From IMG/VR virus record IMGVR_UViG_3300029374_000341, positions 1 through 32,000 of that record: a DNA stretch of 32,000 nt; one strand, 5' to 3'. The translations under genes were made by a program, and so were the position numbers. The notes beneath the pieces were generated by a model. It saw nothing but the letters and a program-made list of their open reading frames with translations. It was not told the origin of the DNA and ran no database searches. Source of the stretch: a virus. Positions 1 through 32,000 of the stretch are shown here, one piece after another. Each line of letters starts with the position of its first letter. Positions within the stretch are counted from its first letter, which is position 1.

Positions 1-103
1 GTTTTCACACCTCCTGTACTATTAGTATAGCATAAATTGACGAAACAATCATGCAAATGCACTATAGTGCAAAATCTTTCTATAATTGACTAATTTTGCA
101 AGG

Positions 104-340
104 TTAAATGAACAGCAGCCCACGGCTATCATAGACCGAAGCGCCGTTATCATTGCCACAACGGATAGCACGGTCAAACACCATGATTGTCACCACGGCT
201 CCGCCGATTTTATCTGTAGATTTCTTTTTGTACGTCTTGATGTTCCCGACCGTGGTGATGAGAAAATATAGTGGCTGCATTCGTGCGTTGCCGGAGTCTT
301 TCGTCATGACATCAAAGAGCTTGCGGTGAGGAGTAGTCAG
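104..340 (-). pseudogene. degraded phage terminase large-subunit remnant (internally deleted fragment)
   Basis: Open frame LTTPHRKLFDVMTKDSGNARMQPLYFLITTVGN..KIGGAVVTIMVFDRAI..SVYDSRGLLFI*. From memory it resembles two non-adjacent conserved blocks of Terminase_1-type TerL (GARxQPLxxxITTAG and the C-terminal KIDGxVAxIMAxxRA...VYexRG end), here joined within ~80 codons. GC is visibly higher than in the flanks. Confidence 0.3.
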
Positions 341-434
341 TTAAGACATCACTTCAATATACCAAAGTCTTTTTGATAGTTTCTGCAATAAAATATTATA
401 TGAGCTTTTCTGTCTATCAAGACTACATTTTATT

Positions 435-665
435 TTATATATGTAGTAATATAATCAAAATAATAAGAATCCAGAATATAGAATAAAACAATCGATAGGA
501 TTTATAATCTTTGTTCTTTATACTACTGTAAATATTAAAAACTGATACTAAGAAAATAGCAGGGAGTATTCCATAAGCATATACTTTAAAGTATTGCTTG
601 AAACATACGTTCATTATAAACGCAGCACCAATTAAAATATCCATTATTACATTAAGAATTTTCAT
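435..665 (-). CDS. small hydrophobic membrane protein, unknown function
   Basis: 76-aa ORF with two to three hydrophobic segments (ILIGAAFIMNV, YGILPAIFLVSVF, IFWILIILIILL). No clear SD. Confidence 0.4.
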   Translation of the reverse strand: MKILNVIMDILIGAAFIMNVCFKQYFKVYAYGILPAIFLVSVFNIYSSIKNKDYKSYRLFYSIFWILIILIILLHI

Positions 666-742
666 AATGTTCTTGTCTAGATATGATAAATCTATTCCTT
701 TCTTTAGGATAATTATATCAAATTAAACAGTCAATTCTCCAT

Positions 743-774
743 CAAAAAAAAGATGTATCCATTACGAATACATC
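743..774 (-). terminator. rho-independent terminator after the BI-1 family gene
   Basis: Minus strand GATGTAT-TCGTAATGG-ATACATC hairpin followed by a T-rich run of 8-9 nt (A-run 743-751 on plus). It overlaps the stop codon at 774-776. Confidence 0.6.
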
Positions 775-1484
775 TATTTGTTGTTACGATTTCCCATGCC
801 AATTAATTGTAGGATTCTTAAGAAAATATTCAAGAAATCCAAATACAATTGTAAAGCCATGAAGATTGCGATCTTATCTTGTGCTACGACTGAACCATCC
901 GATTGAATCAATAAACGATTCATTCTTTGTACATCCCAAACTGTGATGCCTGTAAAAATCAATAGAGTAATGATAGAAAGCAAGCGAACATCCATACTAA
1001 CTCTAAATAACATCATAAAGCATTGTGTAATAATCAATACAAAAAGTCCAATCATACATAATGAGCCAAAGCTAGTAAAATCTTTTTTTGATGTTGTACC
1101 AATAACAGCTAAACTAATAAAGTAAACTGCACTGACTAGAAAAGCAGTACCAATTGTAGCTACATCATATACATAGCCAATCGAAGTAAGTGAAACGCCC
1201 ATACAGATGGCATAAAGCACTAACATGACTTTCATGCCTGTACTTGATGTCGATCTTGCCATAGAAACACCAAAGGCAATGGACAATATAAATGGTGCAA
1301 TCACAAACAACATGAATAGAAATGGCATGGTACTCAATAAAATCAATAAAGCATTTGTAGCATATAAACCATAAGATACAATTGCCGTGATGGATAAGGC
1401 AATAGCCATCCATGCATAAGACTTCAACAAAGCACTTTTTAAAGTGCTTGTTGAGTAATAATTCATTGAATCGTTGTTAAACAT
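774..1484 (-). CDS. BAX inhibitor-1 / YccA family integral membrane protein
   Basis: 236 aa with about 7 hydrophobic helices. The C-terminal block DKIAIFMALQLYLDFLNIFLRILQLIG is typical of the Bax1-I/UPF0005 family. AAAGGA SD before the ATG. Confidence 0.85.
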   Translation of the reverse strand: MFNNDSMNYYSTSTLKSALLKSYAWMAIALSITAIVSYGLYATNALLILLSTMPFLFMLFVIAPFILSIAFGVSMARSTSSTGMKVMLVLYAICMGVSLTSIGYVYDVATIGTAFLVSAVYFISLAVIGTTSKKDFTSFGSLCMIGLFVLIITQCFMMLFRVSMDVRLLSIITLLIFTGITVWDVQRMNRLLIQSDGSVVAQDKIAIFMALQLYLDFLNIFLRILQLIGMGNRNNK

Positions 1485-1816
1485 ATTAATCCTTTTTCTG
1501 GATTAACCCCTTACCTTTAAAATGGTAAATAAGTTAATCTTCCTTTCTCCTCTAACCGCCCTTATCTTCTCATATTTTCACCTATATTACTACATTTTAT
1601 TTTGTAAAATTTTAAAAAATATTCCATTTTATATGCCACTGCACCAAAGTTTTATGCCACAGATTCATAAATTTCCTTCCTTATTATTATATATAGGCAT
1701 ACAAAAAAGCCTCCTGCTGGCATGGAGACTTTTCTGCTATAAAGAATATCTTTTTAGGAAAGGGCGTGTCACAATTAACACATCAATAATATATCACCTA
1801 AATTAAATTATTTGTT

Positions 1817-1856
1817 AAAAAAACAAAAAACCATACCTGATGTGGATGAGGTATGG
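1817..1856 (-). terminator. rho-independent terminator (minus strand)
   Basis: Minus strand CCATACCT-CATCCACATC-AGGTATGG (8-bp stem) followed by TTTTTTGTTTTTTT. Confidence 0.7.
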
Positions 1857-2026
1857 AATCGTTTTGGTGACAATTTCTAGAAAGGGGAATTTTTAGCGAT
1901 TGTCACATTTTGTTGTTGTTTGCTAGTGCCACAAAGAGAAATGTTAAGATTCAATTACACGTCTGCAATTTGCACTACACCAAAGAGAGTTTAGGCCTTT
2001 ATCACTCTACTTTTCCTAGCAACATG

Positions 2027-2035
2027 ATTATATCA
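2027..2035 (-). promoter_or_regulatory. extended -10 promoter element TGATATAAT
   Basis: Perfect TGnTATAAT on the minus strand immediately downstream of the 2055-2078 hairpin. It would drive a ~190-nt structured transcript ending at the 1817-1856 terminator. Confidence 0.35.
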
Positions 2036-2054
2036 CATAAATGCATAAGCCACT

Positions 2055-2078
2055 AAAAAAGCCCTGATAAACAGAGCT
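2055..2078 (-). terminator. rho-independent terminator (minus strand)
   Basis: Minus strand AGCTCTG-TTTAT-CAGGGCT (7 bp including one G.U) followed by TTTTTT. Confidence 0.45.
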
Positions 2079-2122
2079 ACCCTAGATTAATATCAAATTT
2101 ATATTAACCTTAAACCTATTAA

Positions 2123-2131
2123 ATTATAGCA
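2123..2131 (-). promoter_or_regulatory. extended -10 promoter element TGCTATAAT
   Basis: Perfect TGnTATAAT on the minus strand. It is part of the 16-nt direct repeat AATTATAGCATAAAAA shared with 2341-2356. Confidence 0.35.
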
Positions 2132-2342
2132 TAAAAATGCAAAAACAACTAAACAACTAAATGCCTAGTGGTTTCGTTTCTCCTTATACCTAATAAATGG
2201 TATACGAGATAATGGCATAAACCGCATAGATACATACGATTTAAGGTGCTCCTTGTACATTAGTACATGAGCTACTCTTTAGCTAGCTAAAAAAAACACA
2301 CACGGTTAACGTATAATTCTCGTGTACCAATGGTCTGACTTA

Positions 2343-2351
2343 ATTATAGCA
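2343..2351 (-). promoter_or_regulatory. extended -10 promoter element TGCTATAAT
   Basis: Perfect TGnTATAAT on the minus strand directly after the T-run of the 2353-2384 terminator. Confidence 0.35.
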
Positions 2352-2352
2352 T

Positions 2353-2384
2353 AAAAAAAGAGCCTATGAACTTAATCATAGGCT
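2353..2384 (-). terminator. rho-independent terminator closing the prophage lysis/late operon
   Basis: Minus strand AGCCTATGA-TTAAGT-TCATAGGCT (perfect 9-bp stem), then C and TTTTTTT. It lies ~130 nt downstream of the endolysin stop. Confidence 0.75.
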
Positions 2385-2511
2385 AAAAATATACGAAAAA
2401 TAGTTGAAGGATTTGTGTCATTTTTTAAATTATGACACTTTTTTTGATATTTAATTGTAATTTTTGCACATTTTGTACAATTTCGACGTTTTTATGTTCA
2501 CATTTGCATTT

Positions 2512-3615
2512 TTATGCAATTTCTGTTAATGGTGTTGGGTCAACCCAAATGCCGCCAATTTTAACGATGTTCTTTTGAACATTAACCGCATCGACTCTGA
2601 TTCGAGATACATAGACTACTGCATTTGTAGTATGCAATACATTGTCATTATATCCATCTGAATTTGGTACTTTATCGACTAAGCGAATTGGAAACCAACC
2701 ACCTAATTGTGATAGGTATGCACATAAATCATCACCAATCTTCTTTAAGCCTTGATTGCCGATTTTCATATGTACAGATGTCACATAACTGCCTTCATGC
2801 AAAATTTGGTCGATAGCTTCTGCATTAGATTGTGTAGCACCTACTGGCACGTGAGGGTCTGTATCAATACCCCCATCATTTGTCCATCCAATCGCTACCC
2901 CATTACGATCAATACGATATGGATATTTAGCACCTTTAATAACTCTACCAATTGAACCGTTCCAATCTCCTTTTAAGATTTTAGAAGTTCCGTAGCAGTT
3001 AACGCTTAATGTATTTGTGCAGATAGGTGTACCGACTGAATACTTTTCACCACTTGGAGCGCTTGGAACACTTGGAACACTTGGTTGTGTTGGTGCTACA
3101 GTTTGACCATCCAATCTAGCATTTACTTCTTGTGCTAATTGAGGCATTTTCGAATGTAAATAAGGACCTGGGCAAGATGTTGCTGCGAACATTCTATGTT
3201 CTGTCAAGCTACCAGTTGAATCACCAGTGTAGTTTAATCTGAATCCATATCGTTTACATACATCAACACATAAATTTACCAATGCATTCCATGCTTTTGG
3301 TGAGATTGTCCATGTATCTGTATTATCATTAGCAATTTCAATTGTAACTGATTGGCAATCATTGTAGTAGTTTGATGATGTCCACGCTCTATTTTCTTCA
3401 TCGACATTAGCTACAATCGTACCGTCTGAACCAATGCAATAGTTTGCACTAGCCATTCTTCCGCTTACTTGGAATGACTGAGCACATCGTTCTGCCGACC
3501 ACGTGCATGCCATATGGTGAGGTGTAATTTTACAAACTTTATAACCACCTCTACCACGCATATAGTTATCTGCACTAGCAGGAATATATTTATTAGTTAA
3601 GCTTGAGTAAGACAT
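2512..3615 (-). CDS. endolysin: N-acetylmuramoyl-L-alanine amidase (Amidase_2/PGRP type) with C-terminal cell-wall-binding region
   Basis: 367 aa. The N-terminal domain has HHMA...SANYCIG.DG...AWTS...SVTIEIAN...EHRMFAATSCPG, as in Amidase_2. A Pro/Ser linker (PTQPSVPSVPSAPSG) precedes a ~190-aa C-terminal domain. It is the last gene after the holin. Confidence 0.9.
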   Translation of the reverse strand: MSYSSLTNKYIPASADNYMRGRGGYKVCKITPHHMACTWSAERCAQSFQVSGRMASANYCIGSDGTIVANVDEENRAWTSSNYYNDCQSVTIEIANDNTDTWTISPKAWNALVNLCVDVCKRYGFRLNYTGDSTGSLTEHRMFAATSCPGPYLHSKMPQLAQEVNARLDGQTVAPTQPSVPSVPSAPSGEKYSVGTPICTNTLSVNCYGTSKILKGDWNGSIGRVIKGAKYPYRIDRNGVAIGWTNDGGIDTDPHVPVGATQSNAEAIDQILHEGSYVTSVHMKIGNQGLKKIGDDLCAYLSQLGGWFPIRLVDKVPNSDGYNDNVLHTTNAVVYVSRIRVDAVNVQKNIVKIGGIWVDPTPLTEIA

Positions 3616-3701
3616 TCTTCTTCACCTTCTTCTTTACCATTACTCAATTCTGTTTGAGCTTCTTCTGATAGTTCTTCAAATTTTACTTCTTTTTCTTCCA
3701 T
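3597..3701 (-). CDS. small acidic ORF (34 aa) between the lysis genes
   Basis: Below the ORF-track cutoff. AGGAGG SD 9 nt upstream of the ATG at 3701. MEEKEVKFEELSEEAQTELSNGKEEGEEECLTQA*. The 3' end overlaps the endolysin start. Confidence 0.35.
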   Translation of the reverse strand: MEEKEVKFEELSEEAQTELSNGKEEGEEECLTQA

Positions 3702-3713
3702 GATTCTGTCCTC

Positions 3714-4109
3714 CTAATTCTTCTCGACTAAAAAGTCCTGGATTTCCTTTCGTGTAGCCTTTAGGCTTTCTTTATCATCTTCCGATAACATTCCATCGAG
3801 GATGGCCATGTTCGCCTTTAACATCAGATCGCCTCGCTTCTTGTCCTCTTCCAACCGATCATCATGATCTGATAGGATGCGAGTATGTTCTTCTAATTTG
3901 CGATTGATACCTTCCTGATTCAAGGTTATCTTTTCAAGCGAATTCAATCGTTCGTTATCTCGATGCAATAATTCTGTATGTCTCTTCACCGTTTCTTTAA
4001 GATCATCACTCGGCTTTTTTAGCTCCTTGATAATCTTAATAGTGGCCCAGACAAGACCAATAAAAGTAAGACACCAGACAATCTGTTCACTAGTAATCAC
4101 AAAGTTCAT
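3714..4109 (-). CDS. membrane-anchored coiled-coil protein of the lysis cassette (function unknown)
   Basis: N-terminal TM (IVWCLTFIGLVWATIKII) followed by a charged helical region. I prefer the ATG at 4109 (GAGGG 9 nt upstream) over the track's GTG at 4124. Confidence 0.6.
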   Translation of the reverse strand: MNFVITSEQIVWCLTFIGLVWATIKIIKELKKPSDDLKETVKRHTELLHRDNERLNSLEKITLNQEGINRKLEEHTRILSDHDDRLEEDKKRGDLMLKANMAILDGMLSEDDKESLKATRKEIQDFLVEKN

Positions 4110-4120
4110 TACCAGCGCCC

Positions 4121-4360
4121 TCACTGATTTTCTTTCGTTTCTTCATCTTCAGTATAGGGTGTCTCTACTTCTGGTAATCCGGCTAAGGATGTCAATAATG
4201 ACAAAATTCCAGCCAAAGCAGTGCTTGATACTACAACTTTAAGATCCACTTGTTCCATCATTTGTGACGTTCCAATCATTGCGATTGCAGTCTGACACAT
4301 TGTTTTTAAGCAGCGTGTGCATGCTGCACTCCACCATTTAGCATTTTTCAATTGTTCCAT
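4121..4360 (-). CDS. holin, r1t-like family
   Basis: 79 aa. RCLKTMCQTAIAMIGT...VDLKVVVSSTALAGILSLLTSLAGLPE matches the r1t-holin pattern (R.lKTfaQtaig..g....vdw...l.vs..a.v.SlLTSlag.P). Acidic C-tail. Located upstream of the endolysin. Confidence 0.8.
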   Translation of the reverse strand: MEQLKNAKWWSAACTRCLKTMCQTAIAMIGTSQMMEQVDLKVVVSSTALAGILSLLTSLAGLPEVETPYTEDEETKENQ

Positions 4361-4363
4361 ATT

Positions 4364-4588
4364 CTATCTCTCCTTGCTAACTCCATAGTTATCAACAATG
4401 TTCCAGTCATCACATGCACAATTGCTGATTGTATATACAATATCGTCTGAATCCGTTAATTTTAAATCAATACCATCTTTCGTATGCATCATGATGATTC
4501 CATCGACGATATGCCAATATCCACTCCAGTGACTACGAGCAACCTTGTGGCCACGAGTCATCGAAATAAATGCAGATGCAAAATTCAT
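4364..4588 (-). CDS. DUF2829-like small protein (Tad2-family candidate)
   Basis: 74 aa from the ATG at 4588 (GGAGG 8 nt upstream). MNFASAFISMTRGHKVARSHWSG...IIMMHTKDG...CACDDWNIV follows the DUF2829 pattern (MxFxeAl..lk.GkkvaR..W......i.m.t.dG......DDWei). Confidence 0.55.
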   Translation of the reverse strand: MNFASAFISMTRGHKVARSHWSGYWHIVDGIIMMHTKDGIDLKLTDSDDIVYTISNCACDDWNIVDNYGVSKER

Positions 4589-4614
4589 ATACAATTCCTC
4601 CTTTTAAATTTTGT

Positions 4615-4639
4615 AAAAAAAGAGCCTATTTCTAGACTC
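4615..4639 (-). terminator. rho-independent terminator after the DUF3850 gene
   Basis: Minus strand GAGTCTA-GAAA-TAGGCTC (7 bp, one mismatch) followed by TTTTTTT. Confidence 0.5.
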
Positions 4640-4647
4640 CGCAATAT

Positions 4648-4896
4648 CTATAATTTAGTTACGTTTAACATCACATAACCATCTTTGAAACCATCGTTAG
4701 TTGTGATGCTACGAATTTGTGCCATTCTGAATAATCCAGTATCCGTTTCTTTGCCTTCATCTAAAGAAACTTGCTTGAATAACACATAATCTTGTTCGTT
4801 GATTTGTTTATCCGTCAAATCAAGAATAATAAAATCGTGTTCTTGGAAAAAATTCCATAATTTAGTATTTAAATTGATTTCATGTGTTTTAACCAT
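4648..4896 (-). CDS. DUF3850 / ASCH-like domain protein
   Basis: 82 aa from the ATG at 4896 (AGGAGG 8 nt upstream). MVKTHEINLNTKLWNFF...DYVLFKQV...GLFRMAQIRSITTNDGFKDGYVMLNV resembles DUF3850 (THelKi.p.yF......D.l.l.E.......tGr.....i..i.....lk.gyvvl). The track's longer 121-aa version overlaps the recombinase start and lacks an RBS. Confidence 0.55.
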   Translation of the reverse strand: MVKTHEINLNTKLWNFFQEHDFIILDLTDKQINEQDYVLFKQVSLDEGKETDTGLFRMAQIRSITTNDGFKDGYVMLNVTKL

Positions 4897-4940
4897 ATAA
4901 AATCCTCCTATTAATATAAAAAAAGCGAGGTAAAACAAAA

Positions 4941-5834
4941 ATGCTATATTCAGAAAAATTAACATCTTGGTTAAAAGAAAAGAAAATCTATCTAAAATAC
5001 AGCACTTACACAAATTATTGTAATGTGATCCACAATCACATCATGCCAAAACTAGGCAATTATCAGATTGAAGATTTGAACAACGATATTCTGCAGGAGT
5101 TTATTCTTCAAAAACTTGAAAATGGTCGTAAAGATGGAAAAGGTGGCATATCATTCAAATATGCCAAAGACATTATTCAAATTCTTAAATTTACGCTTCC
5201 ATTCAAAGTCGATGTTCAGTTACCTTACCATCCTCCTAAGGCGGTTGAGATTTTTGAAAAAGAACATCAAATTTCATTGATTAATCACCTCCAATCTGAG
5301 ATCAACTGTAAAAACTTTGGAATACTTTTATGCATCCACACCGGAATACGCATAGGTGAACTATGCGCTTTGAAATGGTCTGATATAAATGTACAGACCA
5401 AACTTTTAAAAATCGACAAAACCATGATACGAACATACACAAAAGAAGACGGTAGTCATCTTTCAATAACACCGTCTAAATCACGTTCTAGCACTCGTAT
5501 GATTCCGTTGAACACTTGGATAATGCATTACGCAATACTGCTTCAAGGTGATGCAGACAACTATGTGTTAACGAATCGAGATAAACCAATAGAACCTAAT
5601 AAATATAGGCTTTACTACAACCGAATATTGAAAGAACTTGAACTCCCACATCGTAAATTCCACGCGCTCCGACACACATTTGCAACTAGATGTATAGAAT
5701 GTGGATGTGACTATAAATCATTGAGTGAATTGCTTGGACATTCAAACGTATCAATTACCATGAATATATATGTACATCCGCAAATGGAGTTAAAACGAAA
5801 ATGTGTAGAATTGCTTTGTGATTACTATAAGTAA
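4941..5834 (+). CDS. tyrosine recombinase (Xer/phage-integrase family), predicted tail-fibre shufflon invertase
   Basis: 297 aa and the only long plus-strand gene in the prophage. GAGG RBS. Catalytic blocks are visible: HTGIRIGEL (Arg I), FHALRHTFAT (H-x-x-R), LLGHSNVSITMNIYVH (His II / Tyr). The stop at 5832-5834 lies 2 nt before crossover core A. Confidence 0.85.
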   Translation: MLYSEKLTSWLKEKKIYLKYSTYTNYCNVIHNHIMPKLGNYQIEDLNNDILQEFILQKLENGRKDGKGGISFKYAKDIIQILKFTLPFKVDVQLPYHPPKAVEIFEKEHQISLINHLQSEINCKNFGILLCIHTGIRIGELCALKWSDINVQTKLLKIDKTMIRTYTKEDGSHLSITPSKSRSSTRMIPLNTWIMHYAILLQGDADNYVLTNRDKPIEPNKYRLYYNRILKELELPHRKFHALRHTFATRCIECGCDYKSLSELLGHSNVSITMNIYVHPQMELKRKCVELLCDYYK

Positions 5835-5836
5835 AT

Positions 5837-5849
5837 GTATGTCCTTTAC
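5837..5849 (+). repeat. shufflon crossover core copy A (GTATGTCCTTTAC)
   Basis: Identical 13-mer read on the plus strand here and on the minus strand at 6410-6422 and 6661-6673. Copies A and C share 16 nt (GTATGTCCTTTACATC). Confidence 0.85.
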
Positions 5850-6141
5850 ATCAAAATCTGTGGGAGGTGAATACAATCATTTACTTACTGAAAACGAAAT
5901 GCCTATACATAGACACTACGAATATATATTCGTTAAAGGATATCCGGATTGGCCTGTAGTAGATGTAAATGCATATGGAGTCATGATTGACTTTGCAACA
6001 TCAAACTATGTAGCTCCAAATCAAAGTGTTAATGCAACTGATACAAATACATTTGCACATACAGAATTTGCAGGGGGTAACACTGAACACAATAACATGC
6101 AACCATATTTAGTTGTTTTCTTTTGGCGAAGGGTAAAATAG
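5839..6141 (+). CDS. silent tail-fibre C-terminal cassette A (tail-collar tip module, promoterless, opposite strand to the fibre gene)
   Basis: MSFTSKSVGGEYNHLLTENEMPIHRH...GGNTEHNNMQPYLVVFFWRRVK parallels the last 83 aa of the fibre ORF 6423-8258. No RBS of its own. It begins inside core A. Confidence 0.75.
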   Translation: MSFTSKSVGGEYNHLLTENEMPIHRHYEYIFVKGYPDWPVVDVNAYGVMIDFATSNYVAPNQSVNATDTNTFAHTEFAGGNTEHNNMQPYLVVFFWRRVK

Positions 6142-6420
6142 CTACTTGATACGTCTCCAAAAGTAAGTTACCACGTAAGGTTGTACATTATCGTGAGGTT
6201 TGTTTCCGCCTGTTGGATATGTTTGACCGTACCAATAATAATTAGTTCTCTCAGCACGTTCAGTGGCTCTCGTAAAAGGAACATCACTATATGGATTACC
6301 ATATAATGCAGTGGTTACATCAGTTTGTTGGTCTAAGATCCAATGCGTATGGCTCGGTAGCTCTTCACGTGTAAGTTTATGATAGTAGTCTCCACCAATC
6401 CATCCAGCAGTAAAGGACAT
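6142..6420 (-). CDS. silent tail-fibre C-terminal cassette B (tail-collar tip module)
   Basis: MSFTAGWIGGDYYHKLTREELPSHTH...GGNKPHDNVQPYVVTYFWRRIK. It starts 2 nt after the fibre stop with no SD and begins inside core B. It abuts cassette A tail-to-tail with zero spacer. Confidence 0.75.
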   Translation of the reverse strand: MSFTAGWIGGDYYHKLTREELPSHTHWILDQQTDVTTALYGNPYSDVPFTRATERAERTNYYWYGQTYPTGGNKPHDNVQPYVVTYFWRRIK

Positions 6421-6422
6421 AC
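6410..6422 (-). repeat. shufflon crossover core copy B (GTATGTCCTTTAC on minus strand)
   Basis: Exact 13-mer. It is in direct orientation relative to core C and inverted relative to core A. Confidence 0.85.
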
Positions 6423-8258
6423 CTATGCGATACGTTTCCAGAAGTGAACACAGATGGATGGCTGGATGTTGTTATGTGGTTGATTTCCACCAGTATTTGT
6501 TGTATTACTCATAAACCCACCATTAAACCATGAATTATTTGATGCAGATTGGATATTTCCTTTTCCATCAATCCAAACACAATCATTAAATTTATGTGCA
6601 TGACTAGGCATTTCTTTTATTGTTAGTTTGTGCTTGTATTCTCCGTATGTTTTACCAGATGTAAAGGACATACTTGTACTACCGTCATTCCCTGTACCTT
6701 CACCGACTAGTGTACGGCCTTGACCGAACTGTTCCCAAGTTCCACCCAAGAATGTTCCTGGGTTCTTTTTATCGTATGTGATATAGACTGCGCCAACTGG
6801 GAATATTTTATTTAAAAACATTGGAGCTACAATATCGCCTAATACGGTTAGTGTATCTTTTTGGTTTCCGTCTTGACCGAAGAACGTTAATGATCTTCCA
6901 TCTTTACCAAAGTTAATTAACGAGTAAGCAGGTGCTACAGTAAAGATTTGCCATGAGTAGTCATTCATGAACTTATCCTTAACACCGAATGCCACTTCAT
7001 AAGAATTTGTTGCGGATGTAAATAAATTACCTGCTTTGTAGTCTTGCTCAAGAGTATAGTTGTTATCCCATGAATTTATTTTCGTCCATGAACTAGCTCC
7101 ACTAGCTCGATATTGGATATAGAATGACGTCACATTCTTACCAGTTAAACTAGTAAATCCTGCTTTGAAGTGCAATAACGCATACGTTCCACTTGCTTCA
7201 TCAACTGTATAACTTGAGTTAGCACGTCTTGCAGTCACATTCGTTAAGCTAGGTGAACTATATGCAGATACAGTTACTTTGCCACTAATTTGTGAACTTC
7301 TACCACGTGAATCATAGATCGTTGTTGTATAGGTAATGCTACCACTACCTTGTACAGTACCAGTAGTAAATGAGCTATTGTTATACGTTTGCCCCTCAAA
7401 TTTGGTTGATACAGATGTAACAGTTGAGCCTTGCTCACCACTGTAAGTTATTGCGAACTTCAGTCTAGATTGTGACTGAACTATCTGCCCAATTCCTGCA
7501 CATACAGAATTTGCATCTGTTATTTTGATGCTATCAATCGAAGGAACTACACTGCTTCTGACTTTAATGGTTGCATTTACTGATTTAGAGCCAACTGACG
7601 TTGAACCACTGAATGTTTCTAAGGTAAATGTTGCGATACCACTTGTCGAGTTAGGCAAATCCTTTTCCCATGAGGTAGGAATCGTATAAGAAAAAGTGGG
7701 TGTTAATGTCCCACTTATCGTTGTTAATTCACTTGTTTTACCATTCCATGTTGCATAGATTTTATGCGTAAAGTTCTTTGAAGCACTCGAACCATTGATA
7801 TTAATAGTGTTACCACATTCAATACTAGGGCTATCAATAGATATGCTTGATGCTCTTGGAATAGTTGTCAATTTAACTGTACCACTGCAAGAACCAGTAA
7901 TAGGTGCATAATATCCAGGGTTACTTCCACTGAAAGATGCACTTACCGAAATTGTTTTTGAACCATCTGCATCATGCGAAATAGTTACAGCTCCACTTTT
8001 TACACCGACAAGAGTTCCAGCTGGAACATTAGGTGTAAAGCTTTGATCTAACACTTGAGTACCATTCACGGATACTTTAAATGTTTCTGGAATTCCATTG
8101 TGTGTATGGTACTGCGTATTAGATCGAATACCAACCCACCACTCTACATATGATGTGTTGTTTTCAACAGAATAAGATATTTCATTGATTCGTAATATTA
8201 ACGAGTATTTATCCCACTGACCACTACCAATTTGTATTCCACCACTAAATTCTGCCAT
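6423..8258 (-). CDS. tail fibre / receptor-binding protein (DUF859-like N-terminal part, tail-collar C-terminal tip; currently carries cassette C)
   Basis: 611 aa. The N-terminus (SYSVENNTSYVEWWVGIRSN...VSVNGTQV...TISHDADGSKTISVSASF...KLTTIPRAS) resembles siphovirus DUF859 proteins. The C-terminus (...MSFTSGKTYGEYKHKLTIKEMPSHAHKF...GGNQPHNNIQPSICVHFWKRIA) shows phage tail-collar motifs. Confidence 0.85.
   Translation of the reverse strand: MAEFSGGIQIGSGQWDKYSLILRINEISYSVENNTSYVEWWVGIRSNTQYHTHNGIPETFKVSVNGTQVLDQSFTPNVPAGTLVGVKSGAVTISHDADGSKTISVSASFSGSNPGYYAPITGSCSGTVKLTTIPRASSISIDSPSIECGNTININGSSASKNFTHKIYATWNGKTSELTTISGTLTPTFSYTIPTSWEKDLPNSTSGIATFTLETFSGSTSVGSKSVNATIKVRSSVVPSIDSIKITDANSVCAGIGQIVQSQSRLKFAITYSGEQGSTVTSVSTKFEGQTYNNSSFTTGTVQGSGSITYTTTIYDSRGRSSQISGKVTVSAYSSPSLTNVTARRANSSYTVDEASGTYALLHFKAGFTSLTGKNVTSFYIQYRASGASSWTKINSWDNNYTLEQDYKAGNLFTSATNSYEVAFGVKDKFMNDYSWQIFTVAPAYSLINFGKDGRSLTFFGQDGNQKDTLTVLGDIVAPMFLNKIFPVGAVYITYDKKNPGTFLGGTWEQFGQGRTLVGEGTGNDGSTSMSFTSGKTYGEYKHKLTIKEMPSHAHKFNDCVWIDGKGNIQSASNNSWFNGGFMSNTTNTGGNQPHNNIQPSICVHFWKRIA
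6661..6673 (-). repeat. shufflon crossover core copy C (inside the expressed fibre gene)
   Basis: Exact 13-mer spanning the codons for S-M-S-F-T, 83 codons before the stop of ORF 6423-8258. Confidence 0.85.
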
Positions 8259-8262
8259 TTAA

Positions 8263-11200
8263 TCACCCTACTTTCTTGAAGTCTAGCGAGCCATTTGCTC
8301 TTGGCACAAATCCAAATGAACCAACTTTTAAAGACTGCGTGAATTGTCCATCTGTGATGAACATTGTTTGGTCGTTGATATATGTTACCTTTGCACCATT
8401 TTTTTGAATCGACCATTCATTGTTTGTGATTTTAGTTTTAAATGCGCTATCCGATTTACCTAAAGTTAATGCATCATTATCAAACGACATATAACTATTT
8501 ACGTTGTCAGTGGTTTGCTTTAAACCATCAACACGACCATTTACACTGTCGATTTGACCGCCCATCTCATTCTTTGCATCAGTTACCGACTGATTGATTG
8601 ACCATGTAAAGTCATTTTTTGTCTGAGTGAACTGAGTTGATACAGTATTTTGATAATGTTCAAATGCCGAATTTGATACATAAGTTTCTGATACTTTGCT
8701 TGTAATTTCATTCGCCTTTGTCTCAATAGCAGATTGTCGCTCAGTACGTTCTGTATTGATTGCTTCATCTACATCTTCAGGAGCTGGAGTCCAGTCTGTA
8801 TTTTTATTTCCTAGCTCTAATTTAATCTTTTTAATATATATAGTTGCTGAATCTTGTCGTGTCAAAAAACATACTTTAGGAGTATCTTTTTTTATTCCCA
8901 CAACAAATGTAGTGCTATAAAGTTTCCAATCTTTAGAGTCTATAGTTGCATAAGCCAGTGCAGCATTATTATAGCTATCATCTTTTATTTCTAATTGTAC
9001 ATTTGAATCGCATTTGGCATAAAAAGAAATCGTGTATGTCTGTCCTAACACTAAATCAATGAACTGATATATATAATTTAAGAAACTATTACTTAAAGAA
9101 ACATAATAGAATCCATCTACATCTTTGGTTGGTGTTTCTGGTGCGCCGCTTAATCCGAAATTTGGTTTAAAAGTTTGAGTACTTAATAATAAATTACGCC
9201 CACCAATTTGTAAGTTATCAATCTTATTGTTAGCTTCAGTAATGGACTTTGCTTGTAATTTAATCGCATTTGCATTCTGCTCAATTGCAGTTGTATTTGA
9301 AGTAACTTTGTTTGTTAGTTCTGCAAGGTCTTTCTGAGCTTGTTCTGCTTTAACTTTTGCATCATCCGCAACTCCTTGAGCCGCCTTTGCATCGTTGATT
9401 GCCGTAGTTGCGTTACCTTGAGCAGTAGTTGCATCTGATTGAGCTTTCTGTACTGCAGCTTCTGCGTTTGTTAAACGAGTTTGAGCTTTTGTGATTTCTC
9501 CCTCAGTCGCATCAACTCTACCAGTCACTGATTCTAGATTAGCTTTTGCATCTGCCAATTCTTTATTAGCATTGTCTAAGTTAGTTTGAGCACTATCTGC
9601 TTTTTTCTTTGCTTGGTCTGCTAGAGTTTGAGCACTTTGAGCATTACCTAACGCTTTATCCGCTTGAGCTTGAGCATCCGTTGCTTTCTTTGTTGCATCA
9701 ATAATATCTTTCTGAGCTTTAGTTGTATCTGATTGCAACTTTTCAATTGAACTTGCTTGAGTTGTGATTGACTCTGCATTTTGTTTAATCTTGGTATTTA
9801 AACTACCTTCAATGCTTGTTAAATCACTCTTAGAAGCATAAGTTTCTGATACAGTAGTCGACAATTCACCGACTTTCTTTTCAATTTCAGTTGTAACATC
9901 TGCATGAATAGATTTTGATTCAGTAGTTAAATCAACTTTTGTAGCATACGTTTCTTTTACAGTAGCAATTTCACTAGCGTTGGCATTTGCCTTATCAACT
10001 GCATCTTGAATCTGTTGCTTTGAATCAGTAATATCATCTTTTATCGCATCAATCTGCTCTTGTGCTTTACCGGTACTTGTATTTGCATCTTGTGCTAGTT
10101 GTTTAGCTTCACTTGATTGAGTGTTAGCGGTATTAGCTAATTCATTCGCTTTACTTGCAGTCGTTTGAGCCTGTGCTGCCTTATCAACTGCTTCTTTTGA
10201 TTGCACATTTGCTTGAGATACTTGAGTATGAATCTCACCAATCTTTGCATCAATTTCATTCCATGTGTTATCGAATATAGCTTTCGTATACTTAACTTCA
10301 CTTGGATTTGCATACGTACATTTCCAACGTTTCCAAAGGAATTTATCTGATTGATAAACCACATTACCAACGAACCATTCACCACCAATTAATTCGGTTT
10401 GTGATGTTGAATAATAGAATTGTTCTTCGGCACTCACAAATGACTGACCATCTTCCCCTTTAATTGCACTCCATCGGTATTTGGTTGGGTCATCACTGCC
10501 ATATTGCTTTGAGTCAGAATACTGACCAATAAATTTACGATTTGAGTCTGTCAAACTGAAATCAACACGTCCATCTGAACTATTGGCATAGGCAATATGT
10601 ACGTATGCGCTTGTTCCATTCTGACCGTCCTGTAATCGCATTACGGTGACTTCTGCGCTTGCTTTAAGTATTTCACCACTCATTGCTTTAAATCGGTATA
10701 CGGCCTTTTCTGTGAAATCTGAAGCGTTGACTGTGATTGTTTGACTTGTTGATATTTGCTCATCGTCTTTATACCAAATAATTGAATACTTAGATGTAAT
10801 ATCAACACCATCATCCTTTACCAATGCAGTTAATTTGGTTGAATCTGAATCTGTCTTAAAAAGAACTCCATTTGAAGATACGATTGAACCTTCATAAACT
10901 TTTTTCAATTCAATCATCTTGTTCATTTCACTGATCAGAGCTGAACTAATCTGTGATTGCTTTTCTTCAAAGTTGTCAAAAATAGTCTTGCACTTCTCGG
11001 AATCTGTGAAACAAATCTCTTGTTCCGTTATTCGTGCTTCTAAATACAATGTAGGACTATATTCTGCATCTTCGATAGTAAACGTATCACCGATATCTGC
11101 ATCAATATATGCATCTACATCATACGTAACTTTAGGAACACAATTCTTTTTCAACTGAGCCAACGCTTGACCGTATAATGTCTCAACGTTTTCAGTTTCA

Positions 11201-12066
11201 TAAGACCACACTAGCACTGCATACATATCGTTTGAATGATTTGTTAATAACGTACTAGGAAATCTATCTCTAGATTGAGGTGCAAGTATATTGTTACCTT
11301 GAACTTTATACAAAATATTTCCATTTGAATCTTTTACAACACGGCCACTAATCGAGTTAAGTTGTAACCCATTATTACCCGTAGGTCTGATACCTGTATA
11401 CAACTCTGTAATATCACTTGTTTTAGTGATTCCATATACATCGTTTGGATACCTTAATGTCGTACTGCGCTTGTCACTTCCCATTCCTTGAACGGAATCT
11501 GAATGAGCTCTGTAAATATTCAACACAAAGTTCTTCAAAGAATAATCGTCATTCAATTGAGTTACGAACTCTAATTCTGCATCAAATACATTTGCGATTG
11601 AATACAATCGAGCTAGTACAGTATCACTTCCAGTCCACTCATGTGTGATACGTTTGTCTGATACTTCATTCTTGCCAATTACGAACGATTGTTCAAATCC
11701 ATACGCATTAACATATTCTGCAAATGACATCGCTCTAGGCGCTTTATATGCATCTACATATTCATTCGTTAATTCAAGGCAAAGACCATAGGCGGTAACG
11801 TTTGTCGTGTTACCACCTTTTTCTACGTTCATGATAGTTAAGTAGTAGCCTTTGTTTTTTCTTGTAAAGCTCAGTTTATTTCCTTCTACTAAAAAGGCTG
11901 CATCATCATGTGCAGTCAATGTTGTAAATTCAAATGTATATGCCGAGCCTTTCAAGTATGTATGCAAGGTTTCATCAAAGTAATGCATTGCACTAGGTAC
12001 TGTGTTGTCTAAAAAAGCTAACACCTTATCATAAGGAGTCAATACTGCTATTCTGATTTGTTCCAT
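8263..12066 (-). CDS. tail tip protein Tal / phage minor structural protein with long coiled coil and CBM-like domain
   Basis: ~1267 aa, from the ATG at 12066 (TAATG overlap with Dit, GGAGG 10 nt upstream). The N-terminus is typical of the Prophage_tail / minor structural protein N-terminal region. A ~330-aa Ala/Gln/Lys-rich coiled coil is followed by a beta-rich domain (YTISFYAKCDSNVQLEIK...IKKIKLELGNKNTDWTPAPED). Confidence 0.85.
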   Translation of the reverse strand: MEQIRIAVLTPYDKVLAFLDNTVPSAMHYFDETLHTYLKGSAYTFEFTTLTAHDDAAFLVEGNKLSFTRKNKGYYLTIMNVEKGGNTTNVTAYGLCLELTNEYVDAYKAPRAMSFAEYVNAYGFEQSFVIGKNEVSDKRITHEWTGSDTVLARLYSIANVFDAELEFVTQLNDDYSLKNFVLNIYRAHSDSVQGMGSDKRSTTLRYPNDVYGITKTSDITELYTGIRPTGNNGLQLNSISGRVVKDSNGNILYKVQGNNILAPQSRDRFPSTLLTNHSNDMYAVLVWSYETENVETLYGQALAQLKKNCVPKVTYDVDAYIDADIGDTFTIEDAEYSPTLYLEARITEQEICFTDSEKCKTIFDNFEEKQSQISSALISEMNKMIELKKVYEGSIVSSNGVLFKTDSDSTKLTALVKDDGVDITSKYSIIWYKDDEQISTSQTITVNASDFTEKAVYRFKAMSGEILKASAEVTVMRLQDGQNGTSAYVHIAYANSSDGRVDFSLTDSNRKFIGQYSDSKQYGSDDPTKYRWSAIKGEDGQSFVSAEEQFYYSTSQTELIGGEWFVGNVVYQSDKFLWKRWKCTYANPSEVKYTKAIFDNTWNEIDAKIGEIHTQVSQANVQSKEAVDKAAQAQTTASKANELANTANTQSSEAKQLAQDANTSTGKAQEQIDAIKDDITDSKQQIQDAVDKANANASEIATVKETYATKVDLTTESKSIHADVTTEIEKKVGELSTTVSETYASKSDLTSIEGSLNTKIKQNAESITTQASSIEKLQSDTTKAQKDIIDATKKATDAQAQADKALGNAQSAQTLADQAKKKADSAQTNLDNANKELADAKANLESVTGRVDATEGEITKAQTRLTNAEAAVQKAQSDATTAQGNATTAINDAKAAQGVADDAKVKAEQAQKDLAELTNKVTSNTTAIEQNANAIKLQAKSITEANNKIDNLQIGGRNLLLSTQTFKPNFGLSGAPETPTKDVDGFYYVSLSNSFLNYIYQFIDLVLGQTYTISFYAKCDSNVQLEIKDDSYNNAALAYATIDSKDWKLYSTTFVVGIKKDTPKVCFLTRQDSATIYIKKIKLELGNKNTDWTPAPEDVDEAINTERTERQSAIETKANEITSKVSETYVSNSAFEHYQNTVSTQFTQTKNDFTWSINQSVTDAKNEMGGQIDSVNGRVDGLKQTTDNVNSYMSFDNDALTLGKSDSAFKTKITNNEWSIQKNGAKVTYINDQTMFITDGQFTQSLKVGSFGFVPRANGSLDFKKVG

Positions 12067-13592
12067 TATAACCATGCCTCCCTAATCCTAGCTTTCACTG
12101 TTGGCTTTGATTTTGACCAACTTGAGCAAGTAGTCTTTATCTCTGTAGTTCCTACTGGTGCTTTAAAATACTTAGTTCCTAGCACCTCATCTTGAGGTCT
12201 ACTCATACCATTCACATAAACATGAGATGATTCACCATCAATTGTAATCTTTGTACCACTTGGATATCTGTTTGGTATATCTCTCCATTTCGAAACATTG
12301 TTCTTTGTGAAGTTGATAACATCAAATCCCATCATAGACATGAATTGATTACCACTTCTATTCCCCCATTGTTTAAACGCAATTTGAATTTTAGCACACT
12401 TCATGTTTGCAATTTCCGGAATATAATAGTTGTAATATCCACCCCAATAGAAGAACCTAATGTTTCCACCTTCTTTTAAAACATCGCAATGTCCCCAACT
12501 CCAATACCAAGGATTTTGTGTGTGTAAATGTGAAGTTGTATATGAGAAATTTCTAAGCATTTTGCCGTTTGCCCAAAACTCATAATGTCCTGTATTTCCG
12601 ACTGTATCTGTTTTATAAAAGTTACATCCACAAATCAATTTGTTATCTGCAGTCAAGAAGTTGATGCACATTTCACCAGTCTGACCCATAAGTCCTGCAT
12701 AAAACAACAAATGAAAATAACAATAGAAGTTCTGAGCACCACTTGTATCTCCATTTGAATCTGCAGGTATTACCAAGGTTCTTAATCCACCACTCGCAGG
12801 CCCTTTTTTTGCTCCAACAGTGCCAAATCCAATAAACTTTTGATTAAACCAAGTGTGTTCGGCTAATGTACCGTTCGAACCGTACTGAGGATGCATTACA
12901 TCCGTTCCACCAATGTCATCTGCACAATTGTAAAAGTTGTTGATGCTAACTAAATGTTCACTCTGTTGATATGATTCAGAATCTAATTCTTCAATTTTGC
13001 CATATTGCATTACTCCTTCAGTTGATACGATACCAATATATCCTGTTTCAGATGTTGCTTGAATTTCATAATCAATACTAACTGGTACAGTTCCTTCATT
13101 AACAATATTCAACACTCCATCAGTAGCAGTAAACTCTTTTTCTGTGGTTGAATATTTCCTAGGGTCTGAGCAATAGATTTCAATCTCACCAATCACGTTG
13201 TTGCTTCCGCCATCAACCTGTGTATTTGAAGTCTTTGTTCCAATAAAATACTTATCGCTTTCATCGTTAAAAATGACTTTTACTTGCTCACCGCTCAACA
13301 ATTTATTCATCTTGTTGTAAGCTTCTCGATATTCTCTGCTACCTCTAGCTCTCAATTGATATTTAACAGTAATCGTTCTTGCAGGCGTAGTTTTATATCT
13401 GTAATAAGAGCCATCCATTCCATCAATTTCTTGATCCGTAACTTCTGATTCCATTAACTCACGACCTGTTACCGAAAGTGTTCGATAACCATCAATTTCA
13501 TTTTCTAAATATACGCCATTATATGACATGGCTTCTGTCGGTAGGTTAGTACCGACAATGCCACTATTTACTGTATCTACAAATGCATACAT
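12066..13592 (-). CDS. distal tail protein Dit (Sipho_tail family, extended form)
   Basis: 508 aa immediately after the tape measure (TAATG overlap). N-terminus MSYNGVYLENEIDGYRTLSVTGRELMESEVTDQEIDGMDGSYYRYKTTPARTITVKYQL is typical of the phage tail component N-terminal domain. Confidence 0.85.
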   Translation of the reverse strand: MYAFVDTVNSGIVGTNLPTEAMSYNGVYLENEIDGYRTLSVTGRELMESEVTDQEIDGMDGSYYRYKTTPARTITVKYQLRARGSREYREAYNKMNKLLSGEQVKVIFNDESDKYFIGTKTSNTQVDGGSNNVIGEIEIYCSDPRKYSTTEKEFTATDGVLNIVNEGTVPVSIDYEIQATSETGYIGIVSTEGVMQYGKIEELDSESYQQSEHLVSINNFYNCADDIGGTDVMHPQYGSNGTLAEHTWFNQKFIGFGTVGAKKGPASGGLRTLVIPADSNGDTSGAQNFYCYFHLLFYAGLMGQTGEMCINFLTADNKLICGCNFYKTDTVGNTGHYEFWANGKMLRNFSYTTSHLHTQNPWYWSWGHCDVLKEGGNIRFFYWGGYYNYYIPEIANMKCAKIQIAFKQWGNRSGNQFMSMMGFDVINFTKNNVSKWRDIPNRYPSGTKITIDGESSHVYVNGMSRPQDEVLGTKYFKAPVGTTEIKTTCSSWSKSKPTVKARIREAWL

Positions 13593-16500
13593 TATTTGTT
13601 ACCTCGCAATCTTTCATTGAATTTAGAATGTTTATCAAACTCACTCTGATTTGCTCTATATGTTGCACGTGCGAATTCTCTATCATTGATATAAAGTGGT
13701 GTTTCAATGGTTAATTCAGCATTGTTTGTGTAGTCGTATTCTGTGTTCAAGTCGCTCACAATACCTCCAAAAGCCATTTTTGGAGCATTCATCATTGGAA
13801 AGTATAATAAGTCCTCTGAAGCTCTTTTAACGTCAAAATACATTGATTCAAGTCCTAAAACCAATCCTTTACCAATCCACATACCATCTTTTTTAGTGAC
13901 CTTTGATGGAGATCCAATCTTAGCTTTAGCTTGAATAGCTGCATCTGCCGCAGACGCTAAACTAGCGGCCGCAGCTCTAACAGAACCTTCACTAGCTCTT
14001 AAACCATTCGCCAATCCTTGACCAATCATACGACCACAGTATTCTGCTCGTGATTGACATGAATTAAATGCAGATATAATTGATTGACAAGAACTTTTTG
14101 CAACTGATACACCTGTTTTAAGACCACTACCTAACCCTTTAGTAAAGTTAGTTCCCATTGCAGTTCCCGAAGTAGTAGCTTTTGCTTCTGCATTTGTCAT
14201 AGCTACGATAATCGCGTTAATAGAAGCCACTGTTGTACTAGAAGCACTTGAGAAAGCTCCACTGATTGTTGAAGCCACTGCTACTAGCATGGCTAAACTT
14301 GTTGCAGTAGCCATTACAGAACTTGCAACTGGTGCAATAGCTCCTGCAAATGCAGTCATAGCTCCACTTGCAACTGTTAATGGTTCTGAAATTCCGCTTA
14401 ATGAGCTTAAAGCATCTGATAATGATGGAATTGTTGCCGATAATGATTCAATACCTGCTTGAGTTGATACGATCATTGTTAATGCGGTTGCTAATGCCAT
14501 CATTTGAGCACCAGTATCGCCCATTCCACTTGATGCAGTTGCAATAGCTCCAATTCCTACTGCTACCGCTCCTAAACTAGCTCCCATATCAATTAAGTTA
14601 AGGCTCGTAATAATTTTGATTCCATTTGCTAGTTGCTTGAAACCTTTACCTGCATTTAATGCAGACTGTCCAATAGATTTAATCACTCCTGATACTGAGT
14701 TTAAGATTCCACTTACTGTTTCACCAAATGATTGAATTACATCTGAAATTCCTTCAAAAACGTCTTTAATAACTGGACCACACGCAGATACAACATCAGC
14801 AACACCTTCGAGAACCATTTGCAAGCCTTCACCTTGTGAACCGACTAATGCCATAGCAGCACCAGTGGCAAGAATAGCCGCTGCCAACGCTAACCATGTA
14901 GTTGGCGGTACCATTGCAATCGCAGTACCTAAGCCTGTAAATGCAGTTGCTAAACCCTGACCGATTCCTTGCGCTACTGTACTGATTGCAGTACCAAATG
15001 ATTCAATAACAGTACCGACTCCTTCTAATGCGGATTTAATTCCATTTCCAAGTCCTTCAAATACATTACTGATTGCATCTCCTAGACCGGTAATGATTCC
15101 TTTCGCTCCTTCACACACAGAAGAAATAACATTAGAAATTCCATCAAATGCAGAATTAATAATCTGCGCTGCTTTAGATGTTTTTTGTGCAGTTTGTATA
15201 CTTGCATTTCCAATATCAGGTACACCACTTGAAGATGGGCTAGATGTTGGAGCACCTTCTGTACCTCCAATGCCTTTGATTTTATCCATGATTGATTTTA
15301 GCTTTGAATAGCCACTCTGTGCAGAGCCAACAACTCCCTTGATTGTGCTAGTTAATTTGCTACCAACTTTTACTCCAACAAATGCTCCGGCTAACAATTT
15401 AACTGCACTTGCAAATTTCTTAACATCTTCCGTTTTCAGATTAGCTACAAAATCTGCAATTTTTCCTGTTACTTCTGATACTTTTGCAATGATATTTCCA
15501 ATATCCTGTCCTAACTGTTCAAAGACTTTACTGTCCTGTAACTTATCCATTACATTTCCGATAGCATCCTTGATTTTATCGAACATCGTGATTGCGTTTT
15601 GTACTGCATCTGTTTTCATAAAGCCATCATAGAATTGTTGGATCATAGCTTTTGCATTGTTCGCTCTGTCTGCCAACCAATCCATAGCCTTTGATACATT
15701 TTCCATGACTTCTGGTTTAAAGTCCCATGTCAAACCATCGTCCTTAGTTTCCATGATTGAATTTCTAAAATCATAGATTTTTGATTTAATCTTTTCTAGA
15801 TTATCAACCAATCCTCCCATAGCTTTCGACTTCAACATATTGTTCATAGCCGACATAAAGCCTTGTTCAAGGTTCTGTACCGCACTCTTGATGTTAGTCA
15901 TGGATGTTTTAACACCTTTAGAAGCTTCTAATGCAGTTTCTGCAAATCCACCTGTTTCTGTATCACATTCAATCATTGCATCGTTTAACTGGTCAAATGA
16001 AATAGTTCCGTTCTGCAATGCTTCATACAATTCATTTGTATTTCCACTCGCAATACCTAATTTTTTTGCAACCTTTGTCAATGCAGGTGCCATTGTTTCC
16101 TGTAATGTTCTCCATGATTGCATATCTACTGTTCCTTTTGCAAGCATCTGTGAATACTGTTGTAATCCACGTGATGCATCTTCAGAACTAGATCCACTTG
16201 CTAAAAACGCATGATTTAATGCGATTGTAGTATCCGTTGCCTTATCAATATTGCCTGTTACGGCCGACAACGATTTTGATGTTGTAACTACATCTGCTAA
16301 TGATGTAGGCAAGCCTTGAACTGACTGATTTAACTTTGCAACACTCTTTTGAGATTGCTCAACTGAGAACCCCAAAGACTTCATAACTTTTGGATAGGAT
16401 TGCATGGTATCGAATCTGTTAATTGCCCCATCTAACGAGGAACTTAAAACGTTCATAGAAGCGCCTATTACTTTGGTGATTCCAACGCCAGCCACAATAG

Positions 16501-16612
16501 ATTTAACTCTATCGCCAAATGATTCACACGCTCCTAAAGCTTTTTTCATTGTTGAGGTCATGTTTTTATCGGTTGCCGACAATATAGCCTCAACGCTAAA
16601 ACTTTCTGCCAT
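13592..16612 (-). CDS. tape measure protein
   Basis: 1006 aa, the longest helical/Gly-Ala-rich ORF after the chaperone pair. It has a central hydrophobic block and a C-terminal KIGSPSKV..MWIGKGLVLGL motif. GGAGGG SD. Confidence 0.9.
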   Translation of the reverse strand: MAESFSVEAILSATDKNMTSTMKKALGACESFGDRVKSIVAGVGITKVIGASMNVLSSSLDGAINRFDTMQSYPKVMKSLGFSVEQSQKSVAKLNQSVQGLPTSLADVVTTSKSLSAVTGNIDKATDTTIALNHAFLASGSSSEDASRGLQQYSQMLAKGTVDMQSWRTLQETMAPALTKVAKKLGIASGNTNELYEALQNGTISFDQLNDAMIECDTETGGFAETALEASKGVKTSMTNIKSAVQNLEQGFMSAMNNMLKSKAMGGLVDNLEKIKSKIYDFRNSIMETKDDGLTWDFKPEVMENVSKAMDWLADRANNAKAMIQQFYDGFMKTDAVQNAITMFDKIKDAIGNVMDKLQDSKVFEQLGQDIGNIIAKVSEVTGKIADFVANLKTEDVKKFASAVKLLAGAFVGVKVGSKLTSTIKGVVGSAQSGYSKLKSIMDKIKGIGGTEGAPTSSPSSSGVPDIGNASIQTAQKTSKAAQIINSAFDGISNVISSVCEGAKGIITGLGDAISNVFEGLGNGIKSALEGVGTVIESFGTAISTVAQGIGQGLATAFTGLGTAIAMVPPTTWLALAAAILATGAAMALVGSQGEGLQMVLEGVADVVSACGPVIKDVFEGISDVIQSFGETVSGILNSVSGVIKSIGQSALNAGKGFKQLANGIKIITSLNLIDMGASLGAVAVGIGAIATASSGMGDTGAQMMALATALTMIVSTQAGIESLSATIPSLSDALSSLSGISEPLTVASGAMTAFAGAIAPVASSVMATATSLAMLVAVASTISGAFSSASSTTVASINAIIVAMTNAEAKATTSGTAMGTNFTKGLGSGLKTGVSVAKSSCQSIISAFNSCQSRAEYCGRMIGQGLANGLRASEGSVRAAAASLASAADAAIQAKAKIGSPSKVTKKDGMWIGKGLVLGLESMYFDVKRASEDLLYFPMMNAPKMAFGGIVSDLNTEYDYTNNAELTIETPLYINDREFARATYRANQSEFDKHSKFNERLRGNK

Positions 16613-16614
16613 TG

Positions 16615-17040
16615 TTATCCCTCCTTCTTTTGTTCTTTTATGAACTGCGCTAAACCATCAAACTTGCTTTTTTTCTTAATGCCCATAACTCTGTCTAATG
16701 ATTTTTGGTAGTTGTAAAATTTGTTGAAAGTTGTATACACTGGTTTCACCTTTTTGCCTGCTCTTTTTTTAGCTTGTGCAGACATATTCAGATACGCTTG
16801 TAAATGAATCTTGTATTCTTCATCCACCATTTCAAGTTCTTTAGACTTCATCAAAAGACGATATTCGTAAGGAGTAATATTATCTACCTGATCCAAGTTT
16901 TTGAATCCTAGATACCTAAAACAAGTCATAGCGACACGTTCATAAAATTCATTGAATGTTTCTTCTACTTCTTCTCTGCTTCCTGCGTGATCATCAGTGG
17001 CTTCACTTCTTTCTTGCACGCATTCGCTTGAGATAAAAAA
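16615..17040 (-). CDS. T-part of the tail assembly chaperone G-T fusion (reached by -1 frameshift)
   Basis: The -1 frame relative to ORF 16965-17336 is open from just upstream of the slip site through to 16615. It has no independent ATG/RBS (the track start is an internal GTG). Confidence 0.75.
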   Translation of the reverse strand, partial: FFISSECVQERSEATDDHAGSREEVEETFNEFYERVAMTCFRYLGFKNLDQVDNITPYEYRLLMKSKELEMVDEEYKIHLQAYLNMSAQAKKRAGKKVKPVYTTFNKFYNYQKSLDRVMGIKKKSKFDGLAQFIKEQKKEG

Positions 17041-17336
17041 TTGATTACATCCTCAAAAACTTTGTCGATATCATCAACGTCTTCTAAATAATTTTCGACA
17101 TCCGCTTTCTTCAATCTTGGTGTTTGTCCTACATTCATGTAGAAAATGCAATCTGCTAATGCATCAATATCACCATCAATGATGCTTGCAACCATAAATT
17201 TCAAGCCTACTTCTTTTTTCTTGCCTGTATTAGGTACATCTACAGTTACTTTTTTGTTTACCTCGTGCAAAAAACCAAATCCTGCTACTAGTTGATAAAT
17301 TTCTCCATTTACTTCAATTTCCATGCTTTTACTCAT
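16965..17336 (-). CDS. tail assembly chaperone (gpG-like)
   Basis: 123 aa between the major tail protein and the tape measure. Its 3' end overlaps the -1 frame ORF. Confidence 0.8.
   Translation of the reverse strand: MSKSMEIEVNGEIYQLVAGFGFLHEVNKKVTVDVPNTGKKKEVGLKFMVASIIDGDIDALADCIFYMNVGQTPRLKKADVENYLEDVDDIDKVFEDVINFLSQANACKKEVKPLMITQEAEKK
17034..17040 (-). promoter_or_regulatory. -1 programmed ribosomal frameshift slippery heptamer U UUU UUA
   Basis: Minus strand AAT TTT TTA (N F L in the G frame) has the X XXY YYZ configuration. The -1 frame stays open from there to 16615. Confidence 0.75.
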
Positions 17337-17360
17337 TTAAAGTCCTCACTTTCTAAATAC

Positions 17361-17387
17361 AAATATAAAAGGGGGCTTTTCTGCCCC
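17361..17387 (-). terminator. rho-independent terminator after the major tail gene
   Basis: Minus strand GGGGC-AGAAAA-GCCCC followed by CTTTTATATTT. Confidence 0.6.
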
Positions 17388-17398
17388 TCATGCGTTTA

Positions 17399-17935
17399 TT
17401 ACGCTTCCTTAGTTACATCCTTATAAACGTAAGATGCAATCTCCTGTTGTTCTTTAGTTACTGATGCATATCCATCTGCACCATTTCCATTTGCTCCAAA
17501 CGTTAAATCAACTTCCACAGAGCCTTCAGCTTCAGATGAAATCGAGCATTCTGTTAAATATCCTTGGTAGTATTTGGCTTTAAACTTACCAGCATTTGTT
17601 TCAGTTCCTTCTTCTGCTAGGTTTACTTCCCAACATTCGACTAATTCATCTGCCAACATAGCCTTTTCTAATTTATCAATGATTGCATCACCTTTTGGCA
17701 TAATAGATGTCGATGTGATTTCAATTTCTGCCACTGATGGTGTACGAATAGTTCCATCTTTTGTAGCAGTTGTATCTGCATCTTTTGTAACGTTTCGTTC
17801 GTTTTCTGTTGGGAAAGCAATTGCACTAGCATTTTCTTTCTTTGAATCTTTTGCAACTCTGAAAAGATAAATAAGCTGCTTACCATTTACCACTTCAATT
17901 ACTTTATCTGCGAACATTTGTAAATCAAATTTCAT
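17399..17935 (-). CDS. major tail protein (TP901-1 / Phage_tail_2-like)
   Basis: 178 aa at the canonical position before the chaperones. The N-terminus MKFDLQMFADK carries an L27-type Prp cleavage motif. Confidence 0.8.
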   Translation of the reverse strand: MKFDLQMFADKVIEVVNGKQLIYLFRVAKDSKKENASAIAFPTENERNVTKDADTTATKDGTIRTPSVAEIEITSTSIMPKGDAIIDKLEKAMLADELVECWEVNLAEEGTETNAGKFKAKYYQGYLTECSISSEAEGSVEVDLTFGANGNGADGYASVTKEQQEIASYVYKDVTKEA

Positions 17936-18345
17936 TATTTTCTTCCTCCTGTAATCTTAAAATCCAACTCAAGAACACCATGCATCAATGGTGCTCCTGT
18001 ACTTGAATCCGACAATATCCGTTGGTTGATATTTTGGATCATAAAAGCAAAATTGTTTGTGTGGTTAATTTGTCTAGCCACTTTCTTAATGATTTGCATG
18101 ATTTCAGATAACTCTCCACGCTTCCTAGGATTGTTGTGCCATACATCCACAACTTGCGTGATATTGCCTAGAATCATTGTTTTATTTCCATAATCGTCCA
18201 CTAGTTGACTTGAACCAATGTATACATACGGATATGGTGTCCCTTCACATGGAAGGAACGTATCATATACGCTAACTCCTTTGCTTTTTAACTCTTTTTT
18301 TAATTGCACTAGTAATGTACTAAATAATTCCTGCTGAGAATCCAT
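17935..18345 (-). CDS. tail completion / tail terminator protein (by position)
   Basis: 136 aa immediately upstream of the major tail gene. Size and order match neck/tail-terminator proteins of SPP1/HK97-like siphoviruses. Confidence 0.55.
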   Translation of the reverse strand: MDSQQELFSTLLVQLKKELKSKGVSVYDTFLPCEGTPYPYVYIGSSQLVDDYGNKTMILGNITQVVDVWHNNPRKRGELSEIMQIIKKVARQINHTNNFAFMIQNINQRILSDSSTGAPLMHGVLELDFKITGGRK

Positions 18346-18353
18346 ATCATCAC

Positions 18354-18701
18354 CTACTTAACTAGCTTTTTCATATCTGACTTGAACATTGGCACTTGTT
18401 GTTTGAACGCAGGCCTAACAAATGGTTGTGCATTCATGAAACGTGTTCCAAATTCAACGTAAGGTGCATAATGTGTTGTTGGTCCTTCTGCATATGTGAA
18501 TCCACCATCACGTGTTTCACCTCTGATACTTTTTTTAGTTGTTCCTATTGTATAGTCCCCTTTAAATACTGCATTTTTAACAGTTTTATTTTGCAATTCA
18601 ATACCGTTTTGTTTGACTACTGTTTTCACATCATCAAGTGTGCAGTTTTTCTTCAATTTCTTTTGGAGCTTATCTAATCCTCTTATTTCAACTTTTGCCA
18701 T
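18354..18701 (-). CDS. HK97 gp10-family neck/tail component
   Basis: 115 aa. MAKVEIRGLDKLQKKLKK...VEFGTRFMNAQPFVRPAF matches the HK97-gp10-like signature. Confidence 0.75.
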   Translation of the reverse strand: MAKVEIRGLDKLQKKLKKNCTLDDVKTVVKQNGIELQNKTVKNAVFKGDYTIGTTKKSIRGETRDGGFTYAEGPTTHYAPYVEFGTRFMNAQPFVRPAFKQQVPMFKSDMKKLVK

Positions 18702-19004
18702 TTATTTCACCTCAGACAGAATAAAAGACTCCTTTGTTCGGAGCCTACGTGAGTAATCAACTTTGTATTTATTTGTACCGATTCGAATATGATCAAAAGG
18801 TTTTTCATAGATATTCTGAATATGACAAGTAAGACTTCCTTGTTTGATTTGTCCGTATACCTGCATCATGGTTTCAGTTCTTGTATCCATTATGGAAGCC
18901 ATTACCATTTCTTCTACAATCGAATCATCTTCATAATTGCCTGTATTCTCGTTATAAGCACCTTGCACAAACTTTTGGAAGTAAATAGGTTTATCGTACC
19001 TCAT
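18702..19004 (-). CDS. head closure / head-tail adaptor protein (Phage_H_T_join-like)
   Basis: 100 aa. The call rests on position and size between the connector and the gp10-like protein. Confidence 0.55.
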   Translation of the reverse strand: MRYDKPIYFQKFVQGAYNENTGNYEDDSIVEEMVMASIMDTRTETMMQVYGQIKQGSLTCHIQNIYEKPFDHIRIGTNKYKVDYSRRLRTKESFILSEVK

Positions 19005-19330
19005 AAAAACCGAACCTTCCCTTTATTTTGATTGGCTTGTTCATCTCTCCAAGATTGAATCTCAGAAGAGAAAGAAGAGAAGTCATCATCATTAAATGAC
19101 ATTGACTCCCCTTCTACTGAATGTGTTTGAACACCTTCAGAACCAATCCTATTAAAGCGTTTGATGGACACTTCTGTAATGATATATTCGAGCTCATCCG
19201 GTATGATTTTGACGCTTAGAAGCGCTTTAAGTCGACCCTCCGTAAGTCTTACAATGGTATCTAGCTTTTCATCATCACTTTGCAAGCCAAGTAGCAGTTT
19301 TACATCATTTAATACGGTTGTTGTCGACAT
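19001..19330 (-). CDS. head-tail connector protein (gp6-like, Phage_connect_1)
   Basis: 109 aa directly after the major capsid gene. The N-terminal LNDVKLLLGLQSDDEKLDTIVRLTEGRLKALL pattern is typical of gp6-like connectors. Confidence 0.7.
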   Translation of the reverse strand: MSTTTVLNDVKLLLGLQSDDEKLDTIVRLTEGRLKALLSVKIIPDELEYIITEVSIKRFNRIGSEGVQTHSVEGESMSFNDDDFSSFSSEIQSWRDEQANQNKGKVRFL

Positions 19331-19340
19331 CTTTAATCAC

Positions 19341-20546
19341 CTATGCCTTTAAATCAACAACTACATCGCCTTTTGATACTGCTTTGTAGTTTTTGTCACA
19401 TTCAACTACTGTACAATGATTAGTTTCTGCTGCTTTAATATCTGCTCCTTCTTCGAAGTTCTTCCAAGATTTTACATCTGCACCATATGCCACTGTTTCT
19501 TCAGAAGCTCCTACCTTATATTTGAATTTGTTATTCATAGATTGTAACTGTTCTGCAACCGCTACTTTTGTAGTTCCTGTTTCTTCGCCTTGAGAAGCAG
19601 TCAATGTTAAATCACGTAATGTTTGAGTATCGGCATCACCTACTGCAAAGTGTGCAATTGCATCTTGATATTCGCACATTAAACGTAATCCCATGATTGC
19701 GAACATATCAGAAATAGCACGATCATAGTTTCCTTCTACATGGAATCCTAAGAAGCCAGTAGTACTGTCAGTAGTATATGAAAGTCCTGCTTTTACAAAT
19801 TCAGAATCACTTGGATCTACATAATATGCAATGATGTTGTTCATTGGAGTTGCTACTACTGTTTTTTCTGCAACTCGGTCTGTTAAGAATACAATATCTG
19901 CTCCTAAAAAGTTTTTAATGTAAGTCAAACCAAATGCAGTCTGCATAGATACTTTAGCTTCTCCTAAATAGCGATATGCATCCAAAGTATTTACGAATAC
20001 AACAATACCAGTGGTATTTCGTTTCATTTGTTGGAATTTGTGTTTAACATTACCGATTGCCATTGCGATAGCCATTTGCCAAGTAGCTTCATGACCTACT
20101 AAGCTACCTGAATTCAACTGTTTATATAAGCGATCAGTGATGTTATCTTGCAAATCAATACGGAACTGTTCGTCAGTATCAGATACTGCAGCTTCATATC
20201 CTTTCTCTGCAATTGCTTCAATAGAAACGGCTTTGCGGAATTTCTCGATTCGAATTGTATCGAACACTTCTTCTTCAACTTTGTATTCGCTTAATGGAAT
20301 TGATTCACCTTCTGCTACCTTTCCATCCTGTAATGTTCCTGTTACTTTCTTTGTTTTTAAAACAGAACCGTTTGCTTTACGGATTGGACGAATGATTCCT
20401 AATACATCCAATAAAGCTTGGATGTTCTTTCCAAAACTAGTAACGAAATCAATTTCGTGTGCTCTAACTTGGATGTTACCTGCTCCTGTTAATCCTGTAG
20501 GTGCTGCAAACATTTGTAAGTTCATGCCTTTATAAATTTTTTTCAT
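19341..20546 (-). CDS. major capsid protein (HK97 fold, 80alpha/SPP1-like module)
   Basis: 401 aa after the scaffold gene. N-terminus MKKIYKGMNLQMFAAPTG carries the Prp-type cleavage motif. AGAGG SD. Confidence 0.85.
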   Translation of the reverse strand: MKKIYKGMNLQMFAAPTGLTGAGNIQVRAHEIDFVTSFGKNIQALLDVLGIIRPIRKANGSVLKTKKVTGTLQDGKVAEGESIPLSEYKVEEEVFDTIRIEKFRKAVSIEAIAEKGYEAAVSDTDEQFRIDLQDNITDRLYKQLNSGSLVGHEATWQMAIAMAIGNVKHKFQQMKRNTTGIVVFVNTLDAYRYLGEAKVSMQTAFGLTYIKNFLGADIVFLTDRVAEKTVVATPMNNIIAYYVDPSDSEFVKAGLSYTTDSTTGFLGFHVEGNYDRAISDMFAIMGLRLMCEYQDAIAHFAVGDADTQTLRDLTLTASQGEETGTTKVAVAEQLQSMNNKFKYKVGASEETVAYGADVKSWKNFEEGADIKAAETNHCTVVECDKNYKAVSKGDVVVDLKA

Positions 20547-20573
20547 ATGTAATTAACCTCTTTCTATTTATAT

Positions 20574-21209
20574 TTACTGGAATAAATCCATATTTTCCGC
20601 AATCATGCGTTGTCTTTCCATTGGATCAGGGATACTCAAGATTGATTCACGAGTTACCCCTTTGTTTGAACCTCCACGTTTAGGACCGTTTCCTTTCAGT
20701 TTATCTTTAACTGCTTTTTCTACTTCAGATTCAAACATCTTAACAAATGCATCAACCGCTTTCTTTGTTTTATCTGCATCTTTATTAACTAGAACAGATA
20801 AAAGGTCATCTCCAACGTTAATATCACGCTCTGCGCACATTTTACGTGCTTCATTTGTCATTTCTGCGATTGCGTTTTTTGCTTTCAATTCATCTAGCTC
20901 TTTTTGCACTTTGTCACGTTCTGCTTCTGCTCGTTCTTGTGCATTCATTTCGGCTAAGCGCTTAGCTTCTGCTTTTTCTTTTTCTTGATCTGCTTTCCAA
21001 CGTGCAAACCTTTTATCAAGAATCGCATCCAAATCTTTATCTGAATATTTCTTTTCAGATGATTTGTCTTTTTCTTGGTTGTCTTGTCCCTCAGTTGATT
21101 GAGTCTGAGTTGATTGAGTGTTTTCTGCTCCTGTACTCTCATTCTCACCTGAAGTTTCATCTGCAAAAAGTTGTAAGCAAAAAGGTAGTCTGTCATTGAA
21201 TTTTTTCAT
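20574..21209 (-). CDS. capsid scaffolding protein (DUF4355-like)
   Basis: 211 aa from the ATG at 21209 (AGGAGG 9 nt upstream). Acidic and helical, with YSDKDLDAILDKRFARWKADQEKEK. N-terminus MKKFNDRLPFCLQLFADETSG carries the Prp motif. Confidence 0.85.
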   Translation of the reverse strand: MKKFNDRLPFCLQLFADETSGENESTGAENTQSTQTQSTEGQDNQEKDKSSEKKYSDKDLDAILDKRFARWKADQEKEKAEAKRLAEMNAQERAEAERDKVQKELDELKAKNAIAEMTNEARKMCAERDINVGDDLLSVLVNKDADKTKKAVDAFVKMFESEVEKAVKDKLKGNGPKRGGSNKGVTRESILSIPDPMERQRMIAENMDLFQ

Positions 21210-21298
21210 ATATATTTTTCCTCCTATTTTTCTGACTTTGCTTGTCAATTTCCCATATCTTTTTAAGGCATAAATGCTTGGCCTATAACCCATACAGT

Positions 21299-21466
21299 TT
21301 AACGACGTGAATGCTTGGTCTTGTTTGGTAGTGTGGATATGTAGACTTTATAAGTCTTGGCTTTTCCACAAAAAATGCACCGTTGATTACGTACTTCAAC
21401 GATGCATTCTAGCCATTGATCATAATATTGTCTTTCGACACGCTCCAAATATTTGTGATTACACAT
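21299..21466 (-). CDS. small Cys-containing ORF (55 aa), unknown function
   Basis: Below the track cutoff. Its ATG overlaps the Prp stop (GATGTGTAA). MCNHKYLERVERQYYDQWLECIVEVRNQRCIFCGKAKTYKVYISTLPNKTKHSRR*. The CxxC plus upstream Cys/His suggest a possible zinc ribbon. Confidence 0.35.
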   Translation of the reverse strand: MCNHKYLERVERQYYDQWLECIVEVRNQRCIFCGKAKTYKVYISTLPNKTKHSRR

Positions 21467-21767
21467 CTTTCAGTTCCACACATTCAGGATATGCTTCTTC
21501 TGTGCCTTTGCAGCCTATTCTGAAGAAATTAATTGCTAGTTCTCCAGCAAGGTCCAAACCCGAGATATACAACGTCTTGCTATCTTTATCAGGTTCGTAA
21601 TATCTGCAAAGTGCATCCGATGTTTCGTCGATTGAAATGGCCAATGTCAAAAATAGTACTGAGATAGCGCTGCAGACGATATCCTTTCCTATCGGAGCGT
21701 AACGAGCATGGCCATGCACTTCAATCAGGCAATCACTTTCTGTCTGTTTAATTTTAATTTTTATCAC
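21459..21767 (-). CDS. prp: Prp-like cysteine protease (ribosomal-processing cysteine protease / DUF464 family homologue)
   Basis: 102 aa with a GTG start and GGGAG SD. MIKIKIK...IEVHGHARYAPIGKDIVCSAISVL reproduces the Prp His/Cys dyad context (GHA......G.DiVCAavS). Located between the head-morphogenesis and scaffold genes. Confidence 0.7.
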   Translation of the reverse strand: MIKIKIKQTESDCLIEVHGHARYAPIGKDIVCSAISVLFLTLAISIDETSDALCRYYEPDKDSKTLYISGLDLAGELAINFFRIGCKGTEEAYPECVELKDV

Positions 21768-21785
21768 ATAGTATCACTCCCTTGC

Positions 21786-21814
21786 ATAATAAAAGGCCAC
21801 TCATTTGAGTGACC
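21786..21814 (-). terminator. rho-independent terminator inside the head module
   Basis: Minus strand GGTCACTC-AAAT-GAGTGGCC (8 bp including one G.U) followed by TTTTATTAT. Confidence 0.55.
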
Positions 21815-21835
21815 TGTGTTTTAAAGTTAAAATCT

Positions 21836-22054
21836 TTAGCACCAAGCAACAGTGCCTGCCTTTTCTCCTGCTGAAATGCCCCATAGAGCATGGCCTGCAT
21901 AATACTGCTTAACATCAACGGATGACTGTTCTAACACTTCGCGATTCCCGTCATCGTATATCGCAACTTTTCCTTTTGCGTTTGGGTCTATGTCAGGTGA
22001 AAACAAATACACATATCTGCCATTTTTATATTCTAATAGCTCAAATGTAATCAT
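21836..22054 (-). CDS. small protein of unknown function downstream of the MuF-domain gene
   Basis: 72 aa with a strong AGAGGTGG SD. MITFELLEYKNGRYVYLFSPD...YYAGHALWGISAGEKAGTVAWC. Followed by a terminator. Confidence 0.6.
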   Translation of the reverse strand: MITFELLEYKNGRYVYLFSPDIDPNAKGKVAIYDDGNREVLEQSSVDVKQYYAGHALWGISAGEKAGTVAWC

Positions 22055-22078
22055 TTTACCACCTCTTTCTATATGAAA

Positions 22079-23503
22079 TTATACATCATGGTCCTTAAGA
22101 TACTCAAGCAATTCTTTTTGATAATTATATATTTTTTGGACTCTTTCATGACTATCTTCATATATAACATCGAGGCTATCTTGCATTTCTTTCTCTTCAG
22201 CTAATTCATGATTTAACATTGTTATATCGTGTTTTTGAATATCCTTTCCCTGTCTTAGTCTAAGCCAAGAATGTGCCATATAATAGTCAGGGTCAAACTT
22301 TTTTATTTCTCCACTTCTAAATTTATGTTTGCGAATAAACACATGTTCATATATATTACTTACCTCTTCCTCTGTAAAACCTGAATTTTTAGCTACTTGT
22401 TTTATTTCATAAGACTTTTTTCTATTTGTAATTTGAGCGTACAGTGCTTTTGCAATCTCGTCTCTTTTTTTATAGTTTGGGTCATTTTCATTATTCCAAG
22501 CGCCATTTAATGCACCAGAGTTATTTGTTTTGGCCTCTAGTTCTTTCCACTCGTCAAACCTTAGATCATGCTCTCCATTTGCTAATCCATCTAGCCATTT
22601 CTCGTATACTCCTCTATCTGAATAAGGTGCTGTTGCACAATGACAATTTGGATGCATAGGTGGAGCGTTATCGCCTATTTTCATGTCTTTAAGCTTGAAT
22701 GTTTTGCCATCCATTTCTTTACACAAAGGACACACATCTTTTAAGCTACACGCTATGTATTCATACTCATCTATTCCGTTTGCTTCGTAAGATTCAATCT
22801 GCGCTTGTGTTTGAACTCGTGCAATCTCGGTTCTTAACAATCTTTCTGCATTGCATCTTGATACATCGAACTTTTTACGAATGAGCGGAATAAATTCTCT
22901 AGGATTCTTGCCTTGAATCAATGCATTGGATAAAACACTGGATAAACTGTTTTTTAACTGGTCTTGATTGACCCAAATTCGTTCTGAAAAGGTTGCGTTC
23001 TTAAAAGATGAATCTGCTACTGCTTTGGCTGTCTTCGCATTGTCAATCACTGTATCACCTAAGATAGAAGCATTACGTTTGATCTCTTCTAAATACGCAC
23101 CTTCTAGCTTATCACCAGTATACGACTTCAATTCGTCATGGCCTGCCACAAGCTCTAATCCAATGTTTGCTTTTAAAAGTTCCAATCGGTTGACTTTCAT
23201 TGCAAGATTATAAAGTCTCATCTGTTCATTGGCTTCATCTGAAAAGTTCTTTTCCTTTACATACTTCTTAGCTTTTCTTTTATATGCCTCAATATCTATG
23301 TTTGAAACTCTTTTTTTAGCTTCTGCCATAGTAATGTTTTCTTTATTTGCATAGCGAGTAAAAAAGGATTCGATTTCCTTTTCAACCGAATCCATCATAT
23401 TTGCATATATTTCTTGTATCTCATCCGCATATTCCTGTTCATCTTTTAAGCGTTCCTTTTTCCATTCAAGCTCACGATCTCGCCAATATGTTTTACTGCT
23501 CAT
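22079..23503 (-). CDS. head morphogenesis protein, SPP1 gp7 / Mu F family, with ~170-aa C-terminal extension
   Basis: 474 aa from the ATG at 23503. The MuF signature ACSLKDVCPLCKEMDGKTF...DNAPPMHPNCHCATAPY lies near residues 250-300, followed by an unassigned C-terminal domain. Confidence 0.85.
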   Translation of the reverse strand: MSSKTYWRDRELEWKKERLKDEQEYADEIQEIYANMMDSVEKEIESFFTRYANKENITMAEAKKRVSNIDIEAYKRKAKKYVKEKNFSDEANEQMRLYNLAMKVNRLELLKANIGLELVAGHDELKSYTGDKLEGAYLEEIKRNASILGDTVIDNAKTAKAVADSSFKNATFSERIWVNQDQLKNSLSSVLSNALIQGKNPREFIPLIRKKFDVSRCNAERLLRTEIARVQTQAQIESYEANGIDEYEYIACSLKDVCPLCKEMDGKTFKLKDMKIGDNAPPMHPNCHCATAPYSDRGVYEKWLDGLANGEHDLRFDEWKELEAKTNNSGALNGAWNNENDPNYKKRDEIAKALYAQITNRKKSYEIKQVAKNSGFTEEEVSNIYEHVFIRKHKFRSGEIKKFDPDYYMAHSWLRLRQGKDIQKHDITMLNHELAEEKEMQDSLDVIYEDSHERVQKIYNYQKELLEYLKDHDV

Positions 23504-24851
23504 CGTTTTGTGAATCCTCATTATTTTGGAAGATTCGGTTTTCAGTTTCTACCATATCATTCTCATCTTCCTTTTTGATACGTTCCAATTCGGCATTCGT
23601 ATCTTCAACTGCCGAGATAAATGACAATTGGGTTTCGTGAGACACGATTCCTGATAATTGTGCAGCAGTCTGTGCTTCTTCTAATAAGTTTGCAGGATAA
23701 TTTTGTGTAAACTTGTATTCAACCTCAAGCCAGTCGTCTTCAGAACGATGTGTGATCGCATTACTAAATAAGACTCGATATCTACGATTCATTCCAGACG
23801 TGAACTTTCGCTCTTTCGCTTTTGCCAGGTTTGACATAGAAAGAAGTTTATATCTCAATGCAATTCCTGATGACGTTCCAAAGTTCTCATCATTGATATT
23901 GGCCACCATTGAGTTTTGGAAGATTAAGCGTTCTAATCTGTTGATCAGATTTTCCTGTGTTGCATCTGCATTTGGCTTTGACATGAAATCAACTACAATT
24001 CCATCACCACTTCCATCCATTGACTCAAAGTTAATTGTTCGATTATCACGAATGTGTACTAAATCAGACTCTTCTAATTTTGGGCCTAAGATTTTTAAAT
24101 AGGCATCAGCAAAATAATCAACATCATTTGCTTTTTCTGACATTGCCTTATTATAAGCATTAATCAAACTGTATGTTGATTCAAAAATAGACATACGTTC
24201 TTCATTCTCAATAAATTCAGTGGCCGGAATATCATTGAATCCATGCTCTACGCCATTAAATACATGAAGGCCACCTTTATCGTTGAACTCATACTTATAT
24301 GTTTTGTCGTAGATATATCCACGCATAACCTCGTCTACAATCTGATATGTTACAAAATATCTAGGTTTCTGAACTGTTGATTCATCATAAACCATGAAGC
24401 CTTCTCTTGGATCTAAATAGGTAATCCCTAGATTTCCATAATCATCATTGAAATACAATTCATATCCTTTTCCAAAAACACTACAAATCTTAGATAGTTC
24501 TGCATTGTTGTCGTCTTGGTCATTGTATTTATCTAGCAAGTTGATATAATCATCAATTTCTTTTTTCTTTGATGAGACTTTGATTGGAACACCAATAAAA
24601 AAACCGTTGAATGTATCAACAATGTATTTTGCAAAGTTGACCACAACACGGTTATCGGGTTTATAGGCTTCTTTGTTGGCTTGATGCAAGATTGGATAAT
24701 CACCAATATAGGCATCAAATAGCTTTTTATATCTGTTTGTGATTAACGATTTATGCTTTGTTATCAATCCATTCAACACTTCAATGTCAAGGATATCTTT
24801 ATCATCAGATAGCTTAAATATCGTATCCGGTTTAATAATGTATGCGTTCAT
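23493..24851 (-). CDS. portal protein, SPP1 gp6 family
   Basis: 452 aa directly after TerL (TAATG overlap). Size, acidic C-tail and position are typical of SPP1-type portals. Confidence 0.88.
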   Translation of the reverse strand: MNAYIIKPDTIFKLSDDKDILDIEVLNGLITKHKSLITNRYKKLFDAYIGDYPILHQANKEAYKPDNRVVVNFAKYIVDTFNGFFIGVPIKVSSKKKEIDDYINLLDKYNDQDDNNAELSKICSVFGKGYELYFNDDYGNLGITYLDPREGFMVYDESTVQKPRYFVTYQIVDEVMRGYIYDKTYKYEFNDKGGLHVFNGVEHGFNDIPATEFIENEERMSIFESTYSLINAYNKAMSEKANDVDYFADAYLKILGPKLEESDLVHIRDNRTINFESMDGSGDGIVVDFMSKPNADATQENLINRLERLIFQNSMVANINDENFGTSSGIALRYKLLSMSNLAKAKERKFTSGMNRRYRVLFSNAITHRSEDDWLEVEYKFTQNYPANLLEEAQTAAQLSGIVSHETQLSFISAVEDTNAELERIKKEDENDMVETENRIFQNNEDSQNDEQ

Positions 24852-25593
24852 TAAAGTCCTCCTTTAAATGTTCTTACTTTAACTCGACCAAATGCATATT
24901 TTTCAACTGCATAACGCATCGAGTCCATTAAGTGGTTAAAATCATCAATTGGGCGGTTAATTTTGTTGCCCAATCTATCTTCATCCCATGTGTAGTTTCC
25001 TATTTCAGTTATGAAATTAACACATCTAGGATGAATGATAATTTCGAAATCTTGAATATACTGAATTCCATGTGTAATGGAATCCTTTCCCTTTTGTGAC
25101 TTTTCAACACGAAGACCATACCCCCTAAGTTCATCAATTGACTTAGGTTCTGCACAGTCTGCCGTGAAAGACTTCTTTTGATAATGTGAGCTTTCAATCT
25201 CTTCATAAAGCCTTTTATTAGAAAGGCCTTTTTTATAAATTTCATCCCAAACATAGAGTTTCTTATGTTCTGTATCAATGAAACCTATAAAAACTGCAGC
25301 AGGATCATTTGTATAACCGAAGTCAATACCATTTACAGATTCACAGTCAATAACCTGATCTAGTGTGAATTCTTCCTCTTTCCAATTCTCATAAACCAAT
25401 CCATCAACAATACCCCAATTTCCTAATCCAGCAACTTGATATCGTCTAGGATTGTTCTTCTTCATGTTTTCAAACAACCTTAAATCGGCATCATCCAACC
25501 ATTCATTACACTTATAATTGGTTGTGATAGCCAATATATCAGGGTCATTCTCTGCATCAAAGAAACGTTTTTTAAGCCAATGGTGTTCGTTCC
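24851..25593 (-). CDS. terL: terminase large subunit, exon 2 (nuclease half)
   Basis: The frame continues ...(W)NEHHWLKKRFFDAENDPDILAITTNYKCNEWL... There is no SD before the track's ATG at 25606. It joins in frame to exon 1 at the predicted splice sites. Confidence 0.8.
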
Positions 25594-26509
25594 CATTTGT
25601 GTTCATGTAAGGTCGTTAATCTTACACCGCTTTCGCAGCTCATTGTTACCAATGAGATCAGACTATATCACCATCTTGAATTTTCAAGATGCCCCCCATT
25701 TCCGCTCACTTGAGCGTACTCCATTAAAAAAACCGCATTAACTGCGGTTAGGATAGTCGTTAAACTTTTTTTATTTTCATTCCGTTAATAACACATTCGT
25801 TTGATTTAGATAATTTATTTATTAATTTAGTTGATAAATTATATCTCTTTTGTAATTGATATCCGCTTATAAATACTTCACCTGTTGTCTCGTTTATATA
25901 CTTTCCAGTTAGTTCGATTTCTATAAGCTCTCCAGATTCAACCATTTTATAAACCTTATGCCTTGTAACACCTAAACAATCAGCAGCTTCTCTCATTGAT
26001 GAAAAACATTGTTTTCCATCTGGTGTAGAAACTGGCTTTCTTATTGAATTGTTTAGATCTTCTTTTTGTTCACCAGTCCATACATTTGCTATGGTCTTTT
26101 TGTGCTTTTCTGTATAAGCGATTTCTTTATCTATTGCATCTTTTTTTGTGCTTGCAGTATCAACGATTGCTATTTCAACATCTTTGAACAATTCAAGATT
26201 GTTTGCAATCATGTATTTATGTATTGGCTGTTGACGTGTTTTATCTCTAAAGCCTCTTCTATGCTCATTGATACGAGCACCGATTGTCCGTGTGCTTCCT
26301 ACATAAATAATCTTTTGTGTTTTAATTTCTCTAAATAGATATATGTAATAAAATGGTGTTTGTTTCATATCTATATTTTACCATTATATTCCATTCCAAG
26401 CAACAAACGAAAATAAAACTTAGCTTTTGATTGCCCTCTCTTTCGAGTAGGGTTTTCCAAAAATTAAAGGGGTTTTCATATAAAATCACTTTTATATGCC
26501 GCAAAATCT
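25594..26509 (-). mobile_element. putative group I intron (about 916 nt) carrying a GIY-YIG homing endonuclease ORF
   Basis: It interrupts the terL frame precisely. Exon CCGU pairs with intron GCGG, giving a U.G wobble at the 5' splice site, and the last intron nucleotide is G. Hairpins are dense on both sides of the HEG ORF, several with GNRA loops. Confidence 0.7.
25760..26368 (-). CDS. GIY-YIG homing endonuclease (I-TevI-like architecture)
   Basis: 202 aa. FYYIYLFRE...IIYVGSTRTIGARINEHRR carries the GIY / YIG / R..E motifs. C-terminal HTH-like segments (REAADCLGVTRHKVYKMV; YQLQKRYNLSTKLINKL). Confidence 0.85.
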   Translation of the reverse strand: MKQTPFYYIYLFREIKTQKIIYVGSTRTIGARINEHRRGFRDKTRQQPIHKYMIANNLELFKDVEIAIVDTASTKKDAIDKEIAYTEKHKKTIANVWTGEQKEDLNNSIRKPVSTPDGKQCFSSMREAADCLGVTRHKVYKMVESGELIEIELTGKYINETTGEVFISGYQLQKRYNLSTKLINKLSKSNECVINGMKIKKV

Positions 26510-27023
26510 ACGGGTTGAATGTAATCATCCACTGTTTCCAAAGATAAGGCGGTAACTCACCACGAATCGACTCATCCAATGTATCAAAGTCTTTTTCGCT
26601 CGTTATTTCATAAGCTTCTTCGAGCCATACCCAACATAGAAACCCATAATCTACAGTAATAGATGTTATTTTTAACGGATCATCAAGCCCTCTAAAGAGA
26701 ATCTTCTGCCCAGTTGGAAGATATGTTGCCTCCAAAGGCGAATATTTAAATTCCCATAAGTGTTCAACCTCTAATCTTCTTGTTGCCCATTTTAAATCCG
26801 TGAAGCACGAATCTTTAAGTGTTCGATAAGTCTTACGAACTACCAATGTATTCGACTTATCATACTTCATCATGTTGTAGATAATTCGCAATGCAGTTGT
26901 TTTTGACTTCTTAGAAGCACGAGAACCTTTGCATGCTGCATAACGTCCCCTGAAGTTCCAATAGGATTTATATCCTTTTCCAACTATTTTAGGTAAATTG
27001 ATAGATTTAGTCTTCAAGCTCAT
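26510..27023 (-). CDS. terL: terminase large subunit, exon 1 (ATPase half, PBSX/Terminase_3 type)
   Basis: From the ATG at 27023 (AAGGAG upstream). Walker-A-like CKGSRASKKSKT, then ...WVWLEEAYEI...LWKQWMITFNP, with a TAG immediately after the predicted 5' splice site. Confidence 0.8.
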
Positions 27024-27504
27024 CCTCTCCTTCAAACTTAGGTACTACGATTTCTGATTGAACTTTATCTGTAAACAGTGAATATCTTTTTCCAAGTAAT
27101 TCTGCAGCTTTATTTGCATCAGAAAGCTTTGCAGGAATCTCAACAATTTGAGGAACTTCTTCTTTGACTGTTTTCTTTCTCGGCTTTCCATCTCCTGTAT
27201 CGACATACTCTGAGCGTTCTTTTGTCACTGTAACAACAACAGATTCCTTCATTTCTCGTCGCATTACTTTTGTGAGGTATTCCATGACTTCTTGAACATC
27301 TGCTATCTTTCCCGAACTGACTTTTTCAAGTTGTTCATCAATATAAGCTTTGACCTTAACATTTCTTAACAATCTTGAAGCAGCAGACATTGCAGCACCA
27401 TCTGACTTTACATGAGGATACGCAACTTTATATGCCCTTGTTGCATTCAGATCAATCAAATACTCGTCTACAAATATTTTCTGCTTTTCAGTCAACTTAG
27501 CCAT
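27007..27504 (-). CDS. terS: terminase small subunit (Terminase_2 / P27 family)
   Basis: 165 aa. MAKLTEKQKIFVDEYLIDLNATRAYKVAYPHVKSDGAAMSAASRLLRNVKVKAYI is the classic N-terminal HTH region of this family. Confidence 0.9.
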   Translation of the reverse strand: MAKLTEKQKIFVDEYLIDLNATRAYKVAYPHVKSDGAAMSAASRLLRNVKVKAYIDEQLEKVSSGKIADVQEVMEYLTKVMRREMKESVVVTVTKERSEYVDTGDGKPRKKTVKEEVPQIVEIPAKLSDANKAAELLGKRYSLFTDKVQSEIVVPKFEGEDELED

Positions 27505-27584
27505 AGAATTCCTCCTTTCATTATTTTGAAATTAAATATCTGTCTTAATGCCCTTTCCATCCTTTTCTTGGTGAGCCAGCTCCT

Positions 27585-27926
27585 CTAACCCACAATTGAT
27601 CTACTTCTATAGATATTCCATACTTTCATAGCTCTAGGCATATCCATGTAAAGAGAAAAATCTGGTGTAAGAACACAGTCATACTGTTTTAAGACATTCA
27701 CATATCGTTCGGGAGTGTTCCAAATGCGCTCAAACTGATAATCATCAATAAACATATGAATTCCAGATTGATAATTCTTTGAAGAGATTGCTTCATTGAA
27801 TCCAATTAACTCATTAGGAATATGAAGTGTCTTTTTAATAACAGGCATTTCAAATGGGCCATCTGTTTCAAATGGATCATATAAATCTAGATTGTATTTT
27901 TTGATTGTTAGTTCTCTTCCTGGCAT
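27585..27926 (-). CDS. DUF4417-like protein, apparently truncated
   Basis: 113 aa from the ATG at 27926 (AAGGAGG SD). GIHMFIDDYQFERIWNTPERYVNVLKQYDCVLTPDFSLYMDMPRAMKVWNIYRSRSIVG* matches the N-terminal half of DUF4417. As I recall, family members are roughly twice as long. Confidence 0.55.
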   Translation of the reverse strand: MPGRELTIKKYNLDLYDPFETDGPFEMPVIKKTLHIPNELIGFNEAISSKNYQSGIHMFIDDYQFERIWNTPERYVNVLKQYDCVLTPDFSLYMDMPRAMKVWNIYRSRSIVG

Positions 27927-27947
27927 GGAGCACCTCCTTTCTTGCAT

Positions 27948-27978
27948 AAAAAAAGGGAATATCTTTTTTGATACACCC
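27948..27978 (-). terminator. promoter-proximal terminator in front of the late operon
   Basis: Minus strand GGGTGTATC-AAAAAA-GATATTCCC (9 positions, one U.U and one G.U) followed by TTTTTTT. It lies between the 28019-28027 promoter element and the first late-gene RBS. Confidence 0.45.
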
Positions 27979-28018
27979 TAAATCGCATATTTTGTAACAG
28001 CTAATCTCTTACTAATCC

Positions 28019-28027
28019 ATTATATCA
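28019..28027 (-). promoter_or_regulatory. extended -10 element TGATATAAT of a putative late promoter
   Basis: Perfect TGnTATAAT on the minus strand. The 12-bp palindrome GTACTTTAGTAC (28039-28050) sits where a -35 would be. Confidence 0.45.
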
Positions 28028-28060
28028 GAGATTAAAGGGTACTTTAGTACGCTTTTTGTT

Positions 28061-28540
28061 TTATATTTGTTTGATTTGTTGTTTAACTAATGATTTCATG
28101 TGTCGATTCACATTTGATATATGGTATTGCATCTTCAATGATTCGTAAGATTTGTTGTCGAAGTAATCAAGAATAAATTGTACTTCATCACTTTGTTTAA
28201 GCAATTCAAGATAAGACATTGCTTTGCATAAACTATACCTCATCACTTGTAGTTCTTGAATCAATTCATCTTCATAATCAAACACTAATCCATTTGAATT
28301 TGAATGATACTTAGATCCTGGTGCTTTGTATCGTGCATCTTCATCGACTAGCTTACCTTCCCAATCTTTAACTTTAATTGTGATTCGTTGCCAATTCAAC
28401 GGACTTTTATATCCTCTATCATAATTTAATAAATCAGATACTTTACTTAATTTATTTTCAATCTCAGTGATACGTGCAATGTACCAGTCAATATTGCGTA
28501 TCTGTCTGATTACATATGATGCATCTTCATTTGAAATCAT
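28061..28540 (-). CDS. putative late transcription regulator (sigma region-4-like C-terminus; ArpU/RinA/DUF1492-type by position)
   Basis: 159 aa from the ATG at 28540 (TAATG overlap). It is the last gene before the late promoter. The C-terminus (QFILDYFDNKSYESLKMQYHISNVNRHMKSLVKQ) resembles an HTH of sigma-70 region 4. Confidence 0.4.
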   Translation of the reverse strand: MISNEDASYVIRQIRNIDWYIARITEIENKLSKVSDLLNYDRGYKSPLNWQRITIKVKDWEGKLVDEDARYKAPGSKYHSNSNGLVFDYEDELIQELQVMRYSLCKAMSYLELLKQSDEVQFILDYFDNKSYESLKMQYHISNVNRHMKSLVKQQIKQI

Positions 28541-28770
28541 TAACCTAAATATCCTTTCGCTCTGTATGCACATTCAAGTTCATAAACTGAAAGCTTATGA
28601 TCTAAAAGATATTGAACTTCTGCCGACATATTTCTTTTGATAATTTGGTCCATCAAAAATATATCTTTCTTTTCAATATTGTTTTGATAGCAAAGTCTGC
28701 CTAGCTCTTCAATTTGTTTCATTGATTTACTAGCACTTGATAACATTTGAGTATTGCTCCACGCACTCAT
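28540..28770 (-). CDS. hypothetical phage protein
   Basis: 76-aa ORF translationally coupled to its neighbours. Confidence 0.55.
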   Translation of the reverse strand: MSAWSNTQMLSSASKSMKQIEELGRLCYQNNIEKKDIFLMDQIIKRNMSAEVQYLLDHKLSVYELECAYRAKGYLG

Positions 28771-28774
28771 TTAA

Positions 28775-28990
28775 TCACTTCCTTTTCTTTTTATTTTCAT
28801 TTACAACAACTGAGCCACGATTCCATGATTCATCACCAGTGTGATATCTTCTTTCGTTTGCTCTTTCCTGGTGTTTCTTATATTCTTTTAATCCTAGATT
28901 CTCACGTTCCAATCTAACAATGTAATCTATAGTGTTTTGCAAACATTCTCTTATATTTTCATCATGGATATCGTTTACGTTTGCATTCAT
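28775..28990 (-). CDS. hypothetical phage protein
   Basis: 71 aa from the ATG at 28990 (TGATG overlap, GAGGTGA SD). Basic C-tail. Confidence 0.55.
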   Translation of the reverse strand: MNANVNDIHDENIRECLQNTIDYIVRLERENLGLKEYKKHQERANERRYHTGDESWNRGSVVVNENKKKRK

Positions 28991-29172
28991 CACTTCTTCA
29001 CCTCTGCTCCAACGTTCTTAACAGACTCCATAAAAGAAGCAATACGTACAGTTCTTAGAAGTGCTATCCATAATTTCTCATTATCATTCTTCAACTCTTC
29101 GATTTTACTCAGCATTACAGCACAACATAGAACTGATCCAATAAGAAAACCAACTATAAAGTAGAACATCAT
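28990..29172 (-). CDS. small membrane protein, unknown function
   Basis: 60 aa with an N-terminal TM (FYFIVGFLIGSVLCCAVML). Confidence 0.5.
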   Translation of the reverse strand: MMFYFIVGFLIGSVLCCAVMLSKIEELKNDNEKLWIALLRTVRIASFMESVKNVGAEVKK

Positions 29173-29399
29173 TCATTCTCCTCGACAAATTCAATTTGTT
29201 CTCTATCTACACAAAATCTTGCACCATCATTAAATTCGATGTCGTACAAATATCTAGTCGTGCCAACAAGTACACAGATATTTTGCTTATGCGTAACATT
29301 ACCAATTTTACCGACATAATCTTCTTTGTGCTTACCAGTACTACTAATCAATTCATATTCGTATTTATCAGTAAGATACAGTAGTCTAGCTTTTAGCAT
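29169..29399 (-). CDS. hypothetical phage protein
   Basis: 76 aa from the ATG at 29399 (TAATG overlap with the upstream ORF). Confidence 0.55.
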   Translation of the reverse strand: MLKARLLYLTDKYEYELISSTGKHKEDYVGKIGNVTHKQNICVLVGTTRYLYDIEFNDGARFCVDREQIEFVEENE

Positions 29400-30064
29400 T
29401 ATTCGATTACCTCGCAATTATCTAAGATTTCACAAATTGGAATTTTTGTATCAATGTTTTTAAAATATCCTTTTTCACGCATTTTAAACAAATGTGTTTG
29501 ATTTGCAATGTTATTATACGTTTTATAATCTTTATGCACGCTTAACAAATCATACTCAAATTGAGTTAATTTATACTTTGGTTTTGTATAACCAAGATCA
29601 TTAAACATCTGCTCATCAGTTTTTTCTTTGTGTTCCTCATCAATTCTTTGGAACGGTGCCCAAGCAACAATAGGTTCGCAAGGAACAAATGCTTCATCAT
29701 CTTCATCTTCTTCTTTCTCTTTTACATATTCCTCATATTTATCGACTATAAATTCATCCATTTCTTGTTTTGTAATCCCTAGGCTTAATAATTCATTTTT
29801 ATAATTCATTCCATAAATCCATGAATCTATATCTAAATATTGCTCTAGTGAATAGTTATCAACATCTATAAATCTACACCGACATTCTAGAATGTATTTC
29901 TTATACTGGTCTATTTTTTCGGCTAAATCATTTATTTCTTTTTTTGCTTGTGCAACCTCTTCACTATGTAATTCTTGTTCCTCTTTTAGCTTTCTTTTTA
30001 AATACTCGTTATTAGACTTTAACAAATCATATGCTTTTAGTGACATTTGAACAAACTCTTCCAT
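29399..30064 (-). CDS. hypothetical phage protein with N-terminal coiled coil and acidic linker
   Basis: 221-aa ORF whose start overlaps the upstream stop (TAATG). Confidence 0.65.
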   Translation of the reverse strand: MEEFVQMSLKAYDLLKSNNEYLKRKLKEEQELHSEEVAQAKKEINDLAEKIDQYKKYILECRCRFIDVDNYSLEQYLDIDSWIYGMNYKNELLSLGITKQEMDEFIVDKYEEYVKEKEEDEDDEAFVPCEPIVAWAPFQRIDEEHKEKTDEQMFNDLGYTKPKYKLTQFEYDLLSVHKDYKTYNNIANQTHLFKMREKGYFKNIDTKIPICEILDNCEVIE

Positions 30065-30234
30065 TAAAAATCATCCTCCTCGTTTGAATCATCATTAATA
30101 ATTGCGTTGTATAAGTATTCAATACGTTCTCTGTATTCCTCTTTTGTGATTTCTGACAAAGGCTTTTTGAATCCTGTAGGCAATAATTTAAATCCGAATT
30201 CTTTTTCAAATTTATCTAAATCTTTTTCTGTCAT
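30064..30234 (-). CDS. hypothetical small phage protein (56 aa)
   Basis: Below the track cutoff. MTEKDLDKFEKEFGFKLLPTGFKKPLSEITKEEYRERIEYLYNAIINDDSNEEDDF*. ATGA overlap upstream and TAATG overlap downstream. It fills a gap that otherwise holds only implausible ORFs. Confidence 0.55.
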   Translation of the reverse strand: MTEKDLDKFEKEFGFKLLPTGFKKPLSEITKEEYRERIEYLYNAIINDDSNEEDDF

Positions 30235-30443
30235 ACATCCACCTCATCATCGGCAGGCATTTGAAACAAAGTATTGCCTTGATACGTTGATACTTTTTCA
30301 ATCATATCTAAAACTAACAGAGCTTTTTCTTCGGTTGAATATTCACCAATGAATGAACAACCAGCCCATATTTGTTTATCATGATAAATGGTTACATCAT
30401 GAATTTCTGTTAATTTTTTTCTATCCTGACTCCGAATCCACAT
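30231..30443 (-). CDS. hypothetical phage protein
   Basis: 70-aa ORF in the operon frame. Confidence 0.55.
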   Translation of the reverse strand: MWIRSQDRKKLTEIHDVTIYHDKQIWAGCSFIGEYSTEEKALLVLDMIEKVSTYQGNTLFQMPADDEVDV

Positions 30444-30445
30444 AC

Positions 30446-30943
30446 CTAGTACCCCTTCACTAATCTTTCTTTATTGATCTCATTCTTGCGAATATATTCG
30501 TTGTAGATTTCCCCAAACGAATATCCTAAATGCAATCCTAATGCGATTACGTAAGCTAATACGTTATCATCTCGTGTTAAACTGATTACACAACTAAATG
30601 CATATGCCTGTCCAAATCCTAAATCAGTTTTTAACTTGTTATAATTCCGCTTAATGTCCTCGTCTTGATAACATCCTGTACCGAACTTGATTTCGTACAT
30701 TAATGCGAAATGCACAACATCAATGTATTCTTCAAATACTTTGGCAGGGTCTTTTTCTTCTTGAGTGAACTTCCACCAACACCAATCCGATTTTTGAGCG
30801 TGCATCAATTCTCCTAATTCATCAAACAATGCACTTTCTAATTGGCTTTTAGAAACATAGTCAACATTATGTTTCTTAAATACTTCCGTATCATATGCTT
30901 TCTGTCTTTCAAGCATATCTTTAATCATTTCTGTACTTGTCAT
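30446..30943 (-). CDS. dimeric (all-alpha) dUTPase / dUTPase_2 family
   Basis: 165 aa. ALFDELGELMHAQKSDWCWWKF...EEYIDVVHFALMYEI...IYNEYIRKNEINKERLVKGY follows the dimeric dUTPase pattern. AAGGAG SD. Confidence 0.75.
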   Translation of the reverse strand: MTSTEMIKDMLERQKAYDTEVFKKHNVDYVSKSQLESALFDELGELMHAQKSDWCWWKFTQEEKDPAKVFEEYIDVVHFALMYEIKFGTGCYQDEDIKRNYNKLKTDLGFGQAYAFSCVISLTRDDNVLAYVIALGLHLGYSFGEIYNEYIRKNEINKERLVKGY

Positions 30944-30955
30944 TTGTTTCTCCTT

Positions 30956-31279
30956 CTATTTTGAAAACAATAGTTTCCCTTTCTGTTCCGCCTTAAATTC
31001 TTCATATCTTTCAATCATTTTAGGTGTTGCCCATTCAGGTATGCCTTCAAAAACTTCTAAAATTTTAGTGCCTTTGTAATGAGCTAATTTATATTTATCA
31101 TCAAATAAATAAACTCTATTCCTGATTTGCAATCCTTTTTCTTTGACTTTTCATACATATTCCCATTTGCCTTCGATATTTCTTTCAATAACCGAATAGC
31201 AAATTTCAACAAATCTACATAGATTGATTTCGTCTTTTCTTATGTAATTTGCTTTTCTCATCCTTGTTTCTTTATTCAT
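30956..31279 (-). pseudogene. ORF interrupted by one in-frame TGA (42 codons + TGA + 64 open codons)
   Basis: AGGAG SD 6 nt before the ATG at 31279. The TGA lies at 31153..31151. The same frame then stays open for 64 codons to the TAG at 30956-30958, with no plausible restart codon or RBS. Confidence 0.5.
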
Positions 31280-31290
31280 TCTTTACTCCT

Positions 31291-32000
31291 TTAAAATAAT
31301 TGTGTTTCTACGTTGGACAACATCTTTTCTTTTGCTTCGTTATAAAAGTTCTTTTTAATTTCAAATCCATAACAACTTCTTTTTAATTCCGCACAAGCTC
31401 TAAGTGTTGAACAACTGCCAGCTACCGGATCAATAACTACGTCTCCTTCGTCCGTATAAATCTCAATCAACTGTTTCAACAGATTTACTGGCTTTTGCGT
31501 TGGATGAATCTTCGGTATGTCTTTTCCATCACGTTCAAATTCAAACCAATCTTTAATCATTTTTCCAGTTCCTTTAATCGGTTTTCCATCTTCTCCAATT
31601 TGTCTACCATTTCTAAATTTTGGTAGCTTATCTCGCCACAACACTAAAGCGCATTCAGTAGCACCTACAATTCGCATATTTGCTTTAAGCACTTGTGATG
31701 ATGATTTCTTTACAAAGAACAATGGTTGCGTATGTTTGAAACCAAATTGTTTTGAATATTCAGTAATCTCATTCAACTGTTGCCATGAACAAAATATAAT
31801 CATACATGGTGCTTGTCCTTTTTCTTTAGGCTCTTTTTTTAATAATCGAGTACAAAAATTGAAAAAATTATAGATTTTAAAATCATTGTCAGTATCAAAA
31901 AATTCACTATTAGCTTTCTTTGATTCTCCATTTTTATTGTCCCCCCCCACGTACCAATCACTTCTGCTACCATATGCATTTTTACCAATGTTATACGGTA
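31291..32000 (-). CDS. DNA methyltransferase (N6_N4_Mtase family, DPPY type), 5' end outside the window
   Basis: The frame is open to the window edge and reads ...PYNIGKNAYGSRSDWYVGGDNKNG... (end of the DPPY motif IV). The C-terminal part has HPTQKPVNLLKQLIEIYTDEGDVVIDPVAGSCSTLRACAELKRSCYGFEI (motif I region). Confidence 0.85.
   Translation of the reverse strand, partial: PYNIGKNAYGSRSDWYVGGDNKNGESKKANSEFFDTDNDFKIYNFFNFCTRLLKKEPKEKGQAPCMIIFCSWQQLNEITEYSKQFGFKHTQPLFFVKKSSSQVLKANMRIVGATECALVLWRDKLPKFRNGRQIGEDGKPIKGTGKMIKDWFEFERDGKDIPKIHPTQKPVNLLKQLIEIYTDEGDVVIDPVAGSCSTLRACAELKRSCYGFEIKKNFYNEAKEKMLSNVETQLF
31941..31948 (-). repeat. G8 homopolymer inside the methyltransferase coding sequence
   Basis: CCCCCCCC on plus, giving GTG GGG GGG GAC (V G G D) on the coding strand. 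It is the longest G/C run I noticed in this AT-rich window. Confidence 0.9.

Follow-up and report, generated by a model that had tools for sequence, protein, structure and literature searches.

The tail fibre gene of a Holdemanella prophage, from a human-gut bacterium, very probably belongs to a shufflon in which site-specific inversion exchanges the receptor-binding tip of this siphovirus tail protein. In the window, i.e., the whole stretch of 32,000 nucleotides that we analyzed, the fibre gene is followed by two silent cassettes, each encoding part of a domain, and by a gene for a tyrosine recombinase. The key evidence comes from four independent assemblies of a sister phage, which have one set of four cassettes but arrange it in four ways.

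Organization of the locus

The fibre ORF (6423-8258, minus strand) lies between a Tal-like gene and the lysis genes, and encodes 611 aa comprising DUF859 and a T4-gp10-like C-terminal domain. Its constant body (aa 1-529; 6672-8258, minus) includes DUF859 and the first third of the gp10-like domain, and ends in ...GTGNDGSTS, after which comes the exchangeable 3' end. In the current arrangement this end is cassette C (6423-6671, minus), which is in frame with the body and has 82 aa plus the stop codon when counted from MSFT, not 83 aa as given in an earlier note on this DNA. Silent cassette B (6142-6420, minus; 92 aa) has the orientation of the fibre gene, while silent cassette A (5839-6141, plus; 100 aa) is inverted relative to it. 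The recombinase gene (4941-5834, plus; 297 aa), a predicted shufflon invertase, has its stop codon (5832-5834) 2 nt ahead of the core of site A. That spacing and all ORF, cassette, and core coordinates of the earlier note were reproduced on recheck, and so was the lack of ribosome-binding sites and of above-chance promoters on cassettes A and B.

The fibre matches Gp10_C over aa 482-610 with 83.1 bits, against a gathering cut-off of 27. In the Pfam search, cassettes A and B match only positions 53-139 and 55-139, respectively, of the 139-position profile, and are thus partial domains. The swapped piece corresponds to approximately the last two thirds of the T4-gp10-like head domain. Residues 450-490 and 576-602 of T4 gp10 (PDB 5hx2/2fl8) align to the fibre, the former within its constant part. 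As the AlphaFold2 model of the whole fibre has a pLDDT of 30-50 for residues 440-611, our structural reading is limited to the sequence match with gp10. The ends of the cassettes are conserved (MSFTxxxGGEYxHxLxxxEMPxHxH ... GGNxxHNNxQPYxVxxFWRRxK) and the middle varies; this variable middle presumably holds the receptor-contacting loops.

Recombination sites

All three cassettes begin with exact copies of the 13-mer GTATGTCCTTTAC (5837-5849, plus; 6410-6422 and 6661-6673, minus), as noted before, and the window has no other exact copy. The chance expectation for an exact 13-mer in 32 kb is around 0.001, and a search allowing up to two mismatches gave just one extra match in the 32 kb. With a 6-nt left arm added to the core, the recombinase-proximal site A (5831-5849, plus) reads GTAAAT-GTATGTC-CTTTAC and site C, within the fibre gene (6661-6679, minus), reads GTACAA-GTATGTC-CTTTAC and encodes ..TS|MSFT. 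These two sites are 91% alike across 23 nt, and the left arm of site A is an imperfect inverted copy of its right arm. Site B (6410-6428, minus), which starts immediately past the stop of cassette C, has an exact core and a left arm that matches poorly. The earlier note had described the DNA on both sides of the core as diverged; this holds only in part for the 3' side, as it codes for the common motif MSFTxxxGGEYxHxL.

A logo built from 104 site contexts has an invariant right arm (NTTTAC, encoding (M)SFT) and a left arm that is 46-91% conserved (consensus GTAAAT). Even where the upstream DNA is non-coding, the sites keep the GT that precedes the ATG and, two bases ahead of this GT, an A (position -1). 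Among the isomers of the sister phage, a C/T polymorphism at core position 8 moves with the cassette and the left flank stays in place, which suggests that strands are exchanged within the 7-nt GTATGTC. By analogy with the same isomers, the whole invertible region would extend from 5837 to 6673, with the inverted cores A and C as its outer limits. Cores B and C are directly repeated, and between two such cores an ordinary tyrosine recombinase would be expected to delete cassette C. Yet the layout occurs often and seems to be stable.

The recombinase

The 297-aa protein matches the Pfam families Phage_int_SAM_3 (aa 5-55) and Phage_integrase (aa 113-282), and has no arm-binding domain. Its identification as a tyrosine recombinase is borne out by the R137/H241/R244/H267/Y277 pattern; the protein ends 20 aa past Y277, with no extra domain in Pfam. 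No curated NCBIfam family includes it, the best match being XerA with 71 bits against a cut-off of 220. Among deposited phage genomes, no protein exceeded 40% identity to the recombinase (the top matches were unannotated faecal contigs), and the DNA of the locus had no match. Where the sources name these recombinases, they are called only "integrase". One cluster at 90% identity comprises 2215 sequences. Homologues in Bacteroidales are 32-39% identical and may belong to the hsdS/Tsr-type group of invertases.

The gene has a GAGG ribosome-binding site and a promoter-like site (4874-4903), on the strand opposite to the late genes. Given these signals of its own, the recombinase is probably made in the lysogen, a timing we infer from the sequence. 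If so, induced virions would carry different tips, and the change of tip may alter the host range. The recombinase gene adjoins the cassettes in every related locus examined and, together with the decayed copies described below, this adjacency points to the 297-aa protein as the likely catalyst of the inversion.

Four arrangements in a sister phage

The earlier note had proposed to compare homologous prophages for other cassette orders, and we found such orders in the sister phage, which shares the core with the window and has a recombinase of 94.9% identity. The four assemblies, L052, L055, L056, and L057, come from ERZ27318456, ERZ27318589, ERZ27318350, and ERZ27318420, respectively. An in-silico inversion of L052 between sites 1 and 2 yields L055, with 1 mismatch in 4100 nt. 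From L055, inversion between sites 1 and 4 leads to L057 (4 mismatches), from which inversion between sites 1 and 2 leads in turn to L056 (3 mismatches). For comparison, the assemblies differ by 343-775 mismatches when aligned directly, without inversion. Hence, core-bounded inversions are all that distinguishes them, in agreement with the mechanism put forward in the earlier note. All four predicted fusions of body and tip were found as proteins (P0053, P0059, P0060, and P0063), with bodies that are 99.8-100% identical to each other and tips that are 99-100% identical to the four cassettes.

In the mechanism that we propose, the armless recombinase would pair the site within the fibre gene with an inverted site heading a silent cassette. 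The DNA between the paired sites would then be inverted, making the silent cassette the new in-frame 3' end of the fibre gene. In the window, inversion between A and C would join the body to cassette A and turn B around, after which inversion between B and C would join the body to cassette B. The geometry of this two-step route to cassette B, as first suggested, is correct, and both B-type and A-type tips occur on near-identical bodies in relatives.

Diversity of tips and cassettes among relatives

The B-type tip is found on the fibre body in P0168 (body 97.7% and tip 99% identical) and also in P0040, P0053, P0098, P0102, and P0113. An A-type tip (81% identical) is carried by a fibre body of Holdemanella porci (WP_412361181.1), and in locus L058 a C-type cassette (82% identical) is silent and B is the active tip. 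More broadly, 107 fibre homologues carry tips of just 25-48% identity on bodies that are 84-98% identical, and in all of them the junction is at NDGSTS|MSFT. Conservation over 46 fibre homologues falls sharply at T533. We counted 32-47 tip types among the relatives of the fibre, and between two and eight cassettes in related loci, always adjoined by the recombinase. Two more distant pairs of loci (L028/L030 and L017/L035) have collinear flanks and an inverted segment between the cores, at equal identity.

In four genomes of Erysipelotrichaceae, contigs stop in the shufflon or just past it, three of them inside a core, and fibre proteins at NCBI are cut 5-17 aa past MSFT. These breaks suggest that orientations are mixed within samples. 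In some relatives the core is mutated or the recombinase broken and, therefore, individual copies can be locked. Natural variants in which the TTTAC arm reads TTTGC or TTTGA also occur.

For the exact prophage of the window, we found no other arrangement: the identical recombinase occurs in 11 contigs and the identical 611-aa fibre in 8, and those listed match the window. Samples containing this prophage include SRR5056739, SRR5056756, ERZ28634661, and ERZ936134. Scans of the JGI metagenome and IMG/VR collections gave no predicted junction, yet they also missed the parental junction and are hence uninformative. This particular copy is predicted to be currently active.

Alternative explanations

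One might argue that the family is real but that this copy is effectively locked, inverting rarely or never so that the fibre always carries tip C. We regard this as unlikely. It would fit the single arrangement among the listed contigs with the identical recombinase or fibre, and locking does occur in relatives, by a frameshifted or truncated recombinase or by a mutated active core. However, all three cores are exact in the window, its full-length recombinase has every catalytic residue and 94.9% identity to the enzyme of a phage with four isomers, and an assembly gives just the majority arrangement of a sample. It is much less credible that past duplication, or homologous recombination between phages, left the cassettes behind as fossils and that the recombinase has an unrelated role. 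Phage tail genes are notoriously mosaic, and the tip types are common to phages with differing fibre bodies. Yet ordinary mosaicism sits very poorly with four arrangements in one strain that are exact inversions at 13-nt cores, with at most 4 SNPs in 4.1 kb. Moreover, RecA-dependent exchange would be inefficient between repeats this short, the core is kept even in a non-coding context, and the recombinase is invariably adjacent.

The annotation of the locus lends itself to two further readings. Both silent cassettes open from an ATG and are annotated by gene callers, and B begins 2 nt past the stop codon of the fibre, where translational re-initiation is conceivable, so A and B might be stand-alone small proteins (e.g., alternative adaptors or chaperones). 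This is very improbable, since the cassettes span only positions 53-139 of Gp10_C, neither has a ribosome-binding site, and the same sequences are the in-frame C-termini of full-length fibres. We give almost no credence to the notion that the product of ORF 4941-5834 serves the prophage as its integrase, or resolves dimers in a Xer-like manner, with the repeats as attP-like or dif-like sites, even if the sources that name the protein call it an integrase and its best profile matches, far under the cut-offs, are Xer-type. The gene has the tail module on one side and the lysis module on the other, and the sites are at the heads of cassettes and bound the inversions. In addition, locus L060, which matches the window at 100% identity across 11,555 nt, encodes a canonical 367-aa integrase with an Arm-DNA-bind_4 domain. 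This gene is beside an S24 repressor, at the other end of the prophage from the shufflon recombinase, and on account of this separate arm-domain integrase in the same phage we rejected the prophage integrase reading. We also rejected a serine-invertase (Gin-like) system, because the only recombinase of the locus is a Pfam Phage_integrase with a catalytic Tyr, and a diversity-generating retroelement, because the variation consists of discrete cassettes with exact breakpoints.

Comparison with known systems

Like the R64/IncI shufflon (Rci, sfx, pilV), the locus would combine a tyrosine recombinase with multiple inversions of cassettes encoding the C-terminus of an adhesin. The R64 site has a 7-bp exchange region and only its cassette-side arm is well conserved; our site also has a probable 7-nt exchange region and a one-sided conserved arm, an alike design with unrelated sequences. 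Rci has 384 aa, and its C-terminal extension limits it to inversion, whereas the enzyme described here has 297 aa and no such extension. The targets differ as well: a DUF859/Gp10_C phage tail protein here, and in R64 the pilV adhesin of a conjugative thin pilus. Inversion by Gin (Mu), Cin (P1), Min (p15B), and Pin (e14) also exchanges the C-terminal part of a tail fibre, and Min, too, has multiple cassettes, but these are serine invertases with Fis-dependent enhancers and 26-bp sites, and not tyrosine recombinases. Type I restriction hsdS shufflons and the Tsr-type systems of Bacteroides resemble the locus in having an armless tyrosine recombinase beside inverted partial genes. In those systems, programmed inversion alters specificity domains (overview in PMC9881135). 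Unlike the phage shufflon, they have cellular targets and long repeats.

The closest layout is that of Rin, a tyrosine-invertase shufflon of the receptor-binding protein (RBP) described in prophages of Bifidobacterium breve and longum (Mavrich et al. 2018, PMC6109161) and in clade-1 prophages of Eggerthella lenta (2022, PMC8778435). In Rin and in our locus alike, a phage-encoded armless tyrosine recombinase (XerD-like in Rin) flanks promoterless C-terminal RBP cassettes, a short asymmetric repeat (11 or 8 bp in Rin) is present at the cassette heads and inside the constant gene, and a separate canonical integrase is encoded elsewhere in the genome. The two share the puzzle of directly repeated sites without deletion. 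This likeness is one of layout. The host is here a member of the Bacillota (Erysipelotrichaceae) and not of the Actinomycetota, and the core is GTATGTCNTTTAC, as opposed to TTCCCTAACCC or TTCCGTAT in Rin. The tip is a T4-gp10-like head cut in mid-domain, where Rin exchanges a TP901-1-like RBP head or an H-type lectin. Finally, isomers of Rin were found between prophages and virions, and ours between assemblies of the sister phage.

Novelty and implications

The earlier note was right that the enzyme class differs from that of the serine invertases Gin and Cin. Its claim of novelty was overstated, because tyrosine-invertase fibre switches of the Rin type have already been described (PMC6109161, PMC8778435). 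Our literature search, which did not cover all journals, gave no example in Bacillota of a tyrosine-invertase shufflon of a phage RBP. We tentatively raise the possibility, which we hold to be somewhat less than even, that the locus represents a very abundant family of gut-phage shufflons that has not been described before. Such a family would combine a minimal 297-aa tyrosine invertase, with neither an arm domain nor an Rci-like extension, with a 19-bp sfx-like site and with the swapping of a sub-domain in a trimeric gp10-like head. It would draw up to eight cassettes from more than 30 tip types and invert without deletion at direct repeats. If true, the latter would imply a control of direction unlike that of Rci. 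The compact enzyme and its 19-bp site, with natural locked variants, make a tractable system for the question of how armless tyrosine recombinases come to invert rather than delete, and could serve as a small multi-state DNA switch.

Tyrosine-invertase tip switching is not confined to phages of Actinobacteria. The shufflon occurs widely among human-gut prophages of Holdemanella and other Erysipelotrichaceae, and is abundant in gut metagenomes. The locus is a frequent break point of assemblies. Host-range prediction and strain tracking must in practice allow for several alternative tips per genome.

A set of alternative fibre tips next to a second recombinase

The window is a siphovirus-type prophage whose nearest genomes are Holdemanella MAGs and Holdemanella porci. 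Using Pfam and PHROGs, we identified the gene order tape measure, Dit (Sipho_tail), a 1270-aa Tal-like protein, DUF859 fibre, shufflon, holin and amidase, followed by the host Bax1-I gene. Over 20446-32000, the window is matched with 100% identity by a 46-kb contig (L060), which continues beyond it and carries at its terminus an S24 repressor and a 367-aa integrase with an arm-binding domain. Hence, the 297-aa tyrosine recombinase encoded between the tail and lysis genes (4941-5834, plus strand) is a second recombinase. Its gene is preceded by a GAGG ribosome-binding site, and the protein combines a SAM-like core-binding domain with a catalytic domain, with residues R137, H241, R244, H267, and Y277 present; Pfam and PHROGs revealed no arm-binding domain. 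Elsewhere in the window, a GIY-YIG endonuclease ORF seems to interrupt the gene for the large terminase (24851-27035, minus strand). Pfam searches on the identical L060 sequence place the Terminase_3 N-terminal part at 26508-27023, the GIY-YIG ORF at 25760-26368, and Terminase_3 with Terminase_3C at 24851-25606, all on the minus strand. The interruption may stem from a homing endonuclease or from an insertion akin to an intron.

The fibre gene (6423-8258, minus strand) encodes a 611-aa tail protein, with DUF859 ahead of a C-terminal domain resembling T4 gp10 (residues 482-610). Reading the ORFs again reproduced all the coordinates of the earlier note for genes, cassettes, and cores, while the active tip, cassette C, counts the final 82 residues of the fibre rather than 83. 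The silent cassettes A (5839-6141, plus strand, 100-aa frame) and B (6142-6420, minus strand, 92-aa frame) cover no more than positions 53-139 of the Gp10_C profile in Pfam, which has 139 positions, and are therefore incomplete domains. No ribosome-binding site was found upstream of either, and a promoter scan gave none above chance. A motif search of the window found exact copies of the core 13-mer GTATGTCCTTTAC heading A (5837-5849, plus strand), B (6410-6422, minus strand), and C (6661-6673, minus strand). Allowing up to two mismatches added a single match in the 32 kb, and sites A and C are alike across 23 nt. We also observed that an exact 19-mer, TGCACATACAGAATTTGCA, occurs twice on the plus strand, inside cassette A (6054-6072) and inside the constant fibre body (7497-7515), where chance would give 0.04 matches even with up to three mismatches permitted. 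The body copy is kept in many relatives, and the second copy is confined to A-type cassettes.

Natural inversion isomers

The earlier note proposed that the tip is switched by inversion, and suggested looking for alternative cassette orders in homologous prophages. We found four such arrangements in a sister phage, whose recombinase is 94.9% identical to that of the window and which is present in four ENA assemblies (L052, L055, L056, and L057). The four loci share the same four cassettes (92, 90, 96, and 100 aa), and each has a different one joined to the fibre body. Inverting L052 in silico between sites 1 and 2 gives L055 with 1 mismatch in 4100 nt, inverting L055 between sites 1 and 4 gives L057 with 4, and inverting L057 between sites 1 and 2 gives L056 with 3, over the same length. 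Without inversion, the comparisons of these loci show 343-775 mismatches. As the contigs were assembled with k-mers of 119-141 nt, repeats of 13-25 nt could not have created chimeric joins. This isomer series is the decisive evidence for a shufflon. Two more distant pairs (L028/L030 and L017/L035) likewise have collinear flanks around an inverted segment between the cores, with equal identity. Among the listed contigs with an identical recombinase or fibre, we found no alternative arrangement of this exact prophage, since all match the window.

The number of cassettes in related loci ranges from two (L005, Firmicutes bacterium M10-2) to eight (L058), and L039 has seven sites. Relatives show both expected orientation patterns: either two tandem silent cassettes are oriented against the active tip, or one is co-oriented with it and the other opposite.

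Diversity of the exchanged tips

The fibre search returned 120 representatives, 107 of which could be split at the junction of body and tip. Their bodies are 84-98% identical to that of the window; their tips vary in length, are only 25-48% identical to C, and are in every case joined between NDGSTS and MSFT. Aligning 46 homologues gives an unbroken series of invariant columns up to T533, beyond which P600 and W607 alone are invariant. Clustering of 193 distinct tips resulted in 32-47 types. In a comparison with gp10, its residues 450-490 align with the constant part of the fibre, and its C-terminus aligns with the cassette end, NIQPxxxVxxWxRIA, so the exchanged piece makes up about the C-terminal two thirds of the gp10-like head domain.

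Both silent types of the window are expressed tips elsewhere, fused to the body in relatives. The B-type tip is on the body in P0168 (body 97.7%, tip 99%), as well as in P0040, P0053, P0098, P0102, and P0113, and an A-type tip (81%) is carried by the fibre of H. porci WP_412361181.1. In L058, B is the active tip and a C-type cassette is silent. The proposed inversion mechanism is thus right, given the sister-phage isomers and these fusions, and the locus is a real, well-supported shufflon.

Recombination site and proposed mechanism

Position 8 of the core is C or T in the four sister-phage isomers, and this base always travels with the cassette while the left flank stays, which places strand exchange inside GTATGTC. 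In the 104 site contexts compared, the right arm (TTTAC) never varies, the GT ahead of ATG is kept even when the upstream DNA is non-coding, and the six left bases have the consensus GTAAAT (46-91% conserved), which forms an imperfect inverted repeat with the right arm (reverse complement GTAAAG). Given this conservation, the inverted arms, and the confined exchange, we read the site as 19 bp, in which 7 nt for strand exchange are flanked by a putative weak arm on the left and a strong one on the right. The sfx sites of R64 share this design, but the sequences are unrelated.

The recombinase, presumably made in the lysogen, would pair the site within the fibre gene with an inverted site heading a silent cassette and invert the intervening DNA. 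Along the plus strand, the window reads recombinase (+), A (+), B (-), and C (-) joined to the body (-). Inversion between A and C would fuse A to the body and leave B inverted, after which inversion between B and C would produce body-B; this could also be reached by A x B followed by A x C. Tip exchange may alter host range. Cores B and C are direct repeats, on which an ordinary tyrosine recombinase could act to delete cassette C. Yet, the layout with B co-oriented after the active tip is common. How deletion between direct repeats is avoided was also asked for Rin, the tyrosine-recombinase shufflon of Bifidobacterium prophages (PMC6109161).

Some copies have decayed. In H. porci GCA_046980545.1, the recombinase (L059, 5970-6862) is frameshifted into pieces of 185 and 110 aa and the fibre body bears an A-type tip; this shufflon is probably locked. 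The recombinase of L062 is shortened to 233 aa. The in-gene core is altered to GTATGTCCTTTGCT (MSFA, TTTGC) or GTATGTCCTTTGAT (MSFD, TTTGA) in some relatives (L062 and L064/L065, near 2700; proteins P0036, P0048, and P0099), whose silent cassettes retain TTTAC; these may be naturally locked variants. In the eight-cassette shufflon of L058, a truncated 57-aa A-like cassette (3646-3812) leads directly into another core, and looks like a scar of aberrant or deletional recombination.

Mixed orientations within a sample would be expected to break short-read assemblies and cut fibre proteins. Four of five Erysipelotrichaceae genome contigs stop in or just beyond the shufflon, three of them within a core (L001 and L004 at ...GTATGTC, L002 at ...GTATGTCCTTTA), and NCBI fibre proteins are truncated 5-17 residues past MSFT. 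Public assemblies of these bacteria are systematically broken at the shufflon.

Known systems and abundance

The earlier note was right to read the locus as a shufflon, but compared it only with serine invertases and R64, whereas the closest known system is Rin, a type later also found in Eggerthella lenta prophages (PMC8778435). Rin works in the same way, but its host phylum, core sequence, and tip fold are not those of the locus in the window. Phage tail genes figure among the targets in a general survey of programmed DNA inversion (PMC9881135). We found no description in the literature searched for Bacillota or Holdemanella phages. A profile search placed the 297-aa recombinase in no curated family, and deposited phage genomes contain no homologue above 40% identity. 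A 37%-identical recombinase lies between 750-nt inverted repeats, 78% alike, in an uncultured Bacteroidales (RUG720; L008, 5157-7707); it is probably part of an inversion system of another sort, perhaps hsdS-like or of the surface-protein type.

The shufflon family is abundant: at least 2,511 of 8,000 candidates scored are fibre homologues (E-value <=0.001), and one 90%-identity cluster of the recombinase has 2,215 members, which are called "integrase" where a source names them. The locus is a new member of a kind known since 2018, but its host group is new and its parts differ. Its main interest lies in the commonness of the family, the clean natural series of isomers, and the control of direction by a minimal enzyme.

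Follow-up and report, generated by a model that had tools for sequence, protein, structure and literature searches.

A Prp-family protease gene in the head module of a temperate gut phage, with predicted N-terminal cleavage tags on its scaffold, capsid and tail tube proteins

Classical prohead proteases, such as HK97 gp4 (S78), T4 gp21, the ClpP-like S14 enzymes and lambda C (S49), process capsid proteins during morphogenesis and break down the scaffold or a delta domain within the procapsid. Their genes lie beside those of the scaffold and the capsid protein, fusions of protease to scaffold are known among them, and they have a serine nucleophile within a fold unrelated to that of Prp. Phage 80alpha lacks such an enzyme and uses the Prp of its host, which cuts tags of the form ..KFNLQFF'ADQS and ..KLNLQHF'ASNN. 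The Prp cleavage site in its scaffold, gp46, has been mapped experimentally (PMC5744158, PMC9405229), 80alpha remains viable without the cleavage of its capsid and scaffold proteins (PMC5744158), and phi13 is the only phage for which a tagged tail protein has been mentioned (PMC5744158). In Firmicutes, Prp (YsxB) processes ribosomal protein L27; it is encoded between rplU and rpmA and recognizes the motif (D/N)LQxF'A. Mutations of G21, H22, D31, C34, S38 or the hinge residue G29 abolish the activity of the Staphylococcus aureus enzyme, SaPrp (PMC9405229), and a span of 11 residues from Gly to Asp, the long L2 loop, is the length reported for L27-cleaving Prps. The only other reported member of MEROPS clan CR is the maturation protease (orf13) of Streptococcus phage Cp-1, in which about 40 residues are reported to be removed.

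The window analyzed here, positions 1 to 32,000 of the IMG/VR record IMGVR_UViG_3300029374_000341, comes from a temperate gut phage, and all of the features described below are encoded on its minus strand. As in 80alpha, the head module is composed of an SPP1-type portal (23493-24851; PF05133, 384 bits), a Mu F-like minor head protein (22079-23521; PF04233, 72 bits), a scaffold and a capsid protein, the context at 22079..24851 being of the 80alpha/SPP1 type. The 211-aa scaffolding protein (20574..21209; PF14265, 109 bits; phrog_172) belongs to the DUF4355 family of 80alpha gp46; its likely start is an ATG at 21209 that GGAGG precedes by 10 nt, and the longest ORF would begin at 21293. The major capsid protein (19341..20546; 401 aa; phrog_544 'major head protein'; PF18316) ends in an Ig-like SbsC_C domain at residues 319-395, and the major tail (tube) protein (17399..17935; 178 aa; TIGR02126, 86.8 bits; PF06199; phrog_238) is of the TP901-1 family, with AGGAGG 9 nt upstream of its gene. 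Likewise in agreement with 80alpha, no classical prohead protease (ClpP, S49, HK97-type; S78, S14, S77) was matched by Pfam or PHROGs among the scanned head-module and other window proteins; the label 'head maturation protease' of phrog_595 falls on the Mu F-like protein, where it is weaker than the match to phrog_115 'minor head protein'. Rfam returned no matches in the window.

Unlike 80alpha, which was negative for a prp gene by HMM, the window holds a 102-aa ORF (21459..21767), opened by a GTG with GGGAG 9 nt upstream, whose product includes HGHARYAPIGKDIVCSAIS. A sequence-only reading had called this ORF a Prp (DUF464) homologue, and the profile search bore this out: PF04327 (MEROPS C108) matched at 58.9 bits against a cut-off of 27 over profile positions 1-89 of 90, and phrog_4478 'peptidase' was matched as well. 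In a phmmer alignment to 4PEO and 7KLD, His20 and Cys32 are in register with SaPrp His22 and Cys34 and are thereby the predicted catalytic dyad, and the residues essential to SaPrp are all kept (six of six, as G19, H20, D29, C32, S36 and G27); these six are invariant when the window protein is aligned with seven phage homologues. The Gly-to-Asp loop measures 11 residues in the window Prp, in SaPrp and in each of the 17 phage clusters surveyed below. An AlphaFold2 (AF2) model (pLDDT 90.2, pTM 0.82) has the element order E-E-H-E-E-H-E, and the top 14 PDB matches found for it by Foldseek were all Prp (TM 0.68-0.79), headed by 7KLD at 0.77, with the SaPrp-substrate complexes 7KLD and 7JVS resembling the model at TM 0.75-0.77; identity to the solved host Prps is about 20%. 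Residues and modeled fold together suggest that the window Prp is likely an active enzyme.

The ORF is nevertheless distinct from the bacterial gene. Eleven NCBIfam Prp equivalog models matched it at 16-35 bits, all below their cut-offs of 122-225 (best 35 against 133), and its neighbors are the Mu F-like gene and the scaffold gene, as opposed to the rplU-prp-rpmA context of host Prp, so that it is to be regarded as a member of the Prp family and not as a host housekeeping orthologue; its distance from every host equivalog model also argues against a recent capture. The sequence-only reading had spoken of a borrowing from ribosome biogenesis, which presupposes a direction of transfer. Bacterial Prp and the window Prp thus share the family, the fold (predicted here), the dyad, the essential residues, the long L2 loop and the recognition motif, and differ in that the phage gene sits in a head operon and its predicted substrates are virion proteins. 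Cp-1 orf13 resembles Prp in a weak full-length match to the Prp profile (18.5 bits, E=0.002) and in the fold shared by its SOCP homologue; unlike the window Prp, it does not reach the Pfam cut-off and has no GH..G.DIVC core, and the capsid protein of Cp-1, a phi29-like podophage, has no LQxF|A tag at its N-terminus. PADLOC defence models matched neither the Prp-like ORF nor a 72-aa ORF. We also considered whether a weak GTG start holds the protease at catalytic levels and rejected the idea, as GTG occurs only in the cluster of the window itself; ATG was found in 14 of the 16 other cluster representatives, one start not being resolved.

The six-frame translation of the window contains LQxFA exactly three times, in each case at residues 5-15 of a structural protein. 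The predicted propeptides are MKKFNDRLPFCLQLF on the scaffold (21165..21209; 15 aa, cut before ADETSG), MKKIYKGMNLQMF on the capsid protein (20508..20546; 13 aa, cut before AAPTG) and MKFDLQMF on the tail tube protein (17912..17935; 8 aa, cut before ADKVIE), with the respective cores CLQLF|A, NLQMF|A and DLQMF|A. The first two had been pointed out by the sequence-only reading as carriers of LQxF|A, and the Prp-like, scaffold and capsid sequences that it quoted were all three found in the window on the minus strand. Relaxing the motif to L[QN]xF[AS] gave eight matches in the six frames of the 32 kb, of which only the three LQxFA lie on real genes, and a relaxed scan of the 32 window genes yielded no further N-terminal LQ-type motif. 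We estimate the chance expectation of N-terminal tag matches at about 0.01; the occurrence of only three LQxFA, each N-terminal on a structural protein, excludes chance.

Comparisons with 80alpha and other tagged phages bear on where the cuts would fall. The scaffold is homologous to 80alpha gp46 along its whole length (32% identity, E=7e-19), and its tag aligns with the mapped F|A site, whereas the capsid protein has no detectable sequence similarity to 80alpha gp47 outside the tag. The tail tube protein is 33% identical to the 80alpha major tail protein, which, unlike it, has no extension and no tag. Extension-less tail-tube homologues in EFC-1 (MANEAKVAAKG..) and NF5 (MAEAKKG..) begin at the predicted mature N-terminus, which suggests that the tail-tube extension is a removable add-on.

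We consider it probable that the phage makes its own Prp from the head operon and trims with it the N-terminal tags of the scaffold, capsid and tail tube proteins. This reading draws on the family membership, the catalytic machinery, the predicted fold, the motifs, the conservation of the motifs and their co-occurrence with prp; the cleavage itself would be the work of the phage enzyme, either in place of host Prp or alongside it. A Prp-type cysteine protease produced from the head-gene operon would recognize [F/I/M]-[N/D]-L-Q-x-F|A, as does the bacterial protease that processes L27, and cut after the Phe, whereupon the scaffold would lose 15 residues, the capsid protein 13 and the tail tube protein 8, each mature protein then starting with Ala. 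The result would be N-terminal clipping as in 80alpha and not wholesale scaffold degradation, and in contrast to the classical prohead proteases, the enzyme would clip a short N-terminal tag only, that of a tail protein included. The window set may accordingly be described as a variant of the 80alpha host-Prp system in which the protease is phage-encoded, the likely gain being that the phage has a protease fitted to its tags at its sole disposal and in sufficient amount. The sequence-only reading had gone as far as a self-contained head-maturation system, and its Prp head-processing set stands in silico on the family assignment, the gp46 homology, the recurrence in other phages and a fusion described below; its restriction to the head does not stand, the tagged tail tube having been missed. 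The independence from host Prp that it raised is plausible. A protease of the phage's own would uncouple virion assembly from the species-specific Prp/L27 pair of the host.

The same gene set recurs widely. Relatives are encoded on at least 519 contigs of IMG/VR, and we surveyed 82 loci forming 17 clusters at 70% identity, 53 of the loci falling in the window's own cluster. Across these 82 loci, the tag was present in 210 of 821 ORFs downstream of prp and in 0 of 654 upstream. The alignment of 16 scaffolds, with a mean identity of 27%, had L, Q, F and A as its only invariant columns, and among 16 capsid proteins from five different Pfam capsid families L and Q were invariant and F and A nearly so, making the tag the main invariant feature of the surveyed capsid proteins. 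The combination of prp and tagged proteins was also found in six cultured phages (BL3, TP712, phiFL3A, Lj965, Krappator27 and DO134P1), with prp between the portal and scaffold genes in five cultured phages; Bacillus phage Pony had neither tag nor prp.

These loci also speak to an alternative in which host Prp cuts the phage proteins, as in 80alpha, and the phage enzyme mainly processes host L27 (or FlhB), thereby sustaining or raising ribosome maturation in the infected cell, or backs up a host enzyme that is limiting or shut off. The phage tags fit the L27 consensus (D/N)LQ(F/L)F'A, so that cross-reaction of the phage Prp with L27 is plausible. Moreover, 80alpha, EFC-1 and NF5 carry tags and have no prp, so host Prp is able to cut such tags and the phage enzyme may be superfluous. 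All of the cultured hosts found for prp phages are Firmicutes, and Firmicutes reportedly have a Prp of their own (PMC12324487). Set against this are the positions of the gene, which in the survey loci lies directly upstream of tagged scaffold and capsid genes and in the loci examined is never beside translation genes, and the presence of at least one tagged structural protein at 80 of the 82 loci. In one lineage, on six contigs, prp is fused in frame to the scaffold as a single ORF of 434-436 aa, with the junction MKLQ[LM]F|AEGG 20 residues past the Prp domain, an arrangement resembling the protease-scaffold fusions of classical prohead proteases. In addition, the L27 tag of Lactobacillus johnsonii is divergent (..EALKLF'AHHK), whereas its prophage Lj965 keeps canonical LDLQRF|A tags and its own Prp, which fits an enzyme serving the phage tags. 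Taking both sides together, we regard this first alternative as unlikely.

A second alternative sees in the extension mainly a tag for folding or assembly, with the Prp-like protein as its chaperone or an assembly checkpoint and cleavage incidental or absent. The N-terminal peptide of the 80alpha scaffold is needed for assembly and its cleavage is not (PMC5744158), the authors of that study suggest that Prp has a shared function as chaperone or regulator and point to its association with large complexes that self-assemble (PMC5744158), and a chaperone role of Prp toward L27 has been proposed (PMC9261936). Since cleavage is dispensable in 80alpha, it may not be an essential step here either. 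A pure binding protein, however, would not need catalytic residues, and these are strictly conserved in every phage lineage, the essential-residue core being retained in 17 of 17 clusters, a count that is partly circular because the locus search pattern DIVC[SA]A[IV]S preselects an intact active-site helix. The logo of the tag likewise has a nearly invariant P1 Phe and P1' Ala, and each tag position suits the part in the structure that has been ascribed to Phe at P1, Gln at P3, Leu at P4 and a small residue at P1' (Table 1 of PMC9405229). Together with homologues that begin at the predicted cut site, this makes the second alternative very unlikely. The reading of the ORF as an inactive remnant and of the tags as chance N-termini has only the shortness of the motif in its favor and is refuted by the motif statistics, the conservation, the confident fold match and the recurrence in many lineages, leaving it a negligible probability.

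Trimming of virion proteins by the phage's own Prp may also admit a wider interpretation, which we put forward tentatively and consider rather doubtful: the protease and its six-residue tag could form a portable 'assembly licence', in which the tag blocks polymerization or maturation of the three subunits until it is taken off by the matched protease, in the way that L27 has to lose its extension before use in the ribosome. An own protease would then free the structural module from the co-evolution of host Prp and L27 and let it move between Firmicute classes, and the module could endure in hosts whose own tag has diverged, L. johnsonii being an example. Hosts of the prp module include Erysipelotrichia-like bacteria, Listeriaceae, Lactobacillales and Clostridia. 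Within the fusion lineage, the protease could enter the procapsid together with the scaffold.

Our full-text literature search found no paper that interprets a phage-encoded Prp, passing mention in earlier Prp papers being possible, and phage prp entries in databases are labeled 'peptidase', 'ribosomal protein' or 'YsxB-like' or are unannotated (Dorea phage DO134P1). If the proposed mechanism is correct, Prp processing would be a general step of morphogenesis in hundreds of Firmicute phages, often with an enzyme of their own and with the tail tube included, where the one well-studied precedent, 80alpha, relies on a host enzyme. Mature N-termini would become predictable by a simple annotation rule, a cut after the F in [N/D]LQxF|A, which would help virion mass spectrometry and cryo-EM model building, and the phage gene now under those labels, or under none, would gain a name. 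The question of why Firmicutes and their phages tag the subunits of large assemblies would become testable, since a phage prp can be deleted and host prp is essential in S. aureus; TP712 in Lactococcus lactis and phiFL3A in Enterococcus faecalis are candidate systems. Antibiotics directed at Prp are being sought, and prophage copies recognizing the same motif could provide bypass of, or resistance to, Prp-directed drugs; the Rrp protease of Streptococcus pneumoniae TIGR4 has reportedly been described of late as a source of such bypass or resistance. Sequence-specific proteases of about 100 aa with short tags, in many diverged enzyme/tag pairs, may also serve as tools in biotechnology.

Several smaller observations concern the gene's surroundings and the hosts. 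The sequence-only reading had placed prp right next to the scaffold gene, which calls for correction, as the 249-nt gap between them is occupied by a 55-aa Cys-rich ORF (21299..21466) that overlaps the prp stop by 8 nt. This ORF had no match in Pfam, a weak one to phrog_30609 (E=9e-4) and a weak PtuB-like one in PADLOC (15 bits), and may stand outside the Prp system; the spacing from prp to scaffold differs widely among the other lineages. Phages of Streptomyces and B. megaterium have capsid proteins related to that of the fusion lineage, which has 62% GC. The idea that some Prp-bearing phages infect hosts without Prp, such as Actinobacteria, would have demonstrated self-sufficiency but was unsupported, as tblastn with the Prp domain of this lineage matched only Firmicute phages and gut metagenomic phages. 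A megablast search with 8 kb for a close cultured phage matched 125 bp of Dorea phage DO134P1 and nothing else. The sole match in GTDB, which offers a tentative host link, was a Holdemanella porci contig, alike over just 297 bp in prp (96.6%), which is truncated there after residue 83, and over 324 bp in the Mu F-like gene.

The open reading frame at 21459-21767 (minus strand) gave an end-to-end match to Pfam Peptidase_Prp (58.9 bits; cut-off 27), which bears out its assignment to the Prp family in the sequence-only reading, and it also matched the phage family phrog_4478, labelled 'peptidase'. In a phmmer comparison against PDB sequences, its His20 and Cys32 aligned with the catalytic residues (His22, Cys34) of SaPrp, the Staphylococcus aureus host protease that processes ribosomal protein L27. 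In SaPrp, activity is abolished by the mutations G21A, H22A, D31A, C34A/S, and S38A, and Gly29 serves as the second hinge residue of a flexible loop, L2 (PMC9405229). Gly19, His20, Gly27, Asp29, Cys32, and Ser36 of the window protein have a spacing identical to that of these key residues, and all six are among 13 columns that are invariant across the window protein and seven phage homologues (identity to the window protein down to 28%). A Foldseek search of the PDB with the AF2-predicted structure returned 14 significant matches, all of them Prp structures, led by 7KLD and 7JVS (SaPrp-substrate and SaPrp-inhibitor complexes; TM 0.75-0.77). Judged by sequence and predicted fold, the protein looks like an active Prp-family protease. 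Its identification as an orthologue of the host housekeeping Prp was rejected: the 11 NCBIfam Prp equivalog models that it matched all scored only 16-35 bits, with cut-offs of 122-225, and the gene context, a head module, also contradicts it.

The region forms part of the late operon in a temperate siphophage (approximately 35% GC), with every gene on the minus strand. By Pfam/PHROGs-type profile assignments, TerS lies upstream of a split TerL (24851-27035), followed by an SPP1-type portal (23493-24851), a Mu F-like minor head protein (22079-23521), a 72-aa ORF (21836-22054), prp, a 55-aa Cys-rich ORF (21299-21466), the scaffold (20574-21209), the major capsid protein (19341-20546), four connector or tail-completion genes, the major tail protein (17399-17935), and thereafter tail chaperones, the tape measure protein, Dit, tail proteins, an endolysin, and an integrase. 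For the scaffold, the likeliest start codon is the ATG at 21209, with GGAGG lying 10 nt before it, in preference to the first in-frame ATG (21293). No classical prohead protease was found when the window proteins were scanned against Pfam and PHROGs. As for the ORFs flanking prp, the 72-aa ORF had no match in any profile scan made, and the 55-aa ORF, which overlaps the prp stop by 8 nt and contains four cysteines (C2, C21, C30, C33), had only weak matches (phrog_30609, E=9e-4; PtuB-like, 15 bits).

A six-frame translation of the whole window contained eight matches to L[QN]xF[AS], of which only three, all LQxFA, fall on real genes, at residues 11-15 of the scaffold, 10-14 of the capsid protein, and 5-9 of the major tail protein. 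The first two had been proposed in the sequence-only reading, whose three quoted peptide strings were all found in the window; the third, MKFDLQMF'ADKVIE (the prime marks a known or predicted cut site), had been missed and is preceded by a strong ribosome-binding site. A relaxed scan of 32 window genes returned no further LQ-type N-terminal motif. The tags fit both the L27 consensus, MLxx(D/N)LQ(F/L)F'A(S/H)KK (PMC9405229), and the sites ..KFNLQFF'ADQS and ..KLNLQHF'ASNN of staphylococcal phage 80alpha (PMC9405229), and they are not chance matches. Of 208 phage records with a related tail protein, most begin to align at residue 17-18 of the window protein, and the untagged tail homologues of EFC-1 (MANEAKVAAKG..) and NF5 (MAEAKKG..) begin at the predicted post-cleavage start of the window protein; the tag therefore behaves as a removable add-on.

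The closest systems are 80alpha with its host's Prp, bacterial Prp with L27, and the protease of phage Cp-1. Over its full length, the window scaffold is homologous to 80alpha gp46 (32% identity, E=7e-19), and their alignment places DRLPFCLQLFADETS opposite NKLKFNLQFFADQSD and therefore falls on the F'A bond that is cut by host Prp in 80alpha (PMC5744158). The window capsid protein has no detectable similarity to gp47 apart from the tag, and the major tail protein of 80alpha, which shares 33% identity with that of the window, lacks the extension. In 80alpha, procapsids already hold the cleaved proteins, and cleavage is dispensable, yet the scaffold N-terminal peptide is required (PMC5744158). 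According to papers, MEROPS clan CR has the Cp-1 protease as its sole other member; orf13 of Cp-1 matched the Prp profile weakly (18.5 bits), and the Cp-1 capsid protein, unlike that of the window, has no LQxF tag.

At least 519 IMG/VR stretches encode a relative of the window Prp according to a pattern scan. We surveyed 82 loci (80 among the IMG/VR matches listed and two cultured phages), which formed 17 clusters at 70% Prp identity. A long L2 loop (Gly21-Asp31) together with an acidic pI characterises the Prps that cleave L27, whereas non-L27 Prps have a short loop (PMC9405229); the long 11-residue span and a pI of 4.3-6.9 were found in 17 of 17 clusters. Plus-strand ORFs with L[QN]xF[AS] in their first 60 residues numbered 0 of 654 upstream of prp and 210 of 821 downstream, and at least one tag carrier was present in 80 of the 82 loci. 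Two caveats apply to this survey: the locus search pattern pre-selected DIVC[SA]A[IV]S, and 53 of the 82 loci are closely related to the window. Tags are carried throughout by just three kinds of protein: scaffolds of about 200 aa (14 of 16 with DUF4355, the family named after 80alpha gp46), capsid proteins of about 300-400 aa, with five different Pfam capsid families among their members, and tail tube proteins of about 180 aa (11 of 12 with Phage_tail_2). In the scaffold alignment (27% mean identity), no columns are invariant except the four tag positions L, Q, F, and A; L and Q are likewise invariant among the capsid proteins, with F and A nearly so.

The resulting logo has F/I/M at P6, N/D at P5, L at P4, Q at P3, a variable P2 (L, M, R, K, I, H), F at P1, A at P1', and E/D/A at P2'. 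In the SaPrp complex, the P1 Phe stacks on His22, the P3 Gln stabilises loop L2 via Gly29 and Asp31, the dimer interface buries P4 and P6, and P1' is limited in size (PMC9405229); the logo, as a predicted recognition site, agrees with these structural roles. Variant cut sites occur at several surveyed loci (L069:8119 and 10719, L081:10492, L070:3165, L091:11875), with P1 being His (capsid protein NLQLH'AA, tail protein NLQLH'AE), Cys (tail protein DLQLC'AA), or Leu (phiFL3A tail protein DLQLL'AG), and P1' being Asn (DLQLF'NE), Ser (TP712 capsid protein), or Thr (DO134P1); they could reflect slower or absent cleavage, or an altered protease specificity. The tape measure proteins of several related loci (L056:12578, L057:12575, L069:12270, L074:10699) have a conserved internal ELQ[KD]FA[EKT] about 20 residues past an internal Met; this sequence probably belongs to the protein's conserved core and does not mark a Prp site.

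The best-supported reading is that all three tags would be clipped by the phage Prp. The enzyme would be made together with the head proteins and would remove 15 aa from the scaffold, 13 aa from the capsid protein, and 8 aa from the tail tube protein, a trimming step as in 80alpha. The host would be expected to have its own copy, since prp is reported to occur in all Firmicutes (PMC12324487); each species' Prp is highly specific to its own L27 tag, and the L27 tag of Lactobacillus johnsonii is divergent (MM..INNLEALKLF'AHHK, with Lys at P3; PMC9405229). The scaffold, capsid, and tail proteins of prophage Lj965 (L093) keep the canonical LDLQRF'A beside the prophage's own Prp, a single suggestive data point that hints at differing specificities of the phage and host enzymes. 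We favour the explanation that carrying prp would supply a private, matched protease plentiful enough for the burst of structural proteins.

In six contigs of a 62%-GC IMG/VR lineage (L068, L072-L077; e.g. L072:7001-8311), the Prp domain and scaffold form a single in-frame ORF of 434-436 aa, with the tag MKLQ[LM]F'AEGG 20 residues past the Prp domain; phages of Streptomyces and B. megaterium encode relatives of this lineage's capsid protein. Protein fusion is a classical indicator of two proteins working together, and the arrangement suggests that a fused protease could reach the procapsid with the scaffold and then free itself by cleavage.

Among cultured phages, prp and tagged proteins co-occur in Brochothrix phage BL3 (gp6 the protease; scaffold, capsid, and tail proteins tagged), Oenococcus phage Krappator27, Lactococcus prophage TP712 (orf36 the protease; scaffold and capsid protein tagged), and, with all three proteins tagged, Enterococcus phage phiFL3A (gp45, annotated 'DUF464') and Lj965. 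Tags without prp are found in 80alpha, Enterococcus EFC-1, and Brochothrix NF5, and neither in Streptococcus Javan484 and Bacillus Pony; prp is therefore almost always accompanied by tags, and tags are possible without a phage prp. A second Prp query by tblastn retrieved 31 phage records, of which all with a named host were Firmicute phages. Dorea phage DO134P1 (L085, OP172779.1) has a Prp-like gene (~5268-5555; HMM E=2e-14) in a gap without an annotated CDS. No ATG, GTG, or TTG lies at its expected start, and the homologous N-terminus opens at CTG or ATT, so the gene seems to begin at a non-canonical codon; the scaffold, capsid, and tail proteins have the variant tags NLQLF, GLQVF'T, and GLQVF'S.

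The phage gene is already in databases as 'peptidase', 'ribosomal protein', 'DUF464', 'YsxB-like protein', or 'Cysteine protease'. No paper linking phage prp with the tags was found in the searchable literature, a scope outside which the original Wall et al. papers lie, and a 2025 preprint from the Prp discoverers' group still notes the tag only 'in some staphylococcal bacteriophages' (PMC12324487). The mechanism itself is already known; what appears undescribed is that the phage encodes the protease, that the tail tube is included, that Prp can be fused to the scaffold, and how broad the family is.

Three further features of the window were observed. The first part of TerL (26508-27035, minus strand) covers Terminase_3 positions 4-137 and the second (24851-25606, minus strand) positions 139-200 and the nuclease domain; the interruption of about 900 bp carries an ORF (25760-26368) with a GIY-YIG endonuclease domain (38 bits) and a helix-turn-helix. 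The split looks like an intron or homing-endonuclease insertion, but a search of the window against the Rfam intron families gave no match above threshold. The only genome match found for the window was Holdemanella porci NZ_VUMR01000011.1 (L084), which shares 297 bp of prp (~5954-6250) at 96.6% identity before diverging, its copy stopping after residue 83 and yielding a truncated Prp, and 324 bp of the Mu F-like gene at 89%. This locus is a mosaic or decayed prophage, and the match, mosaic and with a truncated prp, tentatively points to a Holdemanella relative as the host. Lastly, residues 319-395 of the capsid protein (19341-19592, minus strand) form a C-terminal Ig-like domain matching the S-layer SbsC C-terminal domain (45 bits), a family matched by no other protein in the 16-protein capsid alignment; the domain probably decorates the capsid surface, carried there as a fusion to the capsid protein.

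Follow-up and report, generated by a model that had tools for sequence, protein, structure and literature searches.

The window, by which we mean the whole 32,000-nt stretch of viral DNA that was analyzed (IMG/VR record IMGVR_UViG_3300029374_000341), carries on its minus strand a terminase small subunit gene (27007–27504; Pfam Terminase_2, E = 6e-35) that overlaps the start of the gene for the terminase large subunit, TerL. The TerL gene contains a 916-nt insert (25594–26509) that breaks it at 26510|25593. Exon 1 (26510–27023, minus strand) supplies 171 codons of the ATPase part and the first base of a Trp codon; its terminal residues, ...WKQWMITFNP, are followed by a TAG at 26510–26508. From 25593 the TerL reading continues as ...NEHHWLKKRFFD in exon 2 (24851–25593, minus strand), which holds the end of the ATPase domain and an RNaseH-like nuclease domain (Pfam Terminase_3 and Terminase_3C). 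Between the exons, on the same strand, lies a 609-nt gene (25760–26368) for a 202-aa protein of the GIY-YIG homing endonuclease type. A first-pass annotation had read this stretch as a TerL gene whose ATPase half ends at the TAG and whose nuclease half resumes beyond a GIY-YIG reading frame. We find both the split and the intervening frame where it placed them, the latter matching Pfam PF01541 at E = 2e-9 with a score of 38 bits (cut-off 22.6).

The exact junction can be read directly from intact relatives. The Terminase_3 profile covers its positions 4–137 in exon 1 and 139–200 in exon 2, so that exactly one residue is missing where TerL is interrupted. Joining U26510 to G25593 restores a TGG codon, as had been proposed, and the two exons (514 + 743 = 1257 nt) then encode a product of 418 aa; an uninterrupted allele, L001, aligns with the joined exons without a gap over all 1257 nt at 94.8% identity. 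In 120 of the 120 best uninterrupted homologs the junction reads WMITFNPWNEHHWLKKR (TFNPWNEHH), in agreement across the break with the joined protein (…TFNP-W-NEHH…), to which intact TerL homologs are 95–98% identical. In RNA terms the exon junction is AACCCGU|GGAACGAAC, and spliced TerL would contain the junction-spanning peptide ...TFNPWNEHHWLK...

It is extremely improbable that TerL is made instead as two polypeptides, ATPase and nuclease, which assemble after translation on either side of a free-standing endonuclease gene, with no splicing. Annotation pipelines do call three separate genes at this locus, and translation of the second fragment could begin at 25606, an in-frame ATG. However, no Shine-Dalgarno sequence precedes this ATG, as the first-pass annotation had remarked of the resumed half, and the codon is not conserved in other lineages, being absent in L153; separate translation of exon 2 from 25606 was rejected for these reasons. 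Further, the break falls within a codon and within the ATPase domain (Pfam 137|139), the non-coding RNA on either side of the endonuclease ORF forms a covarying group I ribozyme, and alleles that lack the ORF retain a 302-nt ribozyme, which simple gene insertion leaves unexplained.

The insert begins with AGAUUUUGCGG and ends in ...ACAAAUG, with its terminal G at 25594; in unspliced RNA, U26510 and the AG of the intron form an in-frame UAG stop codon. An Rfam scan of the whole window at gathering thresholds returned no match. A permissive scan with the group I model RF00028, whose gathering score is 50 bits, gave two partial matches of 32 and 18.8 bits on the correct strand, flanking the ORF; the window copy falls below the gathering score because the 609-nt ORF splits its core. 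Six natural ORF-less alleles of 302 nt score 88–98 bits over the full model (positions 1–253), and their cores are 98.7–100% identical to that of the window copy. The covariance-model evidence to which the first-pass annotation had looked is thus sub-threshold for the copy in the window and clear for its ORF-less counterparts.

To the RNA family the comparison of lineages adds the fold. The covariation set comprised ten diverged lineages in which introns of 915–1005 nt interrupt the same terL codon. Across 57 proposed pairs, 97.9% of cells were paired, compared with 78.1% after shuffling and 40–47% when the partners were slid by 1–3 columns; 34 of the 57 pairs had changed on both sides in a compensatory manner, and the covariation score of 0.614 (0.205 for shuffles) was reached by 0 of 500 shuffles. 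The pairing agreement is far above chance expectation. Covariation over the ten lineages supports P1, P3, P4, P5, P6a, P7.2, P8, P9 and P9.2 as predicted helices, the core helices P3, P4, P5, P6a and P8 all covary at 97–100% pairing, and every helix pairs perfectly in the window copy. The formal pair count leaves out P2, P7.1, the inner part of P8 and P9.1, which are length-variable and misaligned by MAFFT; P2 and P7.1 were folded lineage by lineage, and P9.1 was judged from column projection alone. The hairpins listed in the first-pass annotation are all present and correspond to P2, P5, P8, P9 and P9.1.

In the window copy, whose helices all lie on the minus strand, P2 is the hairpin CAUAUAAAA-GUGA-UUUUAUAUG (26477–26498), and per-lineage folding yields 6–8 bp and a 4-nt loop in 10/10 lineages despite their different sequences. 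The 5′ strand of P3, CCCCU (26468–26472), finds its partner GGGGG at 25696–25692, with 5/5 pairs formed in 10/10 lineages and 3 pairs changed on both sides. P4 (UUUUGG/UCAAAA) encloses P5 (CCCU(A)CUC-GAAA-GAGAGGG) at 26425–26462, corresponding to RF00028 model positions 60–138; P4 forms 6/6 pairs in all lineages, 5 of them covarying, and P5 also covaries. P6 (GC) and the 5′ strand of P6a, UUUUAUUUU (26410–26424), pair across the ORF with 25777–25764, and the outer P6a pairs covary in 4/4 cases, as in L166 (CUUAUUG/CAAUAAG) and L167 (CCUUGUAAUCA/UGAUUAUAAGG). A local hairpin, CUAAG...CUUAG, was considered for P6 and rejected, since it shows no covariation whereas the long-range P6a does. The conserved 3′ strand of this local hairpin coincides with a promoter-like TTGCTT box.

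The endonuclease gene occupies the loop of P6a, and its last codons, AUG AAA AUA AAA AAA GUU UAA, double as the 3′ strands of P6a and P6 and as J6/7. Directly after this stop codon comes the 5′ strand of P7, GACUA (25754–25758), whose partner UAGUC lies at 25665–25661; this pairing agrees with the RF00028 consensus and is invariant in all lineages, so covariation is uninformative on P7. There follow P7.1, a hairpin AACCGCA-GUUAA-UGCGGUU with a U-run behind it (25731–25749) that was matched by a terminator scan, and P7.2, CGCUC-AAGU-GAGCG (25703–25716), in which 98% of cells are paired and 3 pairs covary. The RF00028 alignment then places, within 25661–25696, the 3′ strand of P3, a covarying P8 (CAUCUUGAA-AA-UUCAAGAUG), J8/7 and the 3′ strand of P7 (GAUAUAGUC); a 17-mer from this segment, GGTGATATAGTCTGATC, is common to 68 viral contigs. 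The remaining stretch (25594–25656) holds P9 (CUCAUUG-GUAA-CAAUGAG), P9.1 (CUGC-GAAA-GCGG), P9.2 (UGUAAG...CUUACA) and the 3′ tail to the terminal G, with 7/7 pairs of P9 and 6/6 of P9.2 formed in all lineages (5 and 6 covarying, respectively).

The splice-site elements are likewise present as first described. The terminal CCGU of exon 1 (26513–26510) is the 5′ strand of P1 and pairs with GCGG (26502–26499) of the internal guide sequence (26499–26506, minus strand), placing a U.G wobble at the splice site. P1 is paired in 100% of cells with an invariant U.G, and it covaries with the exon: P1 is CCGU/GCGG in nine lineages and CCAU/GUGG in L166/L151, a compensatory G-C to A-U change between exon and guide. 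The final U of the 5′ exon and the final G of the intron are found in 10/10 lineages. The rest of the guide, UUUU (26506–26503), may form a weak P10 with the GGAA of exon 2, a pairing present in only 78.9% of cells.

Could the window intron be a decayed, non-splicing remnant that leaves terL a pseudogene in a defective prophage? The window copy alone is below the Rfam threshold, the element is temperate (integrase at 4941–5834) and could be cryptic, and the related ORF-less allele L068 has an A instead of the terminal G, indicating that decay does occur in the population. Nevertheless, we regard this reading as highly unlikely: the window core is nearly or fully identical (98.7–100%) to copies that score 88–98 bits, all of its helices pair perfectly, the splice-site U, the terminal G and P1 pairing are intact, and both exons are open and 95–98% identical to intact TerL.

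P7.1 and P7.2 lie between the 5′ strand of P7 and the 3′ strand of P3 in 10/10 lineages. By this feature and by its sequence likeness to td introns, the intron is assigned to subgroup IA2 (td-like). The T-even td intron, which carries I-TevI, likewise belongs to group I, subgroup IA2, and has both P7.1 and P7.2; identity to T-even td introns is ~72% over the 3′ 130 nt, including GUAAGAUUAACGACCUUA...UGAACA.AAUG. The td intron has its GIY-YIG endonuclease ORF looped out of P6a, and its endonuclease has its own promoters within the intron; I-TevI combines a catalytic and a DNA-binding domain. The two introns differ in their host genes (td, encoding thymidylate synthase, versus terL), in P7.1 (7–14 bp with a U-run here, a 3-bp stem without a U-run in td) and in that the end of the endonuclease ORF here is itself the 3′ strand of P6a. 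Only the GIY-YIG domain is common to I-TevI and the 202-aa endonuclease described here.

In the endonuclease, Y7, Y10, Y22-V-G (Y22, G24), R32, H36, E82 and N95 are the same in all of 23 homologs, whose identities fall as low as 35%. An AlphaFold2 model (pLDDT 80.5) matches the UvrC GIY-YIG domain in Foldseek with probability 0.99 and a modest E-value of 0.02, followed in the model by a low-confidence linker (residues 96–109) and a helical C-terminal domain. For the latter part of the architecture, HTH_17 scored 22.9 bits in the endonuclease, below its Pfam cut-off of 27, and Foldseek gave a weak match (probability 0.77, E = 0.94) to 1i3j, the DNA-binding domain of I-TevI. A phmmer search of PDB sequences, I-TevI structures included, returned nothing at E ≤ 1, hmmscan against PHROGs returned no family, and among isolated phages the nearest relative, at 35% identity, is uncharacterised. 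The motif CAGTG, 21–25 nt upstream of the insertion site, has the CNNNG form and resembles the cleavage motif of I-TevI; we rejected it as a cleavage motif because its occurrence by chance is too likely.

The intron is carried by about 21 IMG/VR contigs and is absent from at least 13 close alleles. Three allele types co-circulate: intron-less, intron with the endonuclease gene, and intron without it. The ORF-less mini-introns lack a 614-nt block (25778–26391, minus strand; alignment with L055) bounded by a 6-bp direct repeat, GGAATG. Mean identity is 0.9935 for the intron (0.9947 over all 916 nt) versus 0.926 for the exons. Exon divergence between intron-plus and intron-less alleles equals that inside each group, so that intron-plus alleles form no separate group; G at position −2 is found in 16/16 intron-plus alleles and 0/15 intron-less ones. 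Because the intron is far less diverged than the exons around it, this pattern indicates that the intron spread recently and horizontally among gut phages. The conservation of the intron could partly reflect ribozyme constraint and not recent transfer, but the ORF and loop regions are as conserved as the rest of the intron, which runs counter to that reading.

The same data bear on whether the endonuclease is still at work. An intron that splices but whose endonuclease no longer promotes homing, being inactive or kept for an RNA-folding or regulatory role, could owe its scattered distribution to ordinary phage recombination. In keeping with this, in the lineages of the window and L171 the endonuclease gene lacks a Shine-Dalgarno sequence and its leader spans just 6 nt, a long co-conversion tract is not visible, and the protein is without a close characterised relative. 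Diverged alleles, too, include ORF-less copies, so the intron can persist with no endonuclease in cis. We nonetheless judge this reading unlikely. The ORF is intact in 10 other alleles, whose 3–4 nt differences are all synonymous, the catalytic-type residues never vary among 23 homologs with identities as low as 35%, and the endonuclease has been kept at one terL codon across ten diverged lineages. In addition, the intron is ~10x less diverged than the exons, for which generic recombination is a poor explanation. Among further diverged relatives of the endonuclease with their context examined, 8/8 (five plus three) lie inside a split terL.

The junction, RF00028, the covariation, the endonuclease domain and fold, and the population pattern are five independent lines of evidence that bear out the first-pass view of a group I intron with a GIY-YIG endonuclease gene splitting TerL. 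From these sequence comparisons, the TerL insert is very probably a mobile, td-like group I intron carrying an endonuclease gene, which would be spliced and would home.

The endonuclease gene may have a promoter of its own inside the intron: TTGCTT-N17-(TGG)TAAAAT at 26375–26403 (minus strand), whose −10 hexamer ends 6 nt upstream of the ATG. TGGTAWAAT is found in 10/10 lineages and TTGCTT at the 17-nt spacing in 8/10, and the conserved sequence falls outside both the coding sequence and the ribozyme core. A sigma-70 consensus scan did not list this element, which matches 8/12 consensus positions, and we retain it as a putative promoter purely for its conservation. The endonuclease gene of the window lineage has no Shine-Dalgarno sequence upstream. 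On the 3′ side, P7.1 resembles an intrinsic terminator in the terminator scan, and a stable hairpin of this type with a U-run occurs in 10/10 lineages (−9 to −23 kcal/mol); lying within the intron and ahead of exon 2, it would lower TerL expression if it terminated efficiently. These elements invite a speculative reading, which we hold to be possible but doubtful, in which the endonuclease gene is a self-contained transcription unit within the ribozyme, with an extended −10 promoter in the P6a loop and P7.1 enlarged into an intrinsic terminator. Under such an arrangement, the −10 element ending 6 nt before the AUG, together with the missing Shine-Dalgarno sequence, would give a leaderless endonuclease mRNA in the window and L171 lineages. 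P7.1 would then be at once a peripheral helix of the ribozyme and the terminator of the endonuclease transcript, and read-through of P7.1 by the late terL transcript would be a control point for expression of the packaging enzyme.

Terminase genes are well-documented hosts of group I introns. The precedent named in the first-pass annotation, a group I intron in terL of Lactobacillus phage LL-H, is genuine; PMC4299906 cites Mikkonen & Alatossava 1995 for it. Others are the term-IVS1/2 introns in terL of B. cereus-group prophages, which open with an in-frame stop codon as here (PMC2504315), and the terL introns of Streptococcus phage 2972 (PMC6356513) and of Bastillevirinae and Moonbeam (PMC11878797, PMC4299906). 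Likened by description only, the published terL introns are self-splicing group I introns of Firmicute phages, often endonuclease-bearing. They belong to other phage lineages, whereas the present one occurs in uncultured gut siphovirus-type phages, and the terL endonucleases of Bastillevirinae are of HNH/VSR type, not GIY-YIG.

The nearest relative in an isolated phage is the split terL of Lactobacillus phage LBR48 (gp55 / gp56 GIY-YIG / gp57), which is entered in its record as three separate CDSs, with no intron marked. The LBR48 GIY-YIG protein shares 35% identity with the endonuclease here, and its gene is followed immediately by a sub-threshold RF00028 match of 33.4 bits; the 3′ half has in common GUGUAACGACUAUCGAAAG, a terminator-like P7.1 and GAGUAGAGUA. 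The LBR48 insertion differs in position, lying ~58 codons upstream, after ...FRGL, with TFNPW uninterrupted. Searched by megablast, terL with its intron had no match among 50,697 phage records. A scan of genome contigs for the 19-mer CCGTAGATTTTGCGGCATA gave 3 matches, none with intron or exon homology by blastn; as we estimate that ~4 matches would arise by chance over both strands of 596 Gb, the scan carries no host information. The intron resides in a temperate siphovirus-type phage, probably of Holdemanella or a related gut Firmicute, the basis for this host being a single 96%-identical TerL that NCBI names Holdemanella biformis. An integrase is encoded at 4941–5834, and the element is temperate.

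We infer splicing, endonuclease activity, the cleavage site and promoter use from these features, which would combine as follows. One late transcript would cover terS, terL exon 1, the intron and terL exon 2, and the intron RNA would adopt the P1–P9.2 ribozyme fold. External guanosine would attack after U26510, positioned by the U.G wobble of P1 (CCGU/GCGG); the terminal G25594 would then dock, and exon ligation would restore the Trp codon (U|GG) to give a 418-aa TerL. Translation of unspliced RNA would stop at the UAG directly after exon 1. The 202-aa GIY-YIG endonuclease, whose gene probably has an extended −10 promoter of its own, would cut intron-less terL of co-infecting or resident phages near TFNP|WNEH, and repair from the intron-containing copy would insert the intron along with the adjacent exon G at −2 that P1 requires. 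The 302-nt ORF-less form would have arisen by deletion between the two GGAATG repeats, and, as a deletion derivative of this kind, it would complete a set of empty, invaded and endonuclease-lost homing stages in the population.

General knowledge of group I introns is unchanged by the terL case, and its conserved promoter-like element upstream of the endonuclease gene and its terminator-like P7.1 hairpin are minor oddities. The consequences lie with the phages. Gene callers render a split terL as two "terminase" genes and a "GIY-YIG nuclease", both in metagenome calls and in the LBR48 GenBank record, and TerL-based phage detection and phylogeny are corrupted as a result; knowing the exact junction permits correct annotation of a widespread human-gut phage group. 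A single codon of terL displays three homing stages: the empty site, the intron with its endonuclease, and the intron that has lost it. Together with ten lineages that supply natural compensatory changes, the exon-guide change included, this makes the locus a convenient natural setting in which to study how introns spread from one gut phage to another.

The terminase large subunit gene, terL, lies in pieces on the minus strand of the window, with terS at 27504..27007. From its ATG at 27023 it reads through ...LWKQWMITFNP up to 26511 and meets a TAG stop at 26510-26508; the second piece extends from 25593 (...NEHHWLKKRFFD...) to 24851. Between them, on the same strand, is an ORF of 202 codons (26368..25760) that matches GIY-YIG in Pfam (E = 2e-9). 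The first piece holds Terminase_3 profile positions 4-137 and the second positions 139-200, followed by Terminase_3C. A search with the 418-aa protein made by joining U26510 to G25593 gave thousands of relatives. The 120 best matches lack the break, measure 416-418 aa and are 95-98% identical to the query; WMITFNPWNEHHWLKKR spans the junction in every one. At the DNA level, the joined exons align without a gap over 1257 nt (94.8% identity) to an uninterrupted allele, L001, which fixes the length of the insert at exactly 916 nt (26509..25594) and its position between bases 1 and 2 of a Trp codon. Coordinates, reading frames and profile pieces together establish that the first-pass annotation, which proposed a TerL split around a GIY-YIG ORF and restored by joining the exons, was accurate to the base. 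Within exon 2, on the opposite strand, a terminator-like hairpin (GCCTTTTATTAGAAAGGC then a T-run; 25210-25227, plus) is probably a chance match.

We then considered the family of the insert. Rfam at gathering thresholds gave no match in the window. A permissive scan of the insert with RF00028, the group I intron model, gave two partial matches on the correct strand: 18.8 bits upstream of the ORF (model positions 60-138, P4-P6) and 32 bits downstream of it, over P7, P3', P8, P7' and P9. In IMG/VR, 68 contigs contain the 17-mer GGTGATATAGTCTGATC (J8/7 through P7'); about 21 of them have the same intron at the same terL site, eleven with the ORF and six in a 302-nt form without it. These six ORF-less copies score 88.5-98 bits over the whole model, against a gathering score of 50, indicating that the ORF, by interrupting the core, is all that keeps the window copy below threshold; the group I assignment is supported by covariance model through ORF-less copies of the same intron. 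Over its last 130 nt, the intron shares ~72% identity with the 3' end of the T-even td introns and of some staphylococcal phage introns. Together with this td similarity, hairpins P7.1 and P7.2, which sit between P7 and P3', point to an intron of the IA2 type.

Two observations concern other contigs. In L068 (IMG/VR 3300045988_077623), the lowest-scoring of the six ORF-less alleles (88.5 bits), the 3' splice site reads ...CACAAATA|GGAATG instead of ...CACAAATG|GGAATG, with A in place of the terminal G, and the 5' half carries a 1-nt deletion; either decay of the intron or a sequencing error could account for this. Separately, some unrelated viral contigs with the 17-mer core (L058, also L005 and L069) carry two ORF-less group I introns a few hundred bases apart, in L058 at 2594-2856 and 3006-3251 (76.6 and 115 bits).

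To assess the RNA structure by covariation, we traced endonuclease relatives (35-71% identity) to their contigs, where they lay between two halves of a split terL in every case examined. The result was a set of ten diverged lineages whose introns measure 915-1005 nt and share one insertion codon in terL; each has U at the 5' exon end and G at the intron end. ORFs were removed, the ribozyme halves were aligned, and a hand-drawn P1-P10 structure of the window sequence was projected onto the alignment (57 pairs in 12 helices in the formal count). Standard pairs fill 97.9% of cells in the proposed structure, compared with 78.1% for shuffled columns and 40-47% when partners are slid by 1-3 columns; the covariation score is 0.614, compared with 0.205 (0 of 500 shuffles reach 0.614) and 0.08-0.14, respectively. 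Changes on both sides occur in 34 of 57 pairs. P3, P4, P9 and P9.2 are 100% paired, with 3, 5, 5 and 6 covarying pairs, and covariation extends to P5, P6a, P7.2 and P8. P1 is also 100% paired, with one compensatory change (exon/guide CCGU/GCGG in nine lineages, CCAU/GUGG in L166/L151), and P2 is a hairpin of 6-8 bp with a 4-nt loop in every lineage. P7 is identical throughout and so carries no covariation signal, and P10 pairs only weakly (78.9%).

What sets the 916-nt form apart from the 302-nt form is a single block of 614 nt flanked by a 6-bp direct repeat, GGAATG. Within the RNA, the ORF fills the P6a loop, and the codons at its end (AUG AAA AUA AAA AAA GUU UAA) supply the P6a and P6 3' strands along with J6/7; the P7 5' strand, GACUA, lies directly 3' of the stop codon. 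Because the ORF end doubles as ribozyme strands, nearly all homologs down to 47% identity share an ...NGMxIxKV C-terminus. At the sequence level, the endonuclease had no match among solved structures or PHROG families; the residues that a GIY-YIG nuclease should have are invariant in the homolog alignment. In an AlphaFold2 model (pLDDT 80.5), the N-terminal domain matches the UvrC GIY-YIG domain (probability 0.99) and is joined, by a linker modelled at low confidence, to a C-terminal helical domain that has only a weak match to the DNA-binding domain of I-TevI. Ten other alleles keep an intact ORF with 3-4 nucleotide differences, all synonymous.

Upstream of the endonuclease gene, in a stretch that is neither coding nor ribozyme core, is a promoter-like TTGCTT-N17-TGGTA(T/A)AAT; TGGTAWAAT is present in 10/10 lineages and TTGCTT with the 17-nt spacing in 8/10. 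A promoter consensus scan did not list this element. Eight lineages have an endonuclease leader of 22-35 nt with an SD-like motif; the leader in the window and L171 lineages is only 6 nt and lacks such a motif, which suggests a leaderless mRNA. Just 3' of the ORF, P7.1 forms a stable hairpin with a U-run behind it in 10/10 lineages, and a scan flagged it as terminator-like. We infer candidate regulatory roles for both, as promoter and terminator.

The distribution of the intron fits that of a mobile element. Among the 12 intron-plus alleles that are complete, mean identity is 0.926 (minimum 0.892) for the exons, compared with 0.9935 (minimum 0.9865) for the intron core and 0.9947 for the full 916 nt. 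IMG/VR holds at least 13 close uninterrupted alleles. Intron-plus and intron-less exons diverge from one another as much as exons within either class do, which places the intron at scattered points in terL diversity. Just before the splice site, the codon is CCG in 16/16 intron-plus alleles and CCA or CCT in 15/15 intron-less alleles (Fisher exact p ~3e-9, relatedness ignored). Since the exon G of CCG pairs in P1, it would either move together with the intron by co-conversion or be a precondition for tolerating the intron. Diverged alleles, too, include the ORF-less form (exon identity 0.889-0.969 versus intron identity 0.974-0.997); given that all diverged lineages have the endonuclease and that the mini-intron keeps the TTGCTT box, it would most simply be a deletion derivative. 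Rfam, covariation, junction and mobility pattern thus all uphold the group I interpretation with a GIY-YIG homing endonuclease.

Judging from 774-5834 and 29399-31950, the window resembles a temperate element of siphovirus type. Its hosts are probably Holdemanella and related bacteria, since one TerL homolog bears that name. The window encodes a tyrosine integrase (4941-5834, plus) and, on the minus strand, an amidase endolysin (2512-3615), a dUTPase_2 (30446-30943), an N6/N4 DNA methylase (31291-31950) and a Bax1-I family membrane protein (774-1484) that may be host flank or phage cargo. A DUF4417 ORF (27585-27947, minus) is just 120 aa long, compared with 212 aa for its homolog in the related phage contig L001, and spans positions 2-93 of the 183-position profile; the window copy may be truncated or split.

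The best-studied relative of the intron is td, with its endonuclease I-TevI; td P7.1 is a 3-bp stem without a U-run, unlike the stable hairpin and U-run here. The closest relative in an isolated phage is in Lactobacillus phage LBR48 (L177; NC_027990.1), where two CDSs annotated as terminase large subunit (gp55 and gp57; 2022-4161) flank a GIY-YIG nuclease, gp56, 35% identical to that of the window, with a related intron 3' half. However, that intron lies ~58 codons upstream (after ...FRGL) and is not annotated as such. A sub-threshold group I match lies 3' of gp56. From the 3' splice region to the start called for gp57 the reading frame seems to change, which points to a frameshift or to another small interruption.

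Reviews count terminases among typical group I intron targets. The precedent invoked by the first-pass annotation, Lactobacillus phage LL-H, is on record (Mikkonen & Alatossava 1995, as cited in PMC4299906), and terL introns are also described in B. cereus-group prophages, one with an endonuclease (PMC2504315), in Streptococcus phage 2972 (PMC6356513), and in Bastillevirinae, with splicing demonstrated by experiment (PMC11878797). The window element adds another to this documented kind. Judged by its sequence, it is a predicted group I intron of the td-like type that encodes a divergent putative homing endonuclease of the GIY-YIG family, and would represent an intron lineage specialised for a single terL codon within a gut phage family.
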